In this document: one piece after another, positions 1-64,000 of the stretch
How positions within the stretch are numbered: the first letter of the stretch is position 1
How the letters are laid out: each line of letters starts with the position of its first letter
DNA from: Carboxylicivirga agarovorans
Lineage (GTDB): Bacteria > Bacteroidota > Bacteroidia > Bacteroidales > Marinilabiliaceae
Length of the DNA stretch: 64,000 nucleotides
NCBI RefSeq assembly: GCF_050589845.1
Contig: NZ_JBNGPA010000003.1
Coordinates: 77,720 to 141,719 of the forward strand
Direction: 5' to 3'
Made by a program: the position numbers and the translations under genes
Notes under the pieces: model-generated
What the model saw: only the letters and a program-made list of their open reading frames with translations
The model's database searches: none
Told to the model about the DNA's origin: nothing

Positions 1-1669
1 AATGAAAGCATATTGGTTTTCAGGAATAGCTTCTGTAAACTCAAACTTTACATTCTGCTCCCCTTTTTCTAATTTAACCTCTATAGTCTCTAAGGTAATA
101 TTTGGTGTATAATTTTCCTTTACATCACTCACTCGCAATTCTGCAAGCAATTCGGTTTTACCCTCGGCTTTTACCTTAAAATCTGCAACATACACCTGAC
201 CTTTACAGAGTGGCAATAGCTGTGCTGAAGCTCTCTCCAAATGAAGCCAATCACCATTGGCTGGAATCTCCGATAATTTTAATTCTGAACTAGCTTCTAT
301 TTTTGCACTTTCCAACAAGTTATCTCCTGCATAGGCAACTCCTGGAACACCTTGTCCATTTCTGCTTAGTGCATTCTTTAACTCATTTAGCAATTTTCCG
401 GTCTTTAAAGCTTCCGGGCTAGCATTATGCTTTTTACAAAGTGCTGCAGCCATTCCAACCACCTGACCACCGTGGGCACAAGTTGTCATCACACGTGTTG
501 TTCCAAATGCGATATGTGTAGCACTTATAATACGTCCTGCTAAAAACAGGTTTGTGATGTTTTTACTGATAAAACAGCGGTAAGGAATTTGGTAAACACC
601 TTTACCATGCCATTGTGTGCAACTTGCTCCAGTTGTATAAACACCTTCTACATCATGATGGTCAACAGCCCACCCGCCAAAAGATACAGCATCATCAAAC
701 TCAACCTGATCAATTACATCATTTTGATTAAGCATATAATGCCCTTCGAAACGACGACTTTCCCGCTTACCGGGTATTGTCCCCACCCACTCCAGGGTCA
801 TTGTCTCAGCTTCCGGAAATTCACCAGAATTCTTGATATAATCCCAAACACCATACACGACTTTCCATAATTCGTCTTTTACCTTCTCCGAATCATGAAT
901 AGTATCCATTTTGCCACCATACTCCAACCACCAGAAGCTACATCCTTTATCCTTGCTTTTTATCGAACGGTATTTTGGAATCTCTTTAATGTCTTTTAGA
1001 GCAATATCTGGAGCGACATATTTAACCGGCTTACCAACATCTTTACTGTAGAAAAAAATACTATGACCTAACAGGTCAGTATTTTCCTTTTCCGGTGCCA
1101 TCTGCTCGTTAAACTCAGCTTTAGCTTCCTGTCCAATACGAAAGGCTGCCCCAGCCTGAAAAGCAACGATACCATCACCGGTGGCATCACAGAAATTAGT
1201 TCCGCTAACCACATAATTTGTAGATGTTTGCGAGCAGAATGCTTCCACGGCCCTGATGGAATTTTCACTGGCTTTTATTGTGTTATAAATAGCTGTATTA
1301 AGCAATAATGTAATATTGGATTCCTTTTTAACGAAGTCCAATAACACCATATCAAACAGGACTGGATTACCTTCCTTATTTCGGTAAGTATTCTCCACCA
1401 GAATCTCATCAATTAATCCTCCTTCACGGGACCAACGATTGTTGTTACCCATATGAGAGGTAGCTCCCAAGGCCCAAAGGCGCACTTCACTTGAGGCATT
1501 GCCACCAAGTACAGGCCTATCTTGAATCATTACTACTCTGACACCTTCACGAGCCGCTGTCACGGCTGCACAAACACCAGAAAGGCCACCACCACACACG
1601 ACCAAGTCGGTCTGGAGTTCAACTAATTTGTTTTTGCGGGTTTTATTGTCAAAATCTTGTTTTATCATC
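1..1669 (-). CDS. FAD-dependent oxidoreductase (PF12831-like); N-terminal ~556 aa, C-terminus beyond window start
   Basis: Manual reverse-strand translation from ATG at 1669: MIKQDFDNKTRKNKLVELQTDLVVCGGGLSGVCAAVTAAREGVRVVMIQDRPVLGGNASSEVRLWALGATSHMGNN. It has a GGGxxG dinucleotide-binding motif. It is missing from the ORF track because no stop codon lies inside the window. It is co-directional with, and 0 bp from, the symporter gene. Confidence 0.7.
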
Positions 1670-3313
1670 TTAGTTGTTTTTTTTACTTCGTACCAACATT
1701 ACTATACCAAGCAACAGAATAACTGATGCAACTCCGATAATCATCAGCTTAGAACTATCGGCGATCGCACCAAGGGCGCTCAACAATATACCCACGGCAA
1801 TAATTCCCCATGACATGACTTTAATACCATGTATATTTGCAGCTGCAGCTTCGGTACTTACTTCATCTTCTTGTGATGTTTGAGGAGTTTCTTCAATATA
1901 TTCAACTCCTTTAGCCTTATTTACCATCTCAAACACCATTAACAATGCAATTGGCAGGGCCACACCCAAAATCATTTCATTGGCGCGCGATAAAGTGATG
2001 TCAAAAAGTAGTGGTGAAATAAATTTCATGAATAGGTTCACAACCAAGCTGGCAATAGTTGTAAACAATACTGAGAATCCCGTTTGACGCTTCGAGAACA
2101 GAGTCCATAATGGCGGCAGAAACATGGCTGCTCCGGTTAAGGATGCAATGGTGAGAATGACATTAACAATGCCTCCCATTAAAGGAACAAGCAGTGCTAT
2201 ACCTATTGTTAATGCACCAAAAGCCAAAGTTGCTAATTTTCCTATTTTCACAAGGTGCAGATCGCTGGTATGAGGAAACAACCTCTTATAAATATCATTT
2301 GTAATAACACCTGCTGAAATATTAAGAGTGGTATTGATCGAACTTGATGTTGCGAATACCATTCCACCAACGATCAAACCTAACATACCAACAGGCAATA
2401 CCGTTTTACACATCAACATATAGGCCTCTTCACTCTCCAGTCCGGAAAGGCTTGGATCAACGACACGATAAAGCATTGGAGGCAACATCCAAAGCAAAGG
2501 ACTAATGGTATATAACGCACCAAACATCCAACCTACTTTCTTGGCCTCCTTCGGCGATGAAACGGTTGTATAACGCTGAACAAAGGCCCAATTACCTGCA
2601 ATAAAGAAGAGATTATATAAACCAAAAGCTAAAAGGAATCCCCAGGAATAGTCACCTCCTGTAAAGTTCATGAAACCTTCAGGTACCTTACCAAAGAAAG
2701 TACTCATCCCGCCTACATGCTCAATAGAAAGTGGCACCACAATAATTACTGCAGCCAATAATACAATAAACTGCAATACTCCTGTGACCACAACTGCCCA
2801 TAAACCACCTACTGCAGTATATATAGCCATTACTGCTCCAATAACAATAATACTATAAGCCGCGGGAATCCCAGACCAAACCTCAACGATCTTAGCAACC
2901 GGATATAAAAAACCTCCGGCTGTAAAGATCGATACGCCAAGAAAAAGCAGTGTATATGTTTTCTGAATCTCTAAACCAAGACGTTTAGTTATATATTCAG
3001 CTACGGTCAATATCTTTGTTTTCTGCCATTTTGGAGCAATCCAGATTCCAATAATGATCCCGGCAATACACATAGTCCATTGAATGGATACTGACACCAA
3101 ACCATCAGCATAAGCAATAGCACCCCAAACGACGAAAGTACCCGCCGAAAAAAAACTCATAAATAAGGATAGACCATTCATCCACCAAGGTACAGCGCCA
3201 TCGGCTGCAAAAAAGGACTTCATATTGTTTCCGGATGCTTTTGAAAAAGCCATCCCAGTCATAAAAACAATGACCATAAAAAGAACGATCGCAAGTATAT
3301 CGATTGTGCTCAT
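1670..3313 (-). CDS. sodium:solute symporter (SSS family) transporter
   Basis: 547-aa polytopic membrane protein with SSS-like N-terminus (AADGAVPWWMNGLSLFMSFFSAGTFVVWG) and multiple TM helices. It forms an operon with the downstream oxidoreductase. Confidence 0.85.
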   Translation of the reverse strand: MSTIDILAIVLFMVIVFMTGMAFSKASGNNMKSFFAADGAVPWWMNGLSLFMSFFSAGTFVVWGAIAYADGLVSVSIQWTMCIAGIIIGIWIAPKWQKTKILTVAEYITKRLGLEIQKTYTLLFLGVSIFTAGGFLYPVAKIVEVWSGIPAAYSIIVIGAVMAIYTAVGGLWAVVVTGVLQFIVLLAAVIIVVPLSIEHVGGMSTFFGKVPEGFMNFTGGDYSWGFLLAFGLYNLFFIAGNWAFVQRYTTVSSPKEAKKVGWMFGALYTISPLLWMLPPMLYRVVDPSLSGLESEEAYMLMCKTVLPVGMLGLIVGGMVFATSSSINTTLNISAGVITNDIYKRLFPHTSDLHLVKIGKLATLAFGALTIGIALLVPLMGGIVNVILTIASLTGAAMFLPPLWTLFSKRQTGFSVLFTTIASLVVNLFMKFISPLLFDITLSRANEMILGVALPIALLMVFEMVNKAKGVEYIEETPQTSQEDEVSTEAAAANIHGIKVMSWGIIAVGILLSALGAIADSSKLMIIGVASVILLLGIVMLVRSKKNN

Positions 3314-3417
3314 CAGATTTTTCTGGATTTAGTTCGTTAGCATTTTTTAACAATACAAATGAAGTGTTTTGTATTTGTTCACCAAAGAAAAATCCGGAAA
3401 ACACATTCATTTATTTA

Positions 3418-3431
3418 CGGAAACGTTTCCG
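3418..3431. promoter_or_regulatory. perfect 14-bp palindrome CGGAAACGTTTCCG; candidate LacI-family operator in divergent promoter region
   Basis: Palindrome centred on CG, lying between the divergent symporter and LacI genes. It resembles the LacI/CcpA-type operator architecture (AAACGTTT core). Confidence 0.3.
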
Positions 3432-3599
3432 AAACAAATCACGCAAAACCTGAATACAACCACACTGCAGACGCAGTTATAACTAGTCAGTGAATACACA
3501 TTAAACAAATACAATTCCGATAATAGAAAATATTTTTTCCGAAAATAAATGTTATTATTCCGAAATTATATCTCATATTTGTTAAAAACAATTCGTAAA

Positions 3600-4613
3600 A
3601 TGAAGCACATAACCATTAAGGAAGTTGCAGAAGAACTTGGCGTTTCAATTTCTACTGTCTCACGGGCTTTAAACGACAAATATGATATCAAACAGGCTAC
3701 CAAGGATAAGATTGTAGCTAAGGCTAAAGAAATGGGTTATGCTCCAAATCCAATTGCCCAAAAATTGCAACAGAAAAAAAGCAACAATATAGGCGTTGTA
3801 GTTCCAGAGTTCAGAAATGCATTCTTCCCAGACGTAATTACAGGCATACAAGATATCATGCTACCACTGGGCTACCAGGTCCTTATTATGCAATCAAACG
3901 AAAGTGCTGAAACTGAGCTCTCCAATGTCAAAACCCTCTATAACAACATGGTTGATGGCCTAATCATTTCTTTCAGCTCGGAAACTCAAAAAACAAGTTA
4001 TTATAAAAGTATCATAGAGCAAGGATTCCCAATAGTCCAGTTTAATCGGGTAATTGACAAACTAAATACTTCAAAAGTTGTATTTGATGATTATGCCTGG
4101 GCCTTTATGGCAACTGAACATTTGATACTCCAAGGGTATAAGAATATTATTCACTTAAAAGGCCCTAAACACCTTACATTTTCAATCTCCAGAGCAAAAG
4201 GTTTTGAGGACGCAATGAAAAAGCACAAGCTTTTTAAAGGAGTCGAGTATTTTTATGATTCTGGAGTCACTATTGAAAGTGGCAAAAGAGTAATGAAATC
4301 AATTATTGCCGAAGACAAAGTTCCTGATGCTATTTTTGCTGTTACGGATCCAGTCGCCCTTGGTGCGATGATTGTCATGAAAGAGCATGATATCCAAATC
4401 CCCAAACAGGTTGGCGTAGTTGGTTTTTCCGAATCTCGCTTATCAGAAGTGATCCAGCCTTCCTTAACCACTATTAAACAACCTACTTATGAAATGGGGC
4501 AAGCCGCAGCTAAGCTGTTAATTCAAGAAATTGAAACAAACATCTCAATTCCACACAAAGTCAAATTGAGTGGTAGTTTCAAGATAAAGCAATCGTCTGT
4601 TCGTATACATTAA
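3600..4613 (+). CDS. LacI family transcriptional regulator
   Basis: N-terminal HTH MKHITIKEVAEELGVSISTVSRALND, then a periplasmic-binding-protein-like sugar-binding fold. Start adjusted from ORF-track 3549 to the ATG at 3600. Confidence 0.85.
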   Translation: MKHITIKEVAEELGVSISTVSRALNDKYDIKQATKDKIVAKAKEMGYAPNPIAQKLQQKKSNNIGVVVPEFRNAFFPDVITGIQDIMLPLGYQVLIMQSNESAETELSNVKTLYNNMVDGLIISFSSETQKTSYYKSIIEQGFPIVQFNRVIDKLNTSKVVFDDYAWAFMATEHLILQGYKNIIHLKGPKHLTFSISRAKGFEDAMKKHKLFKGVEYFYDSGVTIESGKRVMKSIIAEDKVPDAIFAVTDPVALGAMIVMKEHDIQIPKQVGVVGFSESRLSEVIQPSLTTIKQPTYEMGQAAAKLLIQEIETNISIPHKVKLSGSFKIKQSSVRIH

Positions 4614-4751
4614 AAGTATGTTCGTAAAAAACGCCTTAATGTCCACATGCATTACTGTTTCGTTTTCATAGAAATATTCCAGTTGTTGGCGACTCTTCTT
4701 TTAAAGAGAAAAGTACTTCTGGAAAGCGTGTTTAACCACAAGAGTACCGGA

Positions 4752-4762
4752 GGGGGGGGGGG
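4752..4762. repeat. G11 homopolymer followed by a C-rich stretch (caatcccctctccc); imperfect hairpin in a convergent 3' intergenic region
   Basis: Directly visible. A G run of this length is unusual in an AT-rich genome. Confidence 0.8.
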
Positions 4763-4842
4763 CAATCCCCTCTCCCTTCAAAAATTAAGGCTGACTTATG
4801 CCAACCTTAATTAAACTATCTTTTCGCATACTTCAACTTCAA

Positions 4843-7149
4843 TTATTCCAATTTAAAATAAACCGGTACTGTATACGCCACTTTTATAGCTTGCCCCCTC
4901 TGTTTTCCTGGCTTCCATTTGGGCATAGCCTTGATAATGCGTATAGCCTCAGCATCCAATTCCGGCGATACACCTCTTACAACTTTAACGTCTGTCACAC
5001 TGCCGTCAACATCGATACTAAAACTAATGTATACCGTTCCGCTAATACCATACTCCCGCGCCTTCAAGGGATAATTCAGGTTATTGGCAATAAAGGATTT
5101 TAGAGCCTTGTCACCTCCTGGATACTCAGGCATCTCCTCCACCAAAATAAACAAACTTACATCCTCTTCTCCCTCCTCAAAATCCATCGATACAATTTCA
5201 AGATCACACTCAGCGTCTTCGATACTCAATTCTTCATCCAGTTCAATAGCATCATCAGTAATGTTTAAAATATCGCCTGATGTTACAGGTGGTGCTTTTA
5301 AACTTCTATCGGTATTTTTTGTGGAATATTCAGCCTTTGGATCAATCGCCACAAAGGAGGTAAATTCAGTTAACAGGTTATACTTTTTTCCAAGCGTTAT
5401 AATTTCATTTCTCAGAGCTGAGTCTGAACTTACTCCTCTGTAGTCTGATAACAAACGTATCTTCTCCCTTGCCCACAGGTATTTTAGTGCTTTGTCACCA
5501 TTACCTTTGGGGGGATCAATTGTAATAAGCTGGTTAATCTCCTTTTCACCTGTCATACCTTTGATACGTAACGTGCCTTTTCCTTTTCCTTTATACTTTC
5601 CTGATATGATCAAAGGACGCCCGGCAAGCAGATCAGGTACATTTTTAGGCAGAACATCATAAAATTCAAGCCCCTCAGTTGTATAGCTGATGTTCGTCAT
5701 TAATGGCTGCGACACATAGCGGATAAAACGCTGGCGTACAGGAGCTGCTTCCTCCCTGTTCATCACAAAGAAAGGTTCGCCGTATCCGACATGAGCCATA
5801 CCTTCGATCAGATGCCTGTTCACCCCCTTACCTATACCAAATGCATAGAAGTTAGCTTCACCCATTTTGTTTCTTATCAAATCAAAGGTGGCCTTTTCAA
5901 CTGTAACATAACCGTCGGTAAGAATCAGAAATGATGTTGAGAAATTTTCATTGCGTTTCATTTGAAGAGCTTTGTTTAAGGCAGATAAAAGCTCGGTCCC
6001 TCCTCCACCCTGTCGACGTTCAATAAACCTGATGGCTTTATCAATATTGCCCTGTGTGGCCTTAACCGATACTTCTGCGAACATTTCTGAACCACCTGCA
6101 AAACATATAATGTTAAACACATCTGTCAATTTTAAATGACCCAGCAATTCCTTCATCATTTGTTTAGATACATCCAGAGGAAAACCGTTCATTGAGCCAG
6201 ACACATCAACAATAAATACATATTCACGGGGCGGGATAGCTTCGGGAACTATTCGAACAGGTGGCTGAACCATGGCTAAGAAATAGTTCTCTTCGTCGGC
6301 CCCTTCATACACTAACACTCCTGTCTCTATGGCACCTCCACTTAAGGAATACTTCATTACAAAGTCGCATAGCCTGCCATCATTATCCGTCATCCTCAGC
6401 TGAGCCGATGATCTGCTTTCGTATTCTATCTTGTTGGGATGTGTAGCGCATTGCATTTGTTTTATGGGTATATAGGTTGATAAGCCAAGTTCTAAGTTGA
6501 ACTCAGGATTAAACCCGACTTCTGCCTGAAGGTATGGGTTAATTATCCAACTTTCTATTGCATGGCTTTGTAATTCATCCTTACTTACATAGCGTGGACC
6601 AACAACAGTTGGATAAACAAACTCATACACCTGATCAACAGGTACCAGTAACTCAGTATAATGCATATCAACCTCCATTGTGGTTCCAGGCCTTATATTA
6701 GCAACACTCATCTTAAATACATTCGGTCGCTCTTCTTCCAGTAAAGATGCATTTTGTCCTTTCTTTTTGGCGTTCCGATACATTGTTCGGGCCTTTCCTT
6801 TTTCTTCAACAACTGCACGAATTTCGCGCTCCCCCACCCTCATCACCATATCATATACTGCAGCTCTTGATGAAGCAGGAAAGACGTATAATGCCTCCAA
6901 GGTCGAAGCACTTGTATTCGTATATACCTGCTTAACCTGCACATCAGCAATAACACCAGAGATATTCACCTTTACAGCGGTTGATTCCAGCAAAAAAGAA
7001 GACTGCTCTTTATCTTCTGATAGCACGATAAAATATGGTGATTCATTCTTACAACTATTAGTCTGAGTATTTTGAGCATGAACCAACCAGTGAGGCATCA
7101 GCATAAACACTGATAGCATTAATCCTATTCCAATACGTTTTGACTTCAT
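4843..7149 (-). CDS. secreted VIT + vWA domain protein with C-terminal TonB_C-like domain
   Basis: Signal peptide MKSKRIGIGLMLSVFMLMPHWLVHA. VIT-like N-terminus. vWA MIDAS motifs DVSGSM ... ILTDGYV. C-terminal ~90 aa resembles the TonB C-terminal domain (YPGGDKALKSFIANNLNYP...GISGTVYISFSIDVDGSVTDVKVVRGVSPELDAEAIRIIKAMPKWKPG). Confidence 0.75.
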   Translation of the reverse strand: MKSKRIGIGLMLSVFMLMPHWLVHAQNTQTNSCKNESPYFIVLSEDKEQSSFLLESTAVKVNISGVIADVQVKQVYTNTSASTLEALYVFPASSRAAVYDMVMRVGEREIRAVVEEKGKARTMYRNAKKKGQNASLLEEERPNVFKMSVANIRPGTTMEVDMHYTELLVPVDQVYEFVYPTVVGPRYVSKDELQSHAIESWIINPYLQAEVGFNPEFNLELGLSTYIPIKQMQCATHPNKIEYESRSSAQLRMTDNDGRLCDFVMKYSLSGGAIETGVLVYEGADEENYFLAMVQPPVRIVPEAIPPREYVFIVDVSGSMNGFPLDVSKQMMKELLGHLKLTDVFNIICFAGGSEMFAEVSVKATQGNIDKAIRFIERRQGGGGTELLSALNKALQMKRNENFSTSFLILTDGYVTVEKATFDLIRNKMGEANFYAFGIGKGVNRHLIEGMAHVGYGEPFFVMNREEAAPVRQRFIRYVSQPLMTNISYTTEGLEFYDVLPKNVPDLLAGRPLIISGKYKGKGKGTLRIKGMTGEKEINQLITIDPPKGNGDKALKYLWAREKIRLLSDYRGVSSDSALRNEIITLGKKYNLLTEFTSFVAIDPKAEYSTKNTDRSLKAPPVTSGDILNITDDAIELDEELSIEDAECDLEIVSMDFEEGEEDVSLFILVEEMPEYPGGDKALKSFIANNLNYPLKAREYGISGTVYISFSIDVDGSVTDVKVVRGVSPELDAEAIRIIKAMPKWKPGKQRGQAIKVAYTVPVYFKLE

Positions 7150-7929
7150 ATTAAACGGTTTAAGTTAAACATGATTATCTATAATCAACAGCTGTACCAG
7201 GAAGCAAAACAACTCTTATTGAAATACACTTAAAACACTATACAAAGCTGCTATTGTGAACTTTACAGAACACCAAATAACCACATGTATAAATAAAACA
7301 AGAAATGAATCCTTATTCCTATCCGCCCATGTGGGTGCTTATAAACGAATACCAAAGTAGTCCAACGCTTGTTGAACAGTATAATACAGCCCCAAAAAAA
7401 GCCCATCCATATCCACCTCTTATTTATCAAATACATATGCGTTGTTTAGCTAAAAAAGTTAATTTAGTATTCACTAATCGGAATAAACAATCTTGCCATG
7501 GCCGGTTAAATCAGGAAGGTATAATGGATGGAATAGCAAGATTATCATTAAAATACCACAGCTTTGTGCAGTATGTAAATACTATAAATGGACCAATTAT
7601 CATTAAGGAACAGTATACACCGGTGCTTCAGTGAGCAAGCATGATGCACTTATGAAATAAGATTATTCGTTGAAAAACCGGTATTTAAAAACAAGCGGGC
7701 ATAAAGGTCAGAAACCTGATGTTACATTTCTTAAGCCTGAATATACACTTACTCAGAACTTAAAATAGAAGAAGATGAACAAAATATTAGAGATAATCTA
7801 CGAAAGGACAAAACCTGCAGGTGATATTTCGATGCATTAGCGCCCAGTGTTAGCACTATGGACGAGTCAACCTCATCGAGATCCCCATTTTCCAATTGAC
7901 AACCAGAACATATCAATAATTCCAATACT

Positions 7930-8826
7930 ATGAAAAGACTAATTTTAATAGCTCTTGTTTTTACAGGAAGTTTAACAGGATTGAAAGCAAGTGACTTAAA
8001 CAATGAGATAATCGAGCTCGCAAATATCTATAGAAACTTTATGTTTCGTAACAATCCTACTAATGCAACTTTTGAGCAGCTATCAAAGACGAATTCAATC
8101 GAGCTGACCACCTCGACAAAATTTATAAAAGAAACTATTACAACCGATAACAAACTAGTTTCTTCAGATTTCCTGAAATTACCCGACGAAGCTACCTTGA
8201 AGTATATTTATATTATCAGGAAAGTGAATTTGAATATAAGAGATGATCAAGCCAAAGACAATAACGAGTTAATAGACGAACTCACAAACACTGAAATTCA
8301 GCGTCATGAATTAATTGACAGCTACTATGATATGTTATTTAGTGGAGTTGCCAATAAAAACAGACCTTTCGACCTATCTGAAGTTGACTTTCAATTAAAC
8401 GACTATGATTTACAGGATGATACTGAAAAAGCCATTTTCTTCTTTAAGGCAATGGACTTATGTGGTAAAGTGATTTGGGGATACATGAATATTGTGAGAC
8501 CACCAAACTATAAAAAAGCTATGTCTTTTATTGAGAAATATCCGAAGTTTAATGGTCAACCTTATTATCAATATTTAGATTTTAGCTTTCCGGACTTCGA
8601 AATGCAAATGGTGAAAGATAAAGATAAGGAAAGCTATAAATCATACTACCTGAATAAGTACTATGACACTTTACTATCCCATTTGACCTGTTTAAGTCAA
8701 AAGAAAAAATACAAAAAGGAACGAACCAATCTTCTACTCGGCTCAATATTGAAAGAGGAGAATTATTATAAATATTCTAAGAAAAAGAAAATACTTGAAT
8801 CTCTATTTACAACGGTAGATAGATAA
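7930..8826 (+). CDS. hypothetical secreted protein
   Basis: 298-aa ORF with N-terminal signal peptide (MKRLILIALVFTGSLTGLKAS). Lysine-rich C-terminus. No recognised domain. Confidence 0.5.
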   Translation: MKRLILIALVFTGSLTGLKASDLNNEIIELANIYRNFMFRNNPTNATFEQLSKTNSIELTTSTKFIKETITTDNKLVSSDFLKLPDEATLKYIYIIRKVNLNIRDDQAKDNNELIDELTNTEIQRHELIDSYYDMLFSGVANKNRPFDLSEVDFQLNDYDLQDDTEKAIFFFKAMDLCGKVIWGYMNIVRPPNYKKAMSFIEKYPKFNGQPYYQYLDFSFPDFEMQMVKDKDKESYKSYYLNKYYDTLLSHLTCLSQKKKYKKERTNLLLGSILKEENYYKYSKKKKILESLFTTVDR

Positions 8827-8934
8827 TACACCATACAAGCTTTATAAAGCACAGCCTTTAAAAGTGCCAATTATGGCTTTAAAATACAAACCAAAACAGC
8901 AAGGCTCCTCAGTAACAATTAATAATATAGAATT

Positions 8935-9327
8935 ATGGATTGTCCCAGATGTAAATCACTATTAATAAAAGATACAGTAAAAGATCTGAATACAGGTTTT
9001 GAAGTAGATACCTGCCCTTCATGCGGAGGAACATGGTTTGATAAAAACGAATTATCTCAAATTGATAAAGTCATTGAACCAACATTTTTAGAGATAAGAC
9101 ATATACCGGGTAAAAAAGATCAGATAGAACCGCTGAACTGTCCATCATGTAAAACCTCTCCTGCCCTCCATAAGTCGGAACATTACAGAGATAAAAAGGT
9201 CATCATCGACCATTGTCCTTCCTGCAAAGGAATATGGCTCGATAAAGGTGAATTAGAAGCCATTAGAAAGGAAAATTGGCTGATCACCATTGGTAAAATA
9301 TTTAATTGGTTGATTGGAAAGGAATAA
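8935..9327 (+). CDS. tandem TFIIB-type zinc-ribbon (zf-TFIIB, PF13453-like) protein
   Basis: Two copies of CPxC-(15-20 aa)-CPxCxGxWxDKxEL (CPRCKS...CPSCGGTWFDKNEL and CPSCKT...CPSCKGIWLDKGELEAI). A paralog lies at 38736..39137. Confidence 0.7.
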   Translation: MDCPRCKSLLIKDTVKDLNTGFEVDTCPSCGGTWFDKNELSQIDKVIEPTFLEIRHIPGKKDQIEPLNCPSCKTSPALHKSEHYRDKKVIIDHCPSCKGIWLDKGELEAIRKENWLITIGKIFNWLIGKE

Positions 9328-9369
9328 ATCGCACCCGCTAACCTAATTACGCATAAAATATCATATTCA

Positions 9370-9975
9370 ATGAAAAAACAAGTTTTAATAGTCCTCGGAC
9401 TGATTGTGTATTTATCAAGCTTTGCTCAAACACCCTTTCTGACTGAAAAGAAAAACATAAAGGAAGTAAGAGAAATTGAAAACCAATTACAGTCTGTTTT
9501 TATTGGTTTTGACACCACAAGAGTGCAACAAGATTACTTTCCGGGAGCTGTAAAGGACAAAGATTATTACCCGATTAAATTCAAACGGACCAATGATGAT
9601 TTTTTTCCTGAGCTTTTTGTTCATTACTATTATGATGAGAATGATTCATCTGTTGTTTGTGCTTCTTATGACTGGGAGATCATGAATTATGTGCAAAACA
9701 TCTTTACTGATGGTCACCGGTTTGAGACAGAACAAAAAAGAAAAAAGGAATACCTGAAAAAGTACAAAGAAGTAAAGAAGGATGTGATCAACAGCCTTGG
9801 TGAACCCGATAAAATTGATGAGTCCAAAGGTGATGAGGGTTACTTCTATAAGTTAGAGTGGTTTAAGGAAGATATTGATGTTCTGATATTGTTTTCATTC
9901 TCTACAAAACTAAAAGCAATGGGGCCTGCTAAGTTTGGTTCATACAGAATAAGGCTAAAGCTTGAATACAAATAA
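9370..9975 (+). CDS. hypothetical secreted protein
   Basis: 201-aa ORF with signal peptide MKKQVLIVLGLIVYLSSFAQ. No recognised domain. Confidence 0.5.
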   Translation: MKKQVLIVLGLIVYLSSFAQTPFLTEKKNIKEVREIENQLQSVFIGFDTTRVQQDYFPGAVKDKDYYPIKFKRTNDDFFPELFVHYYYDENDSSVVCASYDWEIMNYVQNIFTDGHRFETEQKRKKEYLKKYKEVKKDVINSLGEPDKIDESKGDEGYFYKLEWFKEDIDVLILFSFSTKLKAMGPAKFGSYRIRLKLEYK

Positions 9976-10004
9976 AATAATCGCAGTAACTAAATATATA
10001 TAAC

Positions 10005-10499
10005 ATGACTATTAAAACGCACATTGATTTTAAGGAGTATGTAAAACTGATGTACATATTGACTTACAGAAAAGGTGCATTTATTTTCACTGGTCTATTG
10101 GGAGTCTTTTTATTCACCATATCAATGCTCTATTTTACAGGAAGCCTTGAAACCGACACACCTCCCGCGATGGCAATTACCATGAGTATCATTTTTTTAT
10201 TCCTACTACCATTCTCCGTCTATTTTGGTGCAAAAAAGAACTACTATTCCCATGGCAGGTTACAGGAAGAAATAAGCTATGAGATCACAGAAGACCTCAT
10301 AGCTATAAAGGGAGAAACATTCACTACTGAAATGAGCTGGGATAAAACCTATAGAGTTCTTGAACTTAAGAACTGGCTATTGATCTATGAAAACAAAATG
10401 ATGGCCAACATCATTCCTAAAAGATCCATTGATAACATGGATAAGCTGCGGGGCATTATTCGAAATCAATCTATCAAACAGAAACTTAAAAGATCATAG
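10005..10499 (+). CDS. YcxB-like membrane protein (two TM helices + C-terminal domain)
   Basis: The architecture (two hydrophobic helices after residue ~25, then a soluble domain) resembles the YcxB family. Assigned by pattern only. Confidence 0.4.
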   Translation: MTIKTHIDFKEYVKLMYILTYRKGAFIFTGLLGVFLFTISMLYFTGSLETDTPPAMAITMSIIFLFLLPFSVYFGAKKNYYSHGRLQEEISYEITEDLIAIKGETFTTEMSWDKTYRVLELKNWLLIYENKMMANIIPKRSIDNMDKLRGIIRNQSIKQKLKRS

Positions 10500-10580
10500 G
10501 CTCTACCTCTGACCTGATTTAAGGATGTCATCTATCATTTGCACAGTGGAAGTATAGATGACATCTTTTTTTTCGCTCAA

Positions 10581-13500
10581 TTAGTTACAAACAGGTACCG
10601 TAAAAGTAAAGGCAGAACCTTGCCCTTCCATACTTTCAACCTTAATTTCTCCTCCGTTCTTGCGAACAAAATCTTGGCACAAGATTAAACCCAGACCTGT
10701 TCCTGACTCATTGTCTGTTCCCTGGCTTGTCGTATTCACATTTATTTTAAACAAATCTTCAATGAGCCCCTCCGGTATACCTACGCCATTGTCTGTTACC
10801 GAGATAGCAAGATATCTTTTGTTATTCTGTCCTTCGAGCAGCTCTGAACTTATGATGACCTTCCCTTTCTTGTGAGTGAATTTCACCGCATTTGACAACA
10901 GGTTGCGCAACACCGTGTTCATTGTCTCCTTATCCGCATAGATATGTGCATGGGTATCAATATCAGTAATTATTGAGATTTCCTTTTTCCTAATGCTGCT
11001 TTCCAGTATCTCGATTCCGTCTTCAATAAAGTCTTTTGCATTAATAACAGTCGGGCGGTACTCAATACGGCCCGAACGACTTCTCGTCCAGGTCAACAAG
11101 TTTTCAAGCAACTTATAGGTTGTCTCAAGATCACGGTTGATGTGAGAGATCAGTTCCAGCTTGGTTTTTTCATCATATTCCTGGTAATTTGAAACCAATA
11201 GATCACTCAGGCCAAACAAGGCATGAAACGGACCTTTAAGGTCGTGTGCAATAATGGAGAAAAATTTGTCCTTCTCAACATTTGTCTGTTTTAGCTCCTG
11301 TTCAATGGTTTTCAGCTTAGTAATATCAGTTATAACCGATATAATACCATCACTATCATCCATTCCATTGTAATAGGATGATTTGATAAGTACATTGATC
11401 AGCAGTCCATCTTTTTTTCTAAAGATAGTTTCCTGAAAAATAGATTTACCACTTAAAAGCTTCCTATTTATCCTTTTGCCTACCGCTATAAACTCTTCAT
11501 AAGACGTGTAAAACATTGATGTATCCTTATTGAGCAATTCATCATTGGTATAACCCAATAAATTGCACAAATAATTATTGGAGAAAATGGTGTGACGATT
11601 TTTATTATGCATGATGCCAACCTGAGCCGTGTCAAATATGGTTCTAAGCTTGTTTTCACTCTCCAATAGTTTAAGTTCAGCCTCCCGCTCTTTGGTAATA
11701 TCATGCACCATACCCAGCAAATAGTATGGGGTTCCATTGCCATCAAATTTAAACTCCCCTATTTCGTGTATGTGCTTATATATACCGGCTGGTGTTTTAA
11801 TACGGTATTTCATGTCATATGAACCATCGCCATTTTGAGCCTTGTCCTGGATAGCCATTACTCTTTCCCGGTCTTCAGGACAAACCACATCAAGAAAATC
11901 CCGACGCGTATGACGCGGCCTTTTAATCTGATAAATTTTATAATATTCATCTGATCCACTGGCATGCTTATCTCCGAGATACAATTCAAAATAACCAATG
12001 GAAGCTAATGACTGTGCCTTAATTAATTTGTTACTCAGTGACCTGAGTTCCAGCTCTTGCTTCTTTCTAACGGAAATATCCCGCCATATTGAATAGGAAT
12101 ATTCTTCTCCATTGACCACAAATCTGGTAATGGCAACATTAGCCCATTTCTCTTTTCCGCTTTTTGTCTTAAATAACCAGTCAAAACTCCATCGCCCCAT
12201 TTTGAAAGCCAATTGGGTATAGTGGGATGCCTTGTCCTTAGAGAGTTGCCCATCGGGCTGATACATTGGCGAAACATCCTCGGGGCGATGATTGAGTAAT
12301 TCCTCTTTCGATCCATATTCGAGTATATCAACGGCAGCCTGGTTACAGGCAATGGCCTTACGGTCTTTCCTCAATATAACAGCATCATAGGATTCTTCAA
12401 ATAAGGCACGGTAATGACTCTCTTTAGCCTCAATTTTCTTCTTTTCTTCTATCAAGGCCTGCTGATAAGTTATACGTGGAGTGATATCAACCAATTGCGT
12501 ATTCAAATACAATGGCTGATTGTCTACACCCCTGACTACCGTCACATATAGATTAGCCCAAATGGTTTGACCTGCTTTTGTGATGTACCTTTTTTCAAGG
12601 TGATAATACTTAATTTCATCATTTAACAATTGCTGCAGTGCTTTCTGATTGGTTTCCAGGTCATCGGGATGTGTTATCTCCCGAAAGTTCATACATAGCA
12701 AATCCTTTTCACTATAACCCAACATCTTACATGCAGCATCATTAACATTTATGAAAACACCTTCTAATGAGGCCAGTACGATTCCAACCCCCGAATATTT
12801 GAAGGTATCCTTAAAGGTTTGCTCACTTATCTCCAGGGCAATAGAAGCTTCCTTTTGCCTGGTTATATTCCTTGAGGTACCCATGATCGAATGTGGTTTA
12901 CCATCGGGTCCTTTAATGATAGACATGGACTCCTGGGTCCAGATGTAACTCTTATCTTTTTTCTGAAGCTTTACATCAAAGGCCATTGGTTCCCACCCCA
13001 AGGGATTTCCATGCTCTATATCACTAAGCCTTGCTTTGATGGTACTCTCCATTAAGTTCTTATCATCACCATGATGAAAAGAATGCACCGCATTCATATC
13101 CATTGTCTCTTCAACAGTATAACCGGTCAGGTTATACACTGACGGGCTCACATGTGTAACGTTCATCTCGAGATCCGAAGTCCAGAGAGTATCACTGATG
13201 TGGTCATTGATCAACTTATACTGCTCCTGACTTTCCTTGAGGGCCAGTTCTACTTCCTTTTGCTTGCTTATATCACGTGAGCTGCCCATTATCATAGCAG
13301 GTTGACCATTCTCACCTTTAATAAAAACCACAGACAGCTGCGCCCATATATAGCTTTTATCCTTTTTAAGCAATTTAAATTCCTCTACAAATGGCTCCCA
13401 ACCCATGGGATTACCTTGTCTGATCTGGCTTAGTTTTCCATTTAATACTTCATAGGCTTTTCCAAGGTGATCAGGATGAAAAGTATCTTCGGGCGACAAT

Positions 13501-14504
13501 GTTAAGGCTTCTTCAACGGTATAGCCGCGAAAATTATAGATGGACGGGCTTATGTATGTACAGTTAAGATTAAGGTCATAGGTCCATACAGTATCACTTA
13601 TGTTATCTGCAATAAATTTGTATTGCTCCCGGTTTTGCACTAAAGCCTGTTCGGCTATTATCTGCCTGGTGATATCTCTTGATGTTCCGGCAATCATCTG
13701 GGGCCTTCCGTCGTCTCCTTCAATTACTCTGCCATAGGCTTCCATCCAGACATCAGCATCTTCTTTTCTATAATTAAGGATAAAATCAAATGGTTTCCAC
13801 CCCTCCTGATCACCCCGGGCAATTTGCTGCAATTTCCTATCAATGACTTCCTTAACCTGTGGATAATTACTGGAGCCAACAGCTTCTTCCAGACTTAAAG
13901 TCAAAGCTTCTTCAACAGTGATTCCCCGCTGGGCCATAACTGATGGACTTACATATGTAAATTGTTCATTCAGGTCAAAGGACCATATGACATCAACCAG
14001 GTTATCGTTAATTATCTTGTAATGCTTCTGACTTTCCTTTAGTGCTAATTCCGTTTGTTTCTGACGGGTAATATCATCAATGGTCAGAAGAGTATAGTCA
14101 ATACCTTCAAGGGTAACAATAGAGGTGGAAATAAGCAGGTCGAGTTTTACATCCCTGTCATCGCGCCTGACTATTAAAGATCCTTCTTCTCGTATATGAC
14201 TTTTACCTGTTTCAAAAGTATCCCTTACACAGTTGCGTAAAGGACAATGGTGACAATTGAGCCCAAACCCACAAACTACTTTTTCCTCGCTCCATGCATT
14301 ATTACAGTTAAAGACCTCTCCAGTCAAACGATTGAGAACCTCTTCTTTTCTTTTACCGATAAAATCAAGGCCAGTCCTGTTAATATTAACAACTTTCCCC
14401 TCATCATTAATCAAAACCAATAAGACCATTGCGTTTTCAAAAATGGCACTTAGTTCTGCTGAAAATTTAACTGAATTCGATCCCTTAAGTAATCCTGATT
14501 GCAT
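10581..14504 (-). CDS. multi-PAS/PAC sensor histidine kinase (no receiver domain)
   Basis: 1307 aa. Repeated PAS/PAC modules. HisKA H-box FFSIIAHDLKGPFHALFGLSDLL. HATPase_c G-boxes DNGVGIP ... GTGLGLILCQDFV. The N-terminal PAS contains the Cys cluster CNNAWSEEKVVCGFGLNCHHCPLRNC. Confidence 0.9.
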   Translation of the reverse strand: MQSGLLKGSNSVKFSAELSAIFENAMVLLVLINDEGKVVNINRTGLDFIGKRKEEVLNRLTGEVFNCNNAWSEEKVVCGFGLNCHHCPLRNCVRDTFETGKSHIREEGSLIVRRDDRDVKLDLLISTSIVTLEGIDYTLLTIDDITRQKQTELALKESQKHYKIINDNLVDVIWSFDLNEQFTYVSPSVMAQRGITVEEALTLSLEEAVGSSNYPQVKEVIDRKLQQIARGDQEGWKPFDFILNYRKEDADVWMEAYGRVIEGDDGRPQMIAGTSRDITRQIIAEQALVQNREQYKFIADNISDTVWTYDLNLNCTYISPSIYNFRGYTVEEALTLSPEDTFHPDHLGKAYEVLNGKLSQIRQGNPMGWEPFVEEFKLLKKDKSYIWAQLSVVFIKGENGQPAMIMGSSRDISKQKEVELALKESQEQYKLINDHISDTLWTSDLEMNVTHVSPSVYNLTGYTVEETMDMNAVHSFHHGDDKNLMESTIKARLSDIEHGNPLGWEPMAFDVKLQKKDKSYIWTQESMSIIKGPDGKPHSIMGTSRNITRQKEASIALEISEQTFKDTFKYSGVGIVLASLEGVFINVNDAACKMLGYSEKDLLCMNFREITHPDDLETNQKALQQLLNDEIKYYHLEKRYITKAGQTIWANLYVTVVRGVDNQPLYLNTQLVDITPRITYQQALIEEKKKIEAKESHYRALFEESYDAVILRKDRKAIACNQAAVDILEYGSKEELLNHRPEDVSPMYQPDGQLSKDKASHYTQLAFKMGRWSFDWLFKTKSGKEKWANVAITRFVVNGEEYSYSIWRDISVRKKQELELRSLSNKLIKAQSLASIGYFELYLGDKHASGSDEYYKIYQIKRPRHTRRDFLDVVCPEDRERVMAIQDKAQNGDGSYDMKYRIKTPAGIYKHIHEIGEFKFDGNGTPYYLLGMVHDITKEREAELKLLESENKLRTIFDTAQVGIMHNKNRHTIFSNNYLCNLLGYTNDELLNKDTSMFYTSYEEFIAVGKRINRKLLSGKSIFQETIFRKKDGLLINVLIKSSYYNGMDDSDGIISVITDITKLKTIEQELKQTNVEKDKFFSIIAHDLKGPFHALFGLSDLLVSNYQEYDEKTKLELISHINRDLETTYKLLENLLTWTRSRSGRIEYRPTVINAKDFIEDGIEILESSIRKKEISIITDIDTHAHIYADKETMNTVLRNLLSNAVKFTHKKGKVIISSELLEGQNNKRYLAISVTDNGVGIPEGLIEDLFKINVNTTSQGTDNESGTGLGLILCQDFVRKNGGEIKVESMEGQGSAFTFTVPVCN

Positions 14505-14721
14505 ACAATTCCTTTACTTATAGACAGTTTAAATCCCAATTGGAGGGACACAGATCTTATTATTCAACTTTAACAGATTTAAAAAGACTAGCCTCAATCA
14601 GACTATGATGCACAAACCTGCTTTTTAGAGGTGCGAAACAACGAAGACAATCGGCAAGTAAGTCATCTAAGCAACAGGCTGACATATTGATGAAGTTCTT
14701 AACCAGCTGCCAATGACCCGA

Positions 14722-15237
14722 TCATTCGTGTCGTATTACTTGTTTTTGCGCCAGGATCAATTTCAACCAGTCATCGGGATAGGCTACCTCAAACTTCTTA
14801 ATTGAACCGTTTAAATTGATCATCAATCCATTATGGCACAAGCCAAATTTCTTTTGCAATGACACCTGAACGATTCTATTCAGATGATAGAATTGTTGCT
14901 CGCCTGTCTTATTGGACGAAAAAATTAAACGCTGATTGGTTAAACATAGTTTACCAATTCCATTGACCTTATCAGTGCTGTCAGCATAACCTTCCACTAC
15001 AATTTCTTCTTCTGCATTCAGTTGAATAATAATTGACATTACTTTCCGCTCATGCTTTCTTCTGAATAGGTAGAGTAAAACCATTGAGAAAGAACTCAAA
15101 ACCATAAGCAGCGACATTCCAGCCATCATTGGGTCAGAGTCAAAATCATTCATTGCGATAATTACAATGCCAATTACGATCATCAGCATAAAAACAGCCA
15201 GTATTAAGTTTAAGCCCATCTTCCTCATTACACACAT
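14722..15237 (-). CDS. membrane protein with C-terminal PH/GRAM-like (bPH) domain
   Basis: Two N-terminal TM helices, then GIGKLCLTNQRLIFSS, which resembles bacterial PH/GRAM domains. Low-confidence family assignment. Confidence 0.4.
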   Translation of the reverse strand: MCVMRKMGLNLILAVFMLMIVIGIVIIAMNDFDSDPMMAGMSLLMVLSSFSMVLLYLFRRKHERKVMSIIIQLNAEEEIVVEGYADSTDKVNGIGKLCLTNQRLIFSSNKTGEQQFYHLNRIVQVSLQKKFGLCHNGLMINLNGSIKKFEVAYPDDWLKLILAQKQVIRHE

Positions 15238-15782
15238 ATCTAATTGTAGTTTTTCTCTTTATACTTCTTCTTAATGTGACAAACAGACAGTATCATCAAT
15301 AAGTAACTCATCCAAGAACAAGCGAATGTTATACCCGTTCAAACACAATAACATCTCCGGCACTTTTTTATTTGTTCCGGCAAATTTTTAATATAAGGCC
15401 GAAGATGTTATCCATTAATATCTTTCAGGGTGCTTAATCATTTCACATGTCATGCAGTACGAAAAAGCATGGAACCATATAATATCCAATACCTCTCTTG
15501 CCCGTGAGAACTTACTTCTTCTGCAAACTGTAATTCATTAAGCTTACTCCACATTCTTCTGTTTATATGGTAGTATAAACAGGTCCACACTATTGTGAGC
15601 TACAATAATACAGTATAGGTGCAAAAGCTTCAGTCCCAATGTTTTTTTATTCGTACCAATATAAATTGGCACAAATAAAAAATTGATACCCACGCTTACA
15701 AAGTGCTGATTTTATGTCTATTAAATAATTTACAAATGGTACCATGTCCATGTACCATAAGTACCCGCTGAGGAACTCACAA

Positions 15783-16913
15783 CTATATGGTTTTTATGTA
15801 ATCTGAAGGCGTTTGTCCGGTGTGTTTCTTAAAAATCCGGTTAAAGGTAGTCTTCGAATTAAACCCTGATTCTTCTGCTAAATGATATAAGGTATGCTGC
15901 TTGTGACGCCCTTCCTTTAGCAGGCGTTTGACCTCCTTAATGCGATATTCATTGACAACGTCGGAAAAGGATTTCCTGAATTCGGAATTGAAGACCTGTA
16001 CAATTTGCTTATAGTTAAGACCTGTTGCTTCAACCACGTCAATCATTTTAAGGTCGGCCTTTAAATAAGGCCTGCGATTATTAAAGTAATCCATTAGTAC
16101 TTTGTAATCTCCATTCTTATCTTCTTGTTCAGGATGATCAGTATTATGAGGCTTAGCTGTGACACTTAATGACAAGTCCTCTTCCATGCCAAATAATTGT
16201 GGCTTGTTAATTGAAAAAATAGCCAGCAAGTATATTAGTAATGTCAGACCAAAGTAAAAGACTTTAAACGGATCAAAACCCAATGGAAAACGAATCATGA
16301 TCAATACTGAGCTCGCAGTACCATATATCCATAGAATGACATTCAGCGTCAGGAATAACTTTAGCCACTTTACACCTGACAATTGAGATTCGGATAATTT
16401 TGTTTTTCTGAAATATTGAAAATGTGCAAGACTTCTCCATGAAACAATTGAATAGAACATTCCCTGAACAATTACAATGATACTCACAATATATTGCATA
16501 ATGTCAAACCACCTGGGGACACCTGCTTTAAGAATGATGGTTTTAGCTTCTGCACTCTGAAAATAAAACGGGGCAAACGCAATCATGTAGGCCAGGAATG
16601 GAATATAATGTAACAGAGCTGAGGTGATTGTTAGCCTGTTCCTGTAGAGATAAGTCCTGATATATAAATAAACCAATGGAAAAAACAACAACATCATCCC
16701 ACTGGCTAAGCCATAAATATGTGGGAATCTAAATACAAATTCTTTTGATCCCAGGGCATAAGAAATAACGATAAATGACCAGACTAAAACCAAAGAACCA
16801 AGTACCCTGTTAGCATAAAGATTGTGAGGGTAAAACATCAAATACATGGATATCAAAATAGCAAAGGCTCCCCCGCACATGAGAATCAAGTTATAAATAT
16901 TTTCAATCTGCAT
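15783..16913 (-). CDS. AraC family transcriptional regulator with N-terminal polytopic membrane domain
   Basis: C-terminal HTH_18/AraC signature (HTLYHLAEESGFNSKTTFNRIFKKHTGQTPSDYIK). ~7 predicted TM helices in the N-terminal 230 aa. Confidence 0.8.
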   Translation of the reverse strand: MQIENIYNLILMCGGAFAILISMYLMFYPHNLYANRVLGSLVLVWSFIVISYALGSKEFVFRFPHIYGLASGMMLLFFPLVYLYIRTYLYRNRLTITSALLHYIPFLAYMIAFAPFYFQSAEAKTIILKAGVPRWFDIMQYIVSIIVIVQGMFYSIVSWRSLAHFQYFRKTKLSESQLSGVKWLKLFLTLNVILWIYGTASSVLIMIRFPLGFDPFKVFYFGLTLLIYLLAIFSINKPQLFGMEEDLSLSVTAKPHNTDHPEQEDKNGDYKVLMDYFNNRRPYLKADLKMIDVVEATGLNYKQIVQVFNSEFRKSFSDVVNEYRIKEVKRLLKEGRHKQHTLYHLAEESGFNSKTTFNRIFKKHTGQTPSDYIKTI

Positions 16914-17488
16914 ACCTTACTATTATAAATGATAAGGCAAAATTAATGTTTTTTGTCAATCTCATACTTTTGCTCCCTTGCCATCATTCTTTTTCTCAAT
17001 AAACAAAGCTATCAACAACTTGCATTTAATTATCAATGCCATAAGCTCTGTTGAATCAAAACGCTTATTTTAGCCAACTCACAAAATGTAGACGGTCAAA
17101 CAATGAAGAGAAGACGAATTCATTATTATAAGCGACCTTTTTACATATCCTCAATACAGCTACAAGCCACAAAACATCATACTTAAGGGTTAGTGTCAAT
17201 AGTGATTCCAAGTGCTCTGGTCCACCTATTTTGAATAGGTTTAAATTACCCCTGATACTTTCGGTTAATATTAGATATGTTAATTTTGAAAATACAGCCA
17301 TCATGCCTGGCACCTACTTTAATTCTAATCTATTCCTGTTAACGAATGGGACTTAGCAGGTAAAGCTGTGCTCAACAAGACATTAGTTAATGAATACTGA
17401 CATGGCATTAGCCCTTACGCCATACAAAGCACTTGTCAATGGTGTTAAAGCCTGGCTTAAATTCTAACCCTTTTATCAAAACAATCCA

Positions 17489-18058
17489 ATGAGACAATTA
17501 CTAACCATCCTGGCATTAGCATCAATATTGGCTTTTAAATCAGATAAAAATGAGGTTGTTTTCAAGTATCCCAAATTGAAAGACAAAGAGATTGTAATGA
17601 AAACAAGCGCATTTGAAAAATTCAGGAAAGAATGGAGAGGAAAAGATTATTATTATTTGTGCGACAAAGGGCACAATGGAATGGTATGTTCAGTTTTATT
17701 TTATAAGTTGAATGAGGAGGAGAAAATGATGTACGTCGATTTAGCAAGAGCAATGATTGGTAAAGAATGTCCGGAAATATCCCCTGCATTTCCTTTAGCT
17801 TACTTTACTAATTACTCAAATTTAAAAAAATATGAGACCAATATTAGTAAATGGGGAAATAAAGGAGATGACTTTATGTTTAGTCATGCTGACATTAAGG
17901 ACTTTAATGGTACTCAAATAAACCAAAAACACATGTATGCCTATGCTATGATGAGTAATGATTTATTTGTTCATATTCATCTGTCTAAAACCTTTTGTAC
18001 AAAAAACGATTCAATAGTCATGGCTAAAACTCTTAACAGCCTCCATATCAGAAAATAA
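17489..18058 (+). CDS. hypothetical secreted protein
   Basis: 189-aa ORF with signal peptide. No recognised domain. Confidence 0.45.
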   Translation: MRQLLTILALASILAFKSDKNEVVFKYPKLKDKEIVMKTSAFEKFRKEWRGKDYYYLCDKGHNGMVCSVLFYKLNEEEKMMYVDLARAMIGKECPEISPAFPLAYFTNYSNLKKYETNISKWGNKGDDFMFSHADIKDFNGTQINQKHMYAYAMMSNDLFVHIHLSKTFCTKNDSIVMAKTLNSLHIRK

Positions 18059-18095
18059 CACAGACCTGAACTTATCTTGTCAAATAGAACCTCAT

Positions 18096-18743
18096 ATGGA
18101 AATACTGATAATCATTCTACTACTATTTTTCACTATTCTTCTGGGACTGCCCCTATTAGTGACCATACTAAGAGCAAAGGCGCAGGGTGCAAACATATCT
18201 TTTAAACAGGCATTGGGCTTGAATTTCAGGAAGACAAACAAGAAAAATCTGTTTAAAGCTCTTGCATTGACACAAAATAATAAGCTTGACCTGGAACTGG
18301 TTGACCTTGAAGCTCACCTTTTAGCAGGAGGTAACACATATAAAGTTATACAAACCCTCATTAAGCACCAGGACAAAAAAGACTTTACTTTTCAAATGCT
18401 TACCGCCCTGGATCTAGCTGGTAAAGATATTGAAGATGCGGTCCTGAAAACAACAGAGATTCATACCCTGAGCATCAACGACCTGGATTTTAAATCTTTC
18501 AAGATAAACCTATGGGCTGAATACAAACATGGTATGGCAGCCGCTTTTGGGGCTTTTGATGAACAAAACAACAGCATCGAAGAAAAGGTTAAAGAAAAGC
18601 TGACTGCTGTTGCCAGGGACTGGACCTCTACAGATACCATCGCATCGCAGAATTTTATACGAAATAACATATTGAATACCGAGTACTGGGAAAGGGTATT
18701 GGGTGTTCAATTGATTCAACAAAAACTCATCCTGAAGAAATAA
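18096..18743 (+). CDS. short flotillin-like FloA (UPF0365/YqfA)-family protein
   Basis: N-terminal TM helix plus LDLELVDLEAHLLAGGNTYKVIQTLI...FTFQMLTALDLAGKDIEDAV. This aligns with the FloA conserved block (TNQLESHYLAGGNVDRVV...AAIDLAGRDVLEAV). At 215 aa it is shorter than canonical FloA (~330 aa). Confidence 0.5.
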   Translation: MEILIIILLLFFTILLGLPLLVTILRAKAQGANISFKQALGLNFRKTNKKNLFKALALTQNNKLDLELVDLEAHLLAGGNTYKVIQTLIKHQDKKDFTFQMLTALDLAGKDIEDAVLKTTEIHTLSINDLDFKSFKINLWAEYKHGMAAAFGAFDEQNNSIEEKVKEKLTAVARDWTSTDTIASQNFIRNNILNTEYWERVLGVQLIQQKLILKK

Positions 18744-18906
18744 CTGTCCCTTTAATAGTATGCCTAAAAATATATACGGGTTATGTAAGCCAATCACAAC
18801 TTTTGCTATCTGCTAAGCCTATAATTTTTGGGATTGGAACAATAGCATACAAATAGATATTTCAGACGATTAATACATCAGACCAATAGCTTAACAATAA
18901 TATAAA

Positions 18907-19626
18907 ATGGAAAAATCAAAATCAGGCTCACCAATTTATAGGTATAATGAGTCAAACAAGAATGAATTTGAAGGAGCTTCCGGTGAAATGTCAATAGATG
19001 AAATTTCAGATCATATTGAGAAACACGTTGGCCAAATTCATATGGTATTTCATGAAATAATATCTGAACAGGTTCATATTGATGTGCACTGGGTTAAACC
19101 AACAAAAGAAAGGCCTTTTCATACATTAATTACATCAGGAATGAGCGACAAAGCGATGAATACTCCTGAAGGAGTTGAAAATTATGATTTCGCTGAATTA
19201 AGCATCTGCTTGCCTGAAGAATGGAAAATATCAGAAGAAGACTTTAATGATGAAAGAAATTACTGGCCAATAAGATGGTTGAAATACCTTGCCAGGTTCC
19301 CCCATGAATATAATACATGGTTAAGCTATGGTCACACGATACCAAATGGAGATCCAGCCGAACCATTCTCTGATAATACAAAACTAAATACGATGCTATT
19401 GCTACCAACAATCGTATTTAATGAAGAATTTCACACGCTCGAACTTGCCACTAAGTCAATAAATTTTTATACACTAATTCCTATTTATAATGAAGAACTT
19501 AAGTTGAAAATGAACAAGGGAGTAGAAGCCTTATTTGATGGTTTTGATAAATTCGGCGTAAATGATATTGTCCATACCGACAGACCTAATACCGCTAAAA
19601 AGAAAAAATTCCTCGGTCTATTCTGA
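18907..19626 (+). CDS. SUFU (suppressor of fused)-like domain protein
   Basis: SDHIEKHVGQIHMVFHE...VHIDVHWVKPTKERPFHTLITSGMSDKAMNTPEG matches the bacterial SUFU-domain pattern. Bacterial SUFU proteins are a known immunity-protein family of polymorphic toxin systems. Confidence 0.65.
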   Translation: MEKSKSGSPIYRYNESNKNEFEGASGEMSIDEISDHIEKHVGQIHMVFHEIISEQVHIDVHWVKPTKERPFHTLITSGMSDKAMNTPEGVENYDFAELSICLPEEWKISEEDFNDERNYWPIRWLKYLARFPHEYNTWLSYGHTIPNGDPAEPFSDNTKLNTMLLLPTIVFNEEFHTLELATKSINFYTLIPIYNEELKLKMNKGVEALFDGFDKFGVNDIVHTDRPNTAKKKKFLGLF

Positions 19627-20039
19627 AATTAACCAATCTGTGAGATATCATCAAGTAAACCGGGCATAGATGGTATTTGGGTGTTTATCTCTTTCGGACA
19701 TAAGAAAAACAGGAATTAAATTTTATTGGCGACTCCATTTTCCAATTTGCAGCTAATACAGAAGCGCACATTTATAATGCATACAATCAAAATATATTTA
19801 CTCATCTTTCTTGTCTAATGCCAGGCAAATTGCACTATGACAGATGAGCAAAAAATTGACAAATTCCTATACTCCGGTGAACTGTATATACAGGAAAATA
19901 TTTATGAGGGAATAACTGGCTATGATGAAGACTTTCAAATTTCTTATGGAAAGATTAAAGTTAACGACGAGCCATGAAAGCTATAATTGTATTATCATTT
20001 TCGTGCGTTTAACCATTAAAAACCTAATATACTAAATAC

Positions 20040-20675
20040 ATGTACGTAGATTTTCAAAACTTTATCATTAAGGAGCAGGCCGAAGAGGTCGCAAAAATAT
20101 TGAATGACAATGACATTAATGTCATAGTTAAAGAGGTTAAACCAAATGTTGATATCACATTTAGTAATACACACTCACTTAATTACTGGATTCGAATTCC
20201 TAAAGGTCAGGTGAAATTAGCAGAATCAATATTGAATAAAGGAACAAACTCAATAAAAGTACCCGAAGGACACTATTTTTTGGAGTTTACGGACGATGAG
20301 TTGACTGAAGTGGTGAAAAACTATTACGATTGGAATAAGACCGATTATCAATACGCCAGAATACTACTTGATGAACGGGGAATTAAGTATAGTGAAGAAA
20401 AAATAGCAGAATTTAAGAATGCCAGCCTGGAAGAACTAAGAGCACCTGAAAATGGTAAGTCAAGCTGGATCATTGCGGGTTTTATAACCGCATTTATGGG
20501 TGGGCTCTTAGGTGTTATCATGGGATGGAATTACTGGACGGAAATTAAGACGCTACCAAATGGCGAAAAAGTTCACCGGTTTAATGCCCCGACCCGTCAG
20601 AAAGGTAAACTAATGATGATCATTGGCCTTGTTGTTATTGTTCTGGCCATTACCGGCAGAATTCTTACATTATAA
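20040..20675 (+). CDS. DUF2007-like (putative signal-transducing) domain protein with C-terminal TM helices
   Basis: The N-terminus resembles the DUF2007 fold. The C-terminus (SWIIAGFITAFMGGLLGVIMGW ... MMIIGLVVIVLAITG) is hydrophobic. Confidence 0.4.
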   Translation: MYVDFQNFIIKEQAEEVAKILNDNDINVIVKEVKPNVDITFSNTHSLNYWIRIPKGQVKLAESILNKGTNSIKVPEGHYFLEFTDDELTEVVKNYYDWNKTDYQYARILLDERGIKYSEEKIAEFKNASLEELRAPENGKSSWIIAGFITAFMGGLLGVIMGWNYWTEIKTLPNGEKVHRFNAPTRQKGKLMMIIGLVVIVLAITGRILTL

Positions 20676-20809
20676 CTCAGAGACTGTAATACTATATAAG
20701 AATAACTCACAATGGTAAACATTAAGCATATTCATCCTGTATGCATACAGTCAGTTACACTATTTATAATTATTACATTGAATACCTTAAAAAAATACCA
20801 GCTAAAAAA

Positions 20810-21256
20810 ATGAACGATTGGCAAACCATAATCACATTCACCCAACCACACGATGCCCATTTTGCAAAAGTATTACTTGAATCAGCTGGAATCGAAACAA
20901 TAATTCGCGATGAACTTACAGCGCAAGTCAACAACTTTTATTCAAACGCGATTGGTGGTGTCAAGCTTGATGTAAAAGAAAGTGACTCATCAGCCGCCAT
21001 TGCCACTCTTAAGGAAGGTGGTTATATTAATAAAACGAAACAGACCCAACACCAAAATGTTGAAATAATTGAACTAAACGAAAATACAGACAGAAGCATT
21101 TGTCCTTTTTGTAGTTCCGACAACATTTATAAGAAAAAAGTTGTTAACCCCTTAGTGCTTGTGGCATACCTGCTATTAGGTGCATTTTTCCCTATTTTTA
21201 AGCGCAACTATATCTGTTATGACTGTGATAAAGAATGGAAATTTCGGAAGAAATAA
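20810..21256 (+). CDS. DUF2007 domain protein with C-terminal zinc ribbon and TM helix
   Basis: MNDWQTIITFTQPHDAHFAKVLLESAGIETIIRDE is the DUF2007 signature. CPFCSS...CYDCD zinc-ribbon motifs flank a hydrophobic helix. Start adjusted to the ATG at 20810. Confidence 0.5.
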   Translation: MNDWQTIITFTQPHDAHFAKVLLESAGIETIIRDELTAQVNNFYSNAIGGVKLDVKESDSSAAIATLKEGGYINKTKQTQHQNVEIIELNENTDRSICPFCSSDNIYKKKVVNPLVLVAYLLLGAFFPIFKRNYICYDCDKEWKFRKK

Positions 21257-21323
21257 AAGAGTAGTGTTCGATTACACAGAAAACAGCCGGTAATTACAGC
21301 ACAATAAAATACCATGAAATACA

Positions 21324-22439
21324 ATGAAAAAATACAAGATTCTATTGATTCTGTTAGTATACTTTTTAAGTACAAATGCAGACGGCCAGGAGAGTAAAGA
21401 ACCATTAAGAGTTGGTGTAATCGGCCTGACCCACACCCATGTTCATTGGATTTTTGGTAGCGAACCACGTGGGGATATAAAAATTGTTGGGATTGTAGAA
21501 CCCAATGTAGAGCTGGCCAAACAATACGCTGCACAATATAAGTTTTCAATGGAAATGGTATACCCATCCATGGAAGCCATGTTAGAAAAAGTCAAACCTG
21601 AAGCTTTTACTGCCTTTGGAACAATCTACGAGCATTTAGAGGTGGTTGAGTTTGCCGCACCCAGGGGAATCCATGTGATGGTAGAAAAACCCCTTGCGGT
21701 AAGCATGGAACACGCTAAAAGAATGCAGGTTTTGGCTGAAAAGCATCACATTCATCTGTTAACCAATTACGAAACAACATGGTACCCAAGCACGCATAAA
21801 GCATACGATCTGGCTAAAAAAGAAAATGCCATTGGTGACATTCGAAAAATAATGGTACACGACGGACACAAAGGCCCTAAAAAGATAGGTGTTAATAAAG
21901 AATTTTTGGAGTGGCTGACAGATCCCGTTCAAAATGGCGGAGGTGCCGAAGTTGACTTTGGCTGTTATGGAGTCAATATACTGACATGGTTCATGGACGG
22001 GAAACGTCCCAATAGTGTAACTGCCGTTGCGCAACAGTTACAGGCGGAAAACAATCCTAAAGTAAATGATGAATCAATCATTATACTACAATACGACAGT
22101 GCTGTAGCAGTTATACAAGGATCATGGAACTGGCCTATTGGTCGAAAAGACATGGAAATTTATGGTGTCAATGGTGTTATATACGCCGATAATAAACATG
22201 ACCTCCGTGTTCGTATTTCTCAAGGCTATGACGCCTTTGATGAAGACGTCATGCAATTAGAAGAACGCAAAGCTCCATTTGATGATCCTTTTGCCCTTTT
22301 AGCTGCTGTCATTAGAAACGAAATACAGCTGAAGGACTACGACTTAAATGCTTTGGACAATAACATGCTTGTTGTTGAAATTCTTGATGCAGCAAAAGAA
22401 AGCGCAGAACTGAATAGAACCATTTACCTCAAAAAATAA
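21324..22439 (+). CDS. secreted Gfo/Idh/MocA family oxidoreductase
   Basis: Signal peptide, then Rossmann N-terminus RVGVIGLTHTHVHWIFG...IVGIVEPN and the Gfo/Idh/MocA C-terminal domain. Confidence 0.85.
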   Translation: MKKYKILLILLVYFLSTNADGQESKEPLRVGVIGLTHTHVHWIFGSEPRGDIKIVGIVEPNVELAKQYAAQYKFSMEMVYPSMEAMLEKVKPEAFTAFGTIYEHLEVVEFAAPRGIHVMVEKPLAVSMEHAKRMQVLAEKHHIHLLTNYETTWYPSTHKAYDLAKKENAIGDIRKIMVHDGHKGPKKIGVNKEFLEWLTDPVQNGGGAEVDFGCYGVNILTWFMDGKRPNSVTAVAQQLQAENNPKVNDESIIILQYDSAVAVIQGSWNWPIGRKDMEIYGVNGVIYADNKHDLRVRISQGYDAFDEDVMQLEERKAPFDDPFALLAAVIRNEIQLKDYDLNALDNNMLVVEILDAAKESAELNRTIYLKK

Positions 22440-22674
22440 GACAATACCAGGCAGTAACAGATCAACTTTAACATTTCTTCCCTTAGTTATAACTACACCT
22501 TAGGTAAGGCTACAAAAGCCTGCCCTCGCTCTTCTTATATCTTCGCCGGCTCATTTTGCACCTTCTTATTTAACACTATAATTACCAAAGCACCACATAG
22601 TATACTTTCCCAAAAATAAACATCAAACTTGACCACATACCTGCCAACTTAGTACCTTACCGGGGTCTTCTTCG

Positions 22675-22705
22675 GGATCAACCTCGCCAGGAGCGAGGTT
22701 GATCC
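22675..22705. other. perfect 13-bp stem hairpin (GGATCAACCTCGC-cagga-GCGAGGTTGATCC) in a 600-bp non-coding region
   Basis: Checked by reverse-complement. The stem extends imperfectly to ~17 bp. Confidence 0.6.
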
Positions 22706-22769
22706 GAAGCGGTTCCGAAGAATTACCGAAGGAGCTCCGAAGAATTACCGAAGAATTACCGAAGCTGCA
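22704..22769. repeat. six CCGAAG motifs in exact 11-bp phasing (22704, 22715, 22726, 22737, 22748, 22759)
   Basis: Directly visible. The reading frame through the repeat has no in-frame start after an upstream TAG. Confidence 0.7.
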
Positions 22770-23039
22770 TTGGTAAAAGCTAAATAAACGCTTACGTGAT
22801 AAAAGTGAAGTTAGGACAGTGGTTTATTATATTATGTTTATTTATAAGAAGCGGTAATAATCTCATACAAAAATTGGTACCCGCCAGGAAATTACACACA
22901 ATCCTTGGTTAAAAAATACATTCTGAAGAAAAAAATCAGTGTAACCTGTGGTTCCGGCAATTAAGAATTCAGAGGGAATTAATCTCAATAATTAATGTTC
23001 TTTTGCCGAAAGAATTAAAAAAGACTCAATTCAACAGAG

Positions 23040-23369
23040 CTACAAACCTTTATTATTCATCTTCTCAATAAATTGCTCTTTGCCAAACTTCTTTATATAG
23101 TCCTGGTTAGCCAATAGATCCTGTCCGTATTTCTTCCATCGTTCTGCAAACCGGCGGTATCCGGCACATGGATAGGTTTTACATTGATAACAAAATTCCA
23201 GCCCCTTTTTCTCAATGCAACACACATAAATGCCCTTGCATTTTCTTTCCTTACATCCCTTCTCCGCACCTTCACAGCGCCTTTTCTCGCGGATATATAC
23301 AGGGCATCCCCCACAAAATATTCCACAGGGCGGCACAAATCCATCGTATTTTAAAGCATCAGTATCCAT
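23040..23369 (-). CDS. cysteine-rich DUF3795-like protein
   Basis: 109 aa with spaced Cys pairs (CGIFCGGCPVY ... CKERKCKG ... CYQCKTYPCAGY). It resembles the DUF3795 pattern. Confidence 0.45.
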   Translation of the reverse strand: MDTDALKYDGFVPPCGIFCGGCPVYIREKRRCEGAEKGCKERKCKGIYVCCIEKKGLEFCYQCKTYPCAGYRRFAERWKKYGQDLLANQDYIKKFGKEQFIEKMNNKGL

Positions 23370-23493
23370 TTAAAAAATTCTTTATTCTGCTTCAGGTAAT
23401 ACAGTTAACCTGTCCAGGCTTATCACAAATCTACAAAAATATGCTTGCCTTTATGGAATTCGTCTGATTACTGCATCCCTTTTATAAAAATCT

Positions 23494-23679
23494 ATGAAAC
23501 ACCTCATTCATGTATTATTCCTATTCAGCTTTATTGCTGCCAAGGCCCAATTGACCATACACGGCTATGTTATTGATGCAGAAACAAAACAAGCAATGCC
23601 CGGCACTACAATTGTTGAGGGTGGTACCACCAACGGCACAATAAGTGATATAGACGGGAAATTCAGGCTTTATTTATAA
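23494..23679 (+). pseudogene. 61-aa fragment resembling the N-terminus (signal peptide + carboxypeptidase-regulatory-like domain) of a TonB-dependent receptor
   Basis: MKHLIHVLFLFSFIAAKAQLTIHGYVIDAETKQAMPGTTIVEGGTTNGTISDIDGKFRLYL then stop. The signature ...GTT.GT.TD.DG.F.L is typical of SusC/TBDR N-termini. No plug or barrel follows. Confidence 0.45.
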
Positions 23680-23926
23680 AAGTTACCATGATTACAATGA
23701 ATCTAATATTTCATTAAGGTACTTTCTTGATTAAGCCCTTTAATCCCGCCCTAATGGGCGCTTTAATAAAATCACCGACATGGTTTACTACCATCTTTCA
23801 CCAACATGCCATCTTTCTCTTTTTCAACACACAACAAACTCTAATACCCATATAGCACAGTTGAGCATCGGTAAATGGCACAGGGCTTGGATAAGAGATA
23901 ACATGTTCCACTTAAACCTCACTATC

Positions 23927-26830
23927 ATGTTGAAAAATATAATCATCAGAAGCCTGATACTGGCTGGTTTGTTACGAAGCCTGGTCATGTGCTCACAGAC
24001 CATGCAAATGCCGGCGCCGGATATTGATGCCTTCCCTCAACTATCTGTTCAAAATGATTCCATCGATATTGAAATAGCATCCATGGACATTGGCATTAAA
24101 GTATTTGGCAATATCGCTATTACGTCCTACGACATCACATTCTATAATCCCTCCAATCGGGTGCTTGAAGGCGAATTAAACTTTCCATTAAAAGCCAACC
24201 AGGAGATTGTTGGTTTTTCAATGGATGTAGATGGCAAACTGCGCAAAGGCGTCGTGGTTGAAAAGCACAGGGGCAGGCAGGTATTTGAAACCATTGTCAG
24301 GGAAGGTATTGATCCCGGGCTGATCGAAAAAACAAGTGGTAATAACTTCAGGGCAAGGGTCTATCCAATTATGGCCAATGGCACAAAACGCATAGTCATC
24401 AGGTGCCAGGAAATACTTTCTATTTATAACAGCGATTACATTTATCAATTGCCCATGGGATTTCAAAGAGTGATTAAGGATTTCTCCATCAAAGCGGAAG
24501 TGGTAAAAGGGCACAAAAAACCGTCCATAATAACAAACGACTTCACTCACCTCAATTTCACTAAATGGGAAGAGTCATTTGTAGCTGAAGCAAGGCAAAA
24601 AACCATTTATGCATCGGGTTTGTTCGCCTTCTTATTACCCAACGCCGGCAAAAAAGAATTTGGTATCAGGTCGGATGACGGTCAATACTTCTATGCCACC
24701 GCCCCCATTGCCATGACAAGCAAAAACAAAGAGAAAGTCAGTCATATCCATCTACTTTGGGATGTATCGGGTTCAGGATCAAATAGAAATTCTGAGAAGG
24801 AGATAGATTTATTATCGGCCTATTTAAAATACCATGGAGACCTTAAAGTTTCGTTAACTCCCTTCAACCACGTCAAGCATCCTACAAGTGACTTTACCAT
24901 TATCAACGGAGACATTTCAGACCTGGCGAGTGCCATAAAATCGCTTCGCTACGATGGCGGAAGTTGCCTTGAAAATATTCCGTTTGATGAGTTCAATACC
25001 GGGGAGATACTGCTGTTTAGCGATGGTCTGATAAACTTTGGCGAACTGTCCATTAAGCAATGTAAATCACCCTTAAACATCATCAATTCTTCATTAAAAG
25101 CCGATCATTCCTTAATGGAACACTTAGCCCTCAGTAATAAAGGTACCTATATCGACTTATCCGTTTTAGCATTGAATGATGCTCTTGTTATGCTCGAAAA
25201 GCAACAAATTACGGCCGAGGCAGATAACATGAATGATCATACCAGTGATGTAATTATTACTTTATCACCTAATAAGAAACACCTTGTCATGACAGGAAAA
25301 GTACATCACGAAGATGCACTACTTGCCATTAAGCTATACAGTGGCAGTAATGAACTTGAGCGTTATGAAATGGAGATTCCGGAAGAACAAAGCTATCATG
25401 ATATCCCTGTGGCAAGAATATGGGCCTCTCAAAGGATAAATGTTTTATTACGGAATAAGCAGAAGCACAAAAACGATATTATTTCGTTGGCAACCAGGTA
25501 TGGTGTGGTAAGCGATTACACCTCTCTGATGGTTCTGGAGCGTCTCGAAGATTATATTCGCTTTGAAGTTGAACCTCCTGCGGAATGGAAAGGTGAATAT
25601 ACAAGAATAAAGAAGCGTAAAAAAGATCTTCAATCCAGCAACAAAGATGACTATACCCAAACAATAAACACCTACATAAAAGATTATAAAGAATGGTGGA
25701 ATACAACGTTTCCACAATCAAAAAGGTCTCCAAAAGGCAATACATCATTTCATGTTAGTGATCAAATGGATCTGGATGTTCCTATTACTCGACAGGAAGA
25801 AAACACACCACCACCACCCCCTCCTCCTGCAGAGACCAACATAGTTTCACTCATCATGATCGAAGATTCAGATATGGAGGAAGAGGCTTGCGATACACCT
25901 CCTGTAAGAAGCCGGGGCATGCAGGTTTATACCAATGCCATTCCATGGGACAGTACTGCAACATACATGACTGAAATTAGCAAACTAAAGGGGTCGGAGG
26001 CCTACCCCTATTATATCTCGGTGAAAGAAAAACATTTAAATCAACCTTCATTTTTTCTTGATATAGCTGCTTACCTATTTAAAATCAACAGAACGAAAGA
26101 AGGAGTTACCGTTATCACCAATATCGCAGAGCTACAGCTAGAAGATGCTGAAGTATTAAGGGTTGCAGGTCATAAATTAATAGAGCAGGATCAACTGGAA
26201 ACAGGCATTCTAGTCTTCAAAAAAATCAAGGAGATAAGACCTGAAGAGCTACAGTCATACCGCGACCTGGCACTGGCCCTTGAAAAAGCCGGGCGACACC
26301 AGGATGCTGTCGACCTGATGATTGAAGCCCTTCATCAGCCAGAGCTTAGAGCGAACAGCGGCATTAAAGGAATCCTTCTAAACGAAATCAACAGCTTATT
26401 AAACAAACACCCCCAATTGATTGAGACGACACAGCTTCCTGATGGGTGGCGTTACAACATGCCTGTATCCATTCGAATAGTATTAAGCTGGAGTACCGAT
26501 CATTCGGATGTTGACCTGTGGATTACAGAGCCTGGTGGCGAGCAGTGCATGTACAGTAATAACAGAACCTGCTTAGGTGGTCGCTTGTCGTATGATGTCA
26601 CCAATGGCTACGGACCCGAAGAGTACCTGATTAAATCGGCCAGGCAGGGCCGTTACAAGATACAAGCCAATTACTTTGGCGACAGGCGACCTTCAATCAC
26701 CGGCCCCATTACCTTGTATGCCGAGATATTTGAAAATTATGGTACCATGCAACAAACCAGCCGGCAAGTTGTATTGCAACTAAAGGAGCAAAAACAGGTT
26801 ATTGACCTGGGTGAAGTGAGAGTGGATTGA
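23927..26830 (+). CDS. secreted VIT + vWA + helical-repeat + C-terminal DUF2135 (YfaP-like) protein
   Basis: Start adjusted to the ATG at 23927 (signal peptide MLKNIIIRSLILAGLLRSLVMC). VIT-like block (EGELNFPLKANQEIVGFSMDVDGKLRKGVVVEKHRGRQVFETIV). vWA MIDAS DVSGSGS ... LLFSDGL. Poly-Pro linker. C-terminal SWSTDHSDVDLWITEPGGEQCMYSNNRTCLGGRLSYDVTNGYGPEEYLIKSARQGRYKIQANYFGD matches the DUF2135 domain of E. coli YfaP. Confidence 0.8.
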   Translation: MLKNIIIRSLILAGLLRSLVMCSQTMQMPAPDIDAFPQLSVQNDSIDIEIASMDIGIKVFGNIAITSYDITFYNPSNRVLEGELNFPLKANQEIVGFSMDVDGKLRKGVVVEKHRGRQVFETIVREGIDPGLIEKTSGNNFRARVYPIMANGTKRIVIRCQEILSIYNSDYIYQLPMGFQRVIKDFSIKAEVVKGHKKPSIITNDFTHLNFTKWEESFVAEARQKTIYASGLFAFLLPNAGKKEFGIRSDDGQYFYATAPIAMTSKNKEKVSHIHLLWDVSGSGSNRNSEKEIDLLSAYLKYHGDLKVSLTPFNHVKHPTSDFTIINGDISDLASAIKSLRYDGGSCLENIPFDEFNTGEILLFSDGLINFGELSIKQCKSPLNIINSSLKADHSLMEHLALSNKGTYIDLSVLALNDALVMLEKQQITAEADNMNDHTSDVIITLSPNKKHLVMTGKVHHEDALLAIKLYSGSNELERYEMEIPEEQSYHDIPVARIWASQRINVLLRNKQKHKNDIISLATRYGVVSDYTSLMVLERLEDYIRFEVEPPAEWKGEYTRIKKRKKDLQSSNKDDYTQTINTYIKDYKEWWNTTFPQSKRSPKGNTSFHVSDQMDLDVPITRQEENTPPPPPPPAETNIVSLIMIEDSDMEEEACDTPPVRSRGMQVYTNAIPWDSTATYMTEISKLKGSEAYPYYISVKEKHLNQPSFFLDIAAYLFKINRTKEGVTVITNIAELQLEDAEVLRVAGHKLIEQDQLETGILVFKKIKEIRPEELQSYRDLALALEKAGRHQDAVDLMIEALHQPELRANSGIKGILLNEINSLLNKHPQLIETTQLPDGWRYNMPVSIRIVLSWSTDHSDVDLWITEPGGEQCMYSNNRTCLGGRLSYDVTNGYGPEEYLIKSARQGRYKIQANYFGDRRPSITGPITLYAEIFENYGTMQQTSRQVVLQLKEQKQVIDLGEVRVD

Positions 26831-26885
26831 CCGGCTCCTGGTATCCCACCGCATCATTATGCTCTGCCCTGCGCAATTAAGACAA
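26825..26885. repeat. direct repeat copy 1 (GGATTGACCnnnnCCTGGTATCCC...), overlapping the stop codon of the VIT-vWA gene
   Basis: ~45/60 identity with 27186..27246. The first 9 bp and an 11-bp core are identical. Confidence 0.6.
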
Positions 26886-27086
26886 CAAAACTACAGCCTG
26901 TTATTGACAACTCGCTTAGTAATGATTGTATCAATGTGCAGGAATTCTGACATCAGTAACGCAGGCGGGGTACCCACTTGACGAAGTGAAGGATAGAAAG
27001 ATTTGAAGTGCGCAATGTAAATCTTTAAATCTTTCCCGGAACAAGGCAATAGTGGGTCGCTGAGTGCTGCCGTCAGCGGACTTTTT

Positions 27087-27119
27087 CTTCCCTTTTTTGA
27101 CTGTAGAAAAAAGGGAAAG
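27087..27119. terminator. hairpin TTCCCTTTTTT-gactgtag-AAAAAAGGGAA; candidate bidirectional terminator between convergent genes
   Basis: 11-bp stem with A/T runs on both sides. Lies in the convergent intergenic region. Confidence 0.4.
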
Positions 27120-27185
27120 CCCTTGCGGCTTGAGCAATTAAAAAAACAAATTATTGACTGCCCAAGTAGATTTACGATTGTAAGG

Positions 27186-27246
27186 GATTGACCAACACCT
27201 GGTATCCCGCAGAACCGTTGCGCTTTGCCCAGCGCTATAAAAATGC
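27186..27246. repeat. direct repeat copy 2 of the 26825..26885 element
   Basis: See copy 1. An inner repeat pair (TTATTGAC...GATTGTA at ~26900 and ~27150) is nested between the outer copies. Confidence 0.6.
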
Positions 27247-27374
27247 CAGACTACTGCTGCAGCGCGAATCCCTGCTCCAACTCTGAGGCTAATTAATTTC
27301 TTAAAAAGACTTCCGGTTTTAAGGGCAGGGAACCCATTGCAAAAAGAGAATTTACCGCAATGACAAAAGAAAAC

Positions 27375-28055
27375 CTAATAAACACTCATTGCCCCCCAAA
27401 GCTTGTCAAACTCCTTCTGATAGCTGTCAATTGCTTTTTTATCGTTGGTCTCAAGAATATTTTCCTGGTTAAACTGTGCAGCACTTCTTGTCCAGTTGTA
27501 ACTGCCGGTCAGCAATACCTCATCATCGAAGATAGCAAACTTATGGTGCATATGATGACTTGAATTGTCGACTTTCACACTGGCTCCTTTTCGCTGAAGA
27601 TATTCTATATCAGAACCTAAGTCGTTCGTTTTATCATCATCGGTTATTATTCTTACTTTAACGCCTTTGTTAATAGCATACTCCAGGCGATCCCTTATAT
27701 CATTGTCGCTGATGGTAAAAACACAAATATCAATTTTCCTTACAGCGTAACTGATCTGGGTAAGAATAGTAGATAAGCATTCCTGCCCCGGGCTAAAATA
27801 TGAGCGACAGTAAAAGCTTTGCCGCTCTTTCGGCAATATAAGCTTATTGGCTTCTTCCAGCCAGTCAATAACCTGAAGGTGTTTATAGTCACTGAAATGA
27901 TTCCGCGCTTCGTTAAAGACTTCGCTCCTGACACGATTCAGATCATGCTTACTTAGCTTCTTGTCACTGATGACAGATTTCAGGGCTTTCTTTTCTCCTT
28001 TGGTAAGAATTCTATCTTCAAGGGTTTGCTTTAAATAAGCTATTAGTTCTTTCAT
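27375..28055 (-). CDS. phospholipase D-family (single HKD motif) nuclease-like protein
   Basis: HHKFAIFDDEVLLTGSYNWT fits HxK(x4)D(x6)GSxN, the HKD signature of Nuc-type PLD nucleases. It has a ~90-aa helical N-terminal extension. Its ATG overlaps the stop of the upstream regulator by 4 bp (ATGA). Confidence 0.8.
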   Translation of the reverse strand: MKELIAYLKQTLEDRILTKGEKKALKSVISDKKLSKHDLNRVRSEVFNEARNHFSDYKHLQVIDWLEEANKLILPKERQSFYCRSYFSPGQECLSTILTQISYAVRKIDICVFTISDNDIRDRLEYAINKGVKVRIITDDDKTNDLGSDIEYLQRKGASVKVDNSSHHMHHKFAIFDDEVLLTGSYNWTRSAAQFNQENILETNDKKAIDSYQKEFDKLWGAMSVY

Positions 28056-28795
28056 AATTTATTTTGGATCGTTTTTTCAGTTAATCGGTATAGTTGTTCT
28101 TCCAGGCGATCAATTCGCTTTGATTCTGATTCACCTGAAAAACCGCCGATATATCTAATAACAGGATAATAATAATCAATATCATCAATATTTACCAGCA
28201 ATAAATCATAATCCACCTGTAAGATCAAAACAGTTTTGCCTGCTAATACTTTTAGCTTACTAATATAAATAGCACCACCTGTTTTAATCACATAATACTG
28301 ATCATTAGTAATGGATACCTGCTCTGTATCGACAATAATAATATCATTTTGCGTCATTGAATCGGGCATTGCTCTAAAGTCTCGAGGTGTGATATTAACA
28401 GCAACACATACGCCTGATCCCTCATTTAAAGGCATTTGCATACTATCAATCTCTACTTCATTATCCGACAACACTTTTTCAATATCGTGCACTGCAGGGC
28501 AAAAAGGGATGCTTTTTAACTCATAAACCAACTTACTTGAATTTTTAAATGTCGGCTCATTACCCACATCAAAATGATAAAGTTCATTTACGGTTAGCTC
28601 TTTATTGATCAGTTCATCGATCGTAATACTAAAATATTTAGCAACCCGATTAATTAAATCAATTTTAGGTTCTGCCCTCCCCTCTTCATATGAACCAACG
28701 CTAGCCCTTGATAAATCAAAGATTTCAGCAAATTCAGTCTGACTTATCTTTTGTATTGAACGTATCTTTCTAATATTACTTCCAAAATAACTCAT
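28052..28795 (-). CDS. XRE-family HTH transcriptional regulator with S24/LexA-like C-terminal domain
   Basis: N-terminal Cro/C1-type HTH (IRKIRSIQKISQTEFAEIFDLSRASVGSYEEGRAEP). C-terminal beta-rich domain of the LexA/CI peptidase S24 type. Catalytic residues were not verified. Confidence 0.65.
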   Translation of the reverse strand: MSYFGSNIRKIRSIQKISQTEFAEIFDLSRASVGSYEEGRAEPKIDLINRVAKYFSITIDELINKELTVNELYHFDVGNEPTFKNSSKLVYELKSIPFCPAVHDIEKVLSDNEVEIDSMQMPLNEGSGVCVAVNITPRDFRAMPDSMTQNDIIIVDTEQVSITNDQYYVIKTGGAIYISKLKVLAGKTVLILQVDYDLLLVNIDDIDYYYPVIRYIGGFSGESESKRIDRLEEQLYRLTEKTIQNKL

Positions 28796-28989
28796 AAATT
28801 ATTGCTAATTCTATTTGCACCAATAAAACATTTCGCTATATTTGCTAATGTGATTGTCAAAAGAACAAAAAAAACAATAGAAATGCTAACCAACCTAACT
28901 CTTTCTTATGATTTTAAATAACCTCCCTATGTTTAATGAGACAATATTTTTTTTAAATTCAAAACCCGAAAAATGATTAAACCACTCTA

Positions 28990-29388
28990 ATGATGGAAAA
29001 CTATTTTAAAAAAGTTAAGAATTACCTTTTGGAACTGGATTGCGAAGTAGTTAACGAAAACGAGAGCGAGGGCGTTCTTGTCGTTACTAAGCCCGAAGAA
29101 GGAATTGTCAATTTAGTTTTAGGTTGTGTCGACCCTCTCCTAATCATGGAGCAATTTATTTTTGAAATTAATGGGGATAACATGAGTGTGTTCAAGCAGT
29201 TACTGATGAAGAACCGGGACATTGTTCACGGCGCCTTTGTGCTCGACGAAACTGGTCACAAGGTCATATTCAGAGATACCCTTCAAATTGAAAACCTTGA
29301 TCTAAACGAATTAGAAGGTTCTATTAATTCATTAAGCCTTTTGCTTAGTGAGTATGCCAATGAAATTATTAAGTTTTCTACAAATTAG
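28990..29388 (+). CDS. small acidic protein upstream of pspA (possible PspA-associated / YbjN-like)
   Basis: 132 aa with no TM helix. It ends 8 bp before the pspA start. Family assignment is tentative. Confidence 0.35.
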   Translation: MMENYFKKVKNYLLELDCEVVNENESEGVLVVTKPEEGIVNLVLGCVDPLLIMEQFIFEINGDNMSVFKQLLMKNRDIVHGAFVLDETGHKVIFRDTLQIENLDLNELEGSINSLSLLLSEYANEIIKFSTN

Positions 29389-29396
29389 AGTAAGCC

Positions 29397-30110
29397 ATGA
29401 ACGTATTTAGTAGATTATTCAGAATAGGAAGTGCCGAGGCTCATTCGGCAATAGATAAGTTAGAAGATCCCATTAAAATGACCGAACAAGGTATTCGCGA
29501 TCTTAAAACAAACTTAGATGACAGCTTAAAAGCTTTGGCTGAGGTTAAAGCCTTATCTATACGTGCGAAAAACGACTACGAAAACAACCGTTCCCGCGCA
29601 GGCGAATACGAAAACAAAGCCATCCTTTTACTTAAAAAAGCGGAAAAAGGAGAATTAGCAGCTGAAGAAGCTGACCGCCTGGCAACAGAAGCCCTTACTA
29701 AAAAGGAGGAGTGCTTGAGCATGGCTTCACAAAAGCAAGGTGAAGTAACCCGCTTTGAACAGAATCTGGCGCAATTAGACAGCAACATCAAGAAGCTGCG
29801 CTCACAAATCAGCACATACGAAAACGAATTAAAGACGCTGAAAGCACGTGTTAAGGTCAGTAAAGCTACGAAGAGCATTAATAAGCAAATGGCACAGATC
29901 GACTCCGACAGCACCATTAGCATGCTCGAAAAAATGAAAGAAAAAGTTGACCAGGAAGAAGCATTGTCTGAAGCTTATGGTGAGATCGCCAATGAATCAA
30001 AGTCATTGGATGACGAAATTGATTCTGCCCTTGGAGGAAATAAAGCTGAAGCCGCTGAATCATTAGCCGAGCTAAAAGCTAAATTAGGTTTAGATAAAAA
30101 AGAAGAATAA
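29397..30110 (+). CDS. pspA: PspA/IM30 family protein (phage shock protein A)
   Basis: MNVFSRLFRIGSAEAHSAIDKLEDPIKMTEQGIRDLKTNLDDSLKALAEV... aligns along its whole length with E. coli PspA ([40 protein letters not shown]...). Coiled coil throughout. Confidence 0.9.
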   Translation: MNVFSRLFRIGSAEAHSAIDKLEDPIKMTEQGIRDLKTNLDDSLKALAEVKALSIRAKNDYENNRSRAGEYENKAILLLKKAEKGELAAEEADRLATEALTKKEECLSMASQKQGEVTRFEQNLAQLDSNIKKLRSQISTYENELKTLKARVKVSKATKSINKQMAQIDSDSTISMLEKMKEKVDQEEALSEAYGEIANESKSLDDEIDSALGGNKAEAAESLAELKAKLGLDKKEE

Positions 30111-30127
30111 TTAATAGTTAAAGGTTA

Positions 30128-30922
30128 ATGCCACTGGCATTAACCTTTTTTGTTCAATTGACAATCGTTGGTTTCGCTTATCCGGAACCAATAATAACCA
30201 ATCCAAATCCCTCTGTCATGAAGGAATTATTTGAAGCTGCCTTTTCAGGAGTAAACATCATCCCTACAGTACTGTTAATCCTCGTATTATTCTATTGGCT
30301 AATGGTGATCATTGGCGCAATGGATGTTGACTCGGTTGACTTTGATCTGGATGCTGATATTGACGTTGATGTAGATGTGGATGTCGACGTAGATGTGGAT
30401 GCTGATGTAGATGTGGATGCCGACATTGATGGCGCCGATTCTGCAGGAGAAGGCATTGGCTCGATAGCATTCCTAAACTCAATATTGGTCTTTTTTAACC
30501 TTGGTAAGATCCCATTTATGGTATGGCTGAGCTTTCTGATCTTCCCGATGTGGATCATATCCATATTGTTTAACCACTTTATGGGTAACAGCTCATTCTT
30601 ACTGGCATTAGTAGCATTGATACCAAACCTGGTTGTAAGTCTTATGGTTTCAAAAGTTCTTACAACACCCATTGCAGCGCTATTCGCCAGACTTAAAAAG
30701 AACAATGACGACCAGTTTAAATACACAGGTAAAATATGCACTGTGTTGATGCGTGCTACCCGCGATAGGTTTGGCCAGGCAGAAATAAACAGAAATGGCA
30801 ACATCTACCGTGTTAATATTCTTACACATGACGAGGTAATATTGGAAAAAGGCCAGACAGCCCTGATAATAGAATACCTACCCGAAAAGAAGTGTTATTT
30901 AGTCGAACCCTATAAAATTTAA
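30128..30922 (+). CDS. YqiJ/NfeD-like membrane protein with acidic (DV)n tract and C-terminal OB-fold
   Basis: Multiple TM helices. (DV/DA/DI)n tract DADIDVDVDVDVDVDVDADVDVDADIDGAD. C-terminal beta-rich segment (GKICTVLMRATRDRFGQAEINRNGNIYRVNILTHDEVILEKGQTALIIEY) is typical of NfeD-like domains. It lies immediately upstream of a flotillin gene, as in E. coli yqiJK and B. subtilis ydjH-ydjI. Confidence 0.6.
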   Translation: MPLALTFFVQLTIVGFAYPEPIITNPNPSVMKELFEAAFSGVNIIPTVLLILVLFYWLMVIIGAMDVDSVDFDLDADIDVDVDVDVDVDVDADVDVDADIDGADSAGEGIGSIAFLNSILVFFNLGKIPFMVWLSFLIFPMWIISILFNHFMGNSSFLLALVALIPNLVVSLMVSKVLTTPIAALFARLKKNNDDQFKYTGKICTVLMRATRDRFGQAEINRNGNIYRVNILTHDEVILEKGQTALIIEYLPEKKCYLVEPYKI

Positions 30923-30929
30923 AAGCATA

Positions 30930-33071
30930 ATGGAAATGATTCAATCTCTTGGCATAAGTGCCATTGTTTTTCTTGTCATTGTTATTATCGGTATTATATC
31001 GTTAATAATCAAAACTTACCGCAAAGCCACTCAAGGCCAGGCTATGGTGCGTACAGGTGCCGGCGGTGCAAAAGTAACCTTTACCGGTATGTTTGTCATT
31101 CCTATTCTTCACCGCATGGAGATTATGGATATCACCCTTAAAACGGTTGTTATTGAACGTATGGGCAAGGACGGTCTGATCTGTAAAGACAACATGCGGG
31201 CCGATATCAAAGTTGCTTTCTTTGTTCGCGTAAACAAAACCAGCGAAGATGTTATCCAGGTGGCTCAGTCAATTGGCTGTAACAGAGCATCTGATCAAAA
31301 GTCGCTGGTTGAGCTCTTTGACTCTAAATTCTCAGAGGCTCTTAAAACTGTTGGTAAGCAATTTGAGTTCGTTGAGTTATATAACTCACGTGAAAAGTTC
31401 AAGCATGAAATCCTCAATATCATTGGCACAGACCTGAATGGTTACATCCTTGATGACTGTGCCATTGACTTCCTGGAGCAAACGCCTCTCGAGTCATTGT
31501 CTGAAGACAACATCCTGGATTCAGAGGGTATCAAAAAGATTGTGGAGCTTACCGCCAAACAGAAGATCCTTTCTAACCAGATTGAGCGCGACAAGCAAAA
31601 GACAATTACCAAGCAAGATGTTGAGGCGCGTGAAACGGTATTGGAGCTGGAGCGTCAGTTAGCTGAGACAGAAGAAAATCAGAAGCGTGAAGTAGCTAAC
31701 ATCAAAGACCGCCAGGAAGCTGAAGTGAAAAAAGTGGCCGAAGAGCAACGCTTAATCGCTGAAAAAGCGCGCATTGCAACTGAAGAAGAAATCGCAGTGG
31801 CCGAAAAGAATAAGGAGCGCCAGGTTGTTATCGCCGATAAAAACCGTGAACGTGTTGAGGCGGTTGAAACAGAAGCTGTGGAACAAGAGCGTGAGCTTAA
31901 GTTAACAGAGCGTCAGCGCATCGTTACTCTTGCTCAGATTGAGAAGGAGAAGGAAGTGGAGATGCAGAAGAAGCAGATCCAGGAAGTGATTCGTGAGCGC
32001 GTAGAAGTTGAGAAAGCTACTGTTGCCGAGCAGGAAAAAATCAAGGACACGCAGGAGTTCGCTACTGCTGACAGGGCTAAGAAAGTGGCTATCACAAAAG
32101 CGGAAATGGATGCAGAAGAAGCATTTGTACGTGAAATCAAATCGGCCGAGGCTGCTAAAAACGCCGCAGAACACAATGCTAAAACTCGTTTGATTGATGC
32201 TGAAGCAGAGTTTGAGGCTGCCGGTAAGAAAGCCGAAGCCAGCAAAATTATGGCTGAAGCAAAAGCCGCCGAAGAAGCTGCCATCGGAGTTGCTGAAGCA
32301 CAGGTTATCGAAGCCAAGGCTGACGCTATGGAAAAACAAGGCCTTAACGAGGCTAAAGTAATGGAGATGAAAGCAGAGGCAGAAGCTAAAGGCAAAAAAG
32401 CCAAAGCTGTTGCTGAAGCTGAGTCCATTCAGCAAATTGGTTCATCGGAAGCAGAGGTTATCAAAGCTAAAGCGGAAGCCGAAGCGGAACGAGGACAAGC
32501 TGAAAACAAAGTACTGGACGAGCGCAATGCAGTTGAAGCCAAAGGCATTGAAGAGAAAGGTATGGCAATGAAGAAGCTGGATGCTGTTGGTCGCGACCAC
32601 GAAGAGTTTAAGCTGAAATTAGACATGCAAAAAGAGCTTGAGCTGGCACGCATCAATATCCAGAAAGGTATTGCTGACGCTCAGTCACAAGTGATTGCCG
32701 AAGCATTAAAAGCTGCTAACATCGATATCGTTGGTGGAGAAACAATGTTCTTCGATAAGATCATCGGTTCAATTACTCAAGGTAAGCAGGTTGATAAAGT
32801 GGTTAAGAACAGTGAAATCATCAGTGATATTAAGAATCACTTCTTCGATAGTTCTGACGGCAAAAGCTTTAAAGATCAGTTTGCCAGCTTTATCGATCAG
32901 TTTGGCATCTCATCTGAAGATGTGCGCAACCTAAGCATCAGTGCCCTGATAGGCCGTATGATGCAGGAGAACTCCGACGAGAAAACGGGTAGCATGCTTA
33001 GCAGCCTGAACGATATCGCTAAAAGCTTAGGCGTATCAAACAGCACCGCTAAAGCATTGGGCATCGTTTAA
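30930..33071 (+). CDS. flotillin / SPFH (band 7) domain protein, YqiK-like, with long Ala/Glu/Lys-rich coiled coil
   Basis: N-terminal TM helix, then SPFH core (GQAMVRTGAGGAKVTFTGMFVIPILHRMEIMDITLKTVVIER...). Low-complexity EA/KA coiled-coil region. 713 aa. Confidence 0.85.
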   Translation: MEMIQSLGISAIVFLVIVIIGIISLIIKTYRKATQGQAMVRTGAGGAKVTFTGMFVIPILHRMEIMDITLKTVVIERMGKDGLICKDNMRADIKVAFFVRVNKTSEDVIQVAQSIGCNRASDQKSLVELFDSKFSEALKTVGKQFEFVELYNSREKFKHEILNIIGTDLNGYILDDCAIDFLEQTPLESLSEDNILDSEGIKKIVELTAKQKILSNQIERDKQKTITKQDVEARETVLELERQLAETEENQKREVANIKDRQEAEVKKVAEEQRLIAEKARIATEEEIAVAEKNKERQVVIADKNRERVEAVETEAVEQERELKLTERQRIVTLAQIEKEKEVEMQKKQIQEVIRERVEVEKATVAEQEKIKDTQEFATADRAKKVAITKAEMDAEEAFVREIKSAEAAKNAAEHNAKTRLIDAEAEFEAAGKKAEASKIMAEAKAAEEAAIGVAEAQVIEAKADAMEKQGLNEAKVMEMKAEAEAKGKKAKAVAEAESIQQIGSSEAEVIKAKAEAEAERGQAENKVLDERNAVEAKGIEEKGMAMKKLDAVGRDHEEFKLKLDMQKELELARINIQKGIADAQSQVIAEALKAANIDIVGGETMFFDKIIGSITQGKQVDKVVKNSEIISDIKNHFFDSSDGKSFKDQFASFIDQFGISSEDVRNLSISALIGRMMQENSDEKTGSMLSSLNDIAKSLGVSNSTAKALGIV

Positions 33072-33082
33072 AACAAATACAT

Positions 33083-33113
33083 TAACGCTTCCCGGGTCAT
33101 TCGGGAAGCGTTA
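33083..33113 (+). terminator. rho-independent terminator-like hairpin (TAACGCTTCCCG-ggtcatt-CGGGAAGCGTTA) followed by a T-rich tract
   Basis: Perfect 12-bp stem, 7-nt loop, then ttcctacttttctgc. It lies 12 bp after the flotillin stop and 83 bp before the giant ATPase start. Confidence 0.55.
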
Positions 33114-33195
33114 TTCCTACTTTTCTGCAATAGTACAATTTCATATTGCCCCAATTGTCATGCTTTTTTTTCTTCATATCACTAACAATTGATTT

Positions 33196-36100
33196 ATGTC
33201 TGATAATCAAAACACCACAGATAAAAACATACAGCTTGAAGAAGGCACCTACGAAATCATCAAAAACAGATTACGTAAGAGTGCCGGAGAATTAGGTCAA
33301 AGGTTAGAGCAACTCAATACCTCACGTAAAGATGTGTTTGGCTCCATTGAAAGTACACTGGTCGCCACCGATCGTATCGGTACCGAAAACAACTGTACTC
33401 CCGCCGACATGGTTGCCCTGGGTAACACATTGCTTTTTGGTTATAATGTAACCATGGGATTAAAGACTAAAACTTCACTGGACGATGTGTTTAGTGTCTA
33501 CAACTTCAATGAGCACGCCTTTGACCAGAAGAATATGAACATCATTAATGACTCTCAGTTCATTAATGATTTCGACAACCTGTATGAGTATTATAAAGAA
33601 ACGCAGTTTAAGAAATTTGCAACAATCGGTCCTCATCTGTTTATGGTGTTTCAGACGGGGAAAAGTAAAGACGACATAAAAGCATTCAAATGGCTGATCA
33701 AAGGTGATCATTTAGAATATAAAGGCAACAGGAGTACACATGAATTTGTATTTCCCGATCAACATGAATTTAAGTGGGAAAAAGTAACTCGTGAACAGTA
33801 TGTATATGGCGAGCACCCGCATGTCTCCATCGAAGATAAGGTCTTTGTTGAAGCCGTTGGTGGAGATATCACTTTTAAGATAGAGGATAATACGGATTCT
33901 GGTTATGGTATATATGCCGAAGAGGTGGAGGTAAAAGACCAAACCCTTGATGATGCTGAGATGCATTATGCCATCATTGGTAACCTTATCATCATTCGCA
34001 TACTGCCCTATAAAGAGAATGAGTTCAGGTATTTCGTTTACAACTCAAAAATCCAGAAGGTCCAGCGCATCGATGCCCTGGAGGATTCATGCGTTCTTTT
34101 ACCGGATGATCAGGGACTGATCTTTGCCAATGGATATTATTTGCAGAATGGACAATTCAAGCTTTTCGACAGAGACATTAAAGGGTTAATGTTTGAGCGG
34201 AAGCTGGCTTCCATCAACGGAGAGGATTTTCTTTATACTTTTTACAATCAAGATATTGGTGCTTATGTATTGTTGATATACAACTTAATCAATCAACGCG
34301 TTGAAACACCAATGATCTGTAATGGATATTCATTGTTTGACAATGGTGAGTTATGCTACTTTAAAAAGCCCGATGAACCAACCCGTCATCATGTCATCCA
34401 GGTATGGCAAACACCCTTTATGACAGTCGAACACCAGGTGGCACCAACAAATAATTCACGTTTATACAAAATCGGCAATAAGGATGTTGTAAAAGCCATG
34501 GCTGAATGTAACGAAGTCATCCTGCTTGTTAATAAAGATGAGACCTATGCCGACATATACGGAGATCTGGTAAAACGCTGTACCGACGTTATTGACAGCT
34601 ATTACTGGCTATCTGAAGAAGATGCTTTTGATATTAAAACGCCGCTTACTGAAATTAAAGAATCGGCATTTTCGGCCATCGCCGAATATGAAAAAGTCAG
34701 AAACATTCGCAAGAATACCAAAGAACGGATCAAAGAGGTAAGCGACAAGGTTAATGAAATATTCAGCCACATATCCAAGCAGCAAATTGGAGATATTGAC
34801 CGCTACGTCGAATTACTGGCAGCACTGCGAACTGTCAGAGGTGAGGTAATTGGCCTGAAAGAACTGCGTTATGCGGATTTACCATACATCGAAGAACTGG
34901 AGAATAATGTCGAAGAGAAAACCGTTCGTTTATCACAGGATTGCGTCACATTTCTGCTCAGGGATGAAGCCCTTAATTCATACGAGGAAAAAGTCAATAA
35001 CATACGCGAGAATGTAGGCAAAATTGCTAAAGTCAGTGAAGCAGATGATCTATCAGACGAGATAATAAAACTGGCTGGCCAGCTGGAAATGCTTATTGAC
35101 ATAGTGAGCAACCTGAAAATTGAGGATGCCACTCAAACAACACAGATCATTAACAATATATCAGGGGTATATTCACAATTCAACCTGATAAAAACAGACC
35201 TTAAAAAGCAACGTAAAAGCCTGAGGGCTGTTGAAGCCAAAGCTGAATTCAACTCGCAGCTGAAGCTGGTTGAGCAAGGTATGCTAAATTACATCGACCT
35301 TTGCGACTCTCCGGGTAAAACAGATGAGTATTTATCCAAACTCATGGTTCAACTGGAAGAGCTGGAAGGTAAGTTCTCTGATTTTGATGAGTTTATGCCA
35401 ACCATTGCCGAGCGACGCGAGCAGGTCTACAATGCTTTTGAATCCAAAAAGCTTAGCCTGGTTGAGGAACGTAACCGCAAAACCACAGCTCTGCAATCAT
35501 CTGCCGAGCGCATTTTGAAAGCTATACGAAGTCGCGTATCCAAGTTTAAAGAGACCAGCGAGGTAAACGGCTACTTTGCGTCAGATCTGATGATTGAGAA
35601 AGTGCGCGATGTCATTACACAGCTTAAAGAGTTGGATGACAGCGTTAAGGCCGACGACCTGGAGAGTAAATTAAAGTCTTTAAAGGAAGAAACGATACGA
35701 CAGATCAAAGACCGCACTGAGCTGTTTGAGAACGGTGCCAACATCATTAAGTTTGGTAATCACAAGTTCTCTGTCAATACCCAGGCTTTGGAACTTTCAA
35801 TGGTCAATAAAGATGGAAGCATGTTCTACCACCTGACCGGAACAAACTTCTTTGAAGAAGTGAAAGACACAGAGTTTATCGCAACAAAAGATATTTGGAA
35901 CCAGCTCCTGCCCTCTGAAAACAATACTGTTTACAGGGCGGAATACCTGGCCTATGAAATATTCAATGCCTCTAAAAACAAAGCAGAAGGTCACCTGTCG
36001 ATTGCCGACCTGGCCGAATTAGATACAAAAGCCCTGGTAGAGCATGTTCAGAAAATAATGTCCTTGCGTTTTAGCGAAGGCTATTCAAAAGGAGTACATG

Positions 36101-38094
36101 ATATTGATACAGCCATTATCCTGAAACAACTTCTGGATGTATACAAAAATGCCGGCCTGCTTCGCTACCCTGCTGATGCAAGAGCAATGGCAGAGTACTT
36201 CTGGAAAGTATATTGCTCTGAAGATGTGCGATCAGATTTAAATAATAACCTGAAAGGTGCCGGGTTGATCATCAAGGTTTTCCCCGACACACATCAGTTC
36301 GATTATTTGCTGGATACTTTGGTTAAGATGCTTGAAGAATTTCAGGCGGCCGAACAACTATTTAATGAACAGAGCATTGAAGATGCAGCTCATTTCCTTT
36401 TCCACCAGATGCTGGAATCCGATGAATTCATCATCTCCAAGGCAGCCATCAGTCACATGGATGGATTTGTAGCATACTTAAGAAAAAACAGGGCTACAAA
36501 AACTTACGAAGAATCATTAAAGCCTTTATTAAAGGACCATCCCAACGCCTATCGCCTGATCACTAAATGGGTAAAAGCCTATTTGGATATGGAAGGTAAA
36601 CCGGCAGAATACCTGAATGAGATAAGCATCACCCTCTTACTTGATTCTAAATTGCGTAAAAAGCTGATCGATCAGCCTGTGTCATCTGAACTAAAAGGTT
36701 TAAAAGGATCGCATCAGTTGATCAGTGAGAATAAGTACCAGTTCCACTTTAATGCTTTTATGGCTAAGCTGACTGGCTTTAGCCGTTTGGTTGTGCCTAA
36801 GTTTGAGAAGTACAATATACTGAAGAAGCAACTGACAGATTCATTCTCAGAAGAACTGCGCCTGAATGAATTTAAACCCCGTGTATTGTCCTCATTTGTC
36901 AGGAACAAATTAATTGACAAAGTTTATTTTCCACTGATAGGTAATAACCTGGCCAAACAAATAGGTGCTGAGGGAGCCGGCAAACGAACTGATTTAATGG
37001 GCATGCTGTTGCTGATCTCTCCTCCGGGTTATGGTAAAACCACATTAATGGAGTACCTGGCAAGTCGCCTTGGCATCATATTCATGAAGATCAATGGCCC
37101 ATCCATTGGACACACCATTACTTCACTGGATCCTTCTGAAGCTGAAAATGCAGCAGCCAGGGAAGAGCTTGAAAAACTAAACCTGTCTTTTGAGATGGGC
37201 GACAATGTAATGATCTACCTGGATGATATTCAACATTGCAACCCTGAGTTCCTGCAGAAATTTATTTCACTTTGTGATGCACAGAGAAAGGTAGAAGGCG
37301 TATACAAAGGTAAAAGTAAAACCTACGACTTCAGAGGTAAAAAAGTATGCGTGGTAATGGCGGGTAATCCATACACAGAAAGTGGTGAGAAGTTTAAAAT
37401 TCCGGACATGTTAGCCAACAGGGCCGACATCTATAATATTGGTGACATAATCGGAGGGTCTGATGAAGAATTTAAGTTGAGCTACATTGAAAACTCCCTC
37501 ACCTCCAATCCTGTATTGAATAAGTTGGCTTCTAAAAGCCAGAAAGACTTATATACACTTATTTCCATCGCCCAAACAGGCAGTAAAGACGGACTTGAAT
37601 TTGAAGCATCACACACACCGGAGGAAGTCAATGAATATGTGACCGTACTTAAAAAGCTGTTGACAGCGCGTGATGTTATTCTGAAGGTGAACCTGGAATA
37701 TATCTCTTCAGCTGCTCAGGCCGATGAATACAGATCCGAGCCACCGTTTAAATTACAAGGCTCTTACAGGGATATGAATAAGATATCGGAGAAAATTTTG
37801 CCGATCATGAATGATCAGGAACTGGAAACATTGCTTTTGTCTCACTATCGCAATGAAGCACAGACACTGACAAGTGGCGCCGAAGCTAACATTCTTAAAT
37901 TTAAAGAGATATACGGTGTAATCACAGCCGAAGAAACGGAACGCTGGACTGAACTGAAAGAAACCTTTGTCAGAAATAATAAATTGAAGGGAATGGGTAG
38001 CGATAAGCAGGCTGCACATGTTCTGGTTCAGATGGAGGAAATTGCCAAAGGTGTATTCGGCATTAAGGATGAGATTGGTAAGAACAAGAATTAA
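33196..38094 (+). CDS. giant (1632 aa) protein with a single MoxR-type (AAA_5-like) AAA+ ATPase module near the C-terminus
   Basis: Uninterrupted 4.9-kb ORF. Walker A LLLISPPGYGKTTLMEYL. Walker B VMIYLDDIQHC. CVVMAGNPYTESGEKFKIPDMLANRADIY parallels the MoxR motif [23 protein letters not shown]. About 1200 aa of mixed alpha/beta and coiled-coil sequence precede the ATPase with no other P-loop. A degenerate GAEGAGKRT sits just upstream of the true P-loop. Confidence 0.85.
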   Translation: MSDNQNTTDKNIQLEEGTYEIIKNRLRKSAGELGQRLEQLNTSRKDVFGSIESTLVATDRIGTENNCTPADMVALGNTLLFGYNVTMGLKTKTSLDDVFSVYNFNEHAFDQKNMNIINDSQFINDFDNLYEYYKETQFKKFATIGPHLFMVFQTGKSKDDIKAFKWLIKGDHLEYKGNRSTHEFVFPDQHEFKWEKVTREQYVYGEHPHVSIEDKVFVEAVGGDITFKIEDNTDSGYGIYAEEVEVKDQTLDDAEMHYAIIGNLIIIRILPYKENEFRYFVYNSKIQKVQRIDALEDSCVLLPDDQGLIFANGYYLQNGQFKLFDRDIKGLMFERKLASINGEDFLYTFYNQDIGAYVLLIYNLINQRVETPMICNGYSLFDNGELCYFKKPDEPTRHHVIQVWQTPFMTVEHQVAPTNNSRLYKIGNKDVVKAMAECNEVILLVNKDETYADIYGDLVKRCTDVIDSYYWLSEEDAFDIKTPLTEIKESAFSAIAEYEKVRNIRKNTKERIKEVSDKVNEIFSHISKQQIGDIDRYVELLAALRTVRGEVIGLKELRYADLPYIEELENNVEEKTVRLSQDCVTFLLRDEALNSYEEKVNNIRENVGKIAKVSEADDLSDEIIKLAGQLEMLIDIVSNLKIEDATQTTQIINNISGVYSQFNLIKTDLKKQRKSLRAVEAKAEFNSQLKLVEQGMLNYIDLCDSPGKTDEYLSKLMVQLEELEGKFSDFDEFMPTIAERREQVYNAFESKKLSLVEERNRKTTALQSSAERILKAIRSRVSKFKETSEVNGYFASDLMIEKVRDVITQLKELDDSVKADDLESKLKSLKEETIRQIKDRTELFENGANIIKFGNHKFSVNTQALELSMVNKDGSMFYHLTGTNFFEEVKDTEFIATKDIWNQLLPSENNTVYRAEYLAYEIFNASKNKAEGHLSIADLAELDTKALVEHVQKIMSLRFSEGYSKGVHDIDTAIILKQLLDVYKNAGLLRYPADARAMAEYFWKVYCSEDVRSDLNNNLKGAGLIIKVFPDTHQFDYLLDTLVKMLEEFQAAEQLFNEQSIEDAAHFLFHQMLESDEFIISKAAISHMDGFVAYLRKNRATKTYEESLKPLLKDHPNAYRLITKWVKAYLDMEGKPAEYLNEISITLLLDSKLRKKLIDQPVSSELKGLKGSHQLISENKYQFHFNAFMAKLTGFSRLVVPKFEKYNILKKQLTDSFSEELRLNEFKPRVLSSFVRNKLIDKVYFPLIGNNLAKQIGAEGAGKRTDLMGMLLLISPPGYGKTTLMEYLASRLGIIFMKINGPSIGHTITSLDPSEAENAAAREELEKLNLSFEMGDNVMIYLDDIQHCNPEFLQKFISLCDAQRKVEGVYKGKSKTYDFRGKKVCVVMAGNPYTESGEKFKIPDMLANRADIYNIGDIIGGSDEEFKLSYIENSLTSNPVLNKLASKSQKDLYTLISIAQTGSKDGLEFEASHTPEEVNEYVTVLKKLLTARDVILKVNLEYISSAAQADEYRSEPPFKLQGSYRDMNKISEKILPIMNDQELETLLLSHYRNEAQTLTSGAEANILKFKEIYGVITAEETERWTELKETFVRNNKLKGMGSDKQAAHVLVQMEEIAKGVFGIKDEIGKNKN

Positions 38095-38112
38095 CGCAAT
38101 TAAAACAGAACA

Positions 38113-38526
38113 ATGGACTTTAGAAATTACTTTGATTCAGCAGAAGCACAACTGGCTTTATTTATTAAAATGGCCAAAGCAGATGGTGAAATAATACAGG
38201 CAGAAATGATGTTTTTAAAATTACTGGCCCACAAGCTGGAGATTAAAAGCAGTGATTTTGACGCCATATTGGATAACTATGAAAAATATAAGTATTTACC
38301 GCCTGCCAATGAGAAAGAGCGCTTTATGACTCTTTATATTCTTATCCAGATGATGAAAGTGGATCTGTCTATGAAGGAAGAAGAAGTGGAGTTTTGTCTT
38401 GAAATAGGCAAACGCCTTCATATAGATGACAATAAAATGAGAAGTATCATTGAGCTCTCGAAAGAACAGGAGAAGAAGGTAGTAGGCTACGAGGAGATCG
38501 AGAAACTTTTGATGCCTGTTATATAA
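38113..38526 (+). CDS. TerB-like (tellurite-resistance TerB / DjlA-N-like) small helical protein
   Basis: LALFIKMAKADGEIIQAEMMFLKLLAHKLEI and a second helical repeat resemble the TerB domain pattern (IAKADGxxxxxEl..l..lA..Lgl). It starts 18 bp after the giant gene's stop. Confidence 0.45.
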   Translation: MDFRNYFDSAEAQLALFIKMAKADGEIIQAEMMFLKLLAHKLEIKSSDFDAILDNYEKYKYLPPANEKERFMTLYILIQMMKVDLSMKEEEVEFCLEIGKRLHIDDNKMRSIIELSKEQEKKVVGYEEIEKLLMPVI

Positions 38527-38735
38527 GTCCGCTAAACAGCATTCAATTTAAATACTACTCAAGAGGCTGTTCCTGAGATAAAAGAACGGCCTCTGTGAGT
38601 CTTCTTTGGTCAGGCACCTGCCAATAACTTACTTCACTCCTCTTCGTTTTGCACTGGCCTTAATTACATGAGTAAGATTTTATTAATGCTCTTCTTTTTA
38701 TAATTTTACAAAAACACCACTAGCTAATTATTAAT

Positions 38736-39137
38736 ATGAACTGCCCAAGATGCCAGCACCCACTTGCTGTCACACATATTGACGATTGCAAAACAAGCAT
38801 TGAAGTTGACAAATGTCCAAACTGCAAAGGCGTTTGGTTCGATAAGGATGAGCTGAGTCAAATTGAAGGCATCATCGAACCAATGTTTATTGAGATAAGA
38901 GACATACCTGATAAGCAAGAACAGTTTGAAACGCTGCATTGCCCTAAATGTAACAATTCTCCCCGCCTGCAAAAAGCAATTCACCCGCGCGACAGTAAGG
39001 TCGTTATCGATTATTGCCCATATTGCGATGGCATTTGGCTCGACAAGGGTGAACTGGAAGCCATACAACAAGAAAATTTCATTATTACCATAGCAAAGAT
39101 CTTTACCTGCTTAAGTCGTATAAGATCACGTAAGTGA
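38736..39137 (+). CDS. tandem TFIIB-type zinc-ribbon protein, paralog of 8935..9327
   Basis: CPRCQH...CPNCKGVWFDKDELSQI and CPKCNN...CPYCDGIWLDKGELEAI. Roughly half the residues are identical to the 8935 copy along the full length. Confidence 0.7.
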   Translation: MNCPRCQHPLAVTHIDDCKTSIEVDKCPNCKGVWFDKDELSQIEGIIEPMFIEIRDIPDKQEQFETLHCPKCNNSPRLQKAIHPRDSKVVIDYCPYCDGIWLDKGELEAIQQENFIITIAKIFTCLSRIRSRK

Positions 39138-39327
39138 TCAGCTATTTCTCACATTCAGTAAATCCCGGATTTGCGTCTGTTCTCTTTTTTTTGGCAAACT
39201 ACCTTTTGCAGCAGTTAAATATGCCCAATATGCTGACAATCGTTGCATTTTGCAGGACGAAGCCAGGTTGGTCAATTTGTTTTGATACAGGGTTTTATCT
39301 ACATTCGGGTTTATCAAACCTTACAGC

Positions 39328-40962
39328 ATGAACCGAATTTGCCTACTTCTTGCCTTATTGCTTGTCTCTCAGTTCACAATACAGGCACAGGAAGTACCTC
39401 ATCATATCAGTAATGTGGCCATCTACGATTTTATGGATGAGCTGGCCAACAAGGGTATAATCGAAGTTAATTCGGCCATAAAACCCTATTCCCGTCTTAC
39501 CATTGCCAGGGCACTGCAAGAAGCCAACCATCACCCCTCACTCACTCAACGACAGCAAAAGGAGCTTGAGTTTTACCTAAAGGATTTCAACAAGGAATTA
39601 ATTGATGGAAAAGACTTCGATAAACGATTTGATCTCTGGTATTACACAGACTCCCTTTTTAAGCTCACAGTGAACCCGATTCTTGGAGGTCAGTTTTTTA
39701 ACAATGGCAATGCCACTGAATACCATCGTTGGGGAGGCGCCGAATTTTATGGCAGCATAGGCAAACACGTAGGGATTTACGGAAGCCTGAGAGACAACCA
39801 CGAATCACATTTTTTAGGTGGCAGTGATTATATAACCAAACGCCCCGGAGCTGTTTATAAAGGCGATGGTACGGCTAAAGATTACTCTGAAACAAGAGGA
39901 GGCATCACCTACTCGTGGAAATGGGGAAGCATTGGCCTGCATAAAGACCATGTAGCCTGGGGCAATGGCTACAGTGAAGCTATCATACAAAGCGGACGTG
40001 CACCTTCCTACGGCTATATTTCATTTAAAATGACGCCAACCAAATGGCTGGAATTTAATTATATGCACGGCTGGTTGGTAAGTGAAGTGATTGATTCGGT
40101 TCGCTCCTACCCTGTTTACGGTGATGACCGACGCATTTATGTCAACAAGTTCATTGCCTCCAACATGTTTACTGTCAAACCCATGAAGAAATTATACATT
40201 TCTTTCGGAAACTCGATCGTATATGCCGATACTGATTTCAACGCAGCCTTCGCTGTTCCTTTTTTATTCTATAAGTCGGCTGATCACACCTATAATTCAT
40301 GGGATAACTGGGTAGGTCAAAATGCTCAGATGTTTTTTGATATTAGCAGCCGCCAAATAAAGAACCTGCATTTATACACCTCAGTTTTTATTGATGAAAT
40401 TTCTTTAGAACGCATGTTTGATAAAGAAGAACAATCAAACCATGTGGCCATGAAGTTTGGAGCCAAGGTCACCGACCTCTTGCCCAATACTTCTTTAACA
40501 GCTGAATATACCAGGGTAAGACCCATGACTTACCAAAACTTTGTACCCAGCATAAATTATACGAGTAATAGTTTCTTCCTTGGTAGTTATATGGGTGATA
40601 ATTCAGAAGAGCTGTATCTGGCAGCTGGCTTCAAACCCATACGCGGACTTGACATTAATGCCAGCTATACTTTAGTTCGAAGAGGAAAAGATTACATGAA
40701 GATATTGAATGACGGAGAAATAGATGAGCATCCGGAGATCAATCCTGAACACGAACGACGTGGATTACCCTTTATTAACGAAGAACGATACAAAAACCAG
40801 AGCTTCACCTTTAAAGCTTCCTATCAGATCATTAATGATGGATTTGTCTTTGTTGAAGCCACCAAAAACAATATTAGCGGAGTTGACAGGGAGCTGTATA
40901 CAAATCCTTTTTACCTTGATGGGGATAACATCTTATCCTTTGGTATCAACTTTGGATTCTGA
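39328..40962 (+). CDS. capsule assembly Wzi family protein
   Basis: Signal peptide, then YDFMDELANKGIIEVNSAIKPYSRLTIARAL, which matches the conserved Wzi N-terminal motif. Beta-barrel-like Gly/aromatic-rich body. Confidence 0.6.
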   Translation: MNRICLLLALLLVSQFTIQAQEVPHHISNVAIYDFMDELANKGIIEVNSAIKPYSRLTIARALQEANHHPSLTQRQQKELEFYLKDFNKELIDGKDFDKRFDLWYYTDSLFKLTVNPILGGQFFNNGNATEYHRWGGAEFYGSIGKHVGIYGSLRDNHESHFLGGSDYITKRPGAVYKGDGTAKDYSETRGGITYSWKWGSIGLHKDHVAWGNGYSEAIIQSGRAPSYGYISFKMTPTKWLEFNYMHGWLVSEVIDSVRSYPVYGDDRRIYVNKFIASNMFTVKPMKKLYISFGNSIVYADTDFNAAFAVPFLFYKSADHTYNSWDNWVGQNAQMFFDISSRQIKNLHLYTSVFIDEISLERMFDKEEQSNHVAMKFGAKVTDLLPNTSLTAEYTRVRPMTYQNFVPSINYTSNSFFLGSYMGDNSEELYLAAGFKPIRGLDINASYTLVRRGKDYMKILNDGEIDEHPEINPEHERRGLPFINEERYKNQSFTFKASYQIINDGFVFVEATKNNISGVDRELYTNPFYLDGDNILSFGINFGF

Positions 40963-40998
40963 TATTTTTAATAATTTAACGGGCTTGAAACTGTAAAT

Positions 40999-42123
40999 AT
41001 GCAAGAAATAAGAATGGTGGATCTTCAGGCTCAGTATAAACGACTGAAACCTGAGATTGATGAGGCAATGGCCGATGTTATTGAGCAAACGGCTTTTATA
41101 AACGGCACCGCTGTTAAAACGTTCCAGGGCAACCTGGAAAAATACCTGAAAGTAAAGCATGTCATTCCCTGTGCCAACGGAACCGACGCACTGCAGGTGG
41201 CCCTTATGGCTCTTGGTTTAAAGGAGGGTGACGAGATCATAACCTCTACCTTTACTTTTATAGCCACAGTCGAAGTGATTGCCCTCTTAAAACTCAAACC
41301 TGTACTGGTTGATGTTGATCTGAATACCTTTATGCTTATACCGGAGCAGGTTGAAGAAGCTATAACTGAAAAAACAAAGGCCATTATCCCGGTGCACTTA
41401 TTCGGCCAGGGAGCTGATATGAACCGTTTAATGGAGATTGCACACAAGCATCATCTCAAAGTTATTGAAGACACCGCTCAGGCCATTGGCAGTAATTACC
41501 AGTACAACAAGCAGGTTCAGAAGCTTGGCACCATTGGTGACATAGGCTGTACGTCCTTTTTCCCATCTAAAAACCTTGGGTGCTTTGGTGATGGTGGAGC
41601 CTGTTTTACCAATGATGATGATCTGGCGGCTCAAATGAGAATGATCGTCAACCATGGTTCGGAAAAAAAATACCACCACAAGGTTATAGGCGTCAATTCT
41701 CGCCTCGATACACTGCAGGCATCAGTTTTAAACGTAAAATTAAGAGAGCTGGATGACTTTAATGATCGTCGGCGCAAGGCTGCTGATTTTTATGACGGCG
41801 CCTTTAAAGATCACAATGCCATTCAAATACCGACCAGAACGCAAGGGTGCGTTCATACTTTTCATCAATACACCCTTCGGGTTAAAGATGGTAAACGTGA
41901 TGAACTCCAGGCCTATCTGAAAGAAAAAAAGATTCCTTCAATGGTATATTATCCGGTGGCACTTCACCTGCAAGAAGCATTTGGGCATTTTATGAAAAAA
42001 ACGCATAACTTACCCAATGCCGAGCAACTATGTAAAGAAGTACTGTCTTTACCTATGCACACAGAGCTCTCCATTGAGCAACTAAATTATATTACGGACG
42101 CCATCCTGGCATTTTTTGAGTAA
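40999..42123 (+). CDS. DegT/DnrJ/EryC1/StrS family PLP-dependent sugar aminotransferase (WbpE-like)
   Basis: MVDLQAQYKRLKPEIDEAMADVIEQTAFINGTAVKTFQGNLEKYL...PCANGTDALQVALMALG is the canonical DegT N-terminus. Confidence 0.85.
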   Translation: MQEIRMVDLQAQYKRLKPEIDEAMADVIEQTAFINGTAVKTFQGNLEKYLKVKHVIPCANGTDALQVALMALGLKEGDEIITSTFTFIATVEVIALLKLKPVLVDVDLNTFMLIPEQVEEAITEKTKAIIPVHLFGQGADMNRLMEIAHKHHLKVIEDTAQAIGSNYQYNKQVQKLGTIGDIGCTSFFPSKNLGCFGDGGACFTNDDDLAAQMRMIVNHGSEKKYHHKVIGVNSRLDTLQASVLNVKLRELDDFNDRRRKAADFYDGAFKDHNAIQIPTRTQGCVHTFHQYTLRVKDGKRDELQAYLKEKKIPSMVYYPVALHLQEAFGHFMKKTHNLPNAEQLCKEVLSLPMHTELSIEQLNYITDAILAFFE

Positions 42124-42128
42124 CAAAT

Positions 42129-42713
42129 ATGAATGATCAAGACTATTTTTTTCATGAAACCGCTGTCATTGATGACAACTGCACTATTCATAAAGGTGTA
42201 AAAATCTGGCATTTCTCGCACATTATGTCAGGTTGTGAAATAGGTGAAAACTGCAACCTGGGACAAAATGTGGTTGTATCGCCAGATGTGAAGCTGGGCA
42301 AGAATGTCAAGGTGCAGAATAATGTATCTATTTATACAGGCGTCATTTGTGAAGACGATGTTTTTTTGGGTCCGTCAATGGTTTTTACCAATGTTACCAA
42401 CCCGCGAAGCGCCGTTAACCGACGTGGTCAATATCAAACGACCGTTGTTAAAAAAGGGGCTACTATTGGAGCCAACGCAACCATTGTTTGTGGTCATGAT
42501 ATTGGCGAATTTGCTTTTATTGGCGCGGGTGCGGTGGTCACTAAAACCATCCCGCCCTATGCCCTGGTGGTTGGTAATCCTTCACAGCAAATAGGCTGGA
42601 TGAGCGAGTATGGTCACCGTCTTGAATTCGATGCAGATGGTTTGGCCGTTTGCCCTGAAAGTAAAGAAAGATACAGACTAAGCAATGATACTGTTGAAAA
42701 AATAAACGATTAA
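42129..42713 (+). CDS. hexapeptide-repeat (left-handed beta-helix) sugar N-acetyltransferase (WbpD/PglD-like)
   Basis: Repeated [LIV]G-x4 hexapeptide units through residues 20-150. It lies 5 bp downstream of the aminotransferase gene. Confidence 0.8.
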   Translation: MNDQDYFFHETAVIDDNCTIHKGVKIWHFSHIMSGCEIGENCNLGQNVVVSPDVKLGKNVKVQNNVSIYTGVICEDDVFLGPSMVFTNVTNPRSAVNRRGQYQTTVVKKGATIGANATIVCGHDIGEFAFIGAGAVVTKTIPPYALVVGNPSQQIGWMSEYGHRLEFDADGLAVCPESKERYRLSNDTVEKIND

Positions 42714-42749
42714 ATCAATACAAACCATCTGAATAATAAAACCTCAACT

Positions 42750-44039
42750 ATGTTACAAGAATTACTAGCAAAAGAAAAGAAACTATCGGTTATCGGGCTT
42801 GGATACGTTGGCTTACCAATCGCTTTGGAGTTTGCCCGGAAAATGTCAGTTATCGGATTTGATATTAAAGAGGATCGTGTTGAGCTGATGCGCCAGGGTA
42901 TTGACCCGAGTAATGAACTTGAAGCTGAAGCTTTTGAAGGGTGCGACATTAAATACACCAGCAAGGCAGAGGACCTGAAAGAAGCTAATTTTCATGTGGT
43001 TGCAGTACCTACACCTATAAACACCCACAACCTGCCTGATCTGACTCCCCTCTTAAGTGCAACGCGCGCCGTTGGTAAGATTTTAAAGAAAGGCGACTAT
43101 GTGGTTTTTGAATCAACTGTTTACCCGGGCTGTACCGAAGATGATTGTGTACCAATTTTAGAAAAGGAATCAGGCTTGAAACTCAATGAAGACTTTAAAG
43201 TTGGTTTTAGTCCCGAACGAATTAACCCGGGTGATAAAGAACATACACTGACTAAGATCTTAAAGATCGTTTCAGGCAGTGATACCGGGTCAGCCAATGT
43301 AATTGAGGAGGTATATGCCAGTATAATTACCGCTGGTATTCATAAGGCCAGCTCAATAAAAGTAGCCGAGGCTGCAAAGATCATTGAGAACACCCAACGC
43401 GATGTCAACATTGCCCTGATGAATGAGCTGTCACTCATTTTTGACCGCATGGACATCAATACTTTTGAGGTACTCGAAGCGGCAGGCACCAAGTGGAACT
43501 TCCTTCGCTTCTTCCCTGGCCTGGTCGGTGGTCACTGTATCGGCGTTGACCCGTATTACCTGACCTATAAGGCGAATGAACTGGGATACCATTCCAAAAT
43601 TATTACAGGAGGTCGTTTTATAAACGATTCAATGGGTGGCTATGTGGCCAAAACAGTTGTTAAGAAAATGATCTCAAATGGCAATAAGATCAATGGCGCC
43701 AAGGTATTGATCATGGGAGCTACCTTTAAAGAAAATGTAAGTGACATTCGAAATTCAAAGGTGGCCGATGTTGTCAACGAGCTAAAATCGTTCAGCATAC
43801 AGGTGGATGTGGTTGACCCTCATGCATCGTCGGATGAGCTGCAGCACGAATATGGGTATGGATTAATCGAGAAAGTGACTGAAAAGTACAATTCTGTGAT
43901 CGTAGCTGTTAACCACGATGAATATGCTCAACTGGATGAGGATTACTTTAAAACAATAATGGTTAAAGAAGGTGTATTTGTTGATGTTAAAGGCATCTTC
44001 AGAGATAAAATCAAAGATCTGACATACTGGAGCTTATAA
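42750..44039 (+). CDS. nucleotide-sugar (UDP-N-acetyl-D-glucosamine/mannosamine) dehydrogenase, WbpA/TviB/WecC-like
   Basis: N-terminal Rossmann motif LSVIGLGYVGLPIALEF, VAVPTP, catalytic Cys region GGHCIGVDPYYL. Confidence 0.85.
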   Translation: MLQELLAKEKKLSVIGLGYVGLPIALEFARKMSVIGFDIKEDRVELMRQGIDPSNELEAEAFEGCDIKYTSKAEDLKEANFHVVAVPTPINTHNLPDLTPLLSATRAVGKILKKGDYVVFESTVYPGCTEDDCVPILEKESGLKLNEDFKVGFSPERINPGDKEHTLTKILKIVSGSDTGSANVIEEVYASIITAGIHKASSIKVAEAAKIIENTQRDVNIALMNELSLIFDRMDINTFEVLEAAGTKWNFLRFFPGLVGGHCIGVDPYYLTYKANELGYHSKIITGGRFINDSMGGYVAKTVVKKMISNGNKINGAKVLIMGATFKENVSDIRNSKVADVVNELKSFSIQVDVVDPHASSDELQHEYGYGLIEKVTEKYNSVIVAVNHDEYAQLDEDYFKTIMVKEGVFVDVKGIFRDKIKDLTYWSL

Positions 44040-44065
44040 AAAGCACCCGGGTTTTAAGGCATAAA

Positions 44066-44102
44066 AAAACGGTGTATCTAAAAAATAATTGATACACCGT
44101 TT
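44066..44102. terminator. bidirectional rho-independent terminator (AAACGGTGTATC-12 nt-GATACACCGTTT)
   Basis: Perfect 12-bp stem flanked by an A-run and a T-run, between convergent genes. Confidence 0.6.
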
Positions 44103-44147
44103 ATTCGTTCCGTAAACCTTTGTTGGTCTACCTGGTCACTTTCATCA

Positions 44148-44756
44148 TTACTTGTCAAATTCATAGTTGTACTCTTTACCGCCTGAAACTAATGAAACTT
44201 TGTACTCGCCCGATGGCAGGTTAGTTAAATCAAACATACCTGAATATGTACTTTCAGAAGGTAGGTTTGAGTTATAAATCTCAGTTCCAAACTTGTCATC
44301 AATACTAATGCTCAATGCTGCATTATCAAAGTTCATGTGACTAACAAACAGCTTGTCTTCTGCAACTCTGAAAAATGCTCTTAGCATTTCACTTTTTTCA
44401 TCTGCACTATCAATTTTAACCAACTCATTGTTTTTAATTGTGAACTTCTCACTTGATGTTTCACTTTTGCTGGTCAATTCAATAGTATACTCTCCATCTT
44501 CCAATGAAGTAAGGTCAAATAATTTCTGAAAAGAAGAAGCTCCGTTTATACGTGAACTGGCATAAAGCACATCTCCGTCTGTATCAAAAATTCTTACCCG
44601 ATAATTCTCAGCTGCATCATAACGAGCTGTAATAACCGCATAGTCGGTTTTTAAATACGAGTTAATAAAGATCTTTCCTTTTGCAAAGGTTACCGCGGGC
44701 AATAACGCCAATAAAGCGATTGGCAACATCCTCCTAAATACATTTACTTTTTTCAT
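44148..44756 (-). CDS. hypothetical secreted protein with two internal repeats
   Basis: Signal peptide MKKVNVFRRMLPIALLALLPAVTFA. Two related halves (…LTSLEDGEYTIELTSK… / …LTNLPSGEYKVSLVSGGKEYNYEF). Confidence 0.5.
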   Translation of the reverse strand: MKKVNVFRRMLPIALLALLPAVTFAKGKIFINSYLKTDYAVITARYDAAENYRVRIFDTDGDVLYASSRINGASSFQKLFDLTSLEDGEYTIELTSKSETSSEKFTIKNNELVKIDSADEKSEMLRAFFRVAEDKLFVSHMNFDNAALSISIDDKFGTEIYNSNLPSESTYSGMFDLTNLPSGEYKVSLVSGGKEYNYEFDK

Positions 44757-45341
44757 AGTAAAACTGTTTAAATTGTTAATAATTTGTTTTAACCCCCTTT
44801 TTGTAATAGGGTACGATGCAAAAGTAGAATGTTTTTTCTAATCCATTGTAAAAAATAAGGGGTATTTTTGTTAAAAAAACGAAATATCCACTTTTTAACT
44901 TCATTTTTAGGGGGTGCAAATGTAAAAAGTGATTTTTTAGGATTTTTTGAGCGATTTTTAAGGGGGTGCTAAAAAATATTTCATTTTTCAGATAGAAAAC
45001 TCTAAAAAACGACCTAATTCATACCTCAAAGTCATTTTTTATGACACGGACACATTTACTAAAGGCCTCTAAAAAGTGTCAAAAAATCATTTGTTCATTA
45101 CCTAAATGTTAAAAACACATAAATATTGCTCGTTTTAATTTCAATTCATAAGTCAATTTGCAATTAATATTTCATTTTATCACCAATCAATCTTGTACAT
45201 CATTTGATTTTTATCGCAATGATCAAATAAGATCTTTGCATCCGGTCAAAATGAAAATGTATTAGTGTATATTAGTAATAGTGAACACCGGTAGTTGTTA
45301 GTTTTCAATCTTTCATAAGTATTAAAGGCTTTCAACATACA

Positions 45342-45821
45342 TTGGCAGCACATAAAATTCTGTTTAGGCCTGGTTCCTTGTCAAAAAATTATAATATGGG
45401 ATATCAAAAAGATTATATATTACGAATGCTGGAAATGATGGCAGAAATGATCGCTATTTTCCTGGGTCTGTTGAAAAAAGGGGATACTAAGCAAGCTGAA
45501 AAACGTTTAAACAATGCCTACAGAGATCTTCTAAAAGAGGATGCTGCCTTTTTCAATCAATTACCTGTTGAGCAATTGACCATAGAGCTACTGGAAAAAC
45601 ACAACTACACCCATCAGCATTTAAAGATACTTTCTGAACTGTTCTATGCCGAAGGAGAACTGTCGCTTAAGAAAGATGATAAGCAGAATGCCGGAGTTGT
45701 TTTTAAAAAAGCATTATACATCCGTGAGTTTATTGAATCCAGTGTTGCAACTTTCTCATTTGCCGATCAGGAAAGAATAAACTTATTGAAACAAAGAATA
45801 AAGGACTTAAGCAGTTCTTAG
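45342..45821 (+). CDS. hypothetical protein
   Basis: 159-aa ORF after a 585-bp AT-rich non-coding region. The true start may be the internal Met (MGYQKDYILRMLEMM). No recognised domain. Confidence 0.4.
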   Translation: MAAHKILFRPGSLSKNYNMGYQKDYILRMLEMMAEMIAIFLGLLKKGDTKQAEKRLNNAYRDLLKEDAAFFNQLPVEQLTIELLEKHNYTHQHLKILSELFYAEGELSLKKDDKQNAGVVFKKALYIREFIESSVATFSFADQERINLLKQRIKDLSSS

Positions 45822-46153
45822 CCACTTATCGCCCCGATTCCGTCTTTTTTCTAATGGAATACACCCTTTGACTAAGGTAAAAAGAACCTATCTTCTTTCT
45901 TTCTTAGGAATCTCCAACTTGTCATATTATATAGGTATTTCAGAACACCATCGTTGAAGGCGAAGTATAATAAGGACGGTATTTAACCTGTTCACATGCT
46001 GATATTCAAAAAACAGAAAAATGAGCAGGTACCTGAACACATTGTCTTGCAACTAAACCAACTCCTGATGAGTTGACAAAGCGGGTTTTTAGGATAAGGA
46101 GCTACATAGCTCCCCTTTTTTTGCTATTTTAGTTTTGAATCATACGACTCATC

Positions 46154-46801
46154 ATGATAAAAGACAAGATACTTTTCGAAATTGAAGAATGGGCTCAAAA
46201 AAAATTAAGTGAACTTGAAGCTGGTCACGATTGGTGGCATATCATTCGTGTTCGAAACAATGCTCAACAGATCCATCAAACAGAAGGTGGCGACTGGAAT
46301 ACCATTCTTTTAGCTGTATTGCTGCATGACATAGCTGACACAAAGTTTTTCGATGAAGTAGAGGCTTTAATGCTTATCGAGCAAAAACTACAAGAATATG
46401 ACATTGAGCAAAACATGATAGATCATGTCATTAAAATTATTCAAAACCTATCCTTTTCAAAACAGTGGAGCGACAGCTCCTTTACATCAATCGAACTTAA
46501 AGTCGTTCAGGATGCAGACAGGTTGGATGCCATTGGAGCGATAGGCATCGCCCGGGCCTTTAGTTATGGAGGTCATAAAGGCCGCGATTTTTACAATCCT
46601 AATATCAGTCCACAGGAATATTCGAACATTGATGAATACAGAAAAAGCAATAGTCCGACCATCAATCATTTTTATGAAAAATTACTGCTACTAAAAGATA
46701 AGATGAATACACAAACAGGACTTTCAATGGCAAGGGAGCGTCATGCTTTTATGGAAAAATACCTTGAGCAGTTCTTTAATGAGTGGGGAAATAACGATTA
46801 A
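46154..46801 (+). CDS. HD domain metal-dependent phosphohydrolase
   Basis: HDWWHIIRV ... LLHDIADTKF gives the HD motif H...HD...D. Confidence 0.75.
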   Translation: MIKDKILFEIEEWAQKKLSELEAGHDWWHIIRVRNNAQQIHQTEGGDWNTILLAVLLHDIADTKFFDEVEALMLIEQKLQEYDIEQNMIDHVIKIIQNLSFSKQWSDSSFTSIELKVVQDADRLDAIGAIGIARAFSYGGHKGRDFYNPNISPQEYSNIDEYRKSNSPTINHFYEKLLLLKDKMNTQTGLSMARERHAFMEKYLEQFFNEWGNND

Positions 46802-46848
46802 CATTCACTATTATTAATTAATTTCACACTCGCTAAAACCTGTCATTA

Positions 46849-49254
46849 ATGTCCACACGTAAACCAACAAACCGAAAAACATCTTCAAAAAAGAAAACGT
46901 CCGGTTCTAAGAAGTCATCCTCTTCTAATAAGAGTTTCAAAAAACGCTTGCTTATTTTTGGATTAAAGGCTGCTACTCTAGCCATTGCAGCACTCTTTGT
47001 TTTTTGCCTGTTTGTTTATTTAGGTTTATTTGGAGCCTTGCCTTCGGAAGAAGAGTTGTCTAAAATACAAAATCATTCGGCTTCTGAAGTTTATTCCATT
47101 GATGAGAAGTTAATGGGGCGCTATTACATTGAACACCGCCTGACAATAGATAACGATCAGATATCTGAATATGTAAAGGAAGGATTAATAGCCACCGAAG
47201 ACAGTCGCTTTTTTGAGCATAAAGGATTAGACATTATCAGCCTGGGACGCGTTGTTGTACGAACCATCCTGTTCGGTGATAAGGCACAAGGCGGAGGAAG
47301 TACCATCAGTCAGCAGCTGGCCAAGAACTTGTATCCCCGTATGCGTTTAGGCTTCCTGACCTTACCCGTTGGTAAAACCAAAGAAATATTTACTGCTGCG
47401 CGACTTGAAAACATCTATTCAAAGGACGATATACTTACACTATACCTTAATACCGTACCTTTTGGCGAAGATATTTATGGTATAGAAATAGCCTCGCAAC
47501 GCTTTTTTGGTAAAAAATCACAGGATCTTAATCCCGCTGAAGCAGCAACACTGGTGGGTATGCTGGCAGCCAACACGGCCTATAATCCGCGCCTAAATCC
47601 AGAGCGAAGCCTTAAGCGACGTAATATTGTGCTGAGCCGCATGCACGAGCATGGCACCTTAAGCGAGAACCAATACAATAAATGGAAGCAGAGCAAAATA
47701 AAACTCAATTACCGACGCATTGATCATAACACGGGTATTGCCCCCTATTTCAGAGAAAAGATCAGAATACAAGCTCAAGACATACTTGAGGATGAATATG
47801 GCGACGAATATGATATTTATTCAGATGGTTTAAAAATATATACTACGATCGATGCCCAGTTGCAGGAATATGCTGAGAAAGCAGTTGATCAACAAATGAC
47901 ACGCTTACAGGATGAATTTGACCGTCACTGGAAAGGTCGTTCGGCCTGGGCAAAACATCCGCAGGTATATACCAATGCCTTACGTCAGTCGCGTCGTTAC
48001 CAGAAAATGAAGGAAGCCGGCCAAACCGACGAGGATATTTTTAAGGCCATGGAGAAAAAAGTGCCGATGACCATTTTTACCCATTCAGGTGAAAAAAAAG
48101 TACAAATGAGTCCGGTCGATTCGGTCAAGCACTACCTGATGCTGCTCAACACCGGCTTTGTGGCAATGAACCCCCGCAACGGTCATGTGTTATCGTGGGT
48201 TGGAGGCATCGATCATAAAACCTACCAATACGACCACGTTACGTCGCGTCGACCTGTTGGCTCAACCTTTAAACCAATATTGTATGCAGCAGCCCTTGAA
48301 GATGGGGTTGATCCCTGCGATTTTATTTCCAACGAACAGGTTGTTTATGAGGATTACGACGACTGGAACCCTGCCAACAGCAATGGAAAGCATGATGGAT
48401 ATTACTCAATGAAGGGTGGCCTTGCCAACTCTGTTAATACAGTTAGTGCTAAACTCATTACTCAAATAGGTGTGCGTAAAGTAGTAAACCTTGCTGAAGA
48501 CATGGGCATTGATGAAGATATTCCAAACTATCCATCCATTGCACTTGGTACTGCAGAATTGTCGTTACTGGACATGGTGTCGGCCTATACAACCTTTCCC
48601 AATTACGGACGACCTGTTGCACCCGTTATGCTCTTACGCATCGAAGACAGGGATGGAAATGTTTTATATGAGAATGAAGGCGAGGTACCAAAAGATGAAG
48701 TTTTCGATGATGATGTGGCCTATTTCATAGTTGAGATGATGCGAGGAGTTGTGGAACGAGGAACAGCAGGTTCCCTTCGCAAGGTTTTTAATCTGAAAAG
48801 TGAGCTGGCAGGTAAAACCGGAACAACACAAGATAACTCCGACGGCTGGTTTATTGGCTATACACCAAATATTGTTGCCGGCGCATGGGTTGGTAACGAT
48901 CAGCCATCAATCAGGTTCCGCTCAACAGCCCTTGGAAGTGGCGGACACATGGCTTTACCCATATTTGCCCGCTTTATGCAACGCCTTGAAAAAGACCGCA
49001 GTCGCTATCAGTACCACAAAGGCTCGTTTTATGTTGTACCTTCAAGATTACAAAAACATCTGATGTGTGATGATTATTCAGAGACAGATCCGGACAAGAG
49101 TTTCTTTGATAAATTATTCGATGATTTTGACAAACCCGATTCTCTGAAACTTAAGAAACAACAAGAGCGTGAAGCCAGAAAAGAAGAGCGCAAAAAGACT
49201 GATCATAAAAGCGTTATTCAAAAAATGAAGGATCTATTCAAGAAAAAGAAATAA
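46849..49254 (+). CDS. mrcA: class A penicillin-binding protein 1A (transglycosylase/transpeptidase)
   Basis: GT51 motifs EDSRFFEHKGLD, GGSTISQQLAKN, RKxxE. Transpeptidase motifs STFKP, SxN (ANSVN), KTG(T). Confidence 0.9.
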   Translation: MSTRKPTNRKTSSKKKTSGSKKSSSSNKSFKKRLLIFGLKAATLAIAALFVFCLFVYLGLFGALPSEEELSKIQNHSASEVYSIDEKLMGRYYIEHRLTIDNDQISEYVKEGLIATEDSRFFEHKGLDIISLGRVVVRTILFGDKAQGGGSTISQQLAKNLYPRMRLGFLTLPVGKTKEIFTAARLENIYSKDDILTLYLNTVPFGEDIYGIEIASQRFFGKKSQDLNPAEAATLVGMLAANTAYNPRLNPERSLKRRNIVLSRMHEHGTLSENQYNKWKQSKIKLNYRRIDHNTGIAPYFREKIRIQAQDILEDEYGDEYDIYSDGLKIYTTIDAQLQEYAEKAVDQQMTRLQDEFDRHWKGRSAWAKHPQVYTNALRQSRRYQKMKEAGQTDEDIFKAMEKKVPMTIFTHSGEKKVQMSPVDSVKHYLMLLNTGFVAMNPRNGHVLSWVGGIDHKTYQYDHVTSRRPVGSTFKPILYAAALEDGVDPCDFISNEQVVYEDYDDWNPANSNGKHDGYYSMKGGLANSVNTVSAKLITQIGVRKVVNLAEDMGIDEDIPNYPSIALGTAELSLLDMVSAYTTFPNYGRPVAPVMLLRIEDRDGNVLYENEGEVPKDEVFDDDVAYFIVEMMRGVVERGTAGSLRKVFNLKSELAGKTGTTQDNSDGWFIGYTPNIVAGAWVGNDQPSIRFRSTALGSGGHMALPIFARFMQRLEKDRSRYQYHKGSFYVVPSRLQKHLMCDDYSETDPDKSFFDKLFDDFDKPDSLKLKKQQEREARKEERKKTDHKSVIQKMKDLFKKKK

Positions 49255-49336
49255 CATCATCAGAGTTAACTCATCGAATGATCATCGACCATCATTGTTA
49301 GTCATTCGAAGAGTTAATGAATAGCTAATAAGCTCC

Positions 49337-50410
49337 TTAACCAAACTCCGTTTTCAGATCTGTGGTAAATTGTCTTATTTGCTGTTCATTGGTTTTTGGA
49401 CAGATCAACAGGGCTTTATCTGACTGAACCACAATGTAATCTTTCAGCCCCTGAATAACAGCAGTTGTACCCTTGGGCAGGTGAACTACACTATCCTCTG
49501 TATCGTATAATAAAACCTTACCACTCAACACAGCATTATTATCCATACTTCGTTCCGAGTTTTCATGCAGCGATGTCCATGTTCCAAGGTCAGACCAACC
49601 AAAATCGACAATTTGCACATAAACATTGTTGGCCTTTTCCATAACGCCATAGTCAATAGAGATATTTCGACAATCTACATAAGTATCGTACAAAGCTTTT
49701 TCTTCAGCCTCTGTAGCAACTGCCGGATAAAAATTATTGAACAAAGTGGCAACTTCCCGCAGGTGCTTCTCAAATGCCTCTTCAACACTTGCCAGGGACC
49801 AGATAAAAATACCCGAGTTCCAAAAAAACTCGCCACTCTCCAACAATATTTTGGCCATTTCCAGATTTGGCTTTTCAGTAAAAGTCTTTACCTTATTAAA
49901 ATTCTCAGGCAAGCCATTTTCATGTTCAACCTGGATGTATCCGTATCCGGTTTCAGGCCGGCTTGGCTTGATACCCAAGGTCAATAAAATGTTTTTGTCT
50001 TCAACGAAGTTAAGGCCGTTCACAATCTTCTCGCGAAACACCTCTTCATTTATAATAAGGTGATCAGATGGGGTGACAACGATATTAGCGTTGGGGTTCT
50101 TCTTTTTTATAACTGCATTGGCAAATGCAATACAAGGGGCTGTATTACGGCGTAAAGGCTCTGCCAGAACCTGTTCGGGCACAATTTCAGGCAGTTGTTC
50201 AAGCACCAGGTCCTTATAGGCCTTACTGGTTACTATGAGTATGTTTTCGATCGGACAAATTGGTTTAAAACGTTCAAACGTTTGCTGAAGTAATGATTTC
50301 CCGGTTCCCGTAATATCAAGAAATTGCTTGGGAGTTTCAGTAGTGCTCAAGGGCCAAAAGCGTCTGCCAACACCACCTGCCATTATTACACAGTATGTAT
50401 TGTTATTCAT
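49337..50410 (-). CDS. mannose-1-phosphate guanylyltransferase (GDP-mannose pyrophosphorylase)
   Basis: N-terminus CVIMAGGVGRRFWPLSTTETPKQFL is the NTP-transferase G-loop typical of ManC/CpsB. Confidence 0.85.
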   Translation of the reverse strand: MNNNTYCVIMAGGVGRRFWPLSTTETPKQFLDITGTGKSLLQQTFERFKPICPIENILIVTSKAYKDLVLEQLPEIVPEQVLAEPLRRNTAPCIAFANAVIKKKNPNANIVVTPSDHLIINEEVFREKIVNGLNFVEDKNILLTLGIKPSRPETGYGYIQVEHENGLPENFNKVKTFTEKPNLEMAKILLESGEFFWNSGIFIWSLASVEEAFEKHLREVATLFNNFYPAVATEAEEKALYDTYVDCRNISIDYGVMEKANNVYVQIVDFGWSDLGTWTSLHENSERSMDNNAVLSGKVLLYDTEDSVVHLPKGTTAVIQGLKDYIVVQSDKALLICPKTNEQQIRQFTTDLKTEFG

Positions 50411-50608
50411 GCATTTATTAGTTTATCAGGTTACAAGGTACTCCAAAGAAAAACTTAATCATAACAACTAATTGAATTGAATGAGTAAATTTCACTTTCT
50501 CTGATCATAGATGAATGTATTTACAAATACTAAAGTTGTATCTTGCTGCAGAATTTGTAATATTATTACTTTTATAATACTAAATTACGGACTATTTTCC
50601 ATATCGCA

Positions 50609-51349
50609 ATGAGAATTTTTTACCACCTTGGTCGTTATACACTCTTTTTAAAAAAAGTTTTTGGCAAGCCCGAAAAACACGCCATTTTTCTAAAGCAGAT
50701 CGTGCGTGAAATCGATAAGCTTGGTATTGACTCATTGGGCATTGTAATCATCATATCCATATTCATGGGCGCGGTGATCACCCTGCAGACAGCCTATAAT
50801 ATTGACATGCCTATTATACCAAAGTACACCGTAGGACTGGCCGCGCGTGATTCTATCCTGTTGGAATTTTCATCAACGATCGTTGGTCTGATACTGGCAG
50901 GTAAGGTAGGTTCCAACATTGCTTCAGAAATTGGCACCATGCGTGTAACGGAGCAAATCGATGCACTTGAGATCATGGGAATCAATCCGGCCGGGTATTT
51001 GGTTTTACCCAAGGTTGTTGCCTTTGTGTTTATCATTCCTGCCCTTACAATTATTAGTATGGGTGTTGGTATTTCAGGCGGATATATGGCCGGCTCATTA
51101 ACAGGCGAAGTTCCGGGACCCGAATATGTTTATGGAATTCAATATGCCTTTCAGCCGTTTTACATTGTTTACGCACTTATCAAATCGGTTGTATTCGCAT
51201 TTATCATAGCCACCATATCGGCCTATTGGGGCTATCACGTGCAGGGCGGCGCTTTGGAAGTTGGTAAAGCCAGTACGAAGGCGGTTGTTGCAAGCAGCAT
51301 TCAGATCTTATTATTCAACCTTATTCTTACACAACTATTGCTAGCATGA
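50609..51349 (+). CDS. mlaE: MlaE-family ABC transporter permease
   Basis: Conserved MlaE segments (IGTMRVTEQIDALEIMGINP) and 5-6 TM helices. Confidence 0.85.
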   Translation: MRIFYHLGRYTLFLKKVFGKPEKHAIFLKQIVREIDKLGIDSLGIVIIISIFMGAVITLQTAYNIDMPIIPKYTVGLAARDSILLEFSSTIVGLILAGKVGSNIASEIGTMRVTEQIDALEIMGINPAGYLVLPKVVAFVFIIPALTIISMGVGISGGYMAGSLTGEVPGPEYVYGIQYAFQPFYIVYALIKSVVFAFIIATISAYWGYHVQGGALEVGKASTKAVVASSIQILLFNLILTQLLLA

Positions 51350-52101
51350 TAGAGGCTATTGACATACATAAATCGTTTGGCGACAAAGAGATATTAAAAG
51401 GTATTTCAACGGTGTTTGAAAAGGGTAAAACCAACCTTATTATTGGACAAAGCGGCTCAGGTAAGACTGTACTGCTTAAATCACTTGTCGGTTTACATGA
51501 TGTAACATCGGGTGATATACGTTATGACGGCCACAGCTTTTTAAATTTAGACCAGGCCAGCAAAAAACGTCTGCGTCAGGACATAGGCATGCTGTTTCAG
51601 GGCTCGGCACTCTTTGACTCACTAACTGTTGAAGAAAACGTACGTTTTCCTTTGGACATGTTTACCGACTGGAGTGAAGAAGAACGACGTGAACGCGCCA
51701 ACTTCTGTATTAACCGTGTTAAATTGGAGAATGCCAATGATAAGTTTCCTTCTGAAATTAGTGGGGGAATGCAAAAGCGTGTGGCCATTGCTCGCGCCAT
51801 TGCCTTAAATCCTAAATACCTGTTTTGCGATGAGCCAAATTCTGGTCTTGATCCAAGAACATCAATAGTTATTGATGAACTGATTCATGAAATTACCAAA
51901 GAGTTTGACATGACTACCATCGTCAACACGCACGATATGAATTCCGTTATGGGAATAGGCGAAAACATAATATTTATCTACCAGGGTAATAAACTATGGG
52001 AAGGCACTAAAGATGATATTTTCCATGTGCAAAATAAGGAACTGGAAGATTTTATTTTTGCTTCGAAACTATTCAAACAAATAAGGGACAATAATTATTA
52101 A
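51346..52101 (+). CDS. mlaF: MlaF-like ABC transporter ATP-binding protein
   Basis: Walker A GQSGSGKT, signature LSGGMQKRVAIARA, Walker B LFCDEP. 4-bp overlap with mlaE. Confidence 0.85.
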   Translation: MIEAIDIHKSFGDKEILKGISTVFEKGKTNLIIGQSGSGKTVLLKSLVGLHDVTSGDIRYDGHSFLNLDQASKKRLRQDIGMLFQGSALFDSLTVEENVRFPLDMFTDWSEEERRERANFCINRVKLENANDKFPSEISGGMQKRVAIARAIALNPKYLFCDEPNSGLDPRTSIVIDELIHEITKEFDMTTIVNTHDMNSVMGIGENIIFIYQGNKLWEGTKDDIFHVQNKELEDFIFASKLFKQIRDNNY

Positions 52102-52110
52102 TGCTTTTAA

Positions 52111-52154
52111 CCCATCGGATGACTATCAACGATCGTTGATGGTCATCCGATGGG
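52111..52154. repeat. 44-bp near-perfect palindrome (one symmetric T/G mismatch, i.e. a G-U wobble in RNA), forming a 22-bp hairpin between convergent genes
   Basis: CCCATCGGATGACTATCAACGATCGTTGATGGTCATCCGATGGG checked against its reverse complement. The inner 16 bp ATCAACGATCGTTGAT is a perfect palindrome. Confidence 0.7.
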
Positions 52155-52173
52155 ATAAGAGCAATACTTCTAT

Positions 52174-53571
52174 TTACTTTTTAAAGTTGTATTGCATATC
52201 GTAATGAAGCGGATGCGATAAGCTCGCTTCAGTATTAAGCGGTTCACCTGCAATTCTTCTAATGGCCTTCAACCGCGCATTTGCTGGTGCCACACCCGTT
52301 AACTCTTTTAATGCCAATGCAAGGAAGTCTTCATTCGGATCTCCCAATTCCAGTAATTCTGGTGCATCAATAAAGTCTATGCGTTCCTGATCCGGTATTA
52401 AACCTTCGTCATAACTAATTGAGTTTGTCTTATTTTCAGCACGCATCACAATTGGTTGAATGGCCCATGAGTGTCTCTCATCAGGATCACTTAAGGTAAT
52501 TGACCCATAATACTTTCCATGCGTCTGTTCTCCAATATGATATACTTCCATATGTGGGTCAAGTCCATAAATAACCATCTCACTTGCAGATGCCGTTTTA
52601 AAAGTCGATAATACTGCAAGCTTTTCAAGGTTAAGATTATTTGCATTTTCAATCAGACGATCTACATACAAATCAGTTTCATTGGGATATTCCCTGTTAA
52701 AATAATTGGTCAGGTTGGTATTGTAATTTGTTCGCAACAAAACATCACCTATACTATTGGCTGGTGCAATCATACTACTCAATAGAATAGCCGAGTTTAC
52801 AGATCCTCCGCTATTGTATCTTAAGTCAAGGACAAGCTTATCTACTCCCTGACTTTTAAAATCGGCGAATACAGCCTGCAACTCTTCATCATAGTCACTC
52901 ACAAATGAAGTATAAACAAGGTAGCCAACCTTTGAGTTGCCATGTTCAATTACCTTGCTCAGTAATATTGGATTGCTCTGCCATTCAACGGCTGTTAAAT
53001 TAACCGATGGTGTTTCATCTGTTATAGTTAAATCCTCATTTAACACACCAAATGTCATGGTATAGGTGTCCTGATTTAATAATTCAGAATAATTCGATAT
53101 GGTCATCTGTTTACCATCTATTTTATGAAACATTCGTCCCCTGTATACTCCTCCCGACAGATCAGCAGGCGACCCGGGTTCAACATACTCTATAAAACCC
53201 ACTAAATCCTCTGAATCTGCAGTAAGCCTGAACAACCTTATTGAATGCCCCATTGACTTACTTATGCCCGAAAAATAGTTATTTAGAGCTTCAACATCGT
53301 CAGTAATAAATGACCATCTGTCAACCTGTGTATATAGTAATTTGTCAAAAAATTCATAGGTATCCGCTTCCTGTGTATAATCAAGATCAGGCATGTCTGT
53401 GTTCCAGAAATATGCAAATTCCATATTATCCCAGACAAATTTATTAATAGCTTGTACTTCTAACGGAACTTGGTTGGGATCGACCGGCTCAATTTTATCA
53501 TCATCACAAGATGTTATAATTGTCAGTCCAATAAAAATAAAGAGAAAGTAGAATAATTTTAAATCTTTCAT
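52174..53571 (-). CDS. S41 family peptidase (C-terminal processing protease-like) lipoprotein
   Basis: Lipoprotein signal (…IITSC). S41 motif DLRYNSGGSVNSAILLSSMIAP. Confidence 0.8.
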   Translation of the reverse strand: MKDLKLFYFLFIFIGLTIITSCDDDKIEPVDPNQVPLEVQAINKFVWDNMEFAYFWNTDMPDLDYTQEADTYEFFDKLLYTQVDRWSFITDDVEALNNYFSGISKSMGHSIRLFRLTADSEDLVGFIEYVEPGSPADLSGGVYRGRMFHKIDGKQMTISNYSELLNQDTYTMTFGVLNEDLTITDETPSVNLTAVEWQSNPILLSKVIEHGNSKVGYLVYTSFVSDYDEELQAVFADFKSQGVDKLVLDLRYNSGGSVNSAILLSSMIAPANSIGDVLLRTNYNTNLTNYFNREYPNETDLYVDRLIENANNLNLEKLAVLSTFKTASASEMVIYGLDPHMEVYHIGEQTHGKYYGSITLSDPDERHSWAIQPIVMRAENKTNSISYDEGLIPDQERIDFIDAPELLELGDPNEDFLALALKELTGVAPANARLKAIRRIAGEPLNTEASLSHPLHYDMQYNFKK

Positions 53572-53637
53572 GTGTGTAGATTTTGAATTGTTTACGATAT
53601 TTAAAACTACTAATTCATTTGAATATTATATCAAAAC

Positions 53638-54318
53638 GTGCAGAAAAACACTCAATATTACATCGTATGGCCTGCCGAACAAGTCGACATGCCAAAGCCT
53701 CAAGAGGCTTTACACAATCTGGATCTGGTTGATAAGCTAAATAAATATGTTCCCCATATATTAAAGAAAGAAAAACGTATTTTGGTTCATCGCTCACTAA
53801 GTTTCATACAACGCCTTAGCTTGCCCAAAGGCTATCCGTTTAGAAACGGGCAACAAACAAATACAAAAGGCTGTATTGTGTGGACAGACTATAGTATCAG
53901 TAGCTGGCCTTTATTACTTTCACTTTTAAAATCAGACAAGCGATCTTTTGACCAGGTACTTTACCAATACTTTATTAAGAACGATAAGCTCATACCTGAC
54001 TGGAACATCATTAAACAACAGTTGGTTGAGCACCATACCGTCATAAAGTCCATCAGCATCGATGAACTAGACAGGTGGTATGACGAGATAAGTGCTACAT
54101 TAATCAGGCCTCAGGCTTACCACGAGCTTTACCAGTGGTTTGGATCTGATGTTCGTGATATAGGTTATGATGCATTTGATTACTTTATGGAATCGCGTAA
54201 CACCGTTGATGCATGGCAACAAGCCATTAACAAGCATTTGGGAAGCATCAGCAACCTACCCAAGGAACAAAACGATTACTTAATGAACAAGTATCTTAAC
54301 AAGATAATTAATGAATAG
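53638..54318 (+). CDS. hypothetical protein
   Basis: 226-aa ORF with no recognised domain. The start is uncertain. Confidence 0.4.
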   Translation: MQKNTQYYIVWPAEQVDMPKPQEALHNLDLVDKLNKYVPHILKKEKRILVHRSLSFIQRLSLPKGYPFRNGQQTNTKGCIVWTDYSISSWPLLLSLLKSDKRSFDQVLYQYFIKNDKLIPDWNIIKQQLVEHHTVIKSISIDELDRWYDEISATLIRPQAYHELYQWFGSDVRDIGYDAFDYFMESRNTVDAWQQAINKHLGSISNLPKEQNDYLMNKYLNKIINE

Positions 54319-54381
54319 ATAGATCAGATCATTGAAGTTTTAAAAACCTTTCAGTCTGTTTATCTTTGAGAAAAAACAATT

Positions 54382-55206
54382 ATGATGAAAATATCATACG
54401 AACAAATAAAAGAAGCCGCTGCATTTATTGAGCAGCAGGGGGTGGAAAGTCCTCAGGTTGGTATCATTCTAGGCACCGGCCTGGGCGGATTGGTTAGTAG
54501 TATCAACATTGAGAAAGAAATAGACTATGCCACTATTCCTAATTTTCCGGTTTCGACGGTAGAGTCACACAAAGGCAAGTTGATCTTTGGCGAACTGGAA
54601 GGTAAAAAAGTACTGGCTATGCAAGGTCGCTTTCATTATTATGAAGGCTATAGCATGCAACAGATCACCCTTCCGGTGCGTGTAATGAAGTTATTAGGCA
54701 TTAAGCAACTATTGATCTCCAATGCGGCAGGAGCTGTTAATCTTGACTACAAAAAAGGCTCATTAATGTTAATTGACGATCATATCAATTTACTTCCTGA
54801 GAACCCCTTAACAGGTCAGAATATCAATGAACTGGGTCCCAGGTTCCCTGATATGAGTCAGCCATTTGATAAAAACATCAATCAACTCTTAAAGAAAGCG
54901 GCAAGTGAAGAAAACGTTACACTTCACGAAGGAGTGTATGCCTCGGTACCCGGGCCTAACCTTGAAACCTGTGCGGAATATCGTTATATCAAGATAATTG
55001 GTGGTGATGCCGTTGGTATGTCTACTGTACCTGAAGTTATTGTGGCAAACCATATGAACCTGCCTTGTGCCGCTGTTTCAGTATTGACAGATGAATGCGA
55101 CCCGGCCAATTTGCATCCCGTTAGCTTACAGGAAATATTAGATGTGGCTGCCGAAGCTGAAAAAGGTCTGATCAAGATTTTCAGAAAAGTTGTTGCGGCA
55201 TTGTAA
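54382..55206 (+). CDS. purine nucleoside phosphorylase (PNP family 1, PunA/XapA type)
   Basis: VGIILGTGLGG ... AMQGRFHYYEGY ... GGDAVGMSTVPEVIVA are canonical trimeric-PNP motifs. Confidence 0.85.
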   Translation: MMKISYEQIKEAAAFIEQQGVESPQVGIILGTGLGGLVSSINIEKEIDYATIPNFPVSTVESHKGKLIFGELEGKKVLAMQGRFHYYEGYSMQQITLPVRVMKLLGIKQLLISNAAGAVNLDYKKGSLMLIDDHINLLPENPLTGQNINELGPRFPDMSQPFDKNINQLLKKAASEENVTLHEGVYASVPGPNLETCAEYRYIKIIGGDAVGMSTVPEVIVANHMNLPCAAVSVLTDECDPANLHPVSLQEILDVAAEAEKGLIKIFRKVVAAL

Positions 55207-55305
55207 AAAGGCCGGACATCAGCAAGGCAACTTGTCTAACTCATAAAAAAAGGATCACACTTAAATACCCTGTGTGATCCTTTTTTCTTCGGCAATAGTG
55301 CCCAA

Positions 55306-55914
55306 TTACTTATTCTGTATAGCCATAATTCGGCTAATGTATTTTCCTAAGATATCAAACTCAATATTAATGGTTGAGCCCACTTCGATCTGGTGGAAAT
55401 TTGTGAAATCGTGCGTGTATGGTATAATGGCAACTGAAAACTGGTCATCCTTGCTATTTACAACAGTAAGACTAACACCGTTAACTGTTACCGAACCTTT
55501 TTCAACGGTCATATAACCTTCAGCAGCTTTTTCTTTGTCAATCACATACTGGAAAGTATAATACCAACTTCCATCGGCTTCTTTAACATCAATACATTTA
55601 GCTGTCTGGTCAACATGTCCCTGCACAATATGTCCGTCCAAGCGGCCATTCATGATCATGCTGCGCTCCAGATTTACCTTGTCACCAATTTTTAACAAGC
55701 CCAGGTTCGACTTCTCAAGTGTTTCTTTAATAGCTGTTACCGTGTAAGTTTTACCTTCTTTCTTAACAACAGTCAAACAAACGCCATTGTGTGCAATACT
55801 CTGATCAATCTTCAACTCATCGGTAAATGTACACTCCAGTGTCAAATGAAGATTTCCTTTATCTTGCTCTAAGCCTACTACCACTGCGGCTTCTTCTACA
55901 ATACCTGAAAACAT
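55306..55914 (-). CDS. ribE: riboflavin synthase
   Basis: MFSGIVEE...NGVCLTV in both lumazine-binding repeats, plus GDKVNLERSM. Confidence 0.9.
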   Translation of the reverse strand: MFSGIVEEAAVVVGLEQDKGNLHLTLECTFTDELKIDQSIAHNGVCLTVVKKEGKTYTVTAIKETLEKSNLGLLKIGDKVNLERSMIMNGRLDGHIVQGHVDQTAKCIDVKEADGSWYYTFQYVIDKEKAAEGYMTVEKGSVTVNGVSLTVVNSKDDQFSVAIIPYTHDFTNFHQIEVGSTINIEFDILGKYISRIMAIQNK

Positions 55915-56123
55915 TTTAAAGCTCTTTTATGTTAGAAACTATCTGATTATCTGAACCGCTAAAATACCAAATAAATTAGACCTATGATGTAAGATTTTAA
56001 TTTAAGACTTAAACATTTACCGTTTAAGCACACAATACTTTTTAGCAGATAATATTATTTGTATTTTTCGCTTCAGAATTTAAGTCTGGAGTCCTGGATC
56101 ATAACTATTTTAAAGAAAACACC

Positions 56124-56528
56124 ATGACAACAATAAAAACAAAATACCTGGGAGGTCTTCGTACCGAAAATATCCACCTGCAATCAGGCGCTAAGATTAT
56201 TACCGATGCACCCTGCGATAACCGTGGCAAGGGAGAGTCCTTTTCGCCAACTGATATGTTGGCAACTGCACTGGGTAACTGCATTATGACCATAATGGGC
56301 ATTAAGGCCATGGACAACAACATTGATATTGAAGGCACTGAACTGGATATTACTAAGGTCATGGCTGAAAACCCACGCCGGGTTGCTGAAGTTATAATTG
56401 AATTCAATTTCCCGGATAAAGGGTATAGCGATGATGAAAAAGCTTTGATTGAGAGTGTTGCCGGCACAAGTCCTGTGCCATTGAGCGTGCATCCGGACCT
56501 TAAGCAAACCATTACTTTTAACTGGTAA
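56124..56528 (+). CDS. OsmC/Ohr family protein
   Basis: 134 aa. OsmC fold pattern with conserved Cys pair (…APCDNRG… / …ALGNCIMT…). Confidence 0.75.
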   Translation: MTTIKTKYLGGLRTENIHLQSGAKIITDAPCDNRGKGESFSPTDMLATALGNCIMTIMGIKAMDNNIDIEGTELDITKVMAENPRRVAEVIIEFNFPDKGYSDDEKALIESVAGTSPVPLSVHPDLKQTITFNW

Positions 56529-56537
56529 ATACTTCCT

Positions 56538-57527
56538 ATGATATTAGTAACCGGTGCTACGGGATTAGTAGGTTCTCATCTGTTAAATGCTTTAATTAAG
56601 AAAGGCAATAAAGTTAGGGCCTTATACCGTTTTGAGGATAGTAAAGCTACCGTTAAGGCAATTTTCGAACACTACAACACCAACAACTTTGAGTCCATTG
56701 AGTGGTTTAAAGCCGATTTAATGGACTATTTCCTCTTGCGTGATGCCATGAAAGACATTGATACGATCTATCATTGCGCGGCCATGGTTTCGTTTAAACC
56801 CAGTGACCGCAATGCAATGTTCACTATAAATGTTGAGGGCACTGCCAACCTTGTTAACGCAGCAATCGAACTTGGCATCAGTCGTTTTTGCCACGTTAGT
56901 TCCATTGCCACATTGGGTAAGTCTCAAAATGGAGAACTCATCGATGAAAGCACTTTCTGGCAGAACGATGATAACCATTCGGTCTATTCACAAAGCAAGT
57001 TCAGGGCCGAAATGGAAGTGTGGCGTGGCACCAAGGAAGGTCTGAACGCTGTTGTGGTCAACCCCTCTGTTATTATAGGACCTTGCCCTGACGAACAAAG
57101 TTCAGGACAATTAATAAACACCCTGAGCAAGAACATGACATTTTATACGGGAGGAGGTACGGGCTTTGTTGACGTGCGTGATGTCGTGGATGCTATGATT
57201 GCCATATGCAGTTCAGAGTACGTCAATGAGCGCTTTGTTATTAATGGTGAAAACCTCAAGTACCAGGAATTGATGAACACTGCTGCCAGGATATTTAAGG
57301 TTAAGCCTCCAAATATTAAGGCCAACAGGATATTAACAGGACTTGCCTGGCGTTTTGAGCGGCTTAAATACATGCTTTGGCGTACCGCTCCCAAAATGAC
57401 AAAGGAAACGGCAAGAACCTCACAAAACCAGTCGAAATACTCAAGTGAAAAGCTCATTAACGCTTTTGGTAACAACTTTTATTCCATTGAAGAAGCCTTA
57501 GTTAATGTGGCTGAGTTCAGGAGATAA
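56538..57527 (+). CDS. NAD-dependent epimerase/dehydratase (extended SDR) family protein
   Basis: MILVTGATGLVGSHL Rossmann motif. YxxxK in YSQSKFRAE. Confidence 0.8.
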   Translation: MILVTGATGLVGSHLLNALIKKGNKVRALYRFEDSKATVKAIFEHYNTNNFESIEWFKADLMDYFLLRDAMKDIDTIYHCAAMVSFKPSDRNAMFTINVEGTANLVNAAIELGISRFCHVSSIATLGKSQNGELIDESTFWQNDDNHSVYSQSKFRAEMEVWRGTKEGLNAVVVNPSVIIGPCPDEQSSGQLINTLSKNMTFYTGGGTGFVDVRDVVDAMIAICSSEYVNERFVINGENLKYQELMNTAARIFKVKPPNIKANRILTGLAWRFERLKYMLWRTAPKMTKETARTSQNQSKYSSEKLINAFGNNFYSIEEALVNVAEFRR

Positions 57528-57602
57528 ACTTCCCTTCGACAAGCTCAGGAAACGGGAACCTGCATACAACCGCTCCCCGAGCCTGCCCAAGGAAGGTATA
57601 AG

Positions 57603-57634
57603 AAGGGCGATCAACATTAATGCTGATCGCCCTT
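57603..57634. terminator. bidirectional terminator hairpin (AAGGGCGATCA-10 nt-TGATCGCCCTT) followed by a T-rich tract
   Basis: 11-bp perfect stem between convergent genes. Confidence 0.55.
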
Positions 57635-57655
57635 TTACTATTTAACTTAACCTGA

Positions 57656-58468
57656 TTAAATTCGGCTTACCAGCTCCTTAATCACTTTTGTCATTTTTGG
57701 TTCAGCAGCCGCAGCTACCTCCTGCACCTCCTCATGCGATACCTCAACAATTTGTCCCGGCACGCCTGAATCGGTGATGATTGAAATCCCAAAACATTGC
57801 ATGTCCATGTGACGGGCAACAATTACCTCTGGTACAGTAGACATACCAACAGCGTCCGCACCAAGGATACGAAACATCTTATACTCGGCAGGAGTTTCAA
57901 AAGTAGGGCCCGTTGTACCAACATATACCCCTTGTTTCAGATCAATATTATTCTCTTGACCGATCTTAATGGCTTCAGCAATGAACTTTTTACTATAAGG
58001 TTCACTCATATCGGGGAATCGGGGTCCCAGTTCATTGTTGTTCTTACCAATTAAAGGATTGTCACCAAACATATTGATCTGGTCATTTATCACCATAATA
58101 TCACCTACCGCATAGTCAGGGTTAAGTCCACCGCTGGCGTTAGAAACGAACAGGGTTTCAATACCCAGTTGCTTCATAACTCTCACCGGAAACGTAACCT
58201 CCTTCATATCGTAGCCTTCATAGTAATGAAAACGTCCTTGCATGGCCAGGATAGGCACATTATTAATTGTTCCGAAAATCAACCGGCCACTGTGTCCTTC
58301 AACAGTTGAAACAGGAAAATTTGGTATCTCTTCATATGAAATTGACTTCTCAATTTCAATTTCCTGAACTAGTCCTCCCAGTCCGGTTCCTAAAATAATT
58401 CCGATTGCGGGGTTAAGCTTACTCTGATTACGCAGGTAATCAGCTGTAATTTGAATGGTCTCTAACAT
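57656..58468 (-). CDS. purine nucleoside phosphorylase (second PNP family-1 paralog)
   Basis: IGIILGTGLGG ... AMQGRFHYYEGY ... GADAVGMSTVPEVIVA. Roughly 55% identity to 54382..55206 by eye. Confidence 0.85.
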   Translation of the reverse strand: MLETIQITADYLRNQSKLNPAIGIILGTGLGGLVQEIEIEKSISYEEIPNFPVSTVEGHSGRLIFGTINNVPILAMQGRFHYYEGYDMKEVTFPVRVMKQLGIETLFVSNASGGLNPDYAVGDIMVINDQINMFGDNPLIGKNNNELGPRFPDMSEPYSKKFIAEAIKIGQENNIDLKQGVYVGTTGPTFETPAEYKMFRILGADAVGMSTVPEVIVARHMDMQCFGISIITDSGVPGQIVEVSHEEVQEVAAAAEPKMTKVIKELVSRI

Positions 58469-59501
58469 AGTTGCGTATTATATTTTCAAATTTTTCTTGT
58501 TCACTAAAAAGTATCCTTAACTCAATTGGTATATACCATGCTTTTCCTTTAACCAGATCGGGAAGCTTGTGGAAACGCACTGCATCCTTTTCTGTTGTGA
58601 TCAACGATCTTATCTTTTCATCGCTAATAGCACGAGTTATTATGTCAACATCATCTGATGAAAAATGATGGTGATCGGGAAATATGAGTTGATCGTGTAC
58701 TTTATAGTTATTTTTAAGATGATCTATAAACCCTTCGGGTCGTGCGATACCAGCTAATGCCACTACCGGCATTCCTCCCTGGAAACTCTCCTTATTGTTT
58801 TTATCCACCGCTTTGGGTAAACCATAGCTGATAGAGGTAAAAAACACTTGCTGATCATCACTTGCTTTTAGTTTTTTGAGCCAGTAAGCCTTATCCTTGT
58901 CTGAAAAGTTTTCAGGGCATTTATTGACCACAATGATATCTGCACGCTTTTGTCCATTCCTGGTTTCCCTTAAATCCCCAGCAGGAAAAGGACAGTCCTT
59001 CCACAGGGGACGATTATAATCGATTACCAGGAGCGAAAGACCAGGTTTGACATATCGGTGTTGATAGGCATCATCCATCAATACCACATCAGTCTGCAGG
59101 TTTTTCAGAATCAGGTTCATGCCTTCAACCCGCTTTTCGGCAACAGCCACATTGATGGAAGGAAACTTACTTTTTATCTGGAACGGCTCATCTCCGATTG
59201 TTTCAGCATTACTGCTTTTATTAGCTAAGAGAGCACCCTTGGTTTTGCGCTTGTAACCACGACTAAGTAAGGTCAGTTTATGATCGCTAATTAAAATTCG
59301 AATTAAATACTCCGTCAGAGGTGTTTTACCAGTCCCTCCAACTGTAATGTTACCTATAGAAATTATTGGTAACGAATAGCCCTTAGAGCGTAAGATTCCT
59401 GCGTCGAAACACTTGTTTCGAACACTTGTTATCCCGGCATAGAGCAGGCTAAAAGGATATAACAGTTTTCGGATTTGCATCTGGTTATTTAATTCTGACA
59501 A
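58440..59501 (-). CDS. lpxK: tetraacyldisaccharide 4'-kinase
   Basis: P-loop ISIGNITVGGTGKTPLTEYL typical of LpxK. Size 353 aa. Confidence 0.85.
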   Translation of the reverse strand: MSELNNQMQIRKLLYPFSLLYAGITSVRNKCFDAGILRSKGYSLPIISIGNITVGGTGKTPLTEYLIRILISDHKLTLLSRGYKRKTKGALLANKSSNAETIGDEPFQIKSKFPSINVAVAEKRVEGMNLILKNLQTDVVLMDDAYQHRYVKPGLSLLVIDYNRPLWKDCPFPAGDLRETRNGQKRADIIVVNKCPENFSDKDKAYWLKKLKASDDQQVFFTSISYGLPKAVDKNNKESFQGGMPVVALAGIARPEGFIDHLKNNYKVHDQLIFPDHHHFSSDDVDIITRAISDEKIRSLITTEKDAVRFHKLPDLVKGKAWYIPIELRILFSEQEKFENIIRNYVRDHSNYS

Positions 59502-59552
59502 AAAAACAGCTTGCCTTGTCCAGGCAAGCTGCCAATATATTATCTCTTTTAC

Positions 59553-61313
59553 TTATTTAATTTCTAAATTATAGGGAACACGTGCCTGTATCTGGTAACC
59601 ATTTTTCAGGTTTTCCAGTGTTTGGATATACTTGTATTCCTCTCCCATTAATGACTTACCAATAAACATCCGCGCTTCACCGGTCAGTTCCTTCATAAAC
59701 TGTTCAATCGGATCTTCTGCTTTTGGCAACTCAACAATACCATATTCCTCAAGGCCGGCCGCTTCTTTGGCAAAATCAATCGCTGTATTTAAGCCGCCAA
59801 TCTCATCAACAAGGTCAATATCCAATGCATTGACGCCGCTCCATACTCGTCCCTGACCAATTTTATCGATTGCTTCTTTTGTTGTTTCACGACCGTCTGC
59901 ACAACGACCGATAAATGTATCGTATCCTTTAACAATATAGGCCTGTAGCAGCTCTTTCTCTTCCTTTCTGAAAGGGCGAGTTATACTTGGCATATCGGCA
60001 AACTCGTTGGTTTTTACACCATCAAAGCTCACGCCTATTTTCTTTGTCAGGCCTTCTGCGTTAGGGATCATCCCGAAAATTCCAATTGAACCTGTGAGCG
60101 TTGTCGGGTTGGCAACAATTTTTTCGGCGGCACATGAAATATAGTAACCTCCTGAAGCTGCATAATTACCCATGGACACAATTACAGGCTTTTCCTGTTG
60201 TGCCAGCTCAACTTCACGCCAGATAATTTCTGAACCTAATGCCGAACCGCCAGGTGAATTAACCCTGAAAACAATGGCTTTAATTGAGCTGTCACGACGA
60301 GCTTTACGGATCGTTTTTGATAACTTATCTGATTTGATACCATCAGAAGAAGTTCCGTCAATATCACCTTCAGCATAAATAACTGCAATTTTCTCTTTTA
60401 TAAATACCTTACCGTTTGGCACGTATACTTTAGCATATTTATTGCTTTTAACAGCTTCAAGGTCATCATCTTCATCAACTCCAATAAGCTCTTTTAATTC
60501 GCTAATCACCTCATCTTTATACTTCAAGCCATCAATTAATCCCGATTCAACCAGCGAGTTATCTGTACGAAACATGGGCATTTCATCAGCCAGCTCAGAC
60601 ACCTTCTCGGGAGTTAATCCGCGTGCTTCCGCAATTCCGCCTTTTACATGGTCCCACATTGAATTAAGATAAACTTCTGTTTGAAGGCGGGCTGGTTCAC
60701 TCATTTTCTCCAACAAGAAAGGTTCAACGGCAGATTTGAATTTACCATGTTTAAAAACCTGTATCTCAACGCCAACTTTTTCCAGGGCTTTTTTGAAGAA
60801 GGTACGCTCCGCATACATTCCTTTAAGCTCCAGCATGCCCGATGGGTTCAAATAAACTTTATCAGCAACAGAAGACAGGTAGTAAGCTTTCTGAGTATAT
60901 ACAGGGGCAAAACTATAGATGAATTTGCCTGATGACTTAAAATCGATCAAGGCATTGCGTATTTCTTCAAGAGTAGCGTAGCCAGCTTGTACCATGCCTG
61001 ATTCGAGCACAATACCTGTTATATTTTCATCACGTTTAGCTTTCTCGATATTCTTTAATAATCGGTTCAGACCTTCAGGCGAGGGCTCTCCGGTTAAAGA
61101 AGATAAAGCATCAGCAAAAGGATCTTCAGTAACACGATCAACGATTGGTCCGTTTAAATCCAATAAAAGGATGGTGTTTTCACTAATTTTTGTTTCTTTA
61201 TCGCCCAAAGAGGCCATAGCTGAAAACATACCAATAAGTAATATTAACAGCACAAATGCTGCTACTATGCCTCCGGCAAATGTAGCTAACAGGTATTTAA
61301 AAAATTTCACCAT
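59553..61313 (-). CDS. sppA: signal peptide peptidase SppA (67K type, two S49 domains)
   Basis: N-terminal TM anchor and duplicated S49 peptidase domains (…VSMGNYAASGGYYIS…). Confidence 0.9.
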   Translation of the reverse strand: MVKFFKYLLATFAGGIVAAFVLLILLIGMFSAMASLGDKETKISENTILLLDLNGPIVDRVTEDPFADALSSLTGEPSPEGLNRLLKNIEKAKRDENITGIVLESGMVQAGYATLEEIRNALIDFKSSGKFIYSFAPVYTQKAYYLSSVADKVYLNPSGMLELKGMYAERTFFKKALEKVGVEIQVFKHGKFKSAVEPFLLEKMSEPARLQTEVYLNSMWDHVKGGIAEARGLTPEKVSELADEMPMFRTDNSLVESGLIDGLKYKDEVISELKELIGVDEDDDLEAVKSNKYAKVYVPNGKVFIKEKIAVIYAEGDIDGTSSDGIKSDKLSKTIRKARRDSSIKAIVFRVNSPGGSALGSEIIWREVELAQQEKPVIVSMGNYAASGGYYISCAAEKIVANPTTLTGSIGIFGMIPNAEGLTKKIGVSFDGVKTNEFADMPSITRPFRKEEKELLQAYIVKGYDTFIGRCADGRETTKEAIDKIGQGRVWSGVNALDIDLVDEIGGLNTAIDFAKEAAGLEEYGIVELPKAEDPIEQFMKELTGEARMFIGKSLMGEEYKYIQTLENLKNGYQIQARVPYNLEIK

Positions 61314-61463
61314 AATGATAGAATTGAGTTTAGTGTTGTTGAGTCGTTCAACATCGTTTAAACAAAAGTATTAAAAAAACACTTACAATTATATCTTAAA
61401 TATTCGTTACAAATATAGTGAACCATTTGGTCGGTTTTCATTTCTAAAACGTTAAATTTTAAC

Positions 61464-61955
61464 ATGAACACGCAAATTTTATTGTTAGGTGGTAATCAAG
61501 GTGATGTAATTGGCTCTTTAAAAAAGAGCATCGGATTATTGTCAGAGCGTCTTGGACAGCCGATTCTTGTGTCAGAATATTATGAAAGTGAAGCCTGGGG
61601 ATTTGAGGCAGAACAAAACTTCATCAACCAGGTTGTGGAATTTAATTCTGTTCTGGATCCTGCCGAACTGCTCGACTTTACACAGAAAATAGAAAAAGAA
61701 CTGGGGCGAAATAAAAAAACCGGAACCCATTATGAGTCCCGGCCTATTGATATTGATATTTTGTTTTTCAATGATAAACAAATTGAATTACCACGTTTAA
61801 CCATACCTCATCCAAAATTACATGAGCGTCGTTTTACGCTTCTTCCTCTTTTGGATCATTGGGCCGACTTTGTACATCCTGTTTTTCAGAAAAACATTCT
61901 TCAGTTAGAAGAAAGTTGTCAAGATGCCGGTATGGTGAAAAAATTATCTGTTTAG
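61464..61955 (+). CDS. folK: 2-amino-4-hydroxy-6-hydroxymethyldihydropteridine diphosphokinase (HPPK)
   Basis: ILLLGGNQGD ... RPIDIDILFF ... PHPKLHERRFTLLPL are canonical HPPK motifs. Confidence 0.9.
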   Translation: MNTQILLLGGNQGDVIGSLKKSIGLLSERLGQPILVSEYYESEAWGFEAEQNFINQVVEFNSVLDPAELLDFTQKIEKELGRNKKTGTHYESRPIDIDILFFNDKQIELPRLTIPHPKLHERRFTLLPLLDHWADFVHPVFQKNILQLEESCQDAGMVKKLSV

Positions 61956-62605
61956 ATCTTGCTTCCGTAAGCCAGATCTCCGGCATCACCAATACCAGGA
62001 ATAATATATGATTTGGAGTTTAATTCTGCATCAACAGCACCCAACCATAAAGTAACAGGTTCGTCTTTAAATATATTTTGAACATACTGTACTCCTGCCT
62101 CACTTGCGATCAATGACGTAATGTGCACATGCTTTGGTTTTCCCTTTACCAAAAGTGCCTTATATGCCAATTCAATGGATGTACCTGTTGCCAGCATCGG
62201 ATCACTTAAGATCACTATTTTATCATCTAAGGATGGCGATGATATATACTCAATATGAATGTCAAAATCACCTTTCTCATTATACTTGCGATAAGCTGAA
62301 ACAAATGCATTTTCAGCCCTGTCGAAATAGTTTAATAAGCCCTGGTGCATGGGTAAACCAGCTCTTAAAATTGAAGCAATTACCGGTTCTTCACTCATCA
62401 CATTCTCCTGCGCCACACCTAATGGTGTTGTTACATCCTTTACTTCATGAGGCAACACTTTGCTTATTTCATAGGCCATGATCTCGCCCATACGCTCAAT
62501 ATTACGACGAAAGCGCATTGGATCAGTCTGAATGGAAGTGTCACGAATCTCTGCAATAAAGCGATTAAAAATGCTTTGTTGTTGATTGAAAATTGTTGTT
62601 TGCAT
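61952..62605 (-). CDS. upp: uracil phosphoribosyltransferase
   Basis: PRT motif KIVILSDPMLATGTS and the UPRTase C-terminus YIIPGIGDAGD. Confidence 0.9.
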   Translation of the reverse strand: MQTTIFNQQQSIFNRFIAEIRDTSIQTDPMRFRRNIERMGEIMAYEISKVLPHEVKDVTTPLGVAQENVMSEEPVIASILRAGLPMHQGLLNYFDRAENAFVSAYRKYNEKGDFDIHIEYISSPSLDDKIVILSDPMLATGTSIELAYKALLVKGKPKHVHITSLIASEAGVQYVQNIFKDEPVTLWLGAVDAELNSKSYIIPGIGDAGDLAYGSKI

Positions 62606-62655
62606 TTGGAAATTTTGATTGCAAAGTAAATAAAAATTGAGCAGAGTATATGGTG

Positions 62656-63777
62656 TTATTCAACATCATTCTTCTTAAAATCGTTAAGAGAATCAATAAT
62701 GTAATCAACTTCATCTTCTCTCAGGCACTGATGCAGCGGAACACTCAATATCGTATTGTGTATCTTTTCTGTCACCGGCAAACTTAATTCACCCAACTCC
62801 TTATATGCATTTTGTTTATGCGGTGGAATCGGGTAATGAATCATAGAACCAATAGTTTTAACAGATAAATAGTGCCTTAATTCATCGCGATAATTTGTAC
62901 GGATAACATATAGATGCCAAGCGTGCTGTTTTACGTCATTGGGCCATTGTGGCAAAGTCAACACAGGATTCTCAATTTCCATACAATAACGCTTAGCTAT
63001 TGACCTTCTCCTTTCTGTGATTGCTTCAAGTTCATCGAGTTTAACATTAAGAAAGGCCGCCTGAATTTCATCTAAGCGCGAATTACATCCTTTAAAGTCA
63101 TTAATATATTTCTCTGATGAGCCATAATTGGCAAGCGCCCTTACCATATCTGCCAATTGAACATTATTTGTGGTCACCGCTCCGGCATCACCAAGAGCCC
63201 CAATATTCTTACCCGGATAAAAACTAAAGGCAGCTGCATCAGATAAATTACCTGTTTTCTTACCATTGAGTTCTGCACCAATAGCTTGAGCATTATCCTC
63301 AATCAGGAGCAATTCATTGCTTCTGGCAATTTCGTAAATTGGCTGCATGTTACAAACAAAACCATATAAGTGAACAACCAGAACAGCTTTTGTTCTTGAA
63401 GTGATTTTAGATCTTATCTGATCTGGATCAATATTATAGGTGCTTATTAGTGGTTCTGCCAATACCGGTTTTAAGCCATTATCACTAATTGCCAATATCG
63501 ATGCAATATATGTATTGGCAGGAACAATAACTTCATCACCCTCTTTTAACAATCCCAGCTCAATGTAGCCCTTAAAGATTAAACGTAAAGCATCCAGACC
63601 ATTACCTGTGCCAACTACATGCCGACAACCTGTTTCTTTTGAAAGTTTCTCCTCAAACAAGGCATTTTCCTTTCCCTGTAAATACCAACCCGAATTCAGA
63701 ACGCACTTTACTGCTTCTTCCAATTGATCCTGATAGGGTGAATTAATTTGTTTGAGATTAAGAAATGGTATTTTCAT
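62656..63777 (-). CDS. DegT/DnrJ/EryC1/StrS family sugar aminotransferase (FdtB/WecE-like)
   Basis: Start adjusted to the ATG at 63777 ([23 protein letters not shown]...). Active-site Lys region in [17 protein letters not shown]. Confidence 0.85.
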
Positions 63778-63838
63778 ATACAATAATAACGCAATTAAAC
63801 AGTTTAAATTAGCGAAATGATCTAGAATTATAATCAAT

Positions 63839-64000
63839 GTCAGAGCTAAAAGATTATTATCAATTGATTACATTGCCGAAGATAACTGATTCCAGGGGAA
63901 ACCTAACGTTTATTGAAGGCAATGAACATGTTCCCTTTGAAATTAAAAGGGTTTATTATACTTATGACATACCAAGCGGAGCAGAAAGAGGCGGACATGC
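63839..64000 (+). CDS. WxcM/FdtA-like sugar 3,4-ketoisomerase (cupin), N-terminal 54 aa; runs off window end
   Basis: Manual translation [54 protein letters not shown] matches the FdtA/WxcM N-terminal pattern. Divergent from the aminotransferase gene. Confidence 0.6.

Follow-up and report, generated by a model that had tools for sequence, protein, structure and literature searches.

The closest described relative of the locus analysed here is a class of operons (PMC11237479, mSystems 2024) in which CesT/Tir-PspA genes are combined with band-7/flotillin, novel AAA+ and YqiJ/YuaF genes, and which is joined in some Proteobacteria by an HKD/PLD hydrolase. The terms LexA and S24 are absent from that paper by term search, and it describes neither a PLD link in Bacteroidota nor the promoter and box architecture or the PLD6 affinity reported below. 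A literature search for a characterised bacterial member of the PLD family, or of DUF3686, returned nothing beyond that study and PMC9239133. The regulation of the PspA/flotillin/AAA+ membrane-stress system is previously undescribed.

Among the proteins with a single HKD motif, PLD6 (MitoPLD/Zucchini; 4ggj, 4gel and 9lkx) is eukaryotic and carries an N-terminal transmembrane anchor. Whether its substrate is lipid or RNA is debated. Nuc (Salmonella pKM101, 1byr) and NucT (Helicobacter pylori, 6ehi) are exported and, like Zucchini/PLD6, are known as nucleases. The repressors LexA, lambda CI and phage 186 CI bind DNA through their N-terminal domain, which a linker joins to a beta domain at the C-terminus; phage 186 CI is inactivated by an anti-repressor, a precedent for the relief of repression without cleavage. 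Promoters of Bacteroides follow the established consensus TTTG-N19-TAnnTTTG.

The window, which is the whole 64-kb stretch of DNA that was analysed, shares with the operon class of PMC11237479 the order CesT_Tir_1, PspA_IM30 and DUF3686 AAA+, and probably the full gene set, with a putative YqiJ-like and a putative flotillin-like gene between PspA_IM30 and the AAA+ gene. It differs in that the PLD gene lies outside the operon, as the second of two genes in a divergent operon that opens with the gene of an XRE/LexA-like regulator. In this report, we argue that the regulator/PLD pair is probably a conserved adjunct to the membrane-stress system of Bacteroidota that lies next to it, CesT/Tir-PspA-YqiJ-flotillin-AAA+(DUF3686), with the PLD as an optional accessory, and not a mobile cassette. 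The features of the region are:

27375-28055, minus strand: single-HKD PLD gene, 226 aa (ORF call)
PLD residues 1 to ~80: N-terminal four-helix domain, family-specific, with no Pfam match
28052-28055, minus strand: ATGA stop/start overlap that couples the regulator and PLD ORFs (read from the sequence)
28052-28795, minus strand: XRE-family regulator gene, 247 aa (ORF call)
Regulator residues ~1-66: HTH, followed by a linker; ~90-216: LexA/CI-like beta domain without the dyad; ~225-246: conserved C-terminal helix
28796-28989, no strand: control region that separates the regulator gene from the divergent CesT/Tir-PspA operon (8-way alignment of orthologous intergenic sequences and cross-order comparison)
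28803-28808, 28843-28848 and 28884-28889, plus strand: three TGCTAA boxes, candidate operators, on the same strand with 40 and 41 bp spacing
28814-28844, plus strand: candidate Bacteroidetes-type promoter TTTG-N19-TATATTTG, a pattern match that points at the CesT/Tir-PspA operon
28990-29388, plus strand: CesT/Tir-like chaperone, first gene of the operon (Pfam CesT_Tir_1, 2.2e-56)
29397-30110, plus strand: PspA/IM30 (bacterial ESCRT-III) homologue (Pfam PspA_IM30, 1.3e-43)
30128-30922, plus strand: putative YqiJ/YuaF-like membrane protein, containing an acidic (DV)n repeat (no Pfam or PDB sequence match; the gene in the same position of locus L087 has a YqiJ_N match; operon described in PMC11237479)
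30930-33071, plus strand: putative flotillin-like protein of ~710 aa (no Pfam or PDB sequence match)
33196-38094, plus strand: AAA+ ATPase of 1632 aa with an N-terminal extension, DUF3686 + DUF7902 + AAA (Pfam DUF3686, 2.8e-186)
38113-38526, plus strand: TerB-domain protein directly after the AAA+ gene (Pfam TerB, 6.4e-9)

The CesT/Tir-like and PspA genes that open the plus-strand operon are adjacent, 8 bp apart. The putative flotillin-like protein is 27% identical in its N-terminal part to the protein encoded at the corresponding place of locus L087, which has a weak Band_7 match, and 32% identical to the product of the gene before the AAA+ gene in Vibrio. The AAA+ ATPase itself is 38-39% identical, over its full length, to the product of the Vibrionaceae gene directly before the PLD, and the TerB-domain protein probably belongs to the same system. 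Pfam gives DUF3686 the putative label “ATPase involved in DNA repair”. On the left of the pair, the neighbour had been labelled a vWA gene, a name that its Pfam matches (VIT and DUF2135, with no vWA model at E<=0.01) do not bear out.

The regulator and PLD genes form the minus-strand pair with a 4-bp ATGA overlap that was originally read, the ATGA being common to both ORFs. The regulator-PLD operon also recurs elsewhere, at 17 genome loci and 7 metagenome loci. The gap between the two genes in orthologous pairs is roughly 0-24 bp, an operon-tight spacing that is kept across three orders; the few apparent outliers, from -56 to 91 bp, hinge on the ORF start that is called. Every locus that has both regulator and PLD also has the CesT-PspA-YqiJ-flotillin-AAA+ cluster next to them, and the arrangement of an HTH gene and PLD divergent to CesT-PspA-YqiJ-Flot-AAA was found in 17 of the ~75 informative genome loci. 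None of these ~75 loci has the regulator without the CesT-PspA cluster.

In the metagenomic data, CesT/PspA lie beside the regulator relative in 59 of 60 loci, these being the regulator relatives with at least 1.2 kb of upstream sequence. The PLD was far less constant, being carried by ~10% of the metagenomic relatives: among the 51 metagenomic loci with both flanks, it lies 3' of the regulator in 6 and is missing in 45 (~88%). It is also missing from the Hymenobacter locus L086 and from locus L087, both of which contain the regulator and the cluster. A scheme in which effectors are swapped 3' of the regulator was rejected, as the PLD is the sole recurrent and tightly coupled gene in that position (7 of 72 metagenomic loci) and no second one was found. 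The PLD, in turn, occurs without the regulator in about three quarters of the genome loci (~58 of 75), where it stands alone among housekeeping genes and has an ABC-F ATPase, cyclophilin, rpoD and similar genes as neighbours. Searches of these unlinked loci with HMMs of the cluster found no divergent Psp genes, and the idea of hidden ones was discarded. The PLD family follows taxonomy, and the linked loci are paraphyletic and basal in a neighbour-joining tree that has no support values. Because ~75% of PLD orthologues are unlinked and the PLD is missing from ~88% of regulator loci, it would appear to be dispensable for the Psp-like system and may have an independent role.

A further arrangement is found on chromosome 2 of Vibrio campbellii and Photobacterium, which encodes a full-length PLD with 40% identity, N-terminal domain included. 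The Vibrionaceae PLD gene lies inside the operon, immediately next to the stop codon of the gene for the DUF3686 AAA+ protein and 3' of the flotillin-like gene, and in Vibrio campbellii it is followed by a TelA gene. This arrangement is an independent second linkage of the PLD to the same system, in another position and orientation, and it bears out in Vibrio and Photobacterium the PLD link that PMC11237479 notes for some Proteobacteria.

The control region between the two operons is strongly conserved across orthologous loci in the half nearer the regulator, as seen when 8 orthologous intergenic regions are aligned, although the regulators of these loci share only 31-57% identity. The promoter candidate within it is composed of TTTG (28814-28817), N19 and TATATTTG (28837-28844). 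Its pattern occurs 3 times in the window against 3.5 expected, a count that alone is not significant; its core positions are invariant in the 8-way intergenic alignment. The first TGCTAA box lies just upstream of the -33 element and the middle box overlaps the -7 element. With 17 same-strand copies of TGCTAA in the 64-kb window, ~0.02 would be expected per 87 bp, and three are observed. Orthologues all keep the TAGC core in the two boxes nearer the regulator, and most of them also keep the third box. A scan for sigma-70-type promoters gave no more matches than in shuffled sequence and was set aside as using a model unsuited to Bacteroidota. For the regulator's own promoter, TAnnTTTG was sought on the minus strand and had no match. 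The orientation of the pair, opposed to that of its neighbours, had been taken as the mark of an acquired insert. It reflects a conserved divergent promoter region instead.

The regulator has the architecture of LexA, lambda CI and phage 186 CI, and the original prediction of an XRE HTH joined to a CI/LexA-like beta domain was confirmed by several means. Its HTH matches Pfam HTH_3 (1.5e-9), comparison with the LexA C-terminal domain by hhalign gave a probability of 84%, and the AF2 model (pLDDT 82), composed of HTH, linker, beta domain and C-terminal helix, has phage 186 CI, lambda CI and LexA as its best fold matches in Foldseek. The Peptidase_S24 match is weak, at 20.1 bits against a Pfam cut-off of 23.3. 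The regulator differs from LexA and lambda CI in an additional conserved C-terminal helix and in a Ser/Lys dyad that is not conserved. This dyad, a point that had been left for checking, is absent across the regulator family in both hhalign and family alignments. LexA S119 aligns to R141 (hhalign) or D139 (MAFFT), in a column that holds Arg, Asp, Glu, His or Ala in the family, and LexA K156 aligns to S174, in a column of Ser, Gly or Arg. The stretch “PDSM...SKLK”, which by eye resembles a Ser/Lys dyad, was rejected since the alignments place the LexA Ser and Lys elsewhere and the residues vary in orthologues. No conserved AG or CG was found at the aligned LexA cleavage position, where the linker alignment is unreliable and the model has pLDDT <50 (residues 76-87). 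As the S24 dyad is absent family-wide, self-cleavage of the LexA/CI type is unlikely, and in this respect the regulator would resemble phage 186 CI. A protein of Carboxylicivirga sp. RSCT41 is 100% identical to the regulator.

The PLD carries one PLDc_2 domain (residues 97-220; 1.9e-31, 109.1 bits against a Pfam cut-off of 27) with the catalytic motif HHMHHKFAIFDDEVLLTGSYNWT. The pattern HxK(x4)D(x6)GSxN is intact, and H168, H170, K172, D177, G184, S185 and N187 are invariant in 23 orthologues. PLD6 is the best sequence match of the PLD family profile; in the PDB profile search it scored 1.5e-39, followed by Nuc at 1.3e-19 and NucT at 6.7e-17, and the catalytic domain is ~30% identical to that of PLD6. 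In the AF2 model (pLDDT 85.5), four N-terminal helices (residues 2-73) precede a fold of the Nuc/NucT/Zucchini type, for which the Foldseek matches included NucT, Zucchini and Nuc (E ~1e-12 to 1e-13; target TM-scores 0.66-0.87). These results agree with the original description of a single-HKD, nuclease-type PLD with a helical N-terminal extension, which measures ~85 aa. The PLD shares the fold and single HKD with PLD6, but it is bacterial and cytoplasmic, and in place of a transmembrane anchor it has a soluble four-helix domain with no hydrophobic segment. It likewise shares the single-HKD fold and motif with Nuc and NucT (target TM-score 0.85-0.87). Unlike the window PLD, however, those two lack the N-terminal helical domain, and its scores of 45-62 bits fall far below the NCBIfam equivalog cut-offs for NucT (211-351). 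No signal peptide or transmembrane segment was found in the PLD, the maximum in a 19-residue Kyte-Doolittle window being 1.2. The question of lipid or RNA that surrounds PLD6 applies to the window PLD as well; the acidic character of its catalytic domain (median pI 5.8) says nothing on either substrate.

The original prediction as a whole was of an acquired, inducible defence or toxin module, of which the domain calls and the recurrent pair stand and the cassette is mostly unsupported, given the synteny and the missing dyad. In such a cassette, the CI/LexA-like repressor would be cleaved on DNA damage or phage infection and so free the PLD nuclease, and the nuclease-type fold of the PLD and the CI/LexA architecture of the regulator are both in keeping with this. 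So are the GC content of the pair (0.32-0.36, slightly under the ~0.40 of the flanks), the sequence 3' of the PLD, which differs between close relatives, and weak or partial matches of the PLD to DrmC, DpdK and MkoC models (PADLOC/NCBIfam). The NCBIfam scores, however, are far under the curated cut-offs (DrmC 31.3 against 133; DpdK 39.7 against 100). Although the PLDc_2 domain is common to DISARM DrmC, Dpd DpdK and Mokosh MkoB/C, the window locus has no partner gene from these systems and lies in a context of conserved chromosomal synteny, and the seven neighbours match no PADLOC model, giving only coiled-coil noise on PspA. Phage matches to the PLD are partial only, and full-length matches in the plasmid collection are solely on Vibrionaceae second chromosomes. 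Scans of the region for tRNA and Rfam families found nothing, and insertion-type flanking repeats were looked for around the pair with none found, apart from an unrelated 57-nt duplication downstream. An independent insert is also hard to reconcile with a cluster that adjoins every regulator-PLD pair, with a regulator that lacks the catalytic dyad and keeps that cluster mostly without the PLD, and with PLD orthologues that follow taxonomy in housekeeping contexts. The acquired cassette is already largely refuted by the synteny data and is very improbable, which removes a false lead towards a new defence cassette. Scarcely credible is a type II toxin-antitoxin module, in which the XRE-HTH antitoxin would neutralise the PLD toxin and autoregulate. 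The overlapping two-gene operon with the HTH gene first would suit it, and the HTH weakly matches the antitoxin families PezA, HipB and MqsA; those matches, however, cover the generic HTH alone, far under cut-off, and the regulator is a three-part protein of 247 aa fixed beside the Psp cluster. Regulator and PLD are moreover far more often apart than together, and are not an obligate pair.

Two other explanations concern the PLD. The linkage could be historical only, a housekeeping PLD having happened to lie downstream of the regulator in a Bacteroidota ancestor with no functional tie to the Psp-like system. The many unlinked PLD loci in housekeeping surroundings would be expected from this, and the paraphyletic, basal position of the linked loci fits inheritance by descent. 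It is nonetheless improbable in view of the tight spacing that persists in three orders, of the Vibrionaceae, which join the same PLD family to the flotillin-AAA+ core in another position and orientation, and of the same PLD link that PMC11237479 gives for Proteobacteria. A more serious alternative, which we consider possible but would not prefer, is that the regulator controls the Psp-like operon and the PLD is a stress-induced, Zucchini/Nuc-like endonuclease of single-strand RNA or DNA instead of a lipid enzyme, either recruited to the membrane machine or acting on membrane-proximal RNA or DNA. Its closest solved relatives (Zucchini/PLD6, Nuc and NucT) and its intact HKD motif are in favour, as is the company of TerB and TelA genes, a gene set predicted to link to DNA processing; the putative Pfam label of DUF3686 would point the same way. 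Set against this are the acidic catalytic domain of the PLD, the lack of any fused nucleic-acid-binding domain in it, and the nature of its conserved partners, which all serve in membrane remodelling or as membrane scaffolds.

We favour a conserved appendix of the membrane-stress system, in which the regulator would be the dedicated transcription factor of the neighbouring Psp-like genes. We infer that it binds the phased TGCTAA boxes over the TTTG-N19-TAnnTTTG promoter and represses the divergent operon. Derepression would come not from self-cleavage but from another signal, for instance a ligand or a partner protein that acts on the beta domain or the C-terminal helix. The PLD, translationally coupled to and co-transcribed with the regulator gene, would be a cytoplasmic member of the PLD6 (MitoPLD/Zucchini) clade, a single-HKD phosphodiesterase that presumably forms homodimers, serving the flotillin/AAA+/PspA machine as an optional accessory enzyme. 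That it hydrolyses cardiolipin or phosphatidylglycerol to phosphatidic acid at the stressed membrane, and so aids ESCRT-III-like remodelling, is a guess that we would place slightly short of even. To our knowledge, all well-characterised small single-HKD proteins (Nuc, NucT and Zucchini) are nucleases, and this, together with the fold matches of the PLD, weakens the lipid guess; that the PLD is instead a single-strand nuclease, as Zucchini and Nuc are, is almost as likely.

A widespread and uncharacterised PspA/flotillin/AAA+ system of Bacteroidota thus gains a candidate for its dedicated regulator, together with a specific candidate operator and promoter. In two phyla, and in a different gene arrangement in each, the bacterial proteins closest to eukaryotic MitoPLD/Zucchini are linked to an ESCRT-III-like membrane-remodelling system, and this repeated linkage makes the disputed lipid-versus-RNA activity of the clade testable in bacteria. 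The fullest form of the proposal is that the PLD is a lipid hydrolase recruited by its N-terminal domain to PspA/flotillin/AAA+, while a pseudo-protease, LexA-like repressor senses membrane stress via a partner. All of this together is rather unlikely; if true, it would provide a prokaryotic antecedent of the membrane-fusion role of MitoPLD and of PLD-assisted ESCRT remodelling, and would allow the long-standing question of PLD6 as lipase or nuclease to be approached in a tractable bacterium.

The N-terminal domain is particular to this PLD. A likeness to TerB, suggested by the spacing of D14 and E21, was rejected on an hhalign probability of 0.2% against the TerB protein of the window and the lack of a Pfam match. 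Its use as a promiscuous module was also rejected, as a search of 1.84 billion representatives gave 66 matches, essentially all of which belong to this same PLD, as N-termini or as fragments; the one exception is an uninformative protein of 475 aa.

The regulator and the PLD form a minus-strand two-gene operon with an ATGA overlap, as originally predicted.

28052..28795, minus strand: regulator ORF, 247 aa, from ORF calling
27375..28055, minus strand: PLD ORF, 226 aa, from ORF calling
28052-28055, minus strand: ATGA tetranucleotide common to both ORFs, from the sequence

The domain assignments of that prediction, an HTH plus a LexA/CI-like beta domain upstream and a single-HKD PLD with a helical N-terminal extension downstream, were also borne out. 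The regulator matches Pfam HTH_3 (1.5e-9) and, weakly, Peptidase_S24 (20.1 bits versus a cut-off of 23.3). In its model (pLDDT 82), a disordered linker joins an HTH to a beta domain, which is followed by a long C-terminal helix; the fold resembles those of phage 186 CI, lambda CI and LexA. A protein of Carboxylicivirga sp. RSCT41 is 100% identical to the regulator. The PLD matches Pfam PLDc_2 (109 bits) and contains the motif HHMHHKFAIFDDEVLLTGSYNWT. Among 23 orthologues, no variation is seen at H168, H170, K172, D177, G184, S185 or N187, and the HKD site is intact. The AlphaFold model of the PLD (pLDDT 85.5) places four N-terminal helices (residues 2-73) before an alpha/beta domain, and the PDB folds that it matches best, those of NucT, Zucchini/PLD6 and Nuc, are of nuclease type.

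The S24 Ser/Lys dyad, a further point raised for checking, has been lost from the regulator, as judged by alignment. Aligned by profile with E. coli LexA (probability 84%), the regulator has R141 in the place of LexA S119 and S174 in that of K156; a MAFFT alignment sets S119 opposite D139. When 23 family members are aligned, Cytophagales and Hymenobacter show xGxEM at the 'GxSM' position and the window's clade shows PRDF, PHEI or the like; the LexA Lys position is taken by Arg, Ser or Gly. The 'PDSM' of the window regulator was ruled out as a dyad site, as it is not conserved. In two orthologues the LexA-like beta domain is missing altogether, though not the HTH or the conserved C-terminal helix; both orthologues are followed by the PLD and are divergent to the Psp cluster.

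5200-5535 of genome locus L053: short regulator, 111-116 aa
9638-9988 of genome locus L058: short regulator, 111-116 aa

On these alignments, the regulator is unlikely to be a self-cleaving repressor and its beta domain is a degenerate, non-catalytic LexA/CI-like module, whose role is presumably oligomerisation or signal reception.

Three contexts were looked at first, from two Carboxylicivirga and one Fulvivirgaceae; in all of them the HTH-to-PLD pair is divergent to the same five genes, encoding CesT_Tir_1, PspA_IM30, a ~225-aa membrane protein, a ~710-aa protein and a ~1630-aa DUF3686 AAA+ ATPase, and its opposite flank is different in each. Genomes were then surveyed for PLD relatives at one genome per species, and the best 80 loci were kept and compared with the window proteins. 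The regulator lies upstream of the PLD in 17 of these, with the Psp-like cluster divergent in 17/17; one further locus, that of the closest relative (L006), is cut off inside the regulator. No locus among the best 80 has the regulator without the cluster. The converse survey, of the regulator family at 80 metagenome loci, found CesT/PspA beside the regulator in 59/60 loci with at least 1.2 kb upstream. The synteny of the regulator with the CesT/Tir-PspA locus is therefore near-obligate. The link also survives rearrangement, since in a few metagenome loci CesT and/or PspA lie downstream of the regulator on the same strand rather than divergently (among them L093, L095 and L107).

The PLD is the looser partner. 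It is present in 6/51 metagenome regulator loci having both flanks, and a Hymenobacter genome (L086) and another assembly (L087) carry regulator and cluster without it; it is also the only recurrent, tightly spaced, co-directional gene downstream of the regulator (7/72, gaps of 2-15 bp). In ~58/75 informative genome loci the PLD stands alone among housekeeping genes (ABC-F ATPase, ABC ATPase, glucan phosphorylase, cyclophilin, SDR, rpoD), and an HMM search of these loci found no Psp components. A neighbour-joining tree, which carries no support values, has the linked PLDs paraphyletic and basal within Bacteroidota, with a topology that tracks taxonomy. Phage genomes gave only partial, weak PLD matches, and a plasmid collection gave full-length PLDs only on second chromosomes of Vibrio campbellii and Photobacterium sp. 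GJ3. There the order is a 203-aa ORF, flotillin-like (32% identical to the window protein), DUF3686 AAA+ (38-39% over ~1620 aa), PLD (40%) and TelA, with the PLD start abutting the AAA+ stop. In Vibrionaceae, this PLD family is tied to the same core system a second time and in another gene arrangement. Linkage of the PLD is facultative but recurrent, in two phyla.

The spacer between regulator and cluster was compared with those of seven orthologous loci, whose regulators are just 31-57% identical to the window regulator.

28796-28989: spacer of 194 bp between the regulator and the CesT/PspA operon, aligned with seven orthologous spacers
28814-28817 and 28837-28844, plus strand: promoter-like element TTTG, N19, TATATTTG, directed toward the CesT/PspA operon, in invariant blocks
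28803, 28843 and 28884: three TGCTAA boxes on the same strand, spaced by 40 and 41 bp

The invariant blocks occupy the regulator-proximal half of the spacer. The element fits the Bacteroides -33/-7 promoter consensus, TTTG...TAnnTTTG, by pattern match. Such matches number 3, with 3.5 expected, a frequency that is not significant by itself; the case rests on conservation and position. The middle TGCTAA box overlaps the -7 element and the first lies just upstream of the -33 element. At the equivalent position, Cytophagales and Flavobacteriales have both a TACTAAAA-n-TTTTAGTA palindrome and a TTAGCA box. The alignments thus establish a conserved promoter-like element overlapped by phased boxes. 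The regulator's own promoter was sought and not found. A second conserved block, TTTAAATTCAAAACCCGAAAAAT (28950-28985, plus strand), lies just upstream of the CesT start, in what may be a ~140-nt leader of the CesT/PspA operon; among Carboxylicivirga-level relatives the block is kept, and it has no Rfam match.

We consider it fairly probable that the pair is a Psp-locus regulator plus an accessory PLD, not a defence cassette. The regulator would bind the TGCTAA boxes, occlude the promoter of the divergent operon and so repress it, with relief by a non-proteolytic signal; the PLD would be co-expressed through translational coupling and assist the flotillin/AAA+/PspA machine as an accessory enzyme. 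The inducible nuclease-based defence module of the original prediction finds an echo in weak or partial PADLOC matches of the PLD to DrmC, DpdK, MkoC and similar models. Against it stand NCBIfam DrmC and DpdK scores far under cut-off, seven neighbours with no PADLOC match except coiled-coil noise, and the loss of the dyad. Nor does independent acquisition agree with the constant divergent cluster: no tRNA, Rfam match or flanking insertion repeats were found around the pair, and its GC of 0.32-0.36, somewhat under the ~0.40 of the flanks, is weak evidence that partly reflects the AT-rich spacer. A toxin-antitoxin pair, with the regulator as antitoxin and the PLD as toxin, fails because the two are found apart far oftener than together.

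The substrate of the accessory PLD is quite possibly phospholipid, given partners that are membrane-remodelling proteins and a closest relative, PLD6, called cardiolipin hydrolase. Single-stranded nucleic acid, on which Nuc, NucT and Zucchini act, is a tentative alternative with biochemical precedent. The family profile matches PLD6 (MitoPLD/Zucchini) at 1.5e-39, far ahead of Nuc (1.3e-19) and NucT (6.7e-17). The window PLD has no hydrophobic segment and is therefore predicted to be cytoplasmic, unlike the exported Nuc and NucT and the membrane-anchored PLD6. No Pfam model matches its N-terminal helical domain. When 1.84 billion representatives were searched exhaustively for this domain, 66 matches came up, essentially all the N-terminus of the same PLD or its fragments, with one uninformative 475-aa exception. 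A similarity of this domain to the nearby TerB protein was considered and none was found. That the PLD is a phosphatidic-acid-generating, ESCRT-III-associated bacterial antecedent of MitoPLD seems rather unlikely.

An operon class of CesT/Tir-PspA with a TM-band-7-flotillin protein, a novel AAA+ ATPase and a YqiJ/YuaF-like protein has been described (PMC11237479), and the class and its HKD association are already published. A term search of PMC11237479 found no mention of LexA or S24, PMC9239133 goes no further than noting that pspA generally tends to lie close to HTH genes, and no characterised bacterial member of the window PLD's family was found in the literature. What this analysis adds is the LexA-like pseudo-protease regulator that constantly accompanies the Bacteroidota version of the operon, together with its candidate operator and promoter; it also adds the arrangement of regulator and PLD in one operon, the PLD's affinity to PLD6 and its private N-terminal domain.

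Several neighbouring genes have features of their own. The YqiJ-like membrane protein (30128-30922, plus strand), with no Pfam or PDB match, carries a long acidic repeat of the form (Asp-Val/Ile)n, DVDVDVDVDVDADVDVDADIDGAD, flanked by predicted hydrophobic segments. A 137-aa TerB-domain protein (38113-38526, plus strand) directly follows the AAA+ gene; a homologue lies just downstream of the PLD in one genome locus (L021), and in Vibrio campbellii the toxic-anion resistance gene TelA directly follows the PLD (L089, 12700-13758). Tellurite-resistance-type proteins seem to be further accessories of the Psp-like system. Downstream of the TerB gene, a 133-aa protein (38736-39137, plus strand) has two TFIIB-type zinc-ribbon matches, and its homologues occur several kb upstream of the PLD in some unlinked loci (L064, L067, L068). 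The left neighbour (23780-26830, plus strand), initially read as vWA, scores as VIT plus DUF2135, with no vWA model at E<=0.01; it has a poly-Pro tract and adjoins the PLD only in L006. A 57-nt direct repeat (75% identity; 26824-26880 and 27185-27241, 361 bp apart) touches the spacer 26831-27374, its first copy spanning the VIT gene stop codon and 3' flank. Between the VIT gene and the PLD stop codon, the window exceeds L006 by ~450 bp (c. 26921-27369), a segment that holds the second copy; from its sequence, this looks like a local duplication or insertion scar.

Follow-up and report, generated by a model that had tools for sequence, protein, structure and literature searches.

In this study, we found that the locus under analysis, in a 64,000-nucleotide window (the whole stretch of DNA examined) from Carboxylicivirga (Bacteroidota), is, on good support, an example of a conserved membrane-maintenance module that is experimentally uncharacterised. 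A triad of genes forms the invariant core, in the order yqiJ-like, yqiK-type flotillin and DUF3686/DUF7902/AAA+ giant ATPase. It is also well supported that Bacteroidota add upstream of this core a CesT/Tir-like chaperone–PspA pair and a divergent HTH/S24-like regulator, with a PLD-like hydrolase in some. All seven co-directional ORFs of the initial annotation, and the gaps of 8, 17, 7, 124, 18 and 209 bp between them, were confirmed on ORF coordinates, but the proposed seven-gene module stood only in part: five genes are conserved (the CesT/Tir-like chaperone, PspA, the YqiJ/NfeD-like membrane protein, the YqiK-type flotillin and the 1632-aa DUF3686-DUF7902-AAA+ ATPase), whereas the zinc-ribbon gene is a non-conserved neighbour, as is, for the most part, the TerB-like gene. 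A divergent minus-strand pair that had been overlooked, encoding an HTH/S24-like regulator and a PLD-like protein (together 27375-28795), also belongs to the module at this locus.

The synteny census covered 80 species-representative loci from Bacteroidota, Planctomycetota, Verrucomicrobiota, Desulfobacterota, Kiritimatiellota and Bacillota; flotillin and YqiJ-like genes were counted at the 62 with enough upstream sequence, and PspA at 60 loci whose upstream sequence reached 6.5 kb or more. A flotillin gene was directly upstream of the ATPase gene at 59/62 loci (95%), the three without an adjoining flotillin being L019, L026 and L042, and a detectable YqiJ-like gene was upstream at 54/62 (87%). 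PspA was counted at 21/60 loci (35%), exclusively in Bacteroidota (21/27), and the ATPase was without a nearby PspA at about 65% of loci, in most phyla. At the Planctomycetota loci L024 and L078 PspA was downstream of the ATPase, at L013 PspA and PLD were on the opposite strand, and at the Verrucomicrobiota loci L080 and L084 PLD was downstream; this linkage of PspA and PLD to the triad at varying positions argues for functional rather than inherited linkage. That the ATPase gene adjoins flotillin, NfeD-like and PspA genes is a conserved trait and not due to chance. Because the ATPase co-varies with flotillin and NfeD-like genes far more than with PspA, the gene context suggests that its primary client is the flotillin assembly and not PspA, and this tracking of flotillin/NfeD rather than PspA is new here.

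The arrangement had been thought undescribed, but the operon, including the divergent regulator, was already reported independently by Popp/Ravi et al. (mSystems 2024; bioRxiv 2020; PMC11237479) as CesT/Tir-PspA, band-7/flotillin, YqiJ/YuaF and a 'novel AAA+ ATPase' in Dokdonia donghaensis DSW-1 (ANH61663.1). The gene families, their order, the divergent HTH+protease regulator, the phylum and the proposed role are all shared with our locus; the regulator type is entered as '<-cHTH+Protease' in Table S3 of that paper, which also drew the ESCRT-III/Vps4 analogy and proposed a chaperone/ESCRT-like role in membrane dynamics. The Carboxylicivirga locus differs in the extra TerB-like gene behind the ATPase, TerB being unmentioned in the paper, and the PLD partner, noted there in proteobacterial versions of the operon, was found here in Bacteroidota and Verrucomicrobiota. 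PMC11237479 contains no quantitative census, AAA+ clade assignment or experimental data.

The YqiJ/YuaF (NfeD-like) membrane protein is encoded on the plus strand at 30218..30922. Its ORF opens at 30128, but the start is most likely Met31 (30218), because all orthologues in the alignment start there; four hydrophobic segments were found in the full 264-aa ORF and three within the revised protein. The YqiJ/NfeD-like assignment has weak support, from a BLASTP match to E. coli YqiJ (E=2e-5) that spans 169 aa, C-terminal beta domain included, and from the Pfam YqiJ_N profile (E=0.14). The flotillin gene follows on the plus strand (30930..33071, 713 aa), and its product has an N-terminal TM helix, an SPFH region, a long E/A-rich coiled coil and a C-terminal region. 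Homology to E. coli YqiK was clear (BLASTP E=1e-47, 33% identity over residues 4-444; hhalign probability 99.9), and the names given by NCBI and JGI are 'flotillin family protein' and 'YqiK'. In Pfam, neither Band_7 nor Flot matched, even at E=10. The AF2 model of the flotillin was too poor to use (pLDDT 56). E. coli yqiJ-yqiK and B. subtilis yuaF-floT (PMC2636767) are likewise pairs of an NfeD-like protein and a flotillin in the same gene order. However, the E. coli K-12 yqiJ-yqiK locus has no ATPase, PspA or CesT gene, and our flotillin is 160 residues longer.

The third member of the core is a giant soluble ATPase of 1632 aa (33196..38094, plus strand), for which no TM segment was predicted. 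It comprises DUF3686 (aa 32-470, E=3e-186), DUF7902 (aa 591-675), a helical middle and one AAA+ module (Pfam) with Walker A at aa 1274-1282. The Walker A, Walker B and sensor residues were invariant across 35-38 diverse sequences, and the N-terminal 1100 residues had no PDB relative by sequence. Our literature search found no experiment on any DUF3686 protein and no paper mentioning the domain. NCBI and Pfam call such proteins 'DNA repair ATPase' or 'ATPase involved in DNA repair', and weak RuvB_N P-loop matches, the S24-like region of the divergent regulator and the single-HKD PLD fold, which includes nucleases, could be read in the same way: a DNA-repair ATPase which its LexA-like neighbour might place under SOS-like control and which would act with a Nuc-like PLD nuclease, beside unrelated membrane genes. 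We regard this reading as very improbable, since 95% of loci, from six phyla, link the ATPase to flotillin, the neighbourhoods contain no recurring DNA-repair gene, the RuvB similarity covers about 50 P-loop residues and reaches 19-22 bits against family cut-offs of 282-299, and no paper supporting the name was found in the literature. Gene context gives the name 'DNA repair ATPase' no support, an observation that is new here.

MoxR-type ATPases are normally paired with a VWA/MIDAS partner, and known members (CbbQ, NorQ, RavA) act on particular client complexes, which they mature or remodel. The model of our AAA+ module was nearest to NorQ and CbbQ and has a predicted pre-sensor-1 beta-hairpin; a modelled AAA+ fold closest to MoxR-type NorQ and CbbQ is likewise new here. 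NorQ and CbbQ (PDB 9qh4, 6l1q) are stand-alone ATPases of about 260 residues with a VWA partner (NorD or CbbO), whereas the AAA+ module forms the C-terminal quarter of the giant protein, for which no VWA/MIDAS partner or adaptor was identified at the locus. In addition, Pfam AAA_3 did not match, and the Walker A region is more like the classical p97/Cdc48 sequence.

The likeness to ESCRT-III/Vps4 and HflK/C-FtsH is that a membrane-bound polymer or cage (PspA; SPFH flotillin) is genetically coupled to an AAA+ machine. Studies have shown that SPFH proteins assemble into domed rings (PMC12624060), and HflK/C-FtsH is a precedent for an SPFH dome and an AAA+ machine working together (PMC13220708). 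On this precedent and the MoxR-like fold, flotillin and YqiJ might only recruit or confine the ATPase at the membrane, where it would serve some other membrane client as a MoxR-type chaperone for maturation or quality control and would remodel neither flotillin nor PspA. ATPase homologues carry variable C-terminal protein-binding modules, such as ankyrin repeats in Desulfobacterales, which would suit this idea. Against it are the near-obligate linkage to flotillin/YqiJ alone, the lack of any conserved third-party client gene in the neighbourhood and the failure to find a VWA adaptor, and we consider it unlikely, although the strongest of the alternatives.

In Bacteroidota the core is preceded by the chaperone–PspA pair. 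The 'small acidic protein' of the first description is acidic (23 acidic vs 10 basic residues) and can now be identified as a CesT/Tir-like chaperone of 132 aa (28990..29388, plus strand; Pfam CesT_Tir_1, PF22550, E=2.2e-56, full length). It was paired with PspA in 19/27 Bacteroidota loci. PspA/IM30, of the ESCRT-III superfamily (29397..30110, plus strand, 237 aa), matched Pfam PspA_IM30 (E=1.3e-43) and aligned end to end with E. coli PspA, as had been claimed (29% identity, E=5e-18); its match to YjfJ was weaker (E=4e-7). In the B. subtilis pspA-ydjGHI operon (PMC8581546), PspA likewise shares its operon with genes for an SPFH protein and for membrane anchors, a terminator separates pspA from ydjG, PspA is far more abundant, and its recruitment to the membrane depends on the SPFH protein. 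The initial annotation gave that operon an NfeD-like protein, but YdjH is a TPM-domain protein and YdjG combines zinc ribbons, an NTF2-like domain and a TM segment (PMC11237479); neither is NfeD-like. The SPFH protein there, YdjI, is soluble and does not belong to the YqiK-type flotillins, and the operon has neither an AAA+ ATPase nor a CesT-like chaperone.

Downstream of the ATPase gene, the TerB-like protein (38113..38526, plus strand, 137 aa) matched Pfam TerB above the gathering score (E=6.4e-9), but the match was limited to the C-terminal third of the model. Behind the ATPase such a gene was found only in Carboxylicivirga and Labilibacter: it lies 16-18 bp past the ATPase gene in Carboxylicivirga L036 and L090 and after a 250-bp gap in Labilibacter L004, and is absent from Carboxylicivirga L005. 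Homologues at 65-71% identity occur in unrelated contexts. It is a lineage-specific add-on outside the core, acquired recently as a passenger or accessory specific to Marinilabiliales. The last protein does have two tandem Zn_ribbon_TFIIB domains (38736..39137, plus strand, 133 aa; E=9e-25), and its gene is bordered by 209- and 190-bp spacers. A homologue was found at none of 85 further loci and after the ATPase in 0/80 genomes, including species 81-93% identical. The zinc-ribbon gene is an unrelated neighbour whose membership is unsupported, and with TerB-like genes in two genera only, the picture of an ATPase set 'between' classical parts does not hold.

These counts bear on the earlier proposal that all seven genes form one machine, with an AAA+ motor that works on PspA polymers in the way that Vps4 works on ESCRT-III. 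In its favour, the genes are co-directional, the TerB-like gene is 18 bp past the ATPase and is kept in 3-4 Carboxylicivirga genomes and Labilibacter, zinc-ribbon proteins such as YdjG accompany PspA in Firmicutes (PMC11237479), and bacteria have no known Vps4 equivalent for PspA according to a 2025 review (PMC7619361). We nevertheless find it improbable: unrelated genes take the zinc-ribbon position in the closest Carboxylicivirga relatives, the TerB-like gene was seen at 1/80 species-representative loci and its nearest homologues elsewhere stand alone, and most of the ATPases have no PspA nearby.

The divergent regulator (28052..28795, minus strand, 247 aa) is of the XRE family (Pfam HTH_3 E=1.5e-9) with a C-terminal S24 (LexA/cI)-like region, which matched Peptidase_S24 under the gathering score (E=5.5e-4) and whose catalytic Ser/Lys were not demonstrably conserved. 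Its homologues were divergent and upstream of CesT-PspA in 19/27 Bacteroidota loci. The PLD-like single-HKD hydrolase (27375..28055, minus strand, 226 aa; Pfam PLDc_2 E=1.9e-31), with HxKx4D and GSxN motifs, is predicted to be co-transcribed behind the regulator. Pontibacter and another Carboxylicivirga have the same pair upstream of their operons, and PLD homologues were found at 9/85 loci, in three different positions. Defence islands commonly hold large ATPases, PLD/HKD effectors and cI-like regulators, and a TerB-like paralogue is beside a TIR-STAND NTPase in L089. An anti-phage or abortive-infection system, as a membrane-associated sensor/effector island that would combine a large NTPase and a cI-like repressor with a PLD effector of nuclease or lipase type, is still hardly credible to us, because PADLOC gave no meaningful match for any of the seven proteins, the flanking genes have housekeeping or polysaccharide functions, PLD is in a minority of loci, and the module shows broad, vertical conservation within families and lacks the patchiness of defence genes.

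A conserved membrane-maintenance module in which the ATPase acts on the flotillin assembly is the best explanation overall, and we believe it to be reasonably probable. The HTH/S24-like repressor may silence the operon until stress is signalled, and the small acidic CesT-like chaperone may hold PspA, which once released would polymerise on damaged membrane. YqiJ and flotillin would form an SPFH dome or microdomain at the inner membrane, and the soluble ATPase could dock on this assembly by its N-terminal part, a large scaffold that is beta-rich and helical. The MoxR-like AAA+ ring, presumably a hexamer, would then use ATP to assemble, remodel or dismantle the flotillin assembly, with PspA polymers a possible extra target where the PspA pair is present.

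Two hairpins may grade expression in the order PspA > YqiJ/flotillin > ATPase. With the YqiJ-like start at Met31, the pspA-yqiJ gap becomes about 107 bp and contains the first, a terminator-like hairpin directly 3' of pspA (30120..30148, plus strand) with a 13-bp stem and, next to it, a U-run (TTTTGTT); its RNA fold scores -19.4 kcal/mol (z=-4.0). An equivalent exists at other Carboxylicivirga loci (L005, L036) but is not universal. The second, a stem-loop 3' of the flotillin gene (33083..33113, plus strand), had been proposed to split or attenuate the operon. Its presence was confirmed, with a stem of 13 bp (-21.2 kcal/mol, z=-5.0), and the proposal gains support from its recurrence: hairpins at least as strong as -20 kcal/mol were found in 62% of 34 flotillin-ATPase gaps, compared with 22% among 369 control gaps (p=7e-6), in many phyla and with unrelated sequences. 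This recurrence across phyla is new here; attenuator, terminator and 3'-end stabiliser are the candidate roles.

The Bacteroides and Flavobacterium promoter consensus is TTTG-N19-21-TAnnTTTG. A putative promoter-like element of this Bacteroidota type, TTTG, 19 nt and TATATTTG, was read from the plus strand at 28814..28844, and TATATTTGCTAATG was invariant across the intergenic regions of three Carboxylicivirga.

The giant ATPase (1632 aa) encoded at 33196-38094 on the plus strand of the window belongs to a widespread family and shares 100% identity with a protein of Carboxylicivirga sp. RSCT41 (Bacteroidota, Marinilabiliales). A search with its N-terminal 700 residues gave at least 922 clusters at 50% identity, and relatives were present in more than 588 species-representative genomes. 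Genera that carry the ATPase include Flavobacterium, Bacteroides, Maribacter, and Hymenobacter. From such genomes, 80 loci with 10-kb flanks were sampled in Bacteroidota, Planctomycetota, Verrucomicrobiota, Desulfobacterota, Kiritimatiellota, and Bacillota, and the six-frame ORFs of the loci were searched with the window proteins by phmmer, followed by two HMM rounds. Of the 62 loci whose upstream sequence reached 3.5 kb or more, 59 (95%) had a flotillin homologue directly upstream of the ATPase on the same strand, and 54 (87%) had a detectable YqiJ-like gene upstream. Among the 60 loci with at least 6.5 kb upstream, PspA was found near the ATPase in 21, all of them Bacteroidota (21/27), and the CesT gene and the divergent HTH regulator gene were each found in 19. 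No other neighbour family was widely recurrent around the ATPase in the surveyed loci. The initial annotation had assumed that the ATPase gene stands beside the flotillin and PspA genes by more than chance, and the frequencies of 59/62 and 21/60 loci bear this out. In two Planctomycetota (L024 and L078), the gene immediately 3' of the ATPase gene encodes PspA, PspA and PLD genes were on the opposite strand in one further locus (L013), and a PLD gene was downstream of the ATPase in two Verrucomicrobiota (L080 and L084). Because the linkage of PspA and PLD survives rearrangement, we argue for a functional tie. From these counts, the conserved unit can be divided into three layers: the core triad of YqiJ-like, flotillin, and ATPase genes; a Bacteroidota-wide extension, in which an HTH/S24 gene, with or without a PLD gene, diverges from CesT-PspA; and a local TerB-like add-on.

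The first gene of the module (28990-29388, plus strand) encodes a predicted CesT/Tir-like chaperone, which matched Pfam PF22550 (CesT_Tir_1) over its full length (E=2e-56, 189.8 bits against a cut-off of 27). The next gene (29397-30110, plus strand) encodes PspA/IM30, and the match of residues 2-229 to Pfam PspA_IM30 (E=1e-43, 149.6 bits against a cut-off of 33.9) is above the curated threshold over the full length, which upholds the earlier assignment. This protein and E. coli PspA aligned over their full lengths (29% identity, E=5e-18), a better match than that to E. coli YjfJ (E=4e-7). By the TIGR02977 equivalog model, for which it scored 62 bits against a cut-off of 243, the window PspA is classed as not orthologous to E. 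coli PspA. All seven co-directional ORFs of the initial annotation were found at their positions with the gaps it had reported, but its gene set left out two minus-strand genes upstream of the module. One of them, directly upstream and divergent (28052-28795), encodes an HTH_3 regulator that weakly matched Peptidase_S24; the other, on the same divergent side (27375-28055), encodes a PLD-like protein with a single HKD motif. The S24-like region of the window protein contains a PDSM motif. A crude alignment of 25 sequences had no conserved Ser/Lys in this region, and autocleavage is therefore not claimed.

The YqiJ-like gene (plus strand) was listed as an ORF at 30128-30922, which stops 7 bp before the flotillin start. 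Its orthologues all begin at window Met31 ("MKELF..."), so the listed start is probably 30 codons too early, with 30218 as the most likely true start. The protein has hydrophobic segments, and BLASTP aligned it with E. coli YqiJ over 169 aa, the C-terminal domain included (E=2e-5, 24% identity). No family HMM of Pfam or NCBIfam recognised this ORF, and the best Pfam model was YqiJ_N at E=0.14. Residues ~65-105 (window 30320-30440) form a conserved, strongly acidic (D-x)n loop, DVDVDVDVDVDADVDVDADID..., which is longer in Carboxylicivirga and could be a cation binder. The flotillin (30930-33071, plus strand) is by sequence comparison an unambiguous homologue of E. coli YqiK. Residues 4-444 aligned with residues 8-438 of YqiK by BLASTP (E=1e-47, 33% identity), hhalign gave a probability of 99.9 (E=2.6e-36), and the alignment spans the TM helix, the SPFH region, and the coiled coil. 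The flotillin had no Pfam Band_7 or Flot match even at E=10 and was unrecognised by NCBIfam, and the sole hit of its profile in the PDB was a weak coiled-coil match to QmcA (E=0.014). The AF2 model of the full flotillin, built with 22 homologues, had a pLDDT of 56, with values below 50 in the SPFH region. This model was left out of the fold search because of its poor quality, and the homology comparison with E. coli YqiK took its place. The profile-HMM scans placed PspA and the CesT-like protein above cut-off but did not recognise the flotillin (no Band_7 or Flot match) or the YqiJ-like protein (YqiJ_N, E=0.14).

The ATPase contains DUF3686 (aa 32-470, E=3e-186), DUF7902 (aa 591-675), and a single AAA module, whose Walker A motif is ISPPGYGKT (aa 1274-1282), and no TM segment was found in it. 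A published call makes the DUF3686 domain a beta-propeller. The DUF3686-DUF7902-AAA architecture was constant across phyla. C-terminal extensions were present in Planctomycetota, Verrucomicrobiota, and Desulfobacterota; those of the first two phyla have 60-350 residues, and one Desulfobacterales ATPase ends in ankyrin repeats (L015:9971-15688). The AAA region had no match to Pfam AAA_3 and weak matches to AAA (29 bits), AAA_5 (28 bits), AAA_22, and RuvB_N. Sequence and profile searches of the PDB with this region returned only ~40 P-loop residues of p97, Cdc48, Rix7, and RuvB, and a PDB sequence search with residues 1-1200 returned nothing. As judged from these searches, sequence methods cannot assign the AAA module to a clade. 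The AAA+ core of the predicted model was closest in fold to MoxR members, with a pre-sensor-1 beta-hairpin, so the term MoxR-type is supported by the modelled structure with a modest margin. Two homologues have been named "MoxR-like ATPase" by JGI.

MoxR ATPases are usually paired with VWA proteins. The neighbour survey gave no VWA partner of the ATPase: no extra neighbour family was recurrent, and homologues of an upstream VIT protein were present in 0/85 loci. This VIT protein (1016 aa, with a DUF2135 domain in addition to VIT) is encoded just upstream of the module (window 23780-26830); it was considered as a VWA-type partner and rejected, as the other 85 loci had no homologue. A VWA protein is encoded ~5 kb upstream in the Pontibacter locus L001. 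The public name of the family, "DNA repair ATPase", derives from the Pfam description of DUF3686. A literature search on DUF3686 found no paper on the domain, and the gene neighbourhood in six phyla contained nothing supporting a DNA repair role. We believe that this name is probably misleading and that the context points to a membrane/flotillin role.

The TerB-like gene (38113-38526, plus strand) follows the ATPase gene. Its product matched Pfam TerB (E=6e-9, 36.6 bits against a cut-off of 24.4) with the C-terminal third of the model only, the best stretch being profile positions 76-116 of 118, and its orthologue in Carboxylicivirga M1479 has been named "TerB family" by NCBI. The gene was present in 1 of the 80 species-representative loci, that of M1479 (L036); Labilibacter marinus (L004) and a Carboxylicivirga MAG (L090) also carry it, and it was absent from a Carboxylicivirga genome with an 81%-identical ATPase. 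The family has 12 detectable members in all, of which those with 65-71% identity were in unrelated contexts, and a metagenome scan with the protein gave a single 1.3-kb contig. A 65%-identical paralogue stands alone beside a TIR-domain STAND NTPase, a defence-like gene (L089:10001-13376). The zinc-ribbon gene (38736-39137, plus strand; two TFIIB-type zinc ribbons by Pfam) had homologues in 0/85 loci. It is bordered on both sides by ~200-bp spacers, and close relatives carry unrelated genes at positions 3' of the TerB-like gene. We regard it, on this genomic context, as a neighbour outside the conserved unit. Both genes had been counted as members of the module: for the zinc-ribbon gene this fails, and for the TerB-like gene it is largely wrong, L004 and L090 being the cases beyond the one sampled locus. 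A 65-aa ORF at 39134-39331 was considered as a sign of translational coupling of the zinc-ribbon gene to downstream genes and was dismissed, as it looks spurious. A polysaccharide-type cluster unrelated to the module follows 3' (39328-44039), with genes for a weakly Wzi-like 544-aa protein, a DegT-family aminotransferase, a hexapeptide acyltransferase, and a UDP-glucose/GDP-mannose dehydrogenase.

Within the intergenic region 28796-28989, positions 28814-28844 form a promoter-like element, in which TTTG (28814-28817) is separated by N19 from TATATTTG (28837-28844), an arrangement that we take to fit the Bacteroidota promoter consensus. In this region, three Carboxylicivirga species share an invariant TATATTTGCTAATG and three conserved copies of TGCTAA(T), ~40 bp apart. 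The divergent HTH regulator could use these repeats as operators. The 107 bp between pspA and the revised start of the YqiJ-like gene contain a terminator-like 13-bp hairpin followed by a U-run (30120-30148, -19.4 kcal/mol, z=-4.0), which is clade-specific. The hairpin noticed earlier after the flotillin gene (33083-33113) proved real (-21.2 kcal/mol, z=-5.0), and in many other phyla strong stem-loops of unrelated sequence immediately follow the stop codon of the flotillin gene. Hairpins of -20 kcal/mol or stronger were present in 62% of 34 flotillin-ATPase gaps, compared with 22% of the other gaps between co-directional genes of these loci (n=369; Mann-Whitney test, p=7e-6). A scan of 27000-40000 against Rfam gave nothing. 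The flotillin and ATPase genes abut or overlap in Bacillota and some Planctomycetota, so co-transcription is possible. The hairpins after pspA and the flotillin gene suggest graded expression, with PspA above YqiJ/flotillin and these above the ATPase, and such a pattern would fit a catalytic motor acting on stoichiometric scaffolds. Similarly, a terminator-like feature follows pspA in the B. subtilis pspA|ydjGHI operon, where PspA is far more abundant (PMC8581546).

Bacterial flotillins and PspA have been studied as membrane organisers and repair proteins, and the question touched here is what remodels their large assemblies. A soluble AAA+ protein of 1600-1900 residues almost always adjoins flotillin/NfeD genes in hundreds of species of at least six phyla, and since this adjacency is near-constant and includes PspA in Bacteroidota, the ATPase is an obvious candidate remodeller. 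Studies have shown that SPFH proteins assemble into domed rings on membranes (PMC12624060), that HflK/C works with the AAA+ protease FtsH (PMC13220708), and that an SPFH protein is required for B. subtilis PspA to arrive at the membrane (PMC8581546). Because the ATPase is soluble and its gene nearly always comes right after those of the flotillin and the YqiJ-like protein, we take the flotillin assembly, in line with these precedents, as the primary docking site and likely substrate of the ATPase. In the main alternative, the flotillin would only bring the ATPase into place, and the ATPase would work on other membrane clients in the manner of MoxR-type chaperones. With the flotillin as docking site and substrate, PspA may be a second client or co-worker of the ATPase in Bacteroidota, the CesT-like protein may hold PspA, and the HTH/S24-like protein may be a repressor released by stress. 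We further speculated, while considering it rather unlikely, that the DUF3686 ATPase is a dedicated ATP-driven assembly/disassembly motor of flotillin (SPFH) domes, a MoxR-type-ring counterpart of Vps4 for ESCRT-III, which in Bacteroidota and some Planctomycetota also turns over PspA polymers. If true, the SPFH and ESCRT-III membrane systems would be physically coupled and the "missing" bacterial PspA-disassembly ATPase would be supplied; according to a 2025 review, bacteria appear to lack a Vps4-like ATPase (PMC7619361).

The initial annotation had not recognised the arrangement as a described one, whereas it has already been reported in a comparative genomics study of PspA (PMC11237479; mSystems 2024, bioRxiv 2020), and the locus is a further case of that published operon class. 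In both, all five families are co-directional and the DUF3686-type ATPase is last. That study reported the CesT/Tir-PspA dyad in combination with three partners, noted PLD in some Proteobacteria, described shorter flotillin-YqiJ(-ATPase) operons throughout bacteria and archaea, listed a divergent "cHTH+Protease" in Dokdonia donghaensis (Table S3), drew the ESCRT-III/Vps4 comparison, and proposed a chaperone-like role. TerB is absent from its text, whereas the window locus has a TerB-like gene. The B. subtilis operon, cited earlier as a parallel, is only loosely similar: YdjG has zinc ribbons, but YdjH is a TPM-domain protein and not NfeD-like (PMC11237479). No experimental study of the ATPase was found in the literature, and PADLOC gave no meaningful match to the module (coiled-coil noise for PspA, E of 1e-3 or weaker for other components). 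Taken together, the initial observation was largely correct and its interpretation partly right in spirit, but novelty and the zinc-ribbon gene did not hold, nor largely did the TerB-like gene. The window locus is a refinement and not a discovery. Its value lies in a sharper hypothesis, with flotillin, not PspA, as the primary partner, a MoxR-like, not a Vps4-like, motor, graded expression via intercistronic hairpins, and two genes that do not belong removed. The gene identities and the conserved linkage are observed.

Downstream of the ATPase, three Bacteroidota MAGs (L009, L033, and L046) carry DUF4178-like, YjfL/DUF350-like, and spermidine-synthase-like genes. These correspond to the polyamine-linked PspA context of PMC11237479, here joined to the flotillin-ATPase triad. 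Genes for an integrase, two group II intron reverse transcriptases, and IS110/DDE transposases come after the ATPase gene of Pontibacter sp. SGAir0037 (L001:15250-24971), and the downstream module boundary in this genome is a mobile-element hotspot.

What the first reader, a model, noticed from the sequence alone, without database searches (positions are those of the whole stretch)
33196..38094. 1632-aa protein with a single C-terminal MoxR-like AAA+ module and ~1200 aa of unassigned N-terminal sequence
Seen: one uninterrupted 4.9-kb ORF. The only P-loop is SPPGYGKTT at about residue 1270, with Walker B IYLDDIQHC and a MoxR-style sensor segment VMAGNPYTESGEKFKIPDMLANRADIY. A degenerate GAEGAGKRT sits just upstream. 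Nothing N-terminal to it resembles a known ATPase, SMC head or vWA domain. Residues ~450-1000 are coiled-coil-rich. Established: MoxR/AAA_5 ATPases normally act with a vWA-domain partner through its MIDAS site. Two MIDAS-intact vWA proteins are encoded nearby, one 6.4 kb upstream. A single-ATPase protein this large is unusual for the MoxR clade, where RavA, CbbQ, NorQ and GvpN are 300-500 aa. It is probably a scaffold or motor of unknown function.
Basis: partly seen in the sequence, partly recalled or inferred. Interest (0 to 1): 0.75.

Follow-up and report, generated by a model that had tools for sequence, protein, structure and literature searches.

The report
Flotillin-operon giant AAA+ ATPase (DUF3686)
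The 1632-residue protein is real and intact, but it belongs to an already catalogued, experimentally unstudied family of giant ATPases encoded next to the membrane-scaffold proteins flotillin and PspA, so it probably remodels those scaffolds and does not work with a vWA partner.

The parts
33196..38094 (+). Giant AAA+ ATPase gene (1632 aa), DUF3686/DUF7902/AAA family; soluble, with no TM-like segment
33289..34605 (+). N-terminal helix plus beta-rich domain (residues 32-470, Pfam DUF3686); called a beta-propeller in the literature, fold not confirmed here
   Evidence: E=2.8e-186; about 26 strands in residues 54-405; no propeller hit, no internal repeats
34459..35724 (+). Helical rod (residues 422-843), spectrin-like helical bundles; includes DUF7902 (residues 591-675, nt 34966-35220)
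35743..36963 (+). Middle region (residues 850-1256): small beta element, helical domain 914-1133, strands 1156-1184, long helical hairpin 1185-1256; no structural match found
37000..37437 (+). AAA+ alpha/beta core (residues 1269-1414) with a basic pre-sensor-1 beta-hairpin (1365-1384)
37018..37044 (+). Walker A SPPGYGKTT (residues 1275-1283), invariant in 72/72
37213..37239 (+). Walker B IYLDDIQHC (residues 1340-1348); D1343-D1344-I-Q-H invariant; DD instead of the usual DE
37354..37434 (+). Sensor-1 N1391 (GNP) through the candidate arginine finger R1409 (residues 1387-1413)
37438..38091 (+). Helical lid plus C-terminal helical extension (residues 1415-1632); candidate sensor-2 R1525 in the invariant QGSYR (nt 37732-37782)
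30930..33071 (+). YqiK-type flotillin (713 aa): N-terminal TM anchor, SPFH domain, long helical region, family-specific C-terminal region
   Evidence: hhalign vs E. coli YqiK, probability 100%, E=5e-42; directly upstream of the ATPase in 66/70 informative loci
30128..30922 (+). YqiJ/NfeD-like multi-TM protein with an acidic (D-x)n tract; true start probably nt 30218
   Evidence: hhalign vs YqiJ, 96.8%, E=2e-10; YqiJ_N in 12/18 orthologues, NfeD in 4/18
29397..30110 (+). PspA/IM30 (bacterial ESCRT-III homolog)
   Evidence: E=1.3e-43; linked in 29/79 loci
28990..29388 (+). CesT/Tir-like chaperone
   Evidence: CesT_Tir_1, E=2e-56; 23/79 loci
28052..28795 (-). Divergently transcribed XRE-HTH + S24 peptidase repressor
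   Evidence: 24/79 loci
27375..28055 (-). PLD (HKD) superfamily protein, a sporadic accessory gene
   Evidence: PLDc_2, E=2e-31; 8/79 loci in several phyla and positions
28796..28989 (.). Divergent promoter region with repeated TTGCTAA motifs (candidate operator or promoter)
   Evidence: 20/24 orthologous regions; 5.8/kb vs 0.31/kb
38113..38526 (+). TerB-like small protein 18 nt downstream; a lineage-specific accessory gene
   Evidence: TerB, E=6e-9; only 3/79 loci

Best explanation
The ORF encodes an orthologue of the DUF3686/DUF7902 family that databases call 'DNA repair ATPase'. It is a soluble giant protein made of an N-terminal beta-rich domain, a helical rod of about 420 residues, a helical middle domain and one C-terminal AAA+ module whose fold is closest to NorQ/CbbQ-type MoxR ATPases. 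It is the last gene of a conserved cassette, yqiJ(NfeD-like)-yqiK(flotillin)-ATPase. In Bacteroidota the cassette is extended upstream by a CesT/Tir-like chaperone and PspA and is placed next to a divergently transcribed XRE-S24 repressor gene. Proposed mechanism (inferred): the C-terminal modules form an ATP-hydrolysing ring, as other MoxR-type AAA+ modules do. The covalently attached rod and N-terminal domain take the place of the separate vWA adaptor used by canonical MoxR systems. They dock the ring onto the cytoplasmic flotillin/NfeD assembly and, where present, onto PspA polymers. ATP hydrolysis then drives assembly, disassembly or turnover of these membrane scaffolds during envelope stress, functionally comparable to Vps4 acting on ESCRT-III. 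Shown here: family identity, domain layout, intact catalytic motifs, gene linkage and absence of vWA linkage. Inferred: ring formation, the physical partner and the direction of remodelling.
Against: No experiment or interaction prediction links the ATPase physically to flotillin, YqiJ or PspA; the link rests on gene neighbourhood alone. Four of 70 informative loci lack an adjacent flotillin. The AAA+ clade is ambiguous: sequence profiles prefer RuvB, ClpX, Lon and FtsH and score RavA lowest, and no helix-2 insert hairpin appears in the model. The DD Walker B could mean slow hydrolysis, with the protein acting as a switch and not a motor. The fold of the N-terminal domain is unconfirmed.
Confidence: 0.55

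Rival explanations
1. Canonical MoxR-vWA chaperone system: the ATPase acts through the MIDAS site of one of the two nearby vWA proteins.
Against: No relative of the upstream VIT protein lies within 10 kb in any of 79 loci, and no vWA family emerged from unbiased neighbour clustering. The window proteins are VIT-type; one carries TonB_C, which suggests a periplasmic location, and the other gives no Pfam VWA hit. They are 6.4 kb and 26 kb away, the farther one on the opposite strand, and unrelated genes lie between each and the ORF. The Pontibacter vWA protein has a different architecture (CarboxypepD_reg + YfbK_C).
Confidence: 0.03
2. DNA repair or DNA-translocating ATPase, as the database name says. 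It would be induced through the LexA-like XRE-S24 repressor, with the PLD-family protein acting as a nuclease.
For: NCBI and Pfam use the name 'DNA repair ATPase'. RuvB is the best sequence-profile and Foldseek E-value match. The pre-sensor-1 hairpin is basic, with 7 K/R in 20 residues. A divergent HTH-S24 regulator and a PLD/Nuc-family gene are present.
Against: No DNA-binding domain was detected. The conserved partners are membrane proteins: flotillin, NfeD/YqiJ and PspA. No repair gene is conserved nearby. The name carries no experimental support in the searched literature (one search found no papers). My inference is that the name was transferred from coiled-coil similarity to SbcC/Rad50-type proteins.
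Confidence: 0.06
3. Anti-phage or conflict system: a membrane-acting abortive-infection module in which the giant ATPase senses infection and PspA, flotillin and PLD are effectors or protectants.
For: Large NTPases with sensor arms, PLD-family enzymes and cI-like XRE-S24 repressors are common in defence islands (general knowledge). In Pontibacter the downstream flank holds an integrase, group II intron reverse transcriptases and transposases.
Against: PADLOC gave no significant hit for any cassette protein. The core cassette shows near-uniform synteny across many genera and phyla, unlike patchy, mobile defence islands. PLD is present in only 8 of 79 loci.
Confidence: 0.1
4. Nucleotide-gated static scaffold: the protein is a structural tether between flotillin domes and other structures, and ATP binding acts only as an assembly switch without mechanical work.
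For: The Walker B motif is invariantly DD rather than DE. The rod is long and spectrin-like. No aromatic pore-loop motif is evident between beta2 and alpha2 (sequence).
Against: Sensor 1, the arginine finger and the sensor-2 arginine are all invariant, which argues for selection on hydrolysis and not only on binding.
Confidence: 0.2

Closest known systems
Pfam DUF3686 (PF12458) + DUF7902 (PF25472) + AAA 'DNA repair ATPase' family
   Same: Full-length match: same three Pfam domains, same length class (1500-2036 aa), and 100% identity to an annotated Carboxylicivirga protein.
   Different: Nothing differs; the window protein is a member. The family name implies DNA repair, for which no evidence was found here.
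[quoted passage not shown] 2024 (mSystems, PMC11237479; prototype Dokdonia donghaensis ANH61663.1)
   Same: Same gene order and orientation, including the divergent HTH+protease regulator and an occasional PLD.
   Different: The window adds a TerB-like gene downstream. My survey shows that the core, cross-phylum link is to flotillin/YqiJ (94% of informative loci) and less often to PspA (37%). The 'beta-propeller' label could not be confirmed.
MoxR AAA+ ATPases of the NorQ/CbbQ type (with vWA partners NorD/CbbO)
   Different: It is 4-6 times larger, with about 1250 residues of N-terminal domains. No vWA partner is linked in 0 of 79 loci. The Walker B motif is DD. No helix-2 hairpin is seen in the model. 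The sequence profile scores the MoxR protein RavA lowest among nine E. coli AAA+ proteins.
Vps4 / ESCRT-III (Snf7) in archaea and eukaryotes
   Same: An AAA+ ATPase genetically coupled to an ESCRT-III-superfamily protein (PspA); a plausible functional analogue as a polymer remodeller.
HflK/C-FtsH (SPFH cage enclosing an AAA+ protease)
   Same: It pairs an SPFH-family membrane scaffold with an AAA+ machine. NfeD-type partners are typical of SPFH operons.
   Different: There is no protease domain and no TM anchor. The ATPase module is not FtsH-like. From established knowledge, HflK/C faces the periplasm whereas YqiK-type flotillins are cytoplasmic.
RuvB
   Same: Best sequence-level AAA+ match: hhalign 95.7% with E=1e-8, NCBIfam RuvB at E=7e-5, and the best Foldseek E-value.

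Membership tests
DUF3686/DUF7902 'DNA repair ATPase' family | Pfam DUF3686 match above the gathering score | tested here: met
   619.9 bits against a cutoff of 25, residues 32-470, full profile length
DUF3686/DUF7902 'DNA repair ATPase' family | DUF7902 in the helical rod and a single C-terminal AAA+ module; total length about 1500-2000 aa | tested here: met
   DUF7902 at 87.6 bits; AAA and AAA_5 at residues 1271-1396; all four regions present in 70-71 of 71 full-length representatives
CesT/Tir-PspA-flotillin-AAA+ operon (Ravi et al. 2024) | CesT/Tir-like gene followed by a PspA gene | tested here: met
   CesT_Tir_1 at E=2e-56 and PspA_IM30 at E=1e-43; genes 8 nt apart
CesT/Tir-PspA-flotillin-AAA+ operon (Ravi et al. 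2024) | [quoted passage not shown] | tested here: met
   hhalign vs E. coli YqiJ at 96.8% and vs YqiK at 100%; TM segments. Pfam alone missed both in the window copies.
CesT/Tir-PspA-flotillin-AAA+ operon (Ravi et al. 2024) | Divergent HTH+protease regulator; optional PLD (HKD) gene | tested here: met
   HTH_3 + Peptidase_S24 at 28052-28795 (-) and PLDc_2 at 27375-28055 (-); supplementary table of the paper
CesT/Tir-PspA-flotillin-AAA+ operon (Ravi et al. 2024) | N-terminal domain of the ATPase is a beta-propeller | tested here: inconclusive
MoxR AAA+ (AAA_5 / NorQ-CbbQ-RavA) | ATPase fold closest to solved MoxR proteins | tested here: met
MoxR AAA+ (AAA_5 / NorQ-CbbQ-RavA) | Sequence-profile affinity to MoxR/AAA_5 over other AAA+ clades | tested here: not met
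   AAA_5 scores 27.6 bits against AAA (PF00004) at 29.4 bits. hhalign gives RavA 18% against RuvB 95.7%, ClpX 90%, FtsH 89% and Lon 88%. PDB sequence hits are p97, Rix7 and RuvB only.
MoxR AAA+ (AAA_5 / NorQ-CbbQ-RavA) | Helix-2 insert hairpin plus pre-sensor-1 hairpin plus pre-sensor-2 insert | tested here: inconclusive
   The pre-sensor-1 hairpin is present (1365-1378). No strands appear between beta2 and alpha2. An extra long lid helix (1475-1507) lies before the sensor-2 helix. Model coordinates could not be inspected.
MoxR AAA+ (AAA_5 / NorQ-CbbQ-RavA) | Genetically linked vWA/MIDAS partner | tested here: not met
   0 of 79 loci, and no vWA family in unbiased clustering. The window's vWA-like proteins are VIT-type and one has TonB_C.
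MoxR AAA+ (AAA_5 / NorQ-CbbQ-RavA) | Walker B hhhhDE | tested here: not met
   LDDIQH with DD is invariant in 72/72
Classical AAA (Vps4-like) | No pre-sensor-1 hairpin; an N-terminal MIT domain in Vps4 | tested here: not met
Known anti-phage defence systems (PADLOC-DB 2.0) | Significant match of any cassette protein to a defence-system model | tested here: not met
   Only marginal hits: mad8 at E=0.0085, and coiled-coil matches of PspA to JetC and LmuB

The most novel reading that the evidence does not exclude
This family is a bacterial counterpart of Vps4. It would be a MoxR-derived ring ATPase whose fused rod and N-terminal domain replace the vWA adaptor, and which uses ATP to disassemble or reshape flotillin (SPFH) domes and PspA (ESCRT-III) polymers on the inner membrane. 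That would supply energy-dependent turnover for scaffolds currently thought to lack a dedicated ATPase in bacteria.
Probability: 0.3. Interest if true: 0.8.

Novelty: already known. Interest (0 to 1): 0.38.

Why it matters
Bacterial flotillins and PspA/Vipp1 form large membrane-bound assemblies, and how they are taken apart or regulated is unclear. A 2025 review states that a Vps4-like ATPase appears absent in bacteria (PMC7619361). A conserved giant AAA+ gene sits directly after a flotillin gene in at least six phyla, and next to PspA in two different gene orders. That makes it the obvious candidate for this missing energy-dependent step, and it is testable in genetically tractable Bacteroidota. 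The database name 'DNA repair ATPase' is probably misleading and is propagating through annotations. For this scan the practical result is that the finding is a real gene but neither an orphan nor a MoxR-vWA system. It is an orthologue of a family and operon already described computationally in 2024.

Tried and rejected
- PADLOC scan of ten cassette and flanking proteins: no meaningful hits.
- NCBIfam: only sub-threshold RuvB hits.
- PDB sequence searches with the protein and with a family profile: only the P-loop to beta2 segment matched p97, Rix7 and RuvB at E about 1e-3, and nothing matched the N-terminal 1250 residues.
- Pfam on the window's 713-aa and 264-aa neighbours: no hits even at E<=10. 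This was resolved by scanning orthologues and by hhalign against E. coli YqiK and YqiJ.
- PDB profile search with the flotillin alignment: only a weak QmcA hit.
- hhalign self-comparison and blade-versus-blade comparisons of the beta domain: no repeats.
- Exact-sequence contig look-up of the window protein: not on record.
- The four loci without an adjacent flotillin: no common replacement gene.
- Literature: 'DUF3686' returned no papers, and no listed paper links MoxR with flotillin or SPFH. Popp et al. 2022 does not mention the ATPase.
- A second P-loop at GAEGAGKRT was considered and rejected because it is not conserved.
- The TerB-like gene as a core partner was considered and rejected because it is present in only 3 of 79 loci.

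Full report
**Observation**

The window contains one uninterrupted ORF at 33196-38094 on the + strand, encoding 1632 aa.
- GAEGAGKRT at 1257-1265
- SPPGYGKTT at 1275-1283
- IYLDDIQHC at 1340-1348
- VMAGNPYTESGEKFKIPDMLANRADIY at 1387-1413

I aligned 72 full-length family members sharing 33-53% identity.
- SPPGYGKT, D1343-D1344-I-Q-H, G-N1391-P, R1409 and R1525 (in QGSYR) are invariant.
- GAEGAGKRT is not conserved (K1263 in 34 of 72). It is the loop before strand beta1, not a degenerate second P-loop.

The gene is therefore real, intact and under strong selection for a working nucleotide site.

**The 'unassigned' N-terminus**

Pfam DUF3686 covers residues 32-470 at E=2.8e-186, over the full length of the profile. 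DUF7902 covers residues 591-675 at E=6.7e-25.

- The protein is 100% identical to a Carboxylicivirga sp. RSCT41 protein that NCBI names 'DNA repair ATPase'.
- More than 3300 database proteins match it, and the 120 listed carry the same Pfam domains.
- A search of 1.84 billion cluster representatives with residues 880-1632 found 415 clusters at E<1e-30.
- The 71 listed members of at least 1500 aa range from 1504 to 2036 aa and match from about their residue 880 onward.
- All four regions of the protein are present in 70-71 of those 71 members.
They come from Bacteroidota, Planctomycetota, Verrucomicrobiota, Kiritimatiellota, Desulfobacterota, Hydrogenedentes and a Firmicute. A further Firmicute MAG appeared.

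**Anatomy from AlphaFold models of the two halves**

Mean pLDDT was 83.2 for the N-terminal half and 82.9 for the C-terminal half. The layout is:
- residues 16-48: helix
- 54-405: all-beta, about 26 strands arranged mostly as four-strand meanders
- 422-843: long helices
- about 850-910: small beta element
- 914-1133: helical domain
- 1156-1184: strands
- 1185-1256: long helical hairpin
- 1269-1414: AAA+ alpha/beta core, with a beta-hairpin (1365-1378) between helix alpha3 and the sensor-1 strand
- 1415-1632: helical lid plus C-terminal helices

No TM-like segment exists.

**Which AAA+ clade**

Sequence evidence is ambiguous:
- Pfam AAA (29.4 bits), AAA_5 (27.6 bits) and RuvB_N all hit weakly.
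- PDB sequence searches match only the P-loop to beta2 segment of p97, Rix7 and RuvB.
- A family profile compared with nine E. coli AAA+ proteins ranks RuvB first (95.7%, E=1e-8), followed by ClpX, FtsH, Lon and YifB. The MoxR protein RavA comes last at 18%.

- ClpA, Hsp101 and ClpB follow at about 13.3-13.4, dynein and midasin at about 12.6-12.9, Vps4 at 11.6 and RuvB at 10.8.
- Foldseek gives its best target-normalised TM scores (0.53-0.59) to CbbQ and NorQ.

I conclude that the module is MoxR-like by fold, nearest the NorQ/CbbQ type, but is a highly divergent lineage. Its Walker B is invariantly DD, and no helix-2 hairpin is evident.

**Surroundings**

The ORF is the last large gene of a compact same-strand cluster:
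- CesT_Tir_1 chaperone-like protein, 28990-29388 (E=2e-56)
- PspA/IM30, 29397-30110 (E=1e-43)
- a 264-aa multi-TM protein, 30128-30922
- a 713-aa protein with one N-terminal TM anchor, 30930-33071
- the ATPase
- a small TerB-like protein starting 18 nt after the ATPase stop, 38113-38526

An XRE-HTH + S24 peptidase regulator (28052-28795) and a PLD-family gene (27375-28055) are transcribed divergently.

Pfam did not recognise the 264-aa and 713-aa proteins. Profile comparison with E. coli proteins did:
- The 713-aa protein is a YqiK-type flotillin (probability 100%, E=5e-42; the SPFH part alone gives 99.9%).
- The 264-aa protein is YqiJ-like (96.8%, E=2e-10). Twelve of 18 orthologues hit Pfam YqiJ_N and 4 hit NfeD.

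**Conservation of the neighbourhood**

In 79 related loci I searched for relatives of each window neighbour, and I separately clustered all flanking ORFs without prior assumptions. The counts of linked genes were:

| Neighbour | Loci (of 79) |
|---|---|
| Flotillin | 66 |
| YqiJ-like | 53 |
| PspA | 29 |
| HTH-S24 | 24 |
| CesT | 23 |
| PLD | 8 |
| TerB-like | 3 |

- Flotillin is present in 66 of the 70 loci that have enough upstream sequence. It is always on the same strand, at a median of 122 nt before the ATPase start.
- The clustering found no other conserved neighbour, and nothing is conserved downstream.
- The CesT-PspA-regulator extension is essentially confined to Bacteroidota.
- In two Phycisphaerae loci a bona fide PspA gene (Pfam E=5e-21 and 3e-13) lies immediately after the ATPase gene. 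This is an independent arrangement that reinforces the PspA link.
- The flotillin's C-terminal 170 residues show no similarity to E. coli YqiK. Relatives of that region sit directly upstream of a DUF3686 ATPase in 3 of 3 sampled places.

**The vWA idea**

- The window's two candidates are VIT-family proteins.
- One (4843-7149, minus strand) is VIT + VWA + TonB_C, which suggests a periplasmic location.
- The other (23780-26830) is VIT + DUF2135 with a DVSGS motif but no Pfam VWA hit.
- Unrelated genes separate both from the ORF, and neither has a counterpart near the ATPase in other genomes.
- The MoxR-vWA partnership is therefore not supported.

**Prior knowledge**

Ravi et al. 2024 (mSystems 9:e00847-23, PMC11237479) describe this operon. 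[quoted passage not shown] They also note that abbreviated flotillin-YqiJ(-ATPase) operons are more widespread. Their supplementary table gives the Dokdonia donghaensis locus with the same order and the same divergent HTH+protease gene. They propose a general role in membrane dynamics.

I found no experimental study. 'DUF3686' returns no papers, and no listed paper couples MoxR with flotillin or SPFH. A 2025 review states that a Vps4-like ATPase appears absent in bacteria.

**Mechanism**

Shown:
- the protein is a soluble giant with one catalytically intact, MoxR-like AAA+ module
- it is tightly and broadly linked to a cytoplasm-facing flotillin and its NfeD-type partner
- it is recurrently linked to PspA
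- it has no vWA link

Inferred:
- The C-terminal modules form a ring, as NorQ and CbbQ do.
- The covalently attached rod and N-terminal domain serve as the adaptor that canonical MoxR systems obtain from a separate vWA protein.
- The machine docks on flotillin/NfeD assemblies, and on PspA polymers where present, and uses ATP to assemble, disassemble or turn them over during envelope stress.

I put this at about 0.55.

Rivals:
- nucleotide-gated static tether, because of the DD Walker B: 0.2
- defence or conflict module: 0.1
- true DNA repair ATPase: 0.06
- MoxR-vWA system: 0.03

**Verdict**

The protein is an orthologue of a family and operon already catalogued in Pfam and described computationally in 2024, so it is already known as a kind, although its function has not been tested. 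This analysis adds five points:
- The cross-phylum core partner is flotillin/YqiJ, more than PspA.
- The ATPase fold is closest to NorQ/CbbQ.
- The catalytic set, including an unusual DD Walker B, is invariant.
- vWA linkage is absent.
- The 'DNA repair' name and the 'beta-propeller' label both lack support.

Interest is moderate. It is a good experimental target but not a surprise.

Noticed in passing
window 28796-28989: The divergent intergenic region between the XRE-S24 regulator and the CesT gene carries repeated TTGCTAA motifs. The 7-mer occurs in 20 of 24 orthologous regions, at 5.8/kb against 0.31/kb across the whole loci, and TTTGCTAAT is about 57-fold enriched. It is a candidate repressor operator and/or a Bacteroidota -7 promoter element (TAnnTTTG).
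   Followed up: partly
window 30120-30148 and 30128-30218: A 13-bp-stem, T-tailed hairpin lies directly after the pspA stop codon. It may attenuate read-through into the downstream genes. The family alignment suggests the YqiJ-like gene really starts at Met31 (nt 30218), which would place the hairpin in an intergenic gap.
   Followed up: partly
window 33083-33113: A perfect 12-bp-stem palindrome (TAACGCTTCCCG...CGGGAAGCGTTA) lies in the 124-nt gap between the flotillin and ATPase genes. A gap of similar size (median 122 nt) is conserved across 65 loci. It may be an attenuator or an RNA-processing site that sets the flotillin:ATPase ratio.
   Followed up: no
window 30323-30436 (YqiJ-like residues 66-103): An acidic (D-x)n tract (DVDSVDFDLDADIDVDVDVDVDVDVDADVDVDADIDGAD) is conserved as DxDxDxD in the family consensus. 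The ATPase's pre-sensor-1 hairpin is strongly basic, with 7 K/R in 20 residues. This could be a substrate handle, but that is speculative.
   Followed up: no
window 32547-33068 (flotillin residues 540-713): The conserved C-terminal region of the ATPase-linked flotillin has no detectable similarity to E. coli YqiK. Its homologs lie directly upstream of a DUF3686 ATPase in 3 of 3 sampled contigs, including a Clostridium paraputrificum MAG. It is a candidate docking site.
   Followed up: partly
L038:4736-5446 and L044:6757-7476: In two Phycisphaerae (Planctomycetota) loci a PspA gene lies immediately downstream of the ATPase gene. This gene order differs from the Bacteroidota order.
   Followed up: yes
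L007:12554-13138 (and 4 other loci): A DUF4178 protein follows the ATPase gene. Ravi et al. 2024 list DUF4178 as a component of another CesT-PspA operon class.
   Followed up: no
window 38736-39137: This ORF encodes a small protein with two TFIIB-type zinc ribbons, 200 nt downstream of the TerB-like gene. Zn-ribbon proteins are listed among PspA neighbours by Ravi et al. 2024. It was not found in the 79 related loci.
   Followed up: partly
window 4843-7149 (-) and 23780-26830 (+): There are two VIT-family proteins. The first is VIT + VWA + TonB_C with a DVSGSM MIDAS motif. The second is VIT + DUF2135 + weak TPR with DVSGS but no Pfam VWA hit. Both are unrelated to the ATPase cassette.
   Followed up: yes
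window 18907-19626: A bacterial SUFU-family protein (Pfam SUFU, E=1.3e-47).
   Followed up: no
window 10581-14504 (-): A 1306-aa histidine kinase with at least five PAS domains.
   Followed up: no
window 40999-44039: A sugar-nucleotide modification cluster just downstream: a DegT-type aminotransferase, a NeuD/PglB-type acetyltransferase and a TviB-like UDP-GlcNAc 6-dehydrogenase. It is probably surface polysaccharide biosynthesis, unrelated to the cassette.
   Followed up: no
L091 and L093: In two public assemblies the ATPase and flotillin genes are broken into many short called genes. These are most likely assembly frameshift errors, and they may explain the short 'fragment' clusters seen in database searches for this family.
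   Followed up: no
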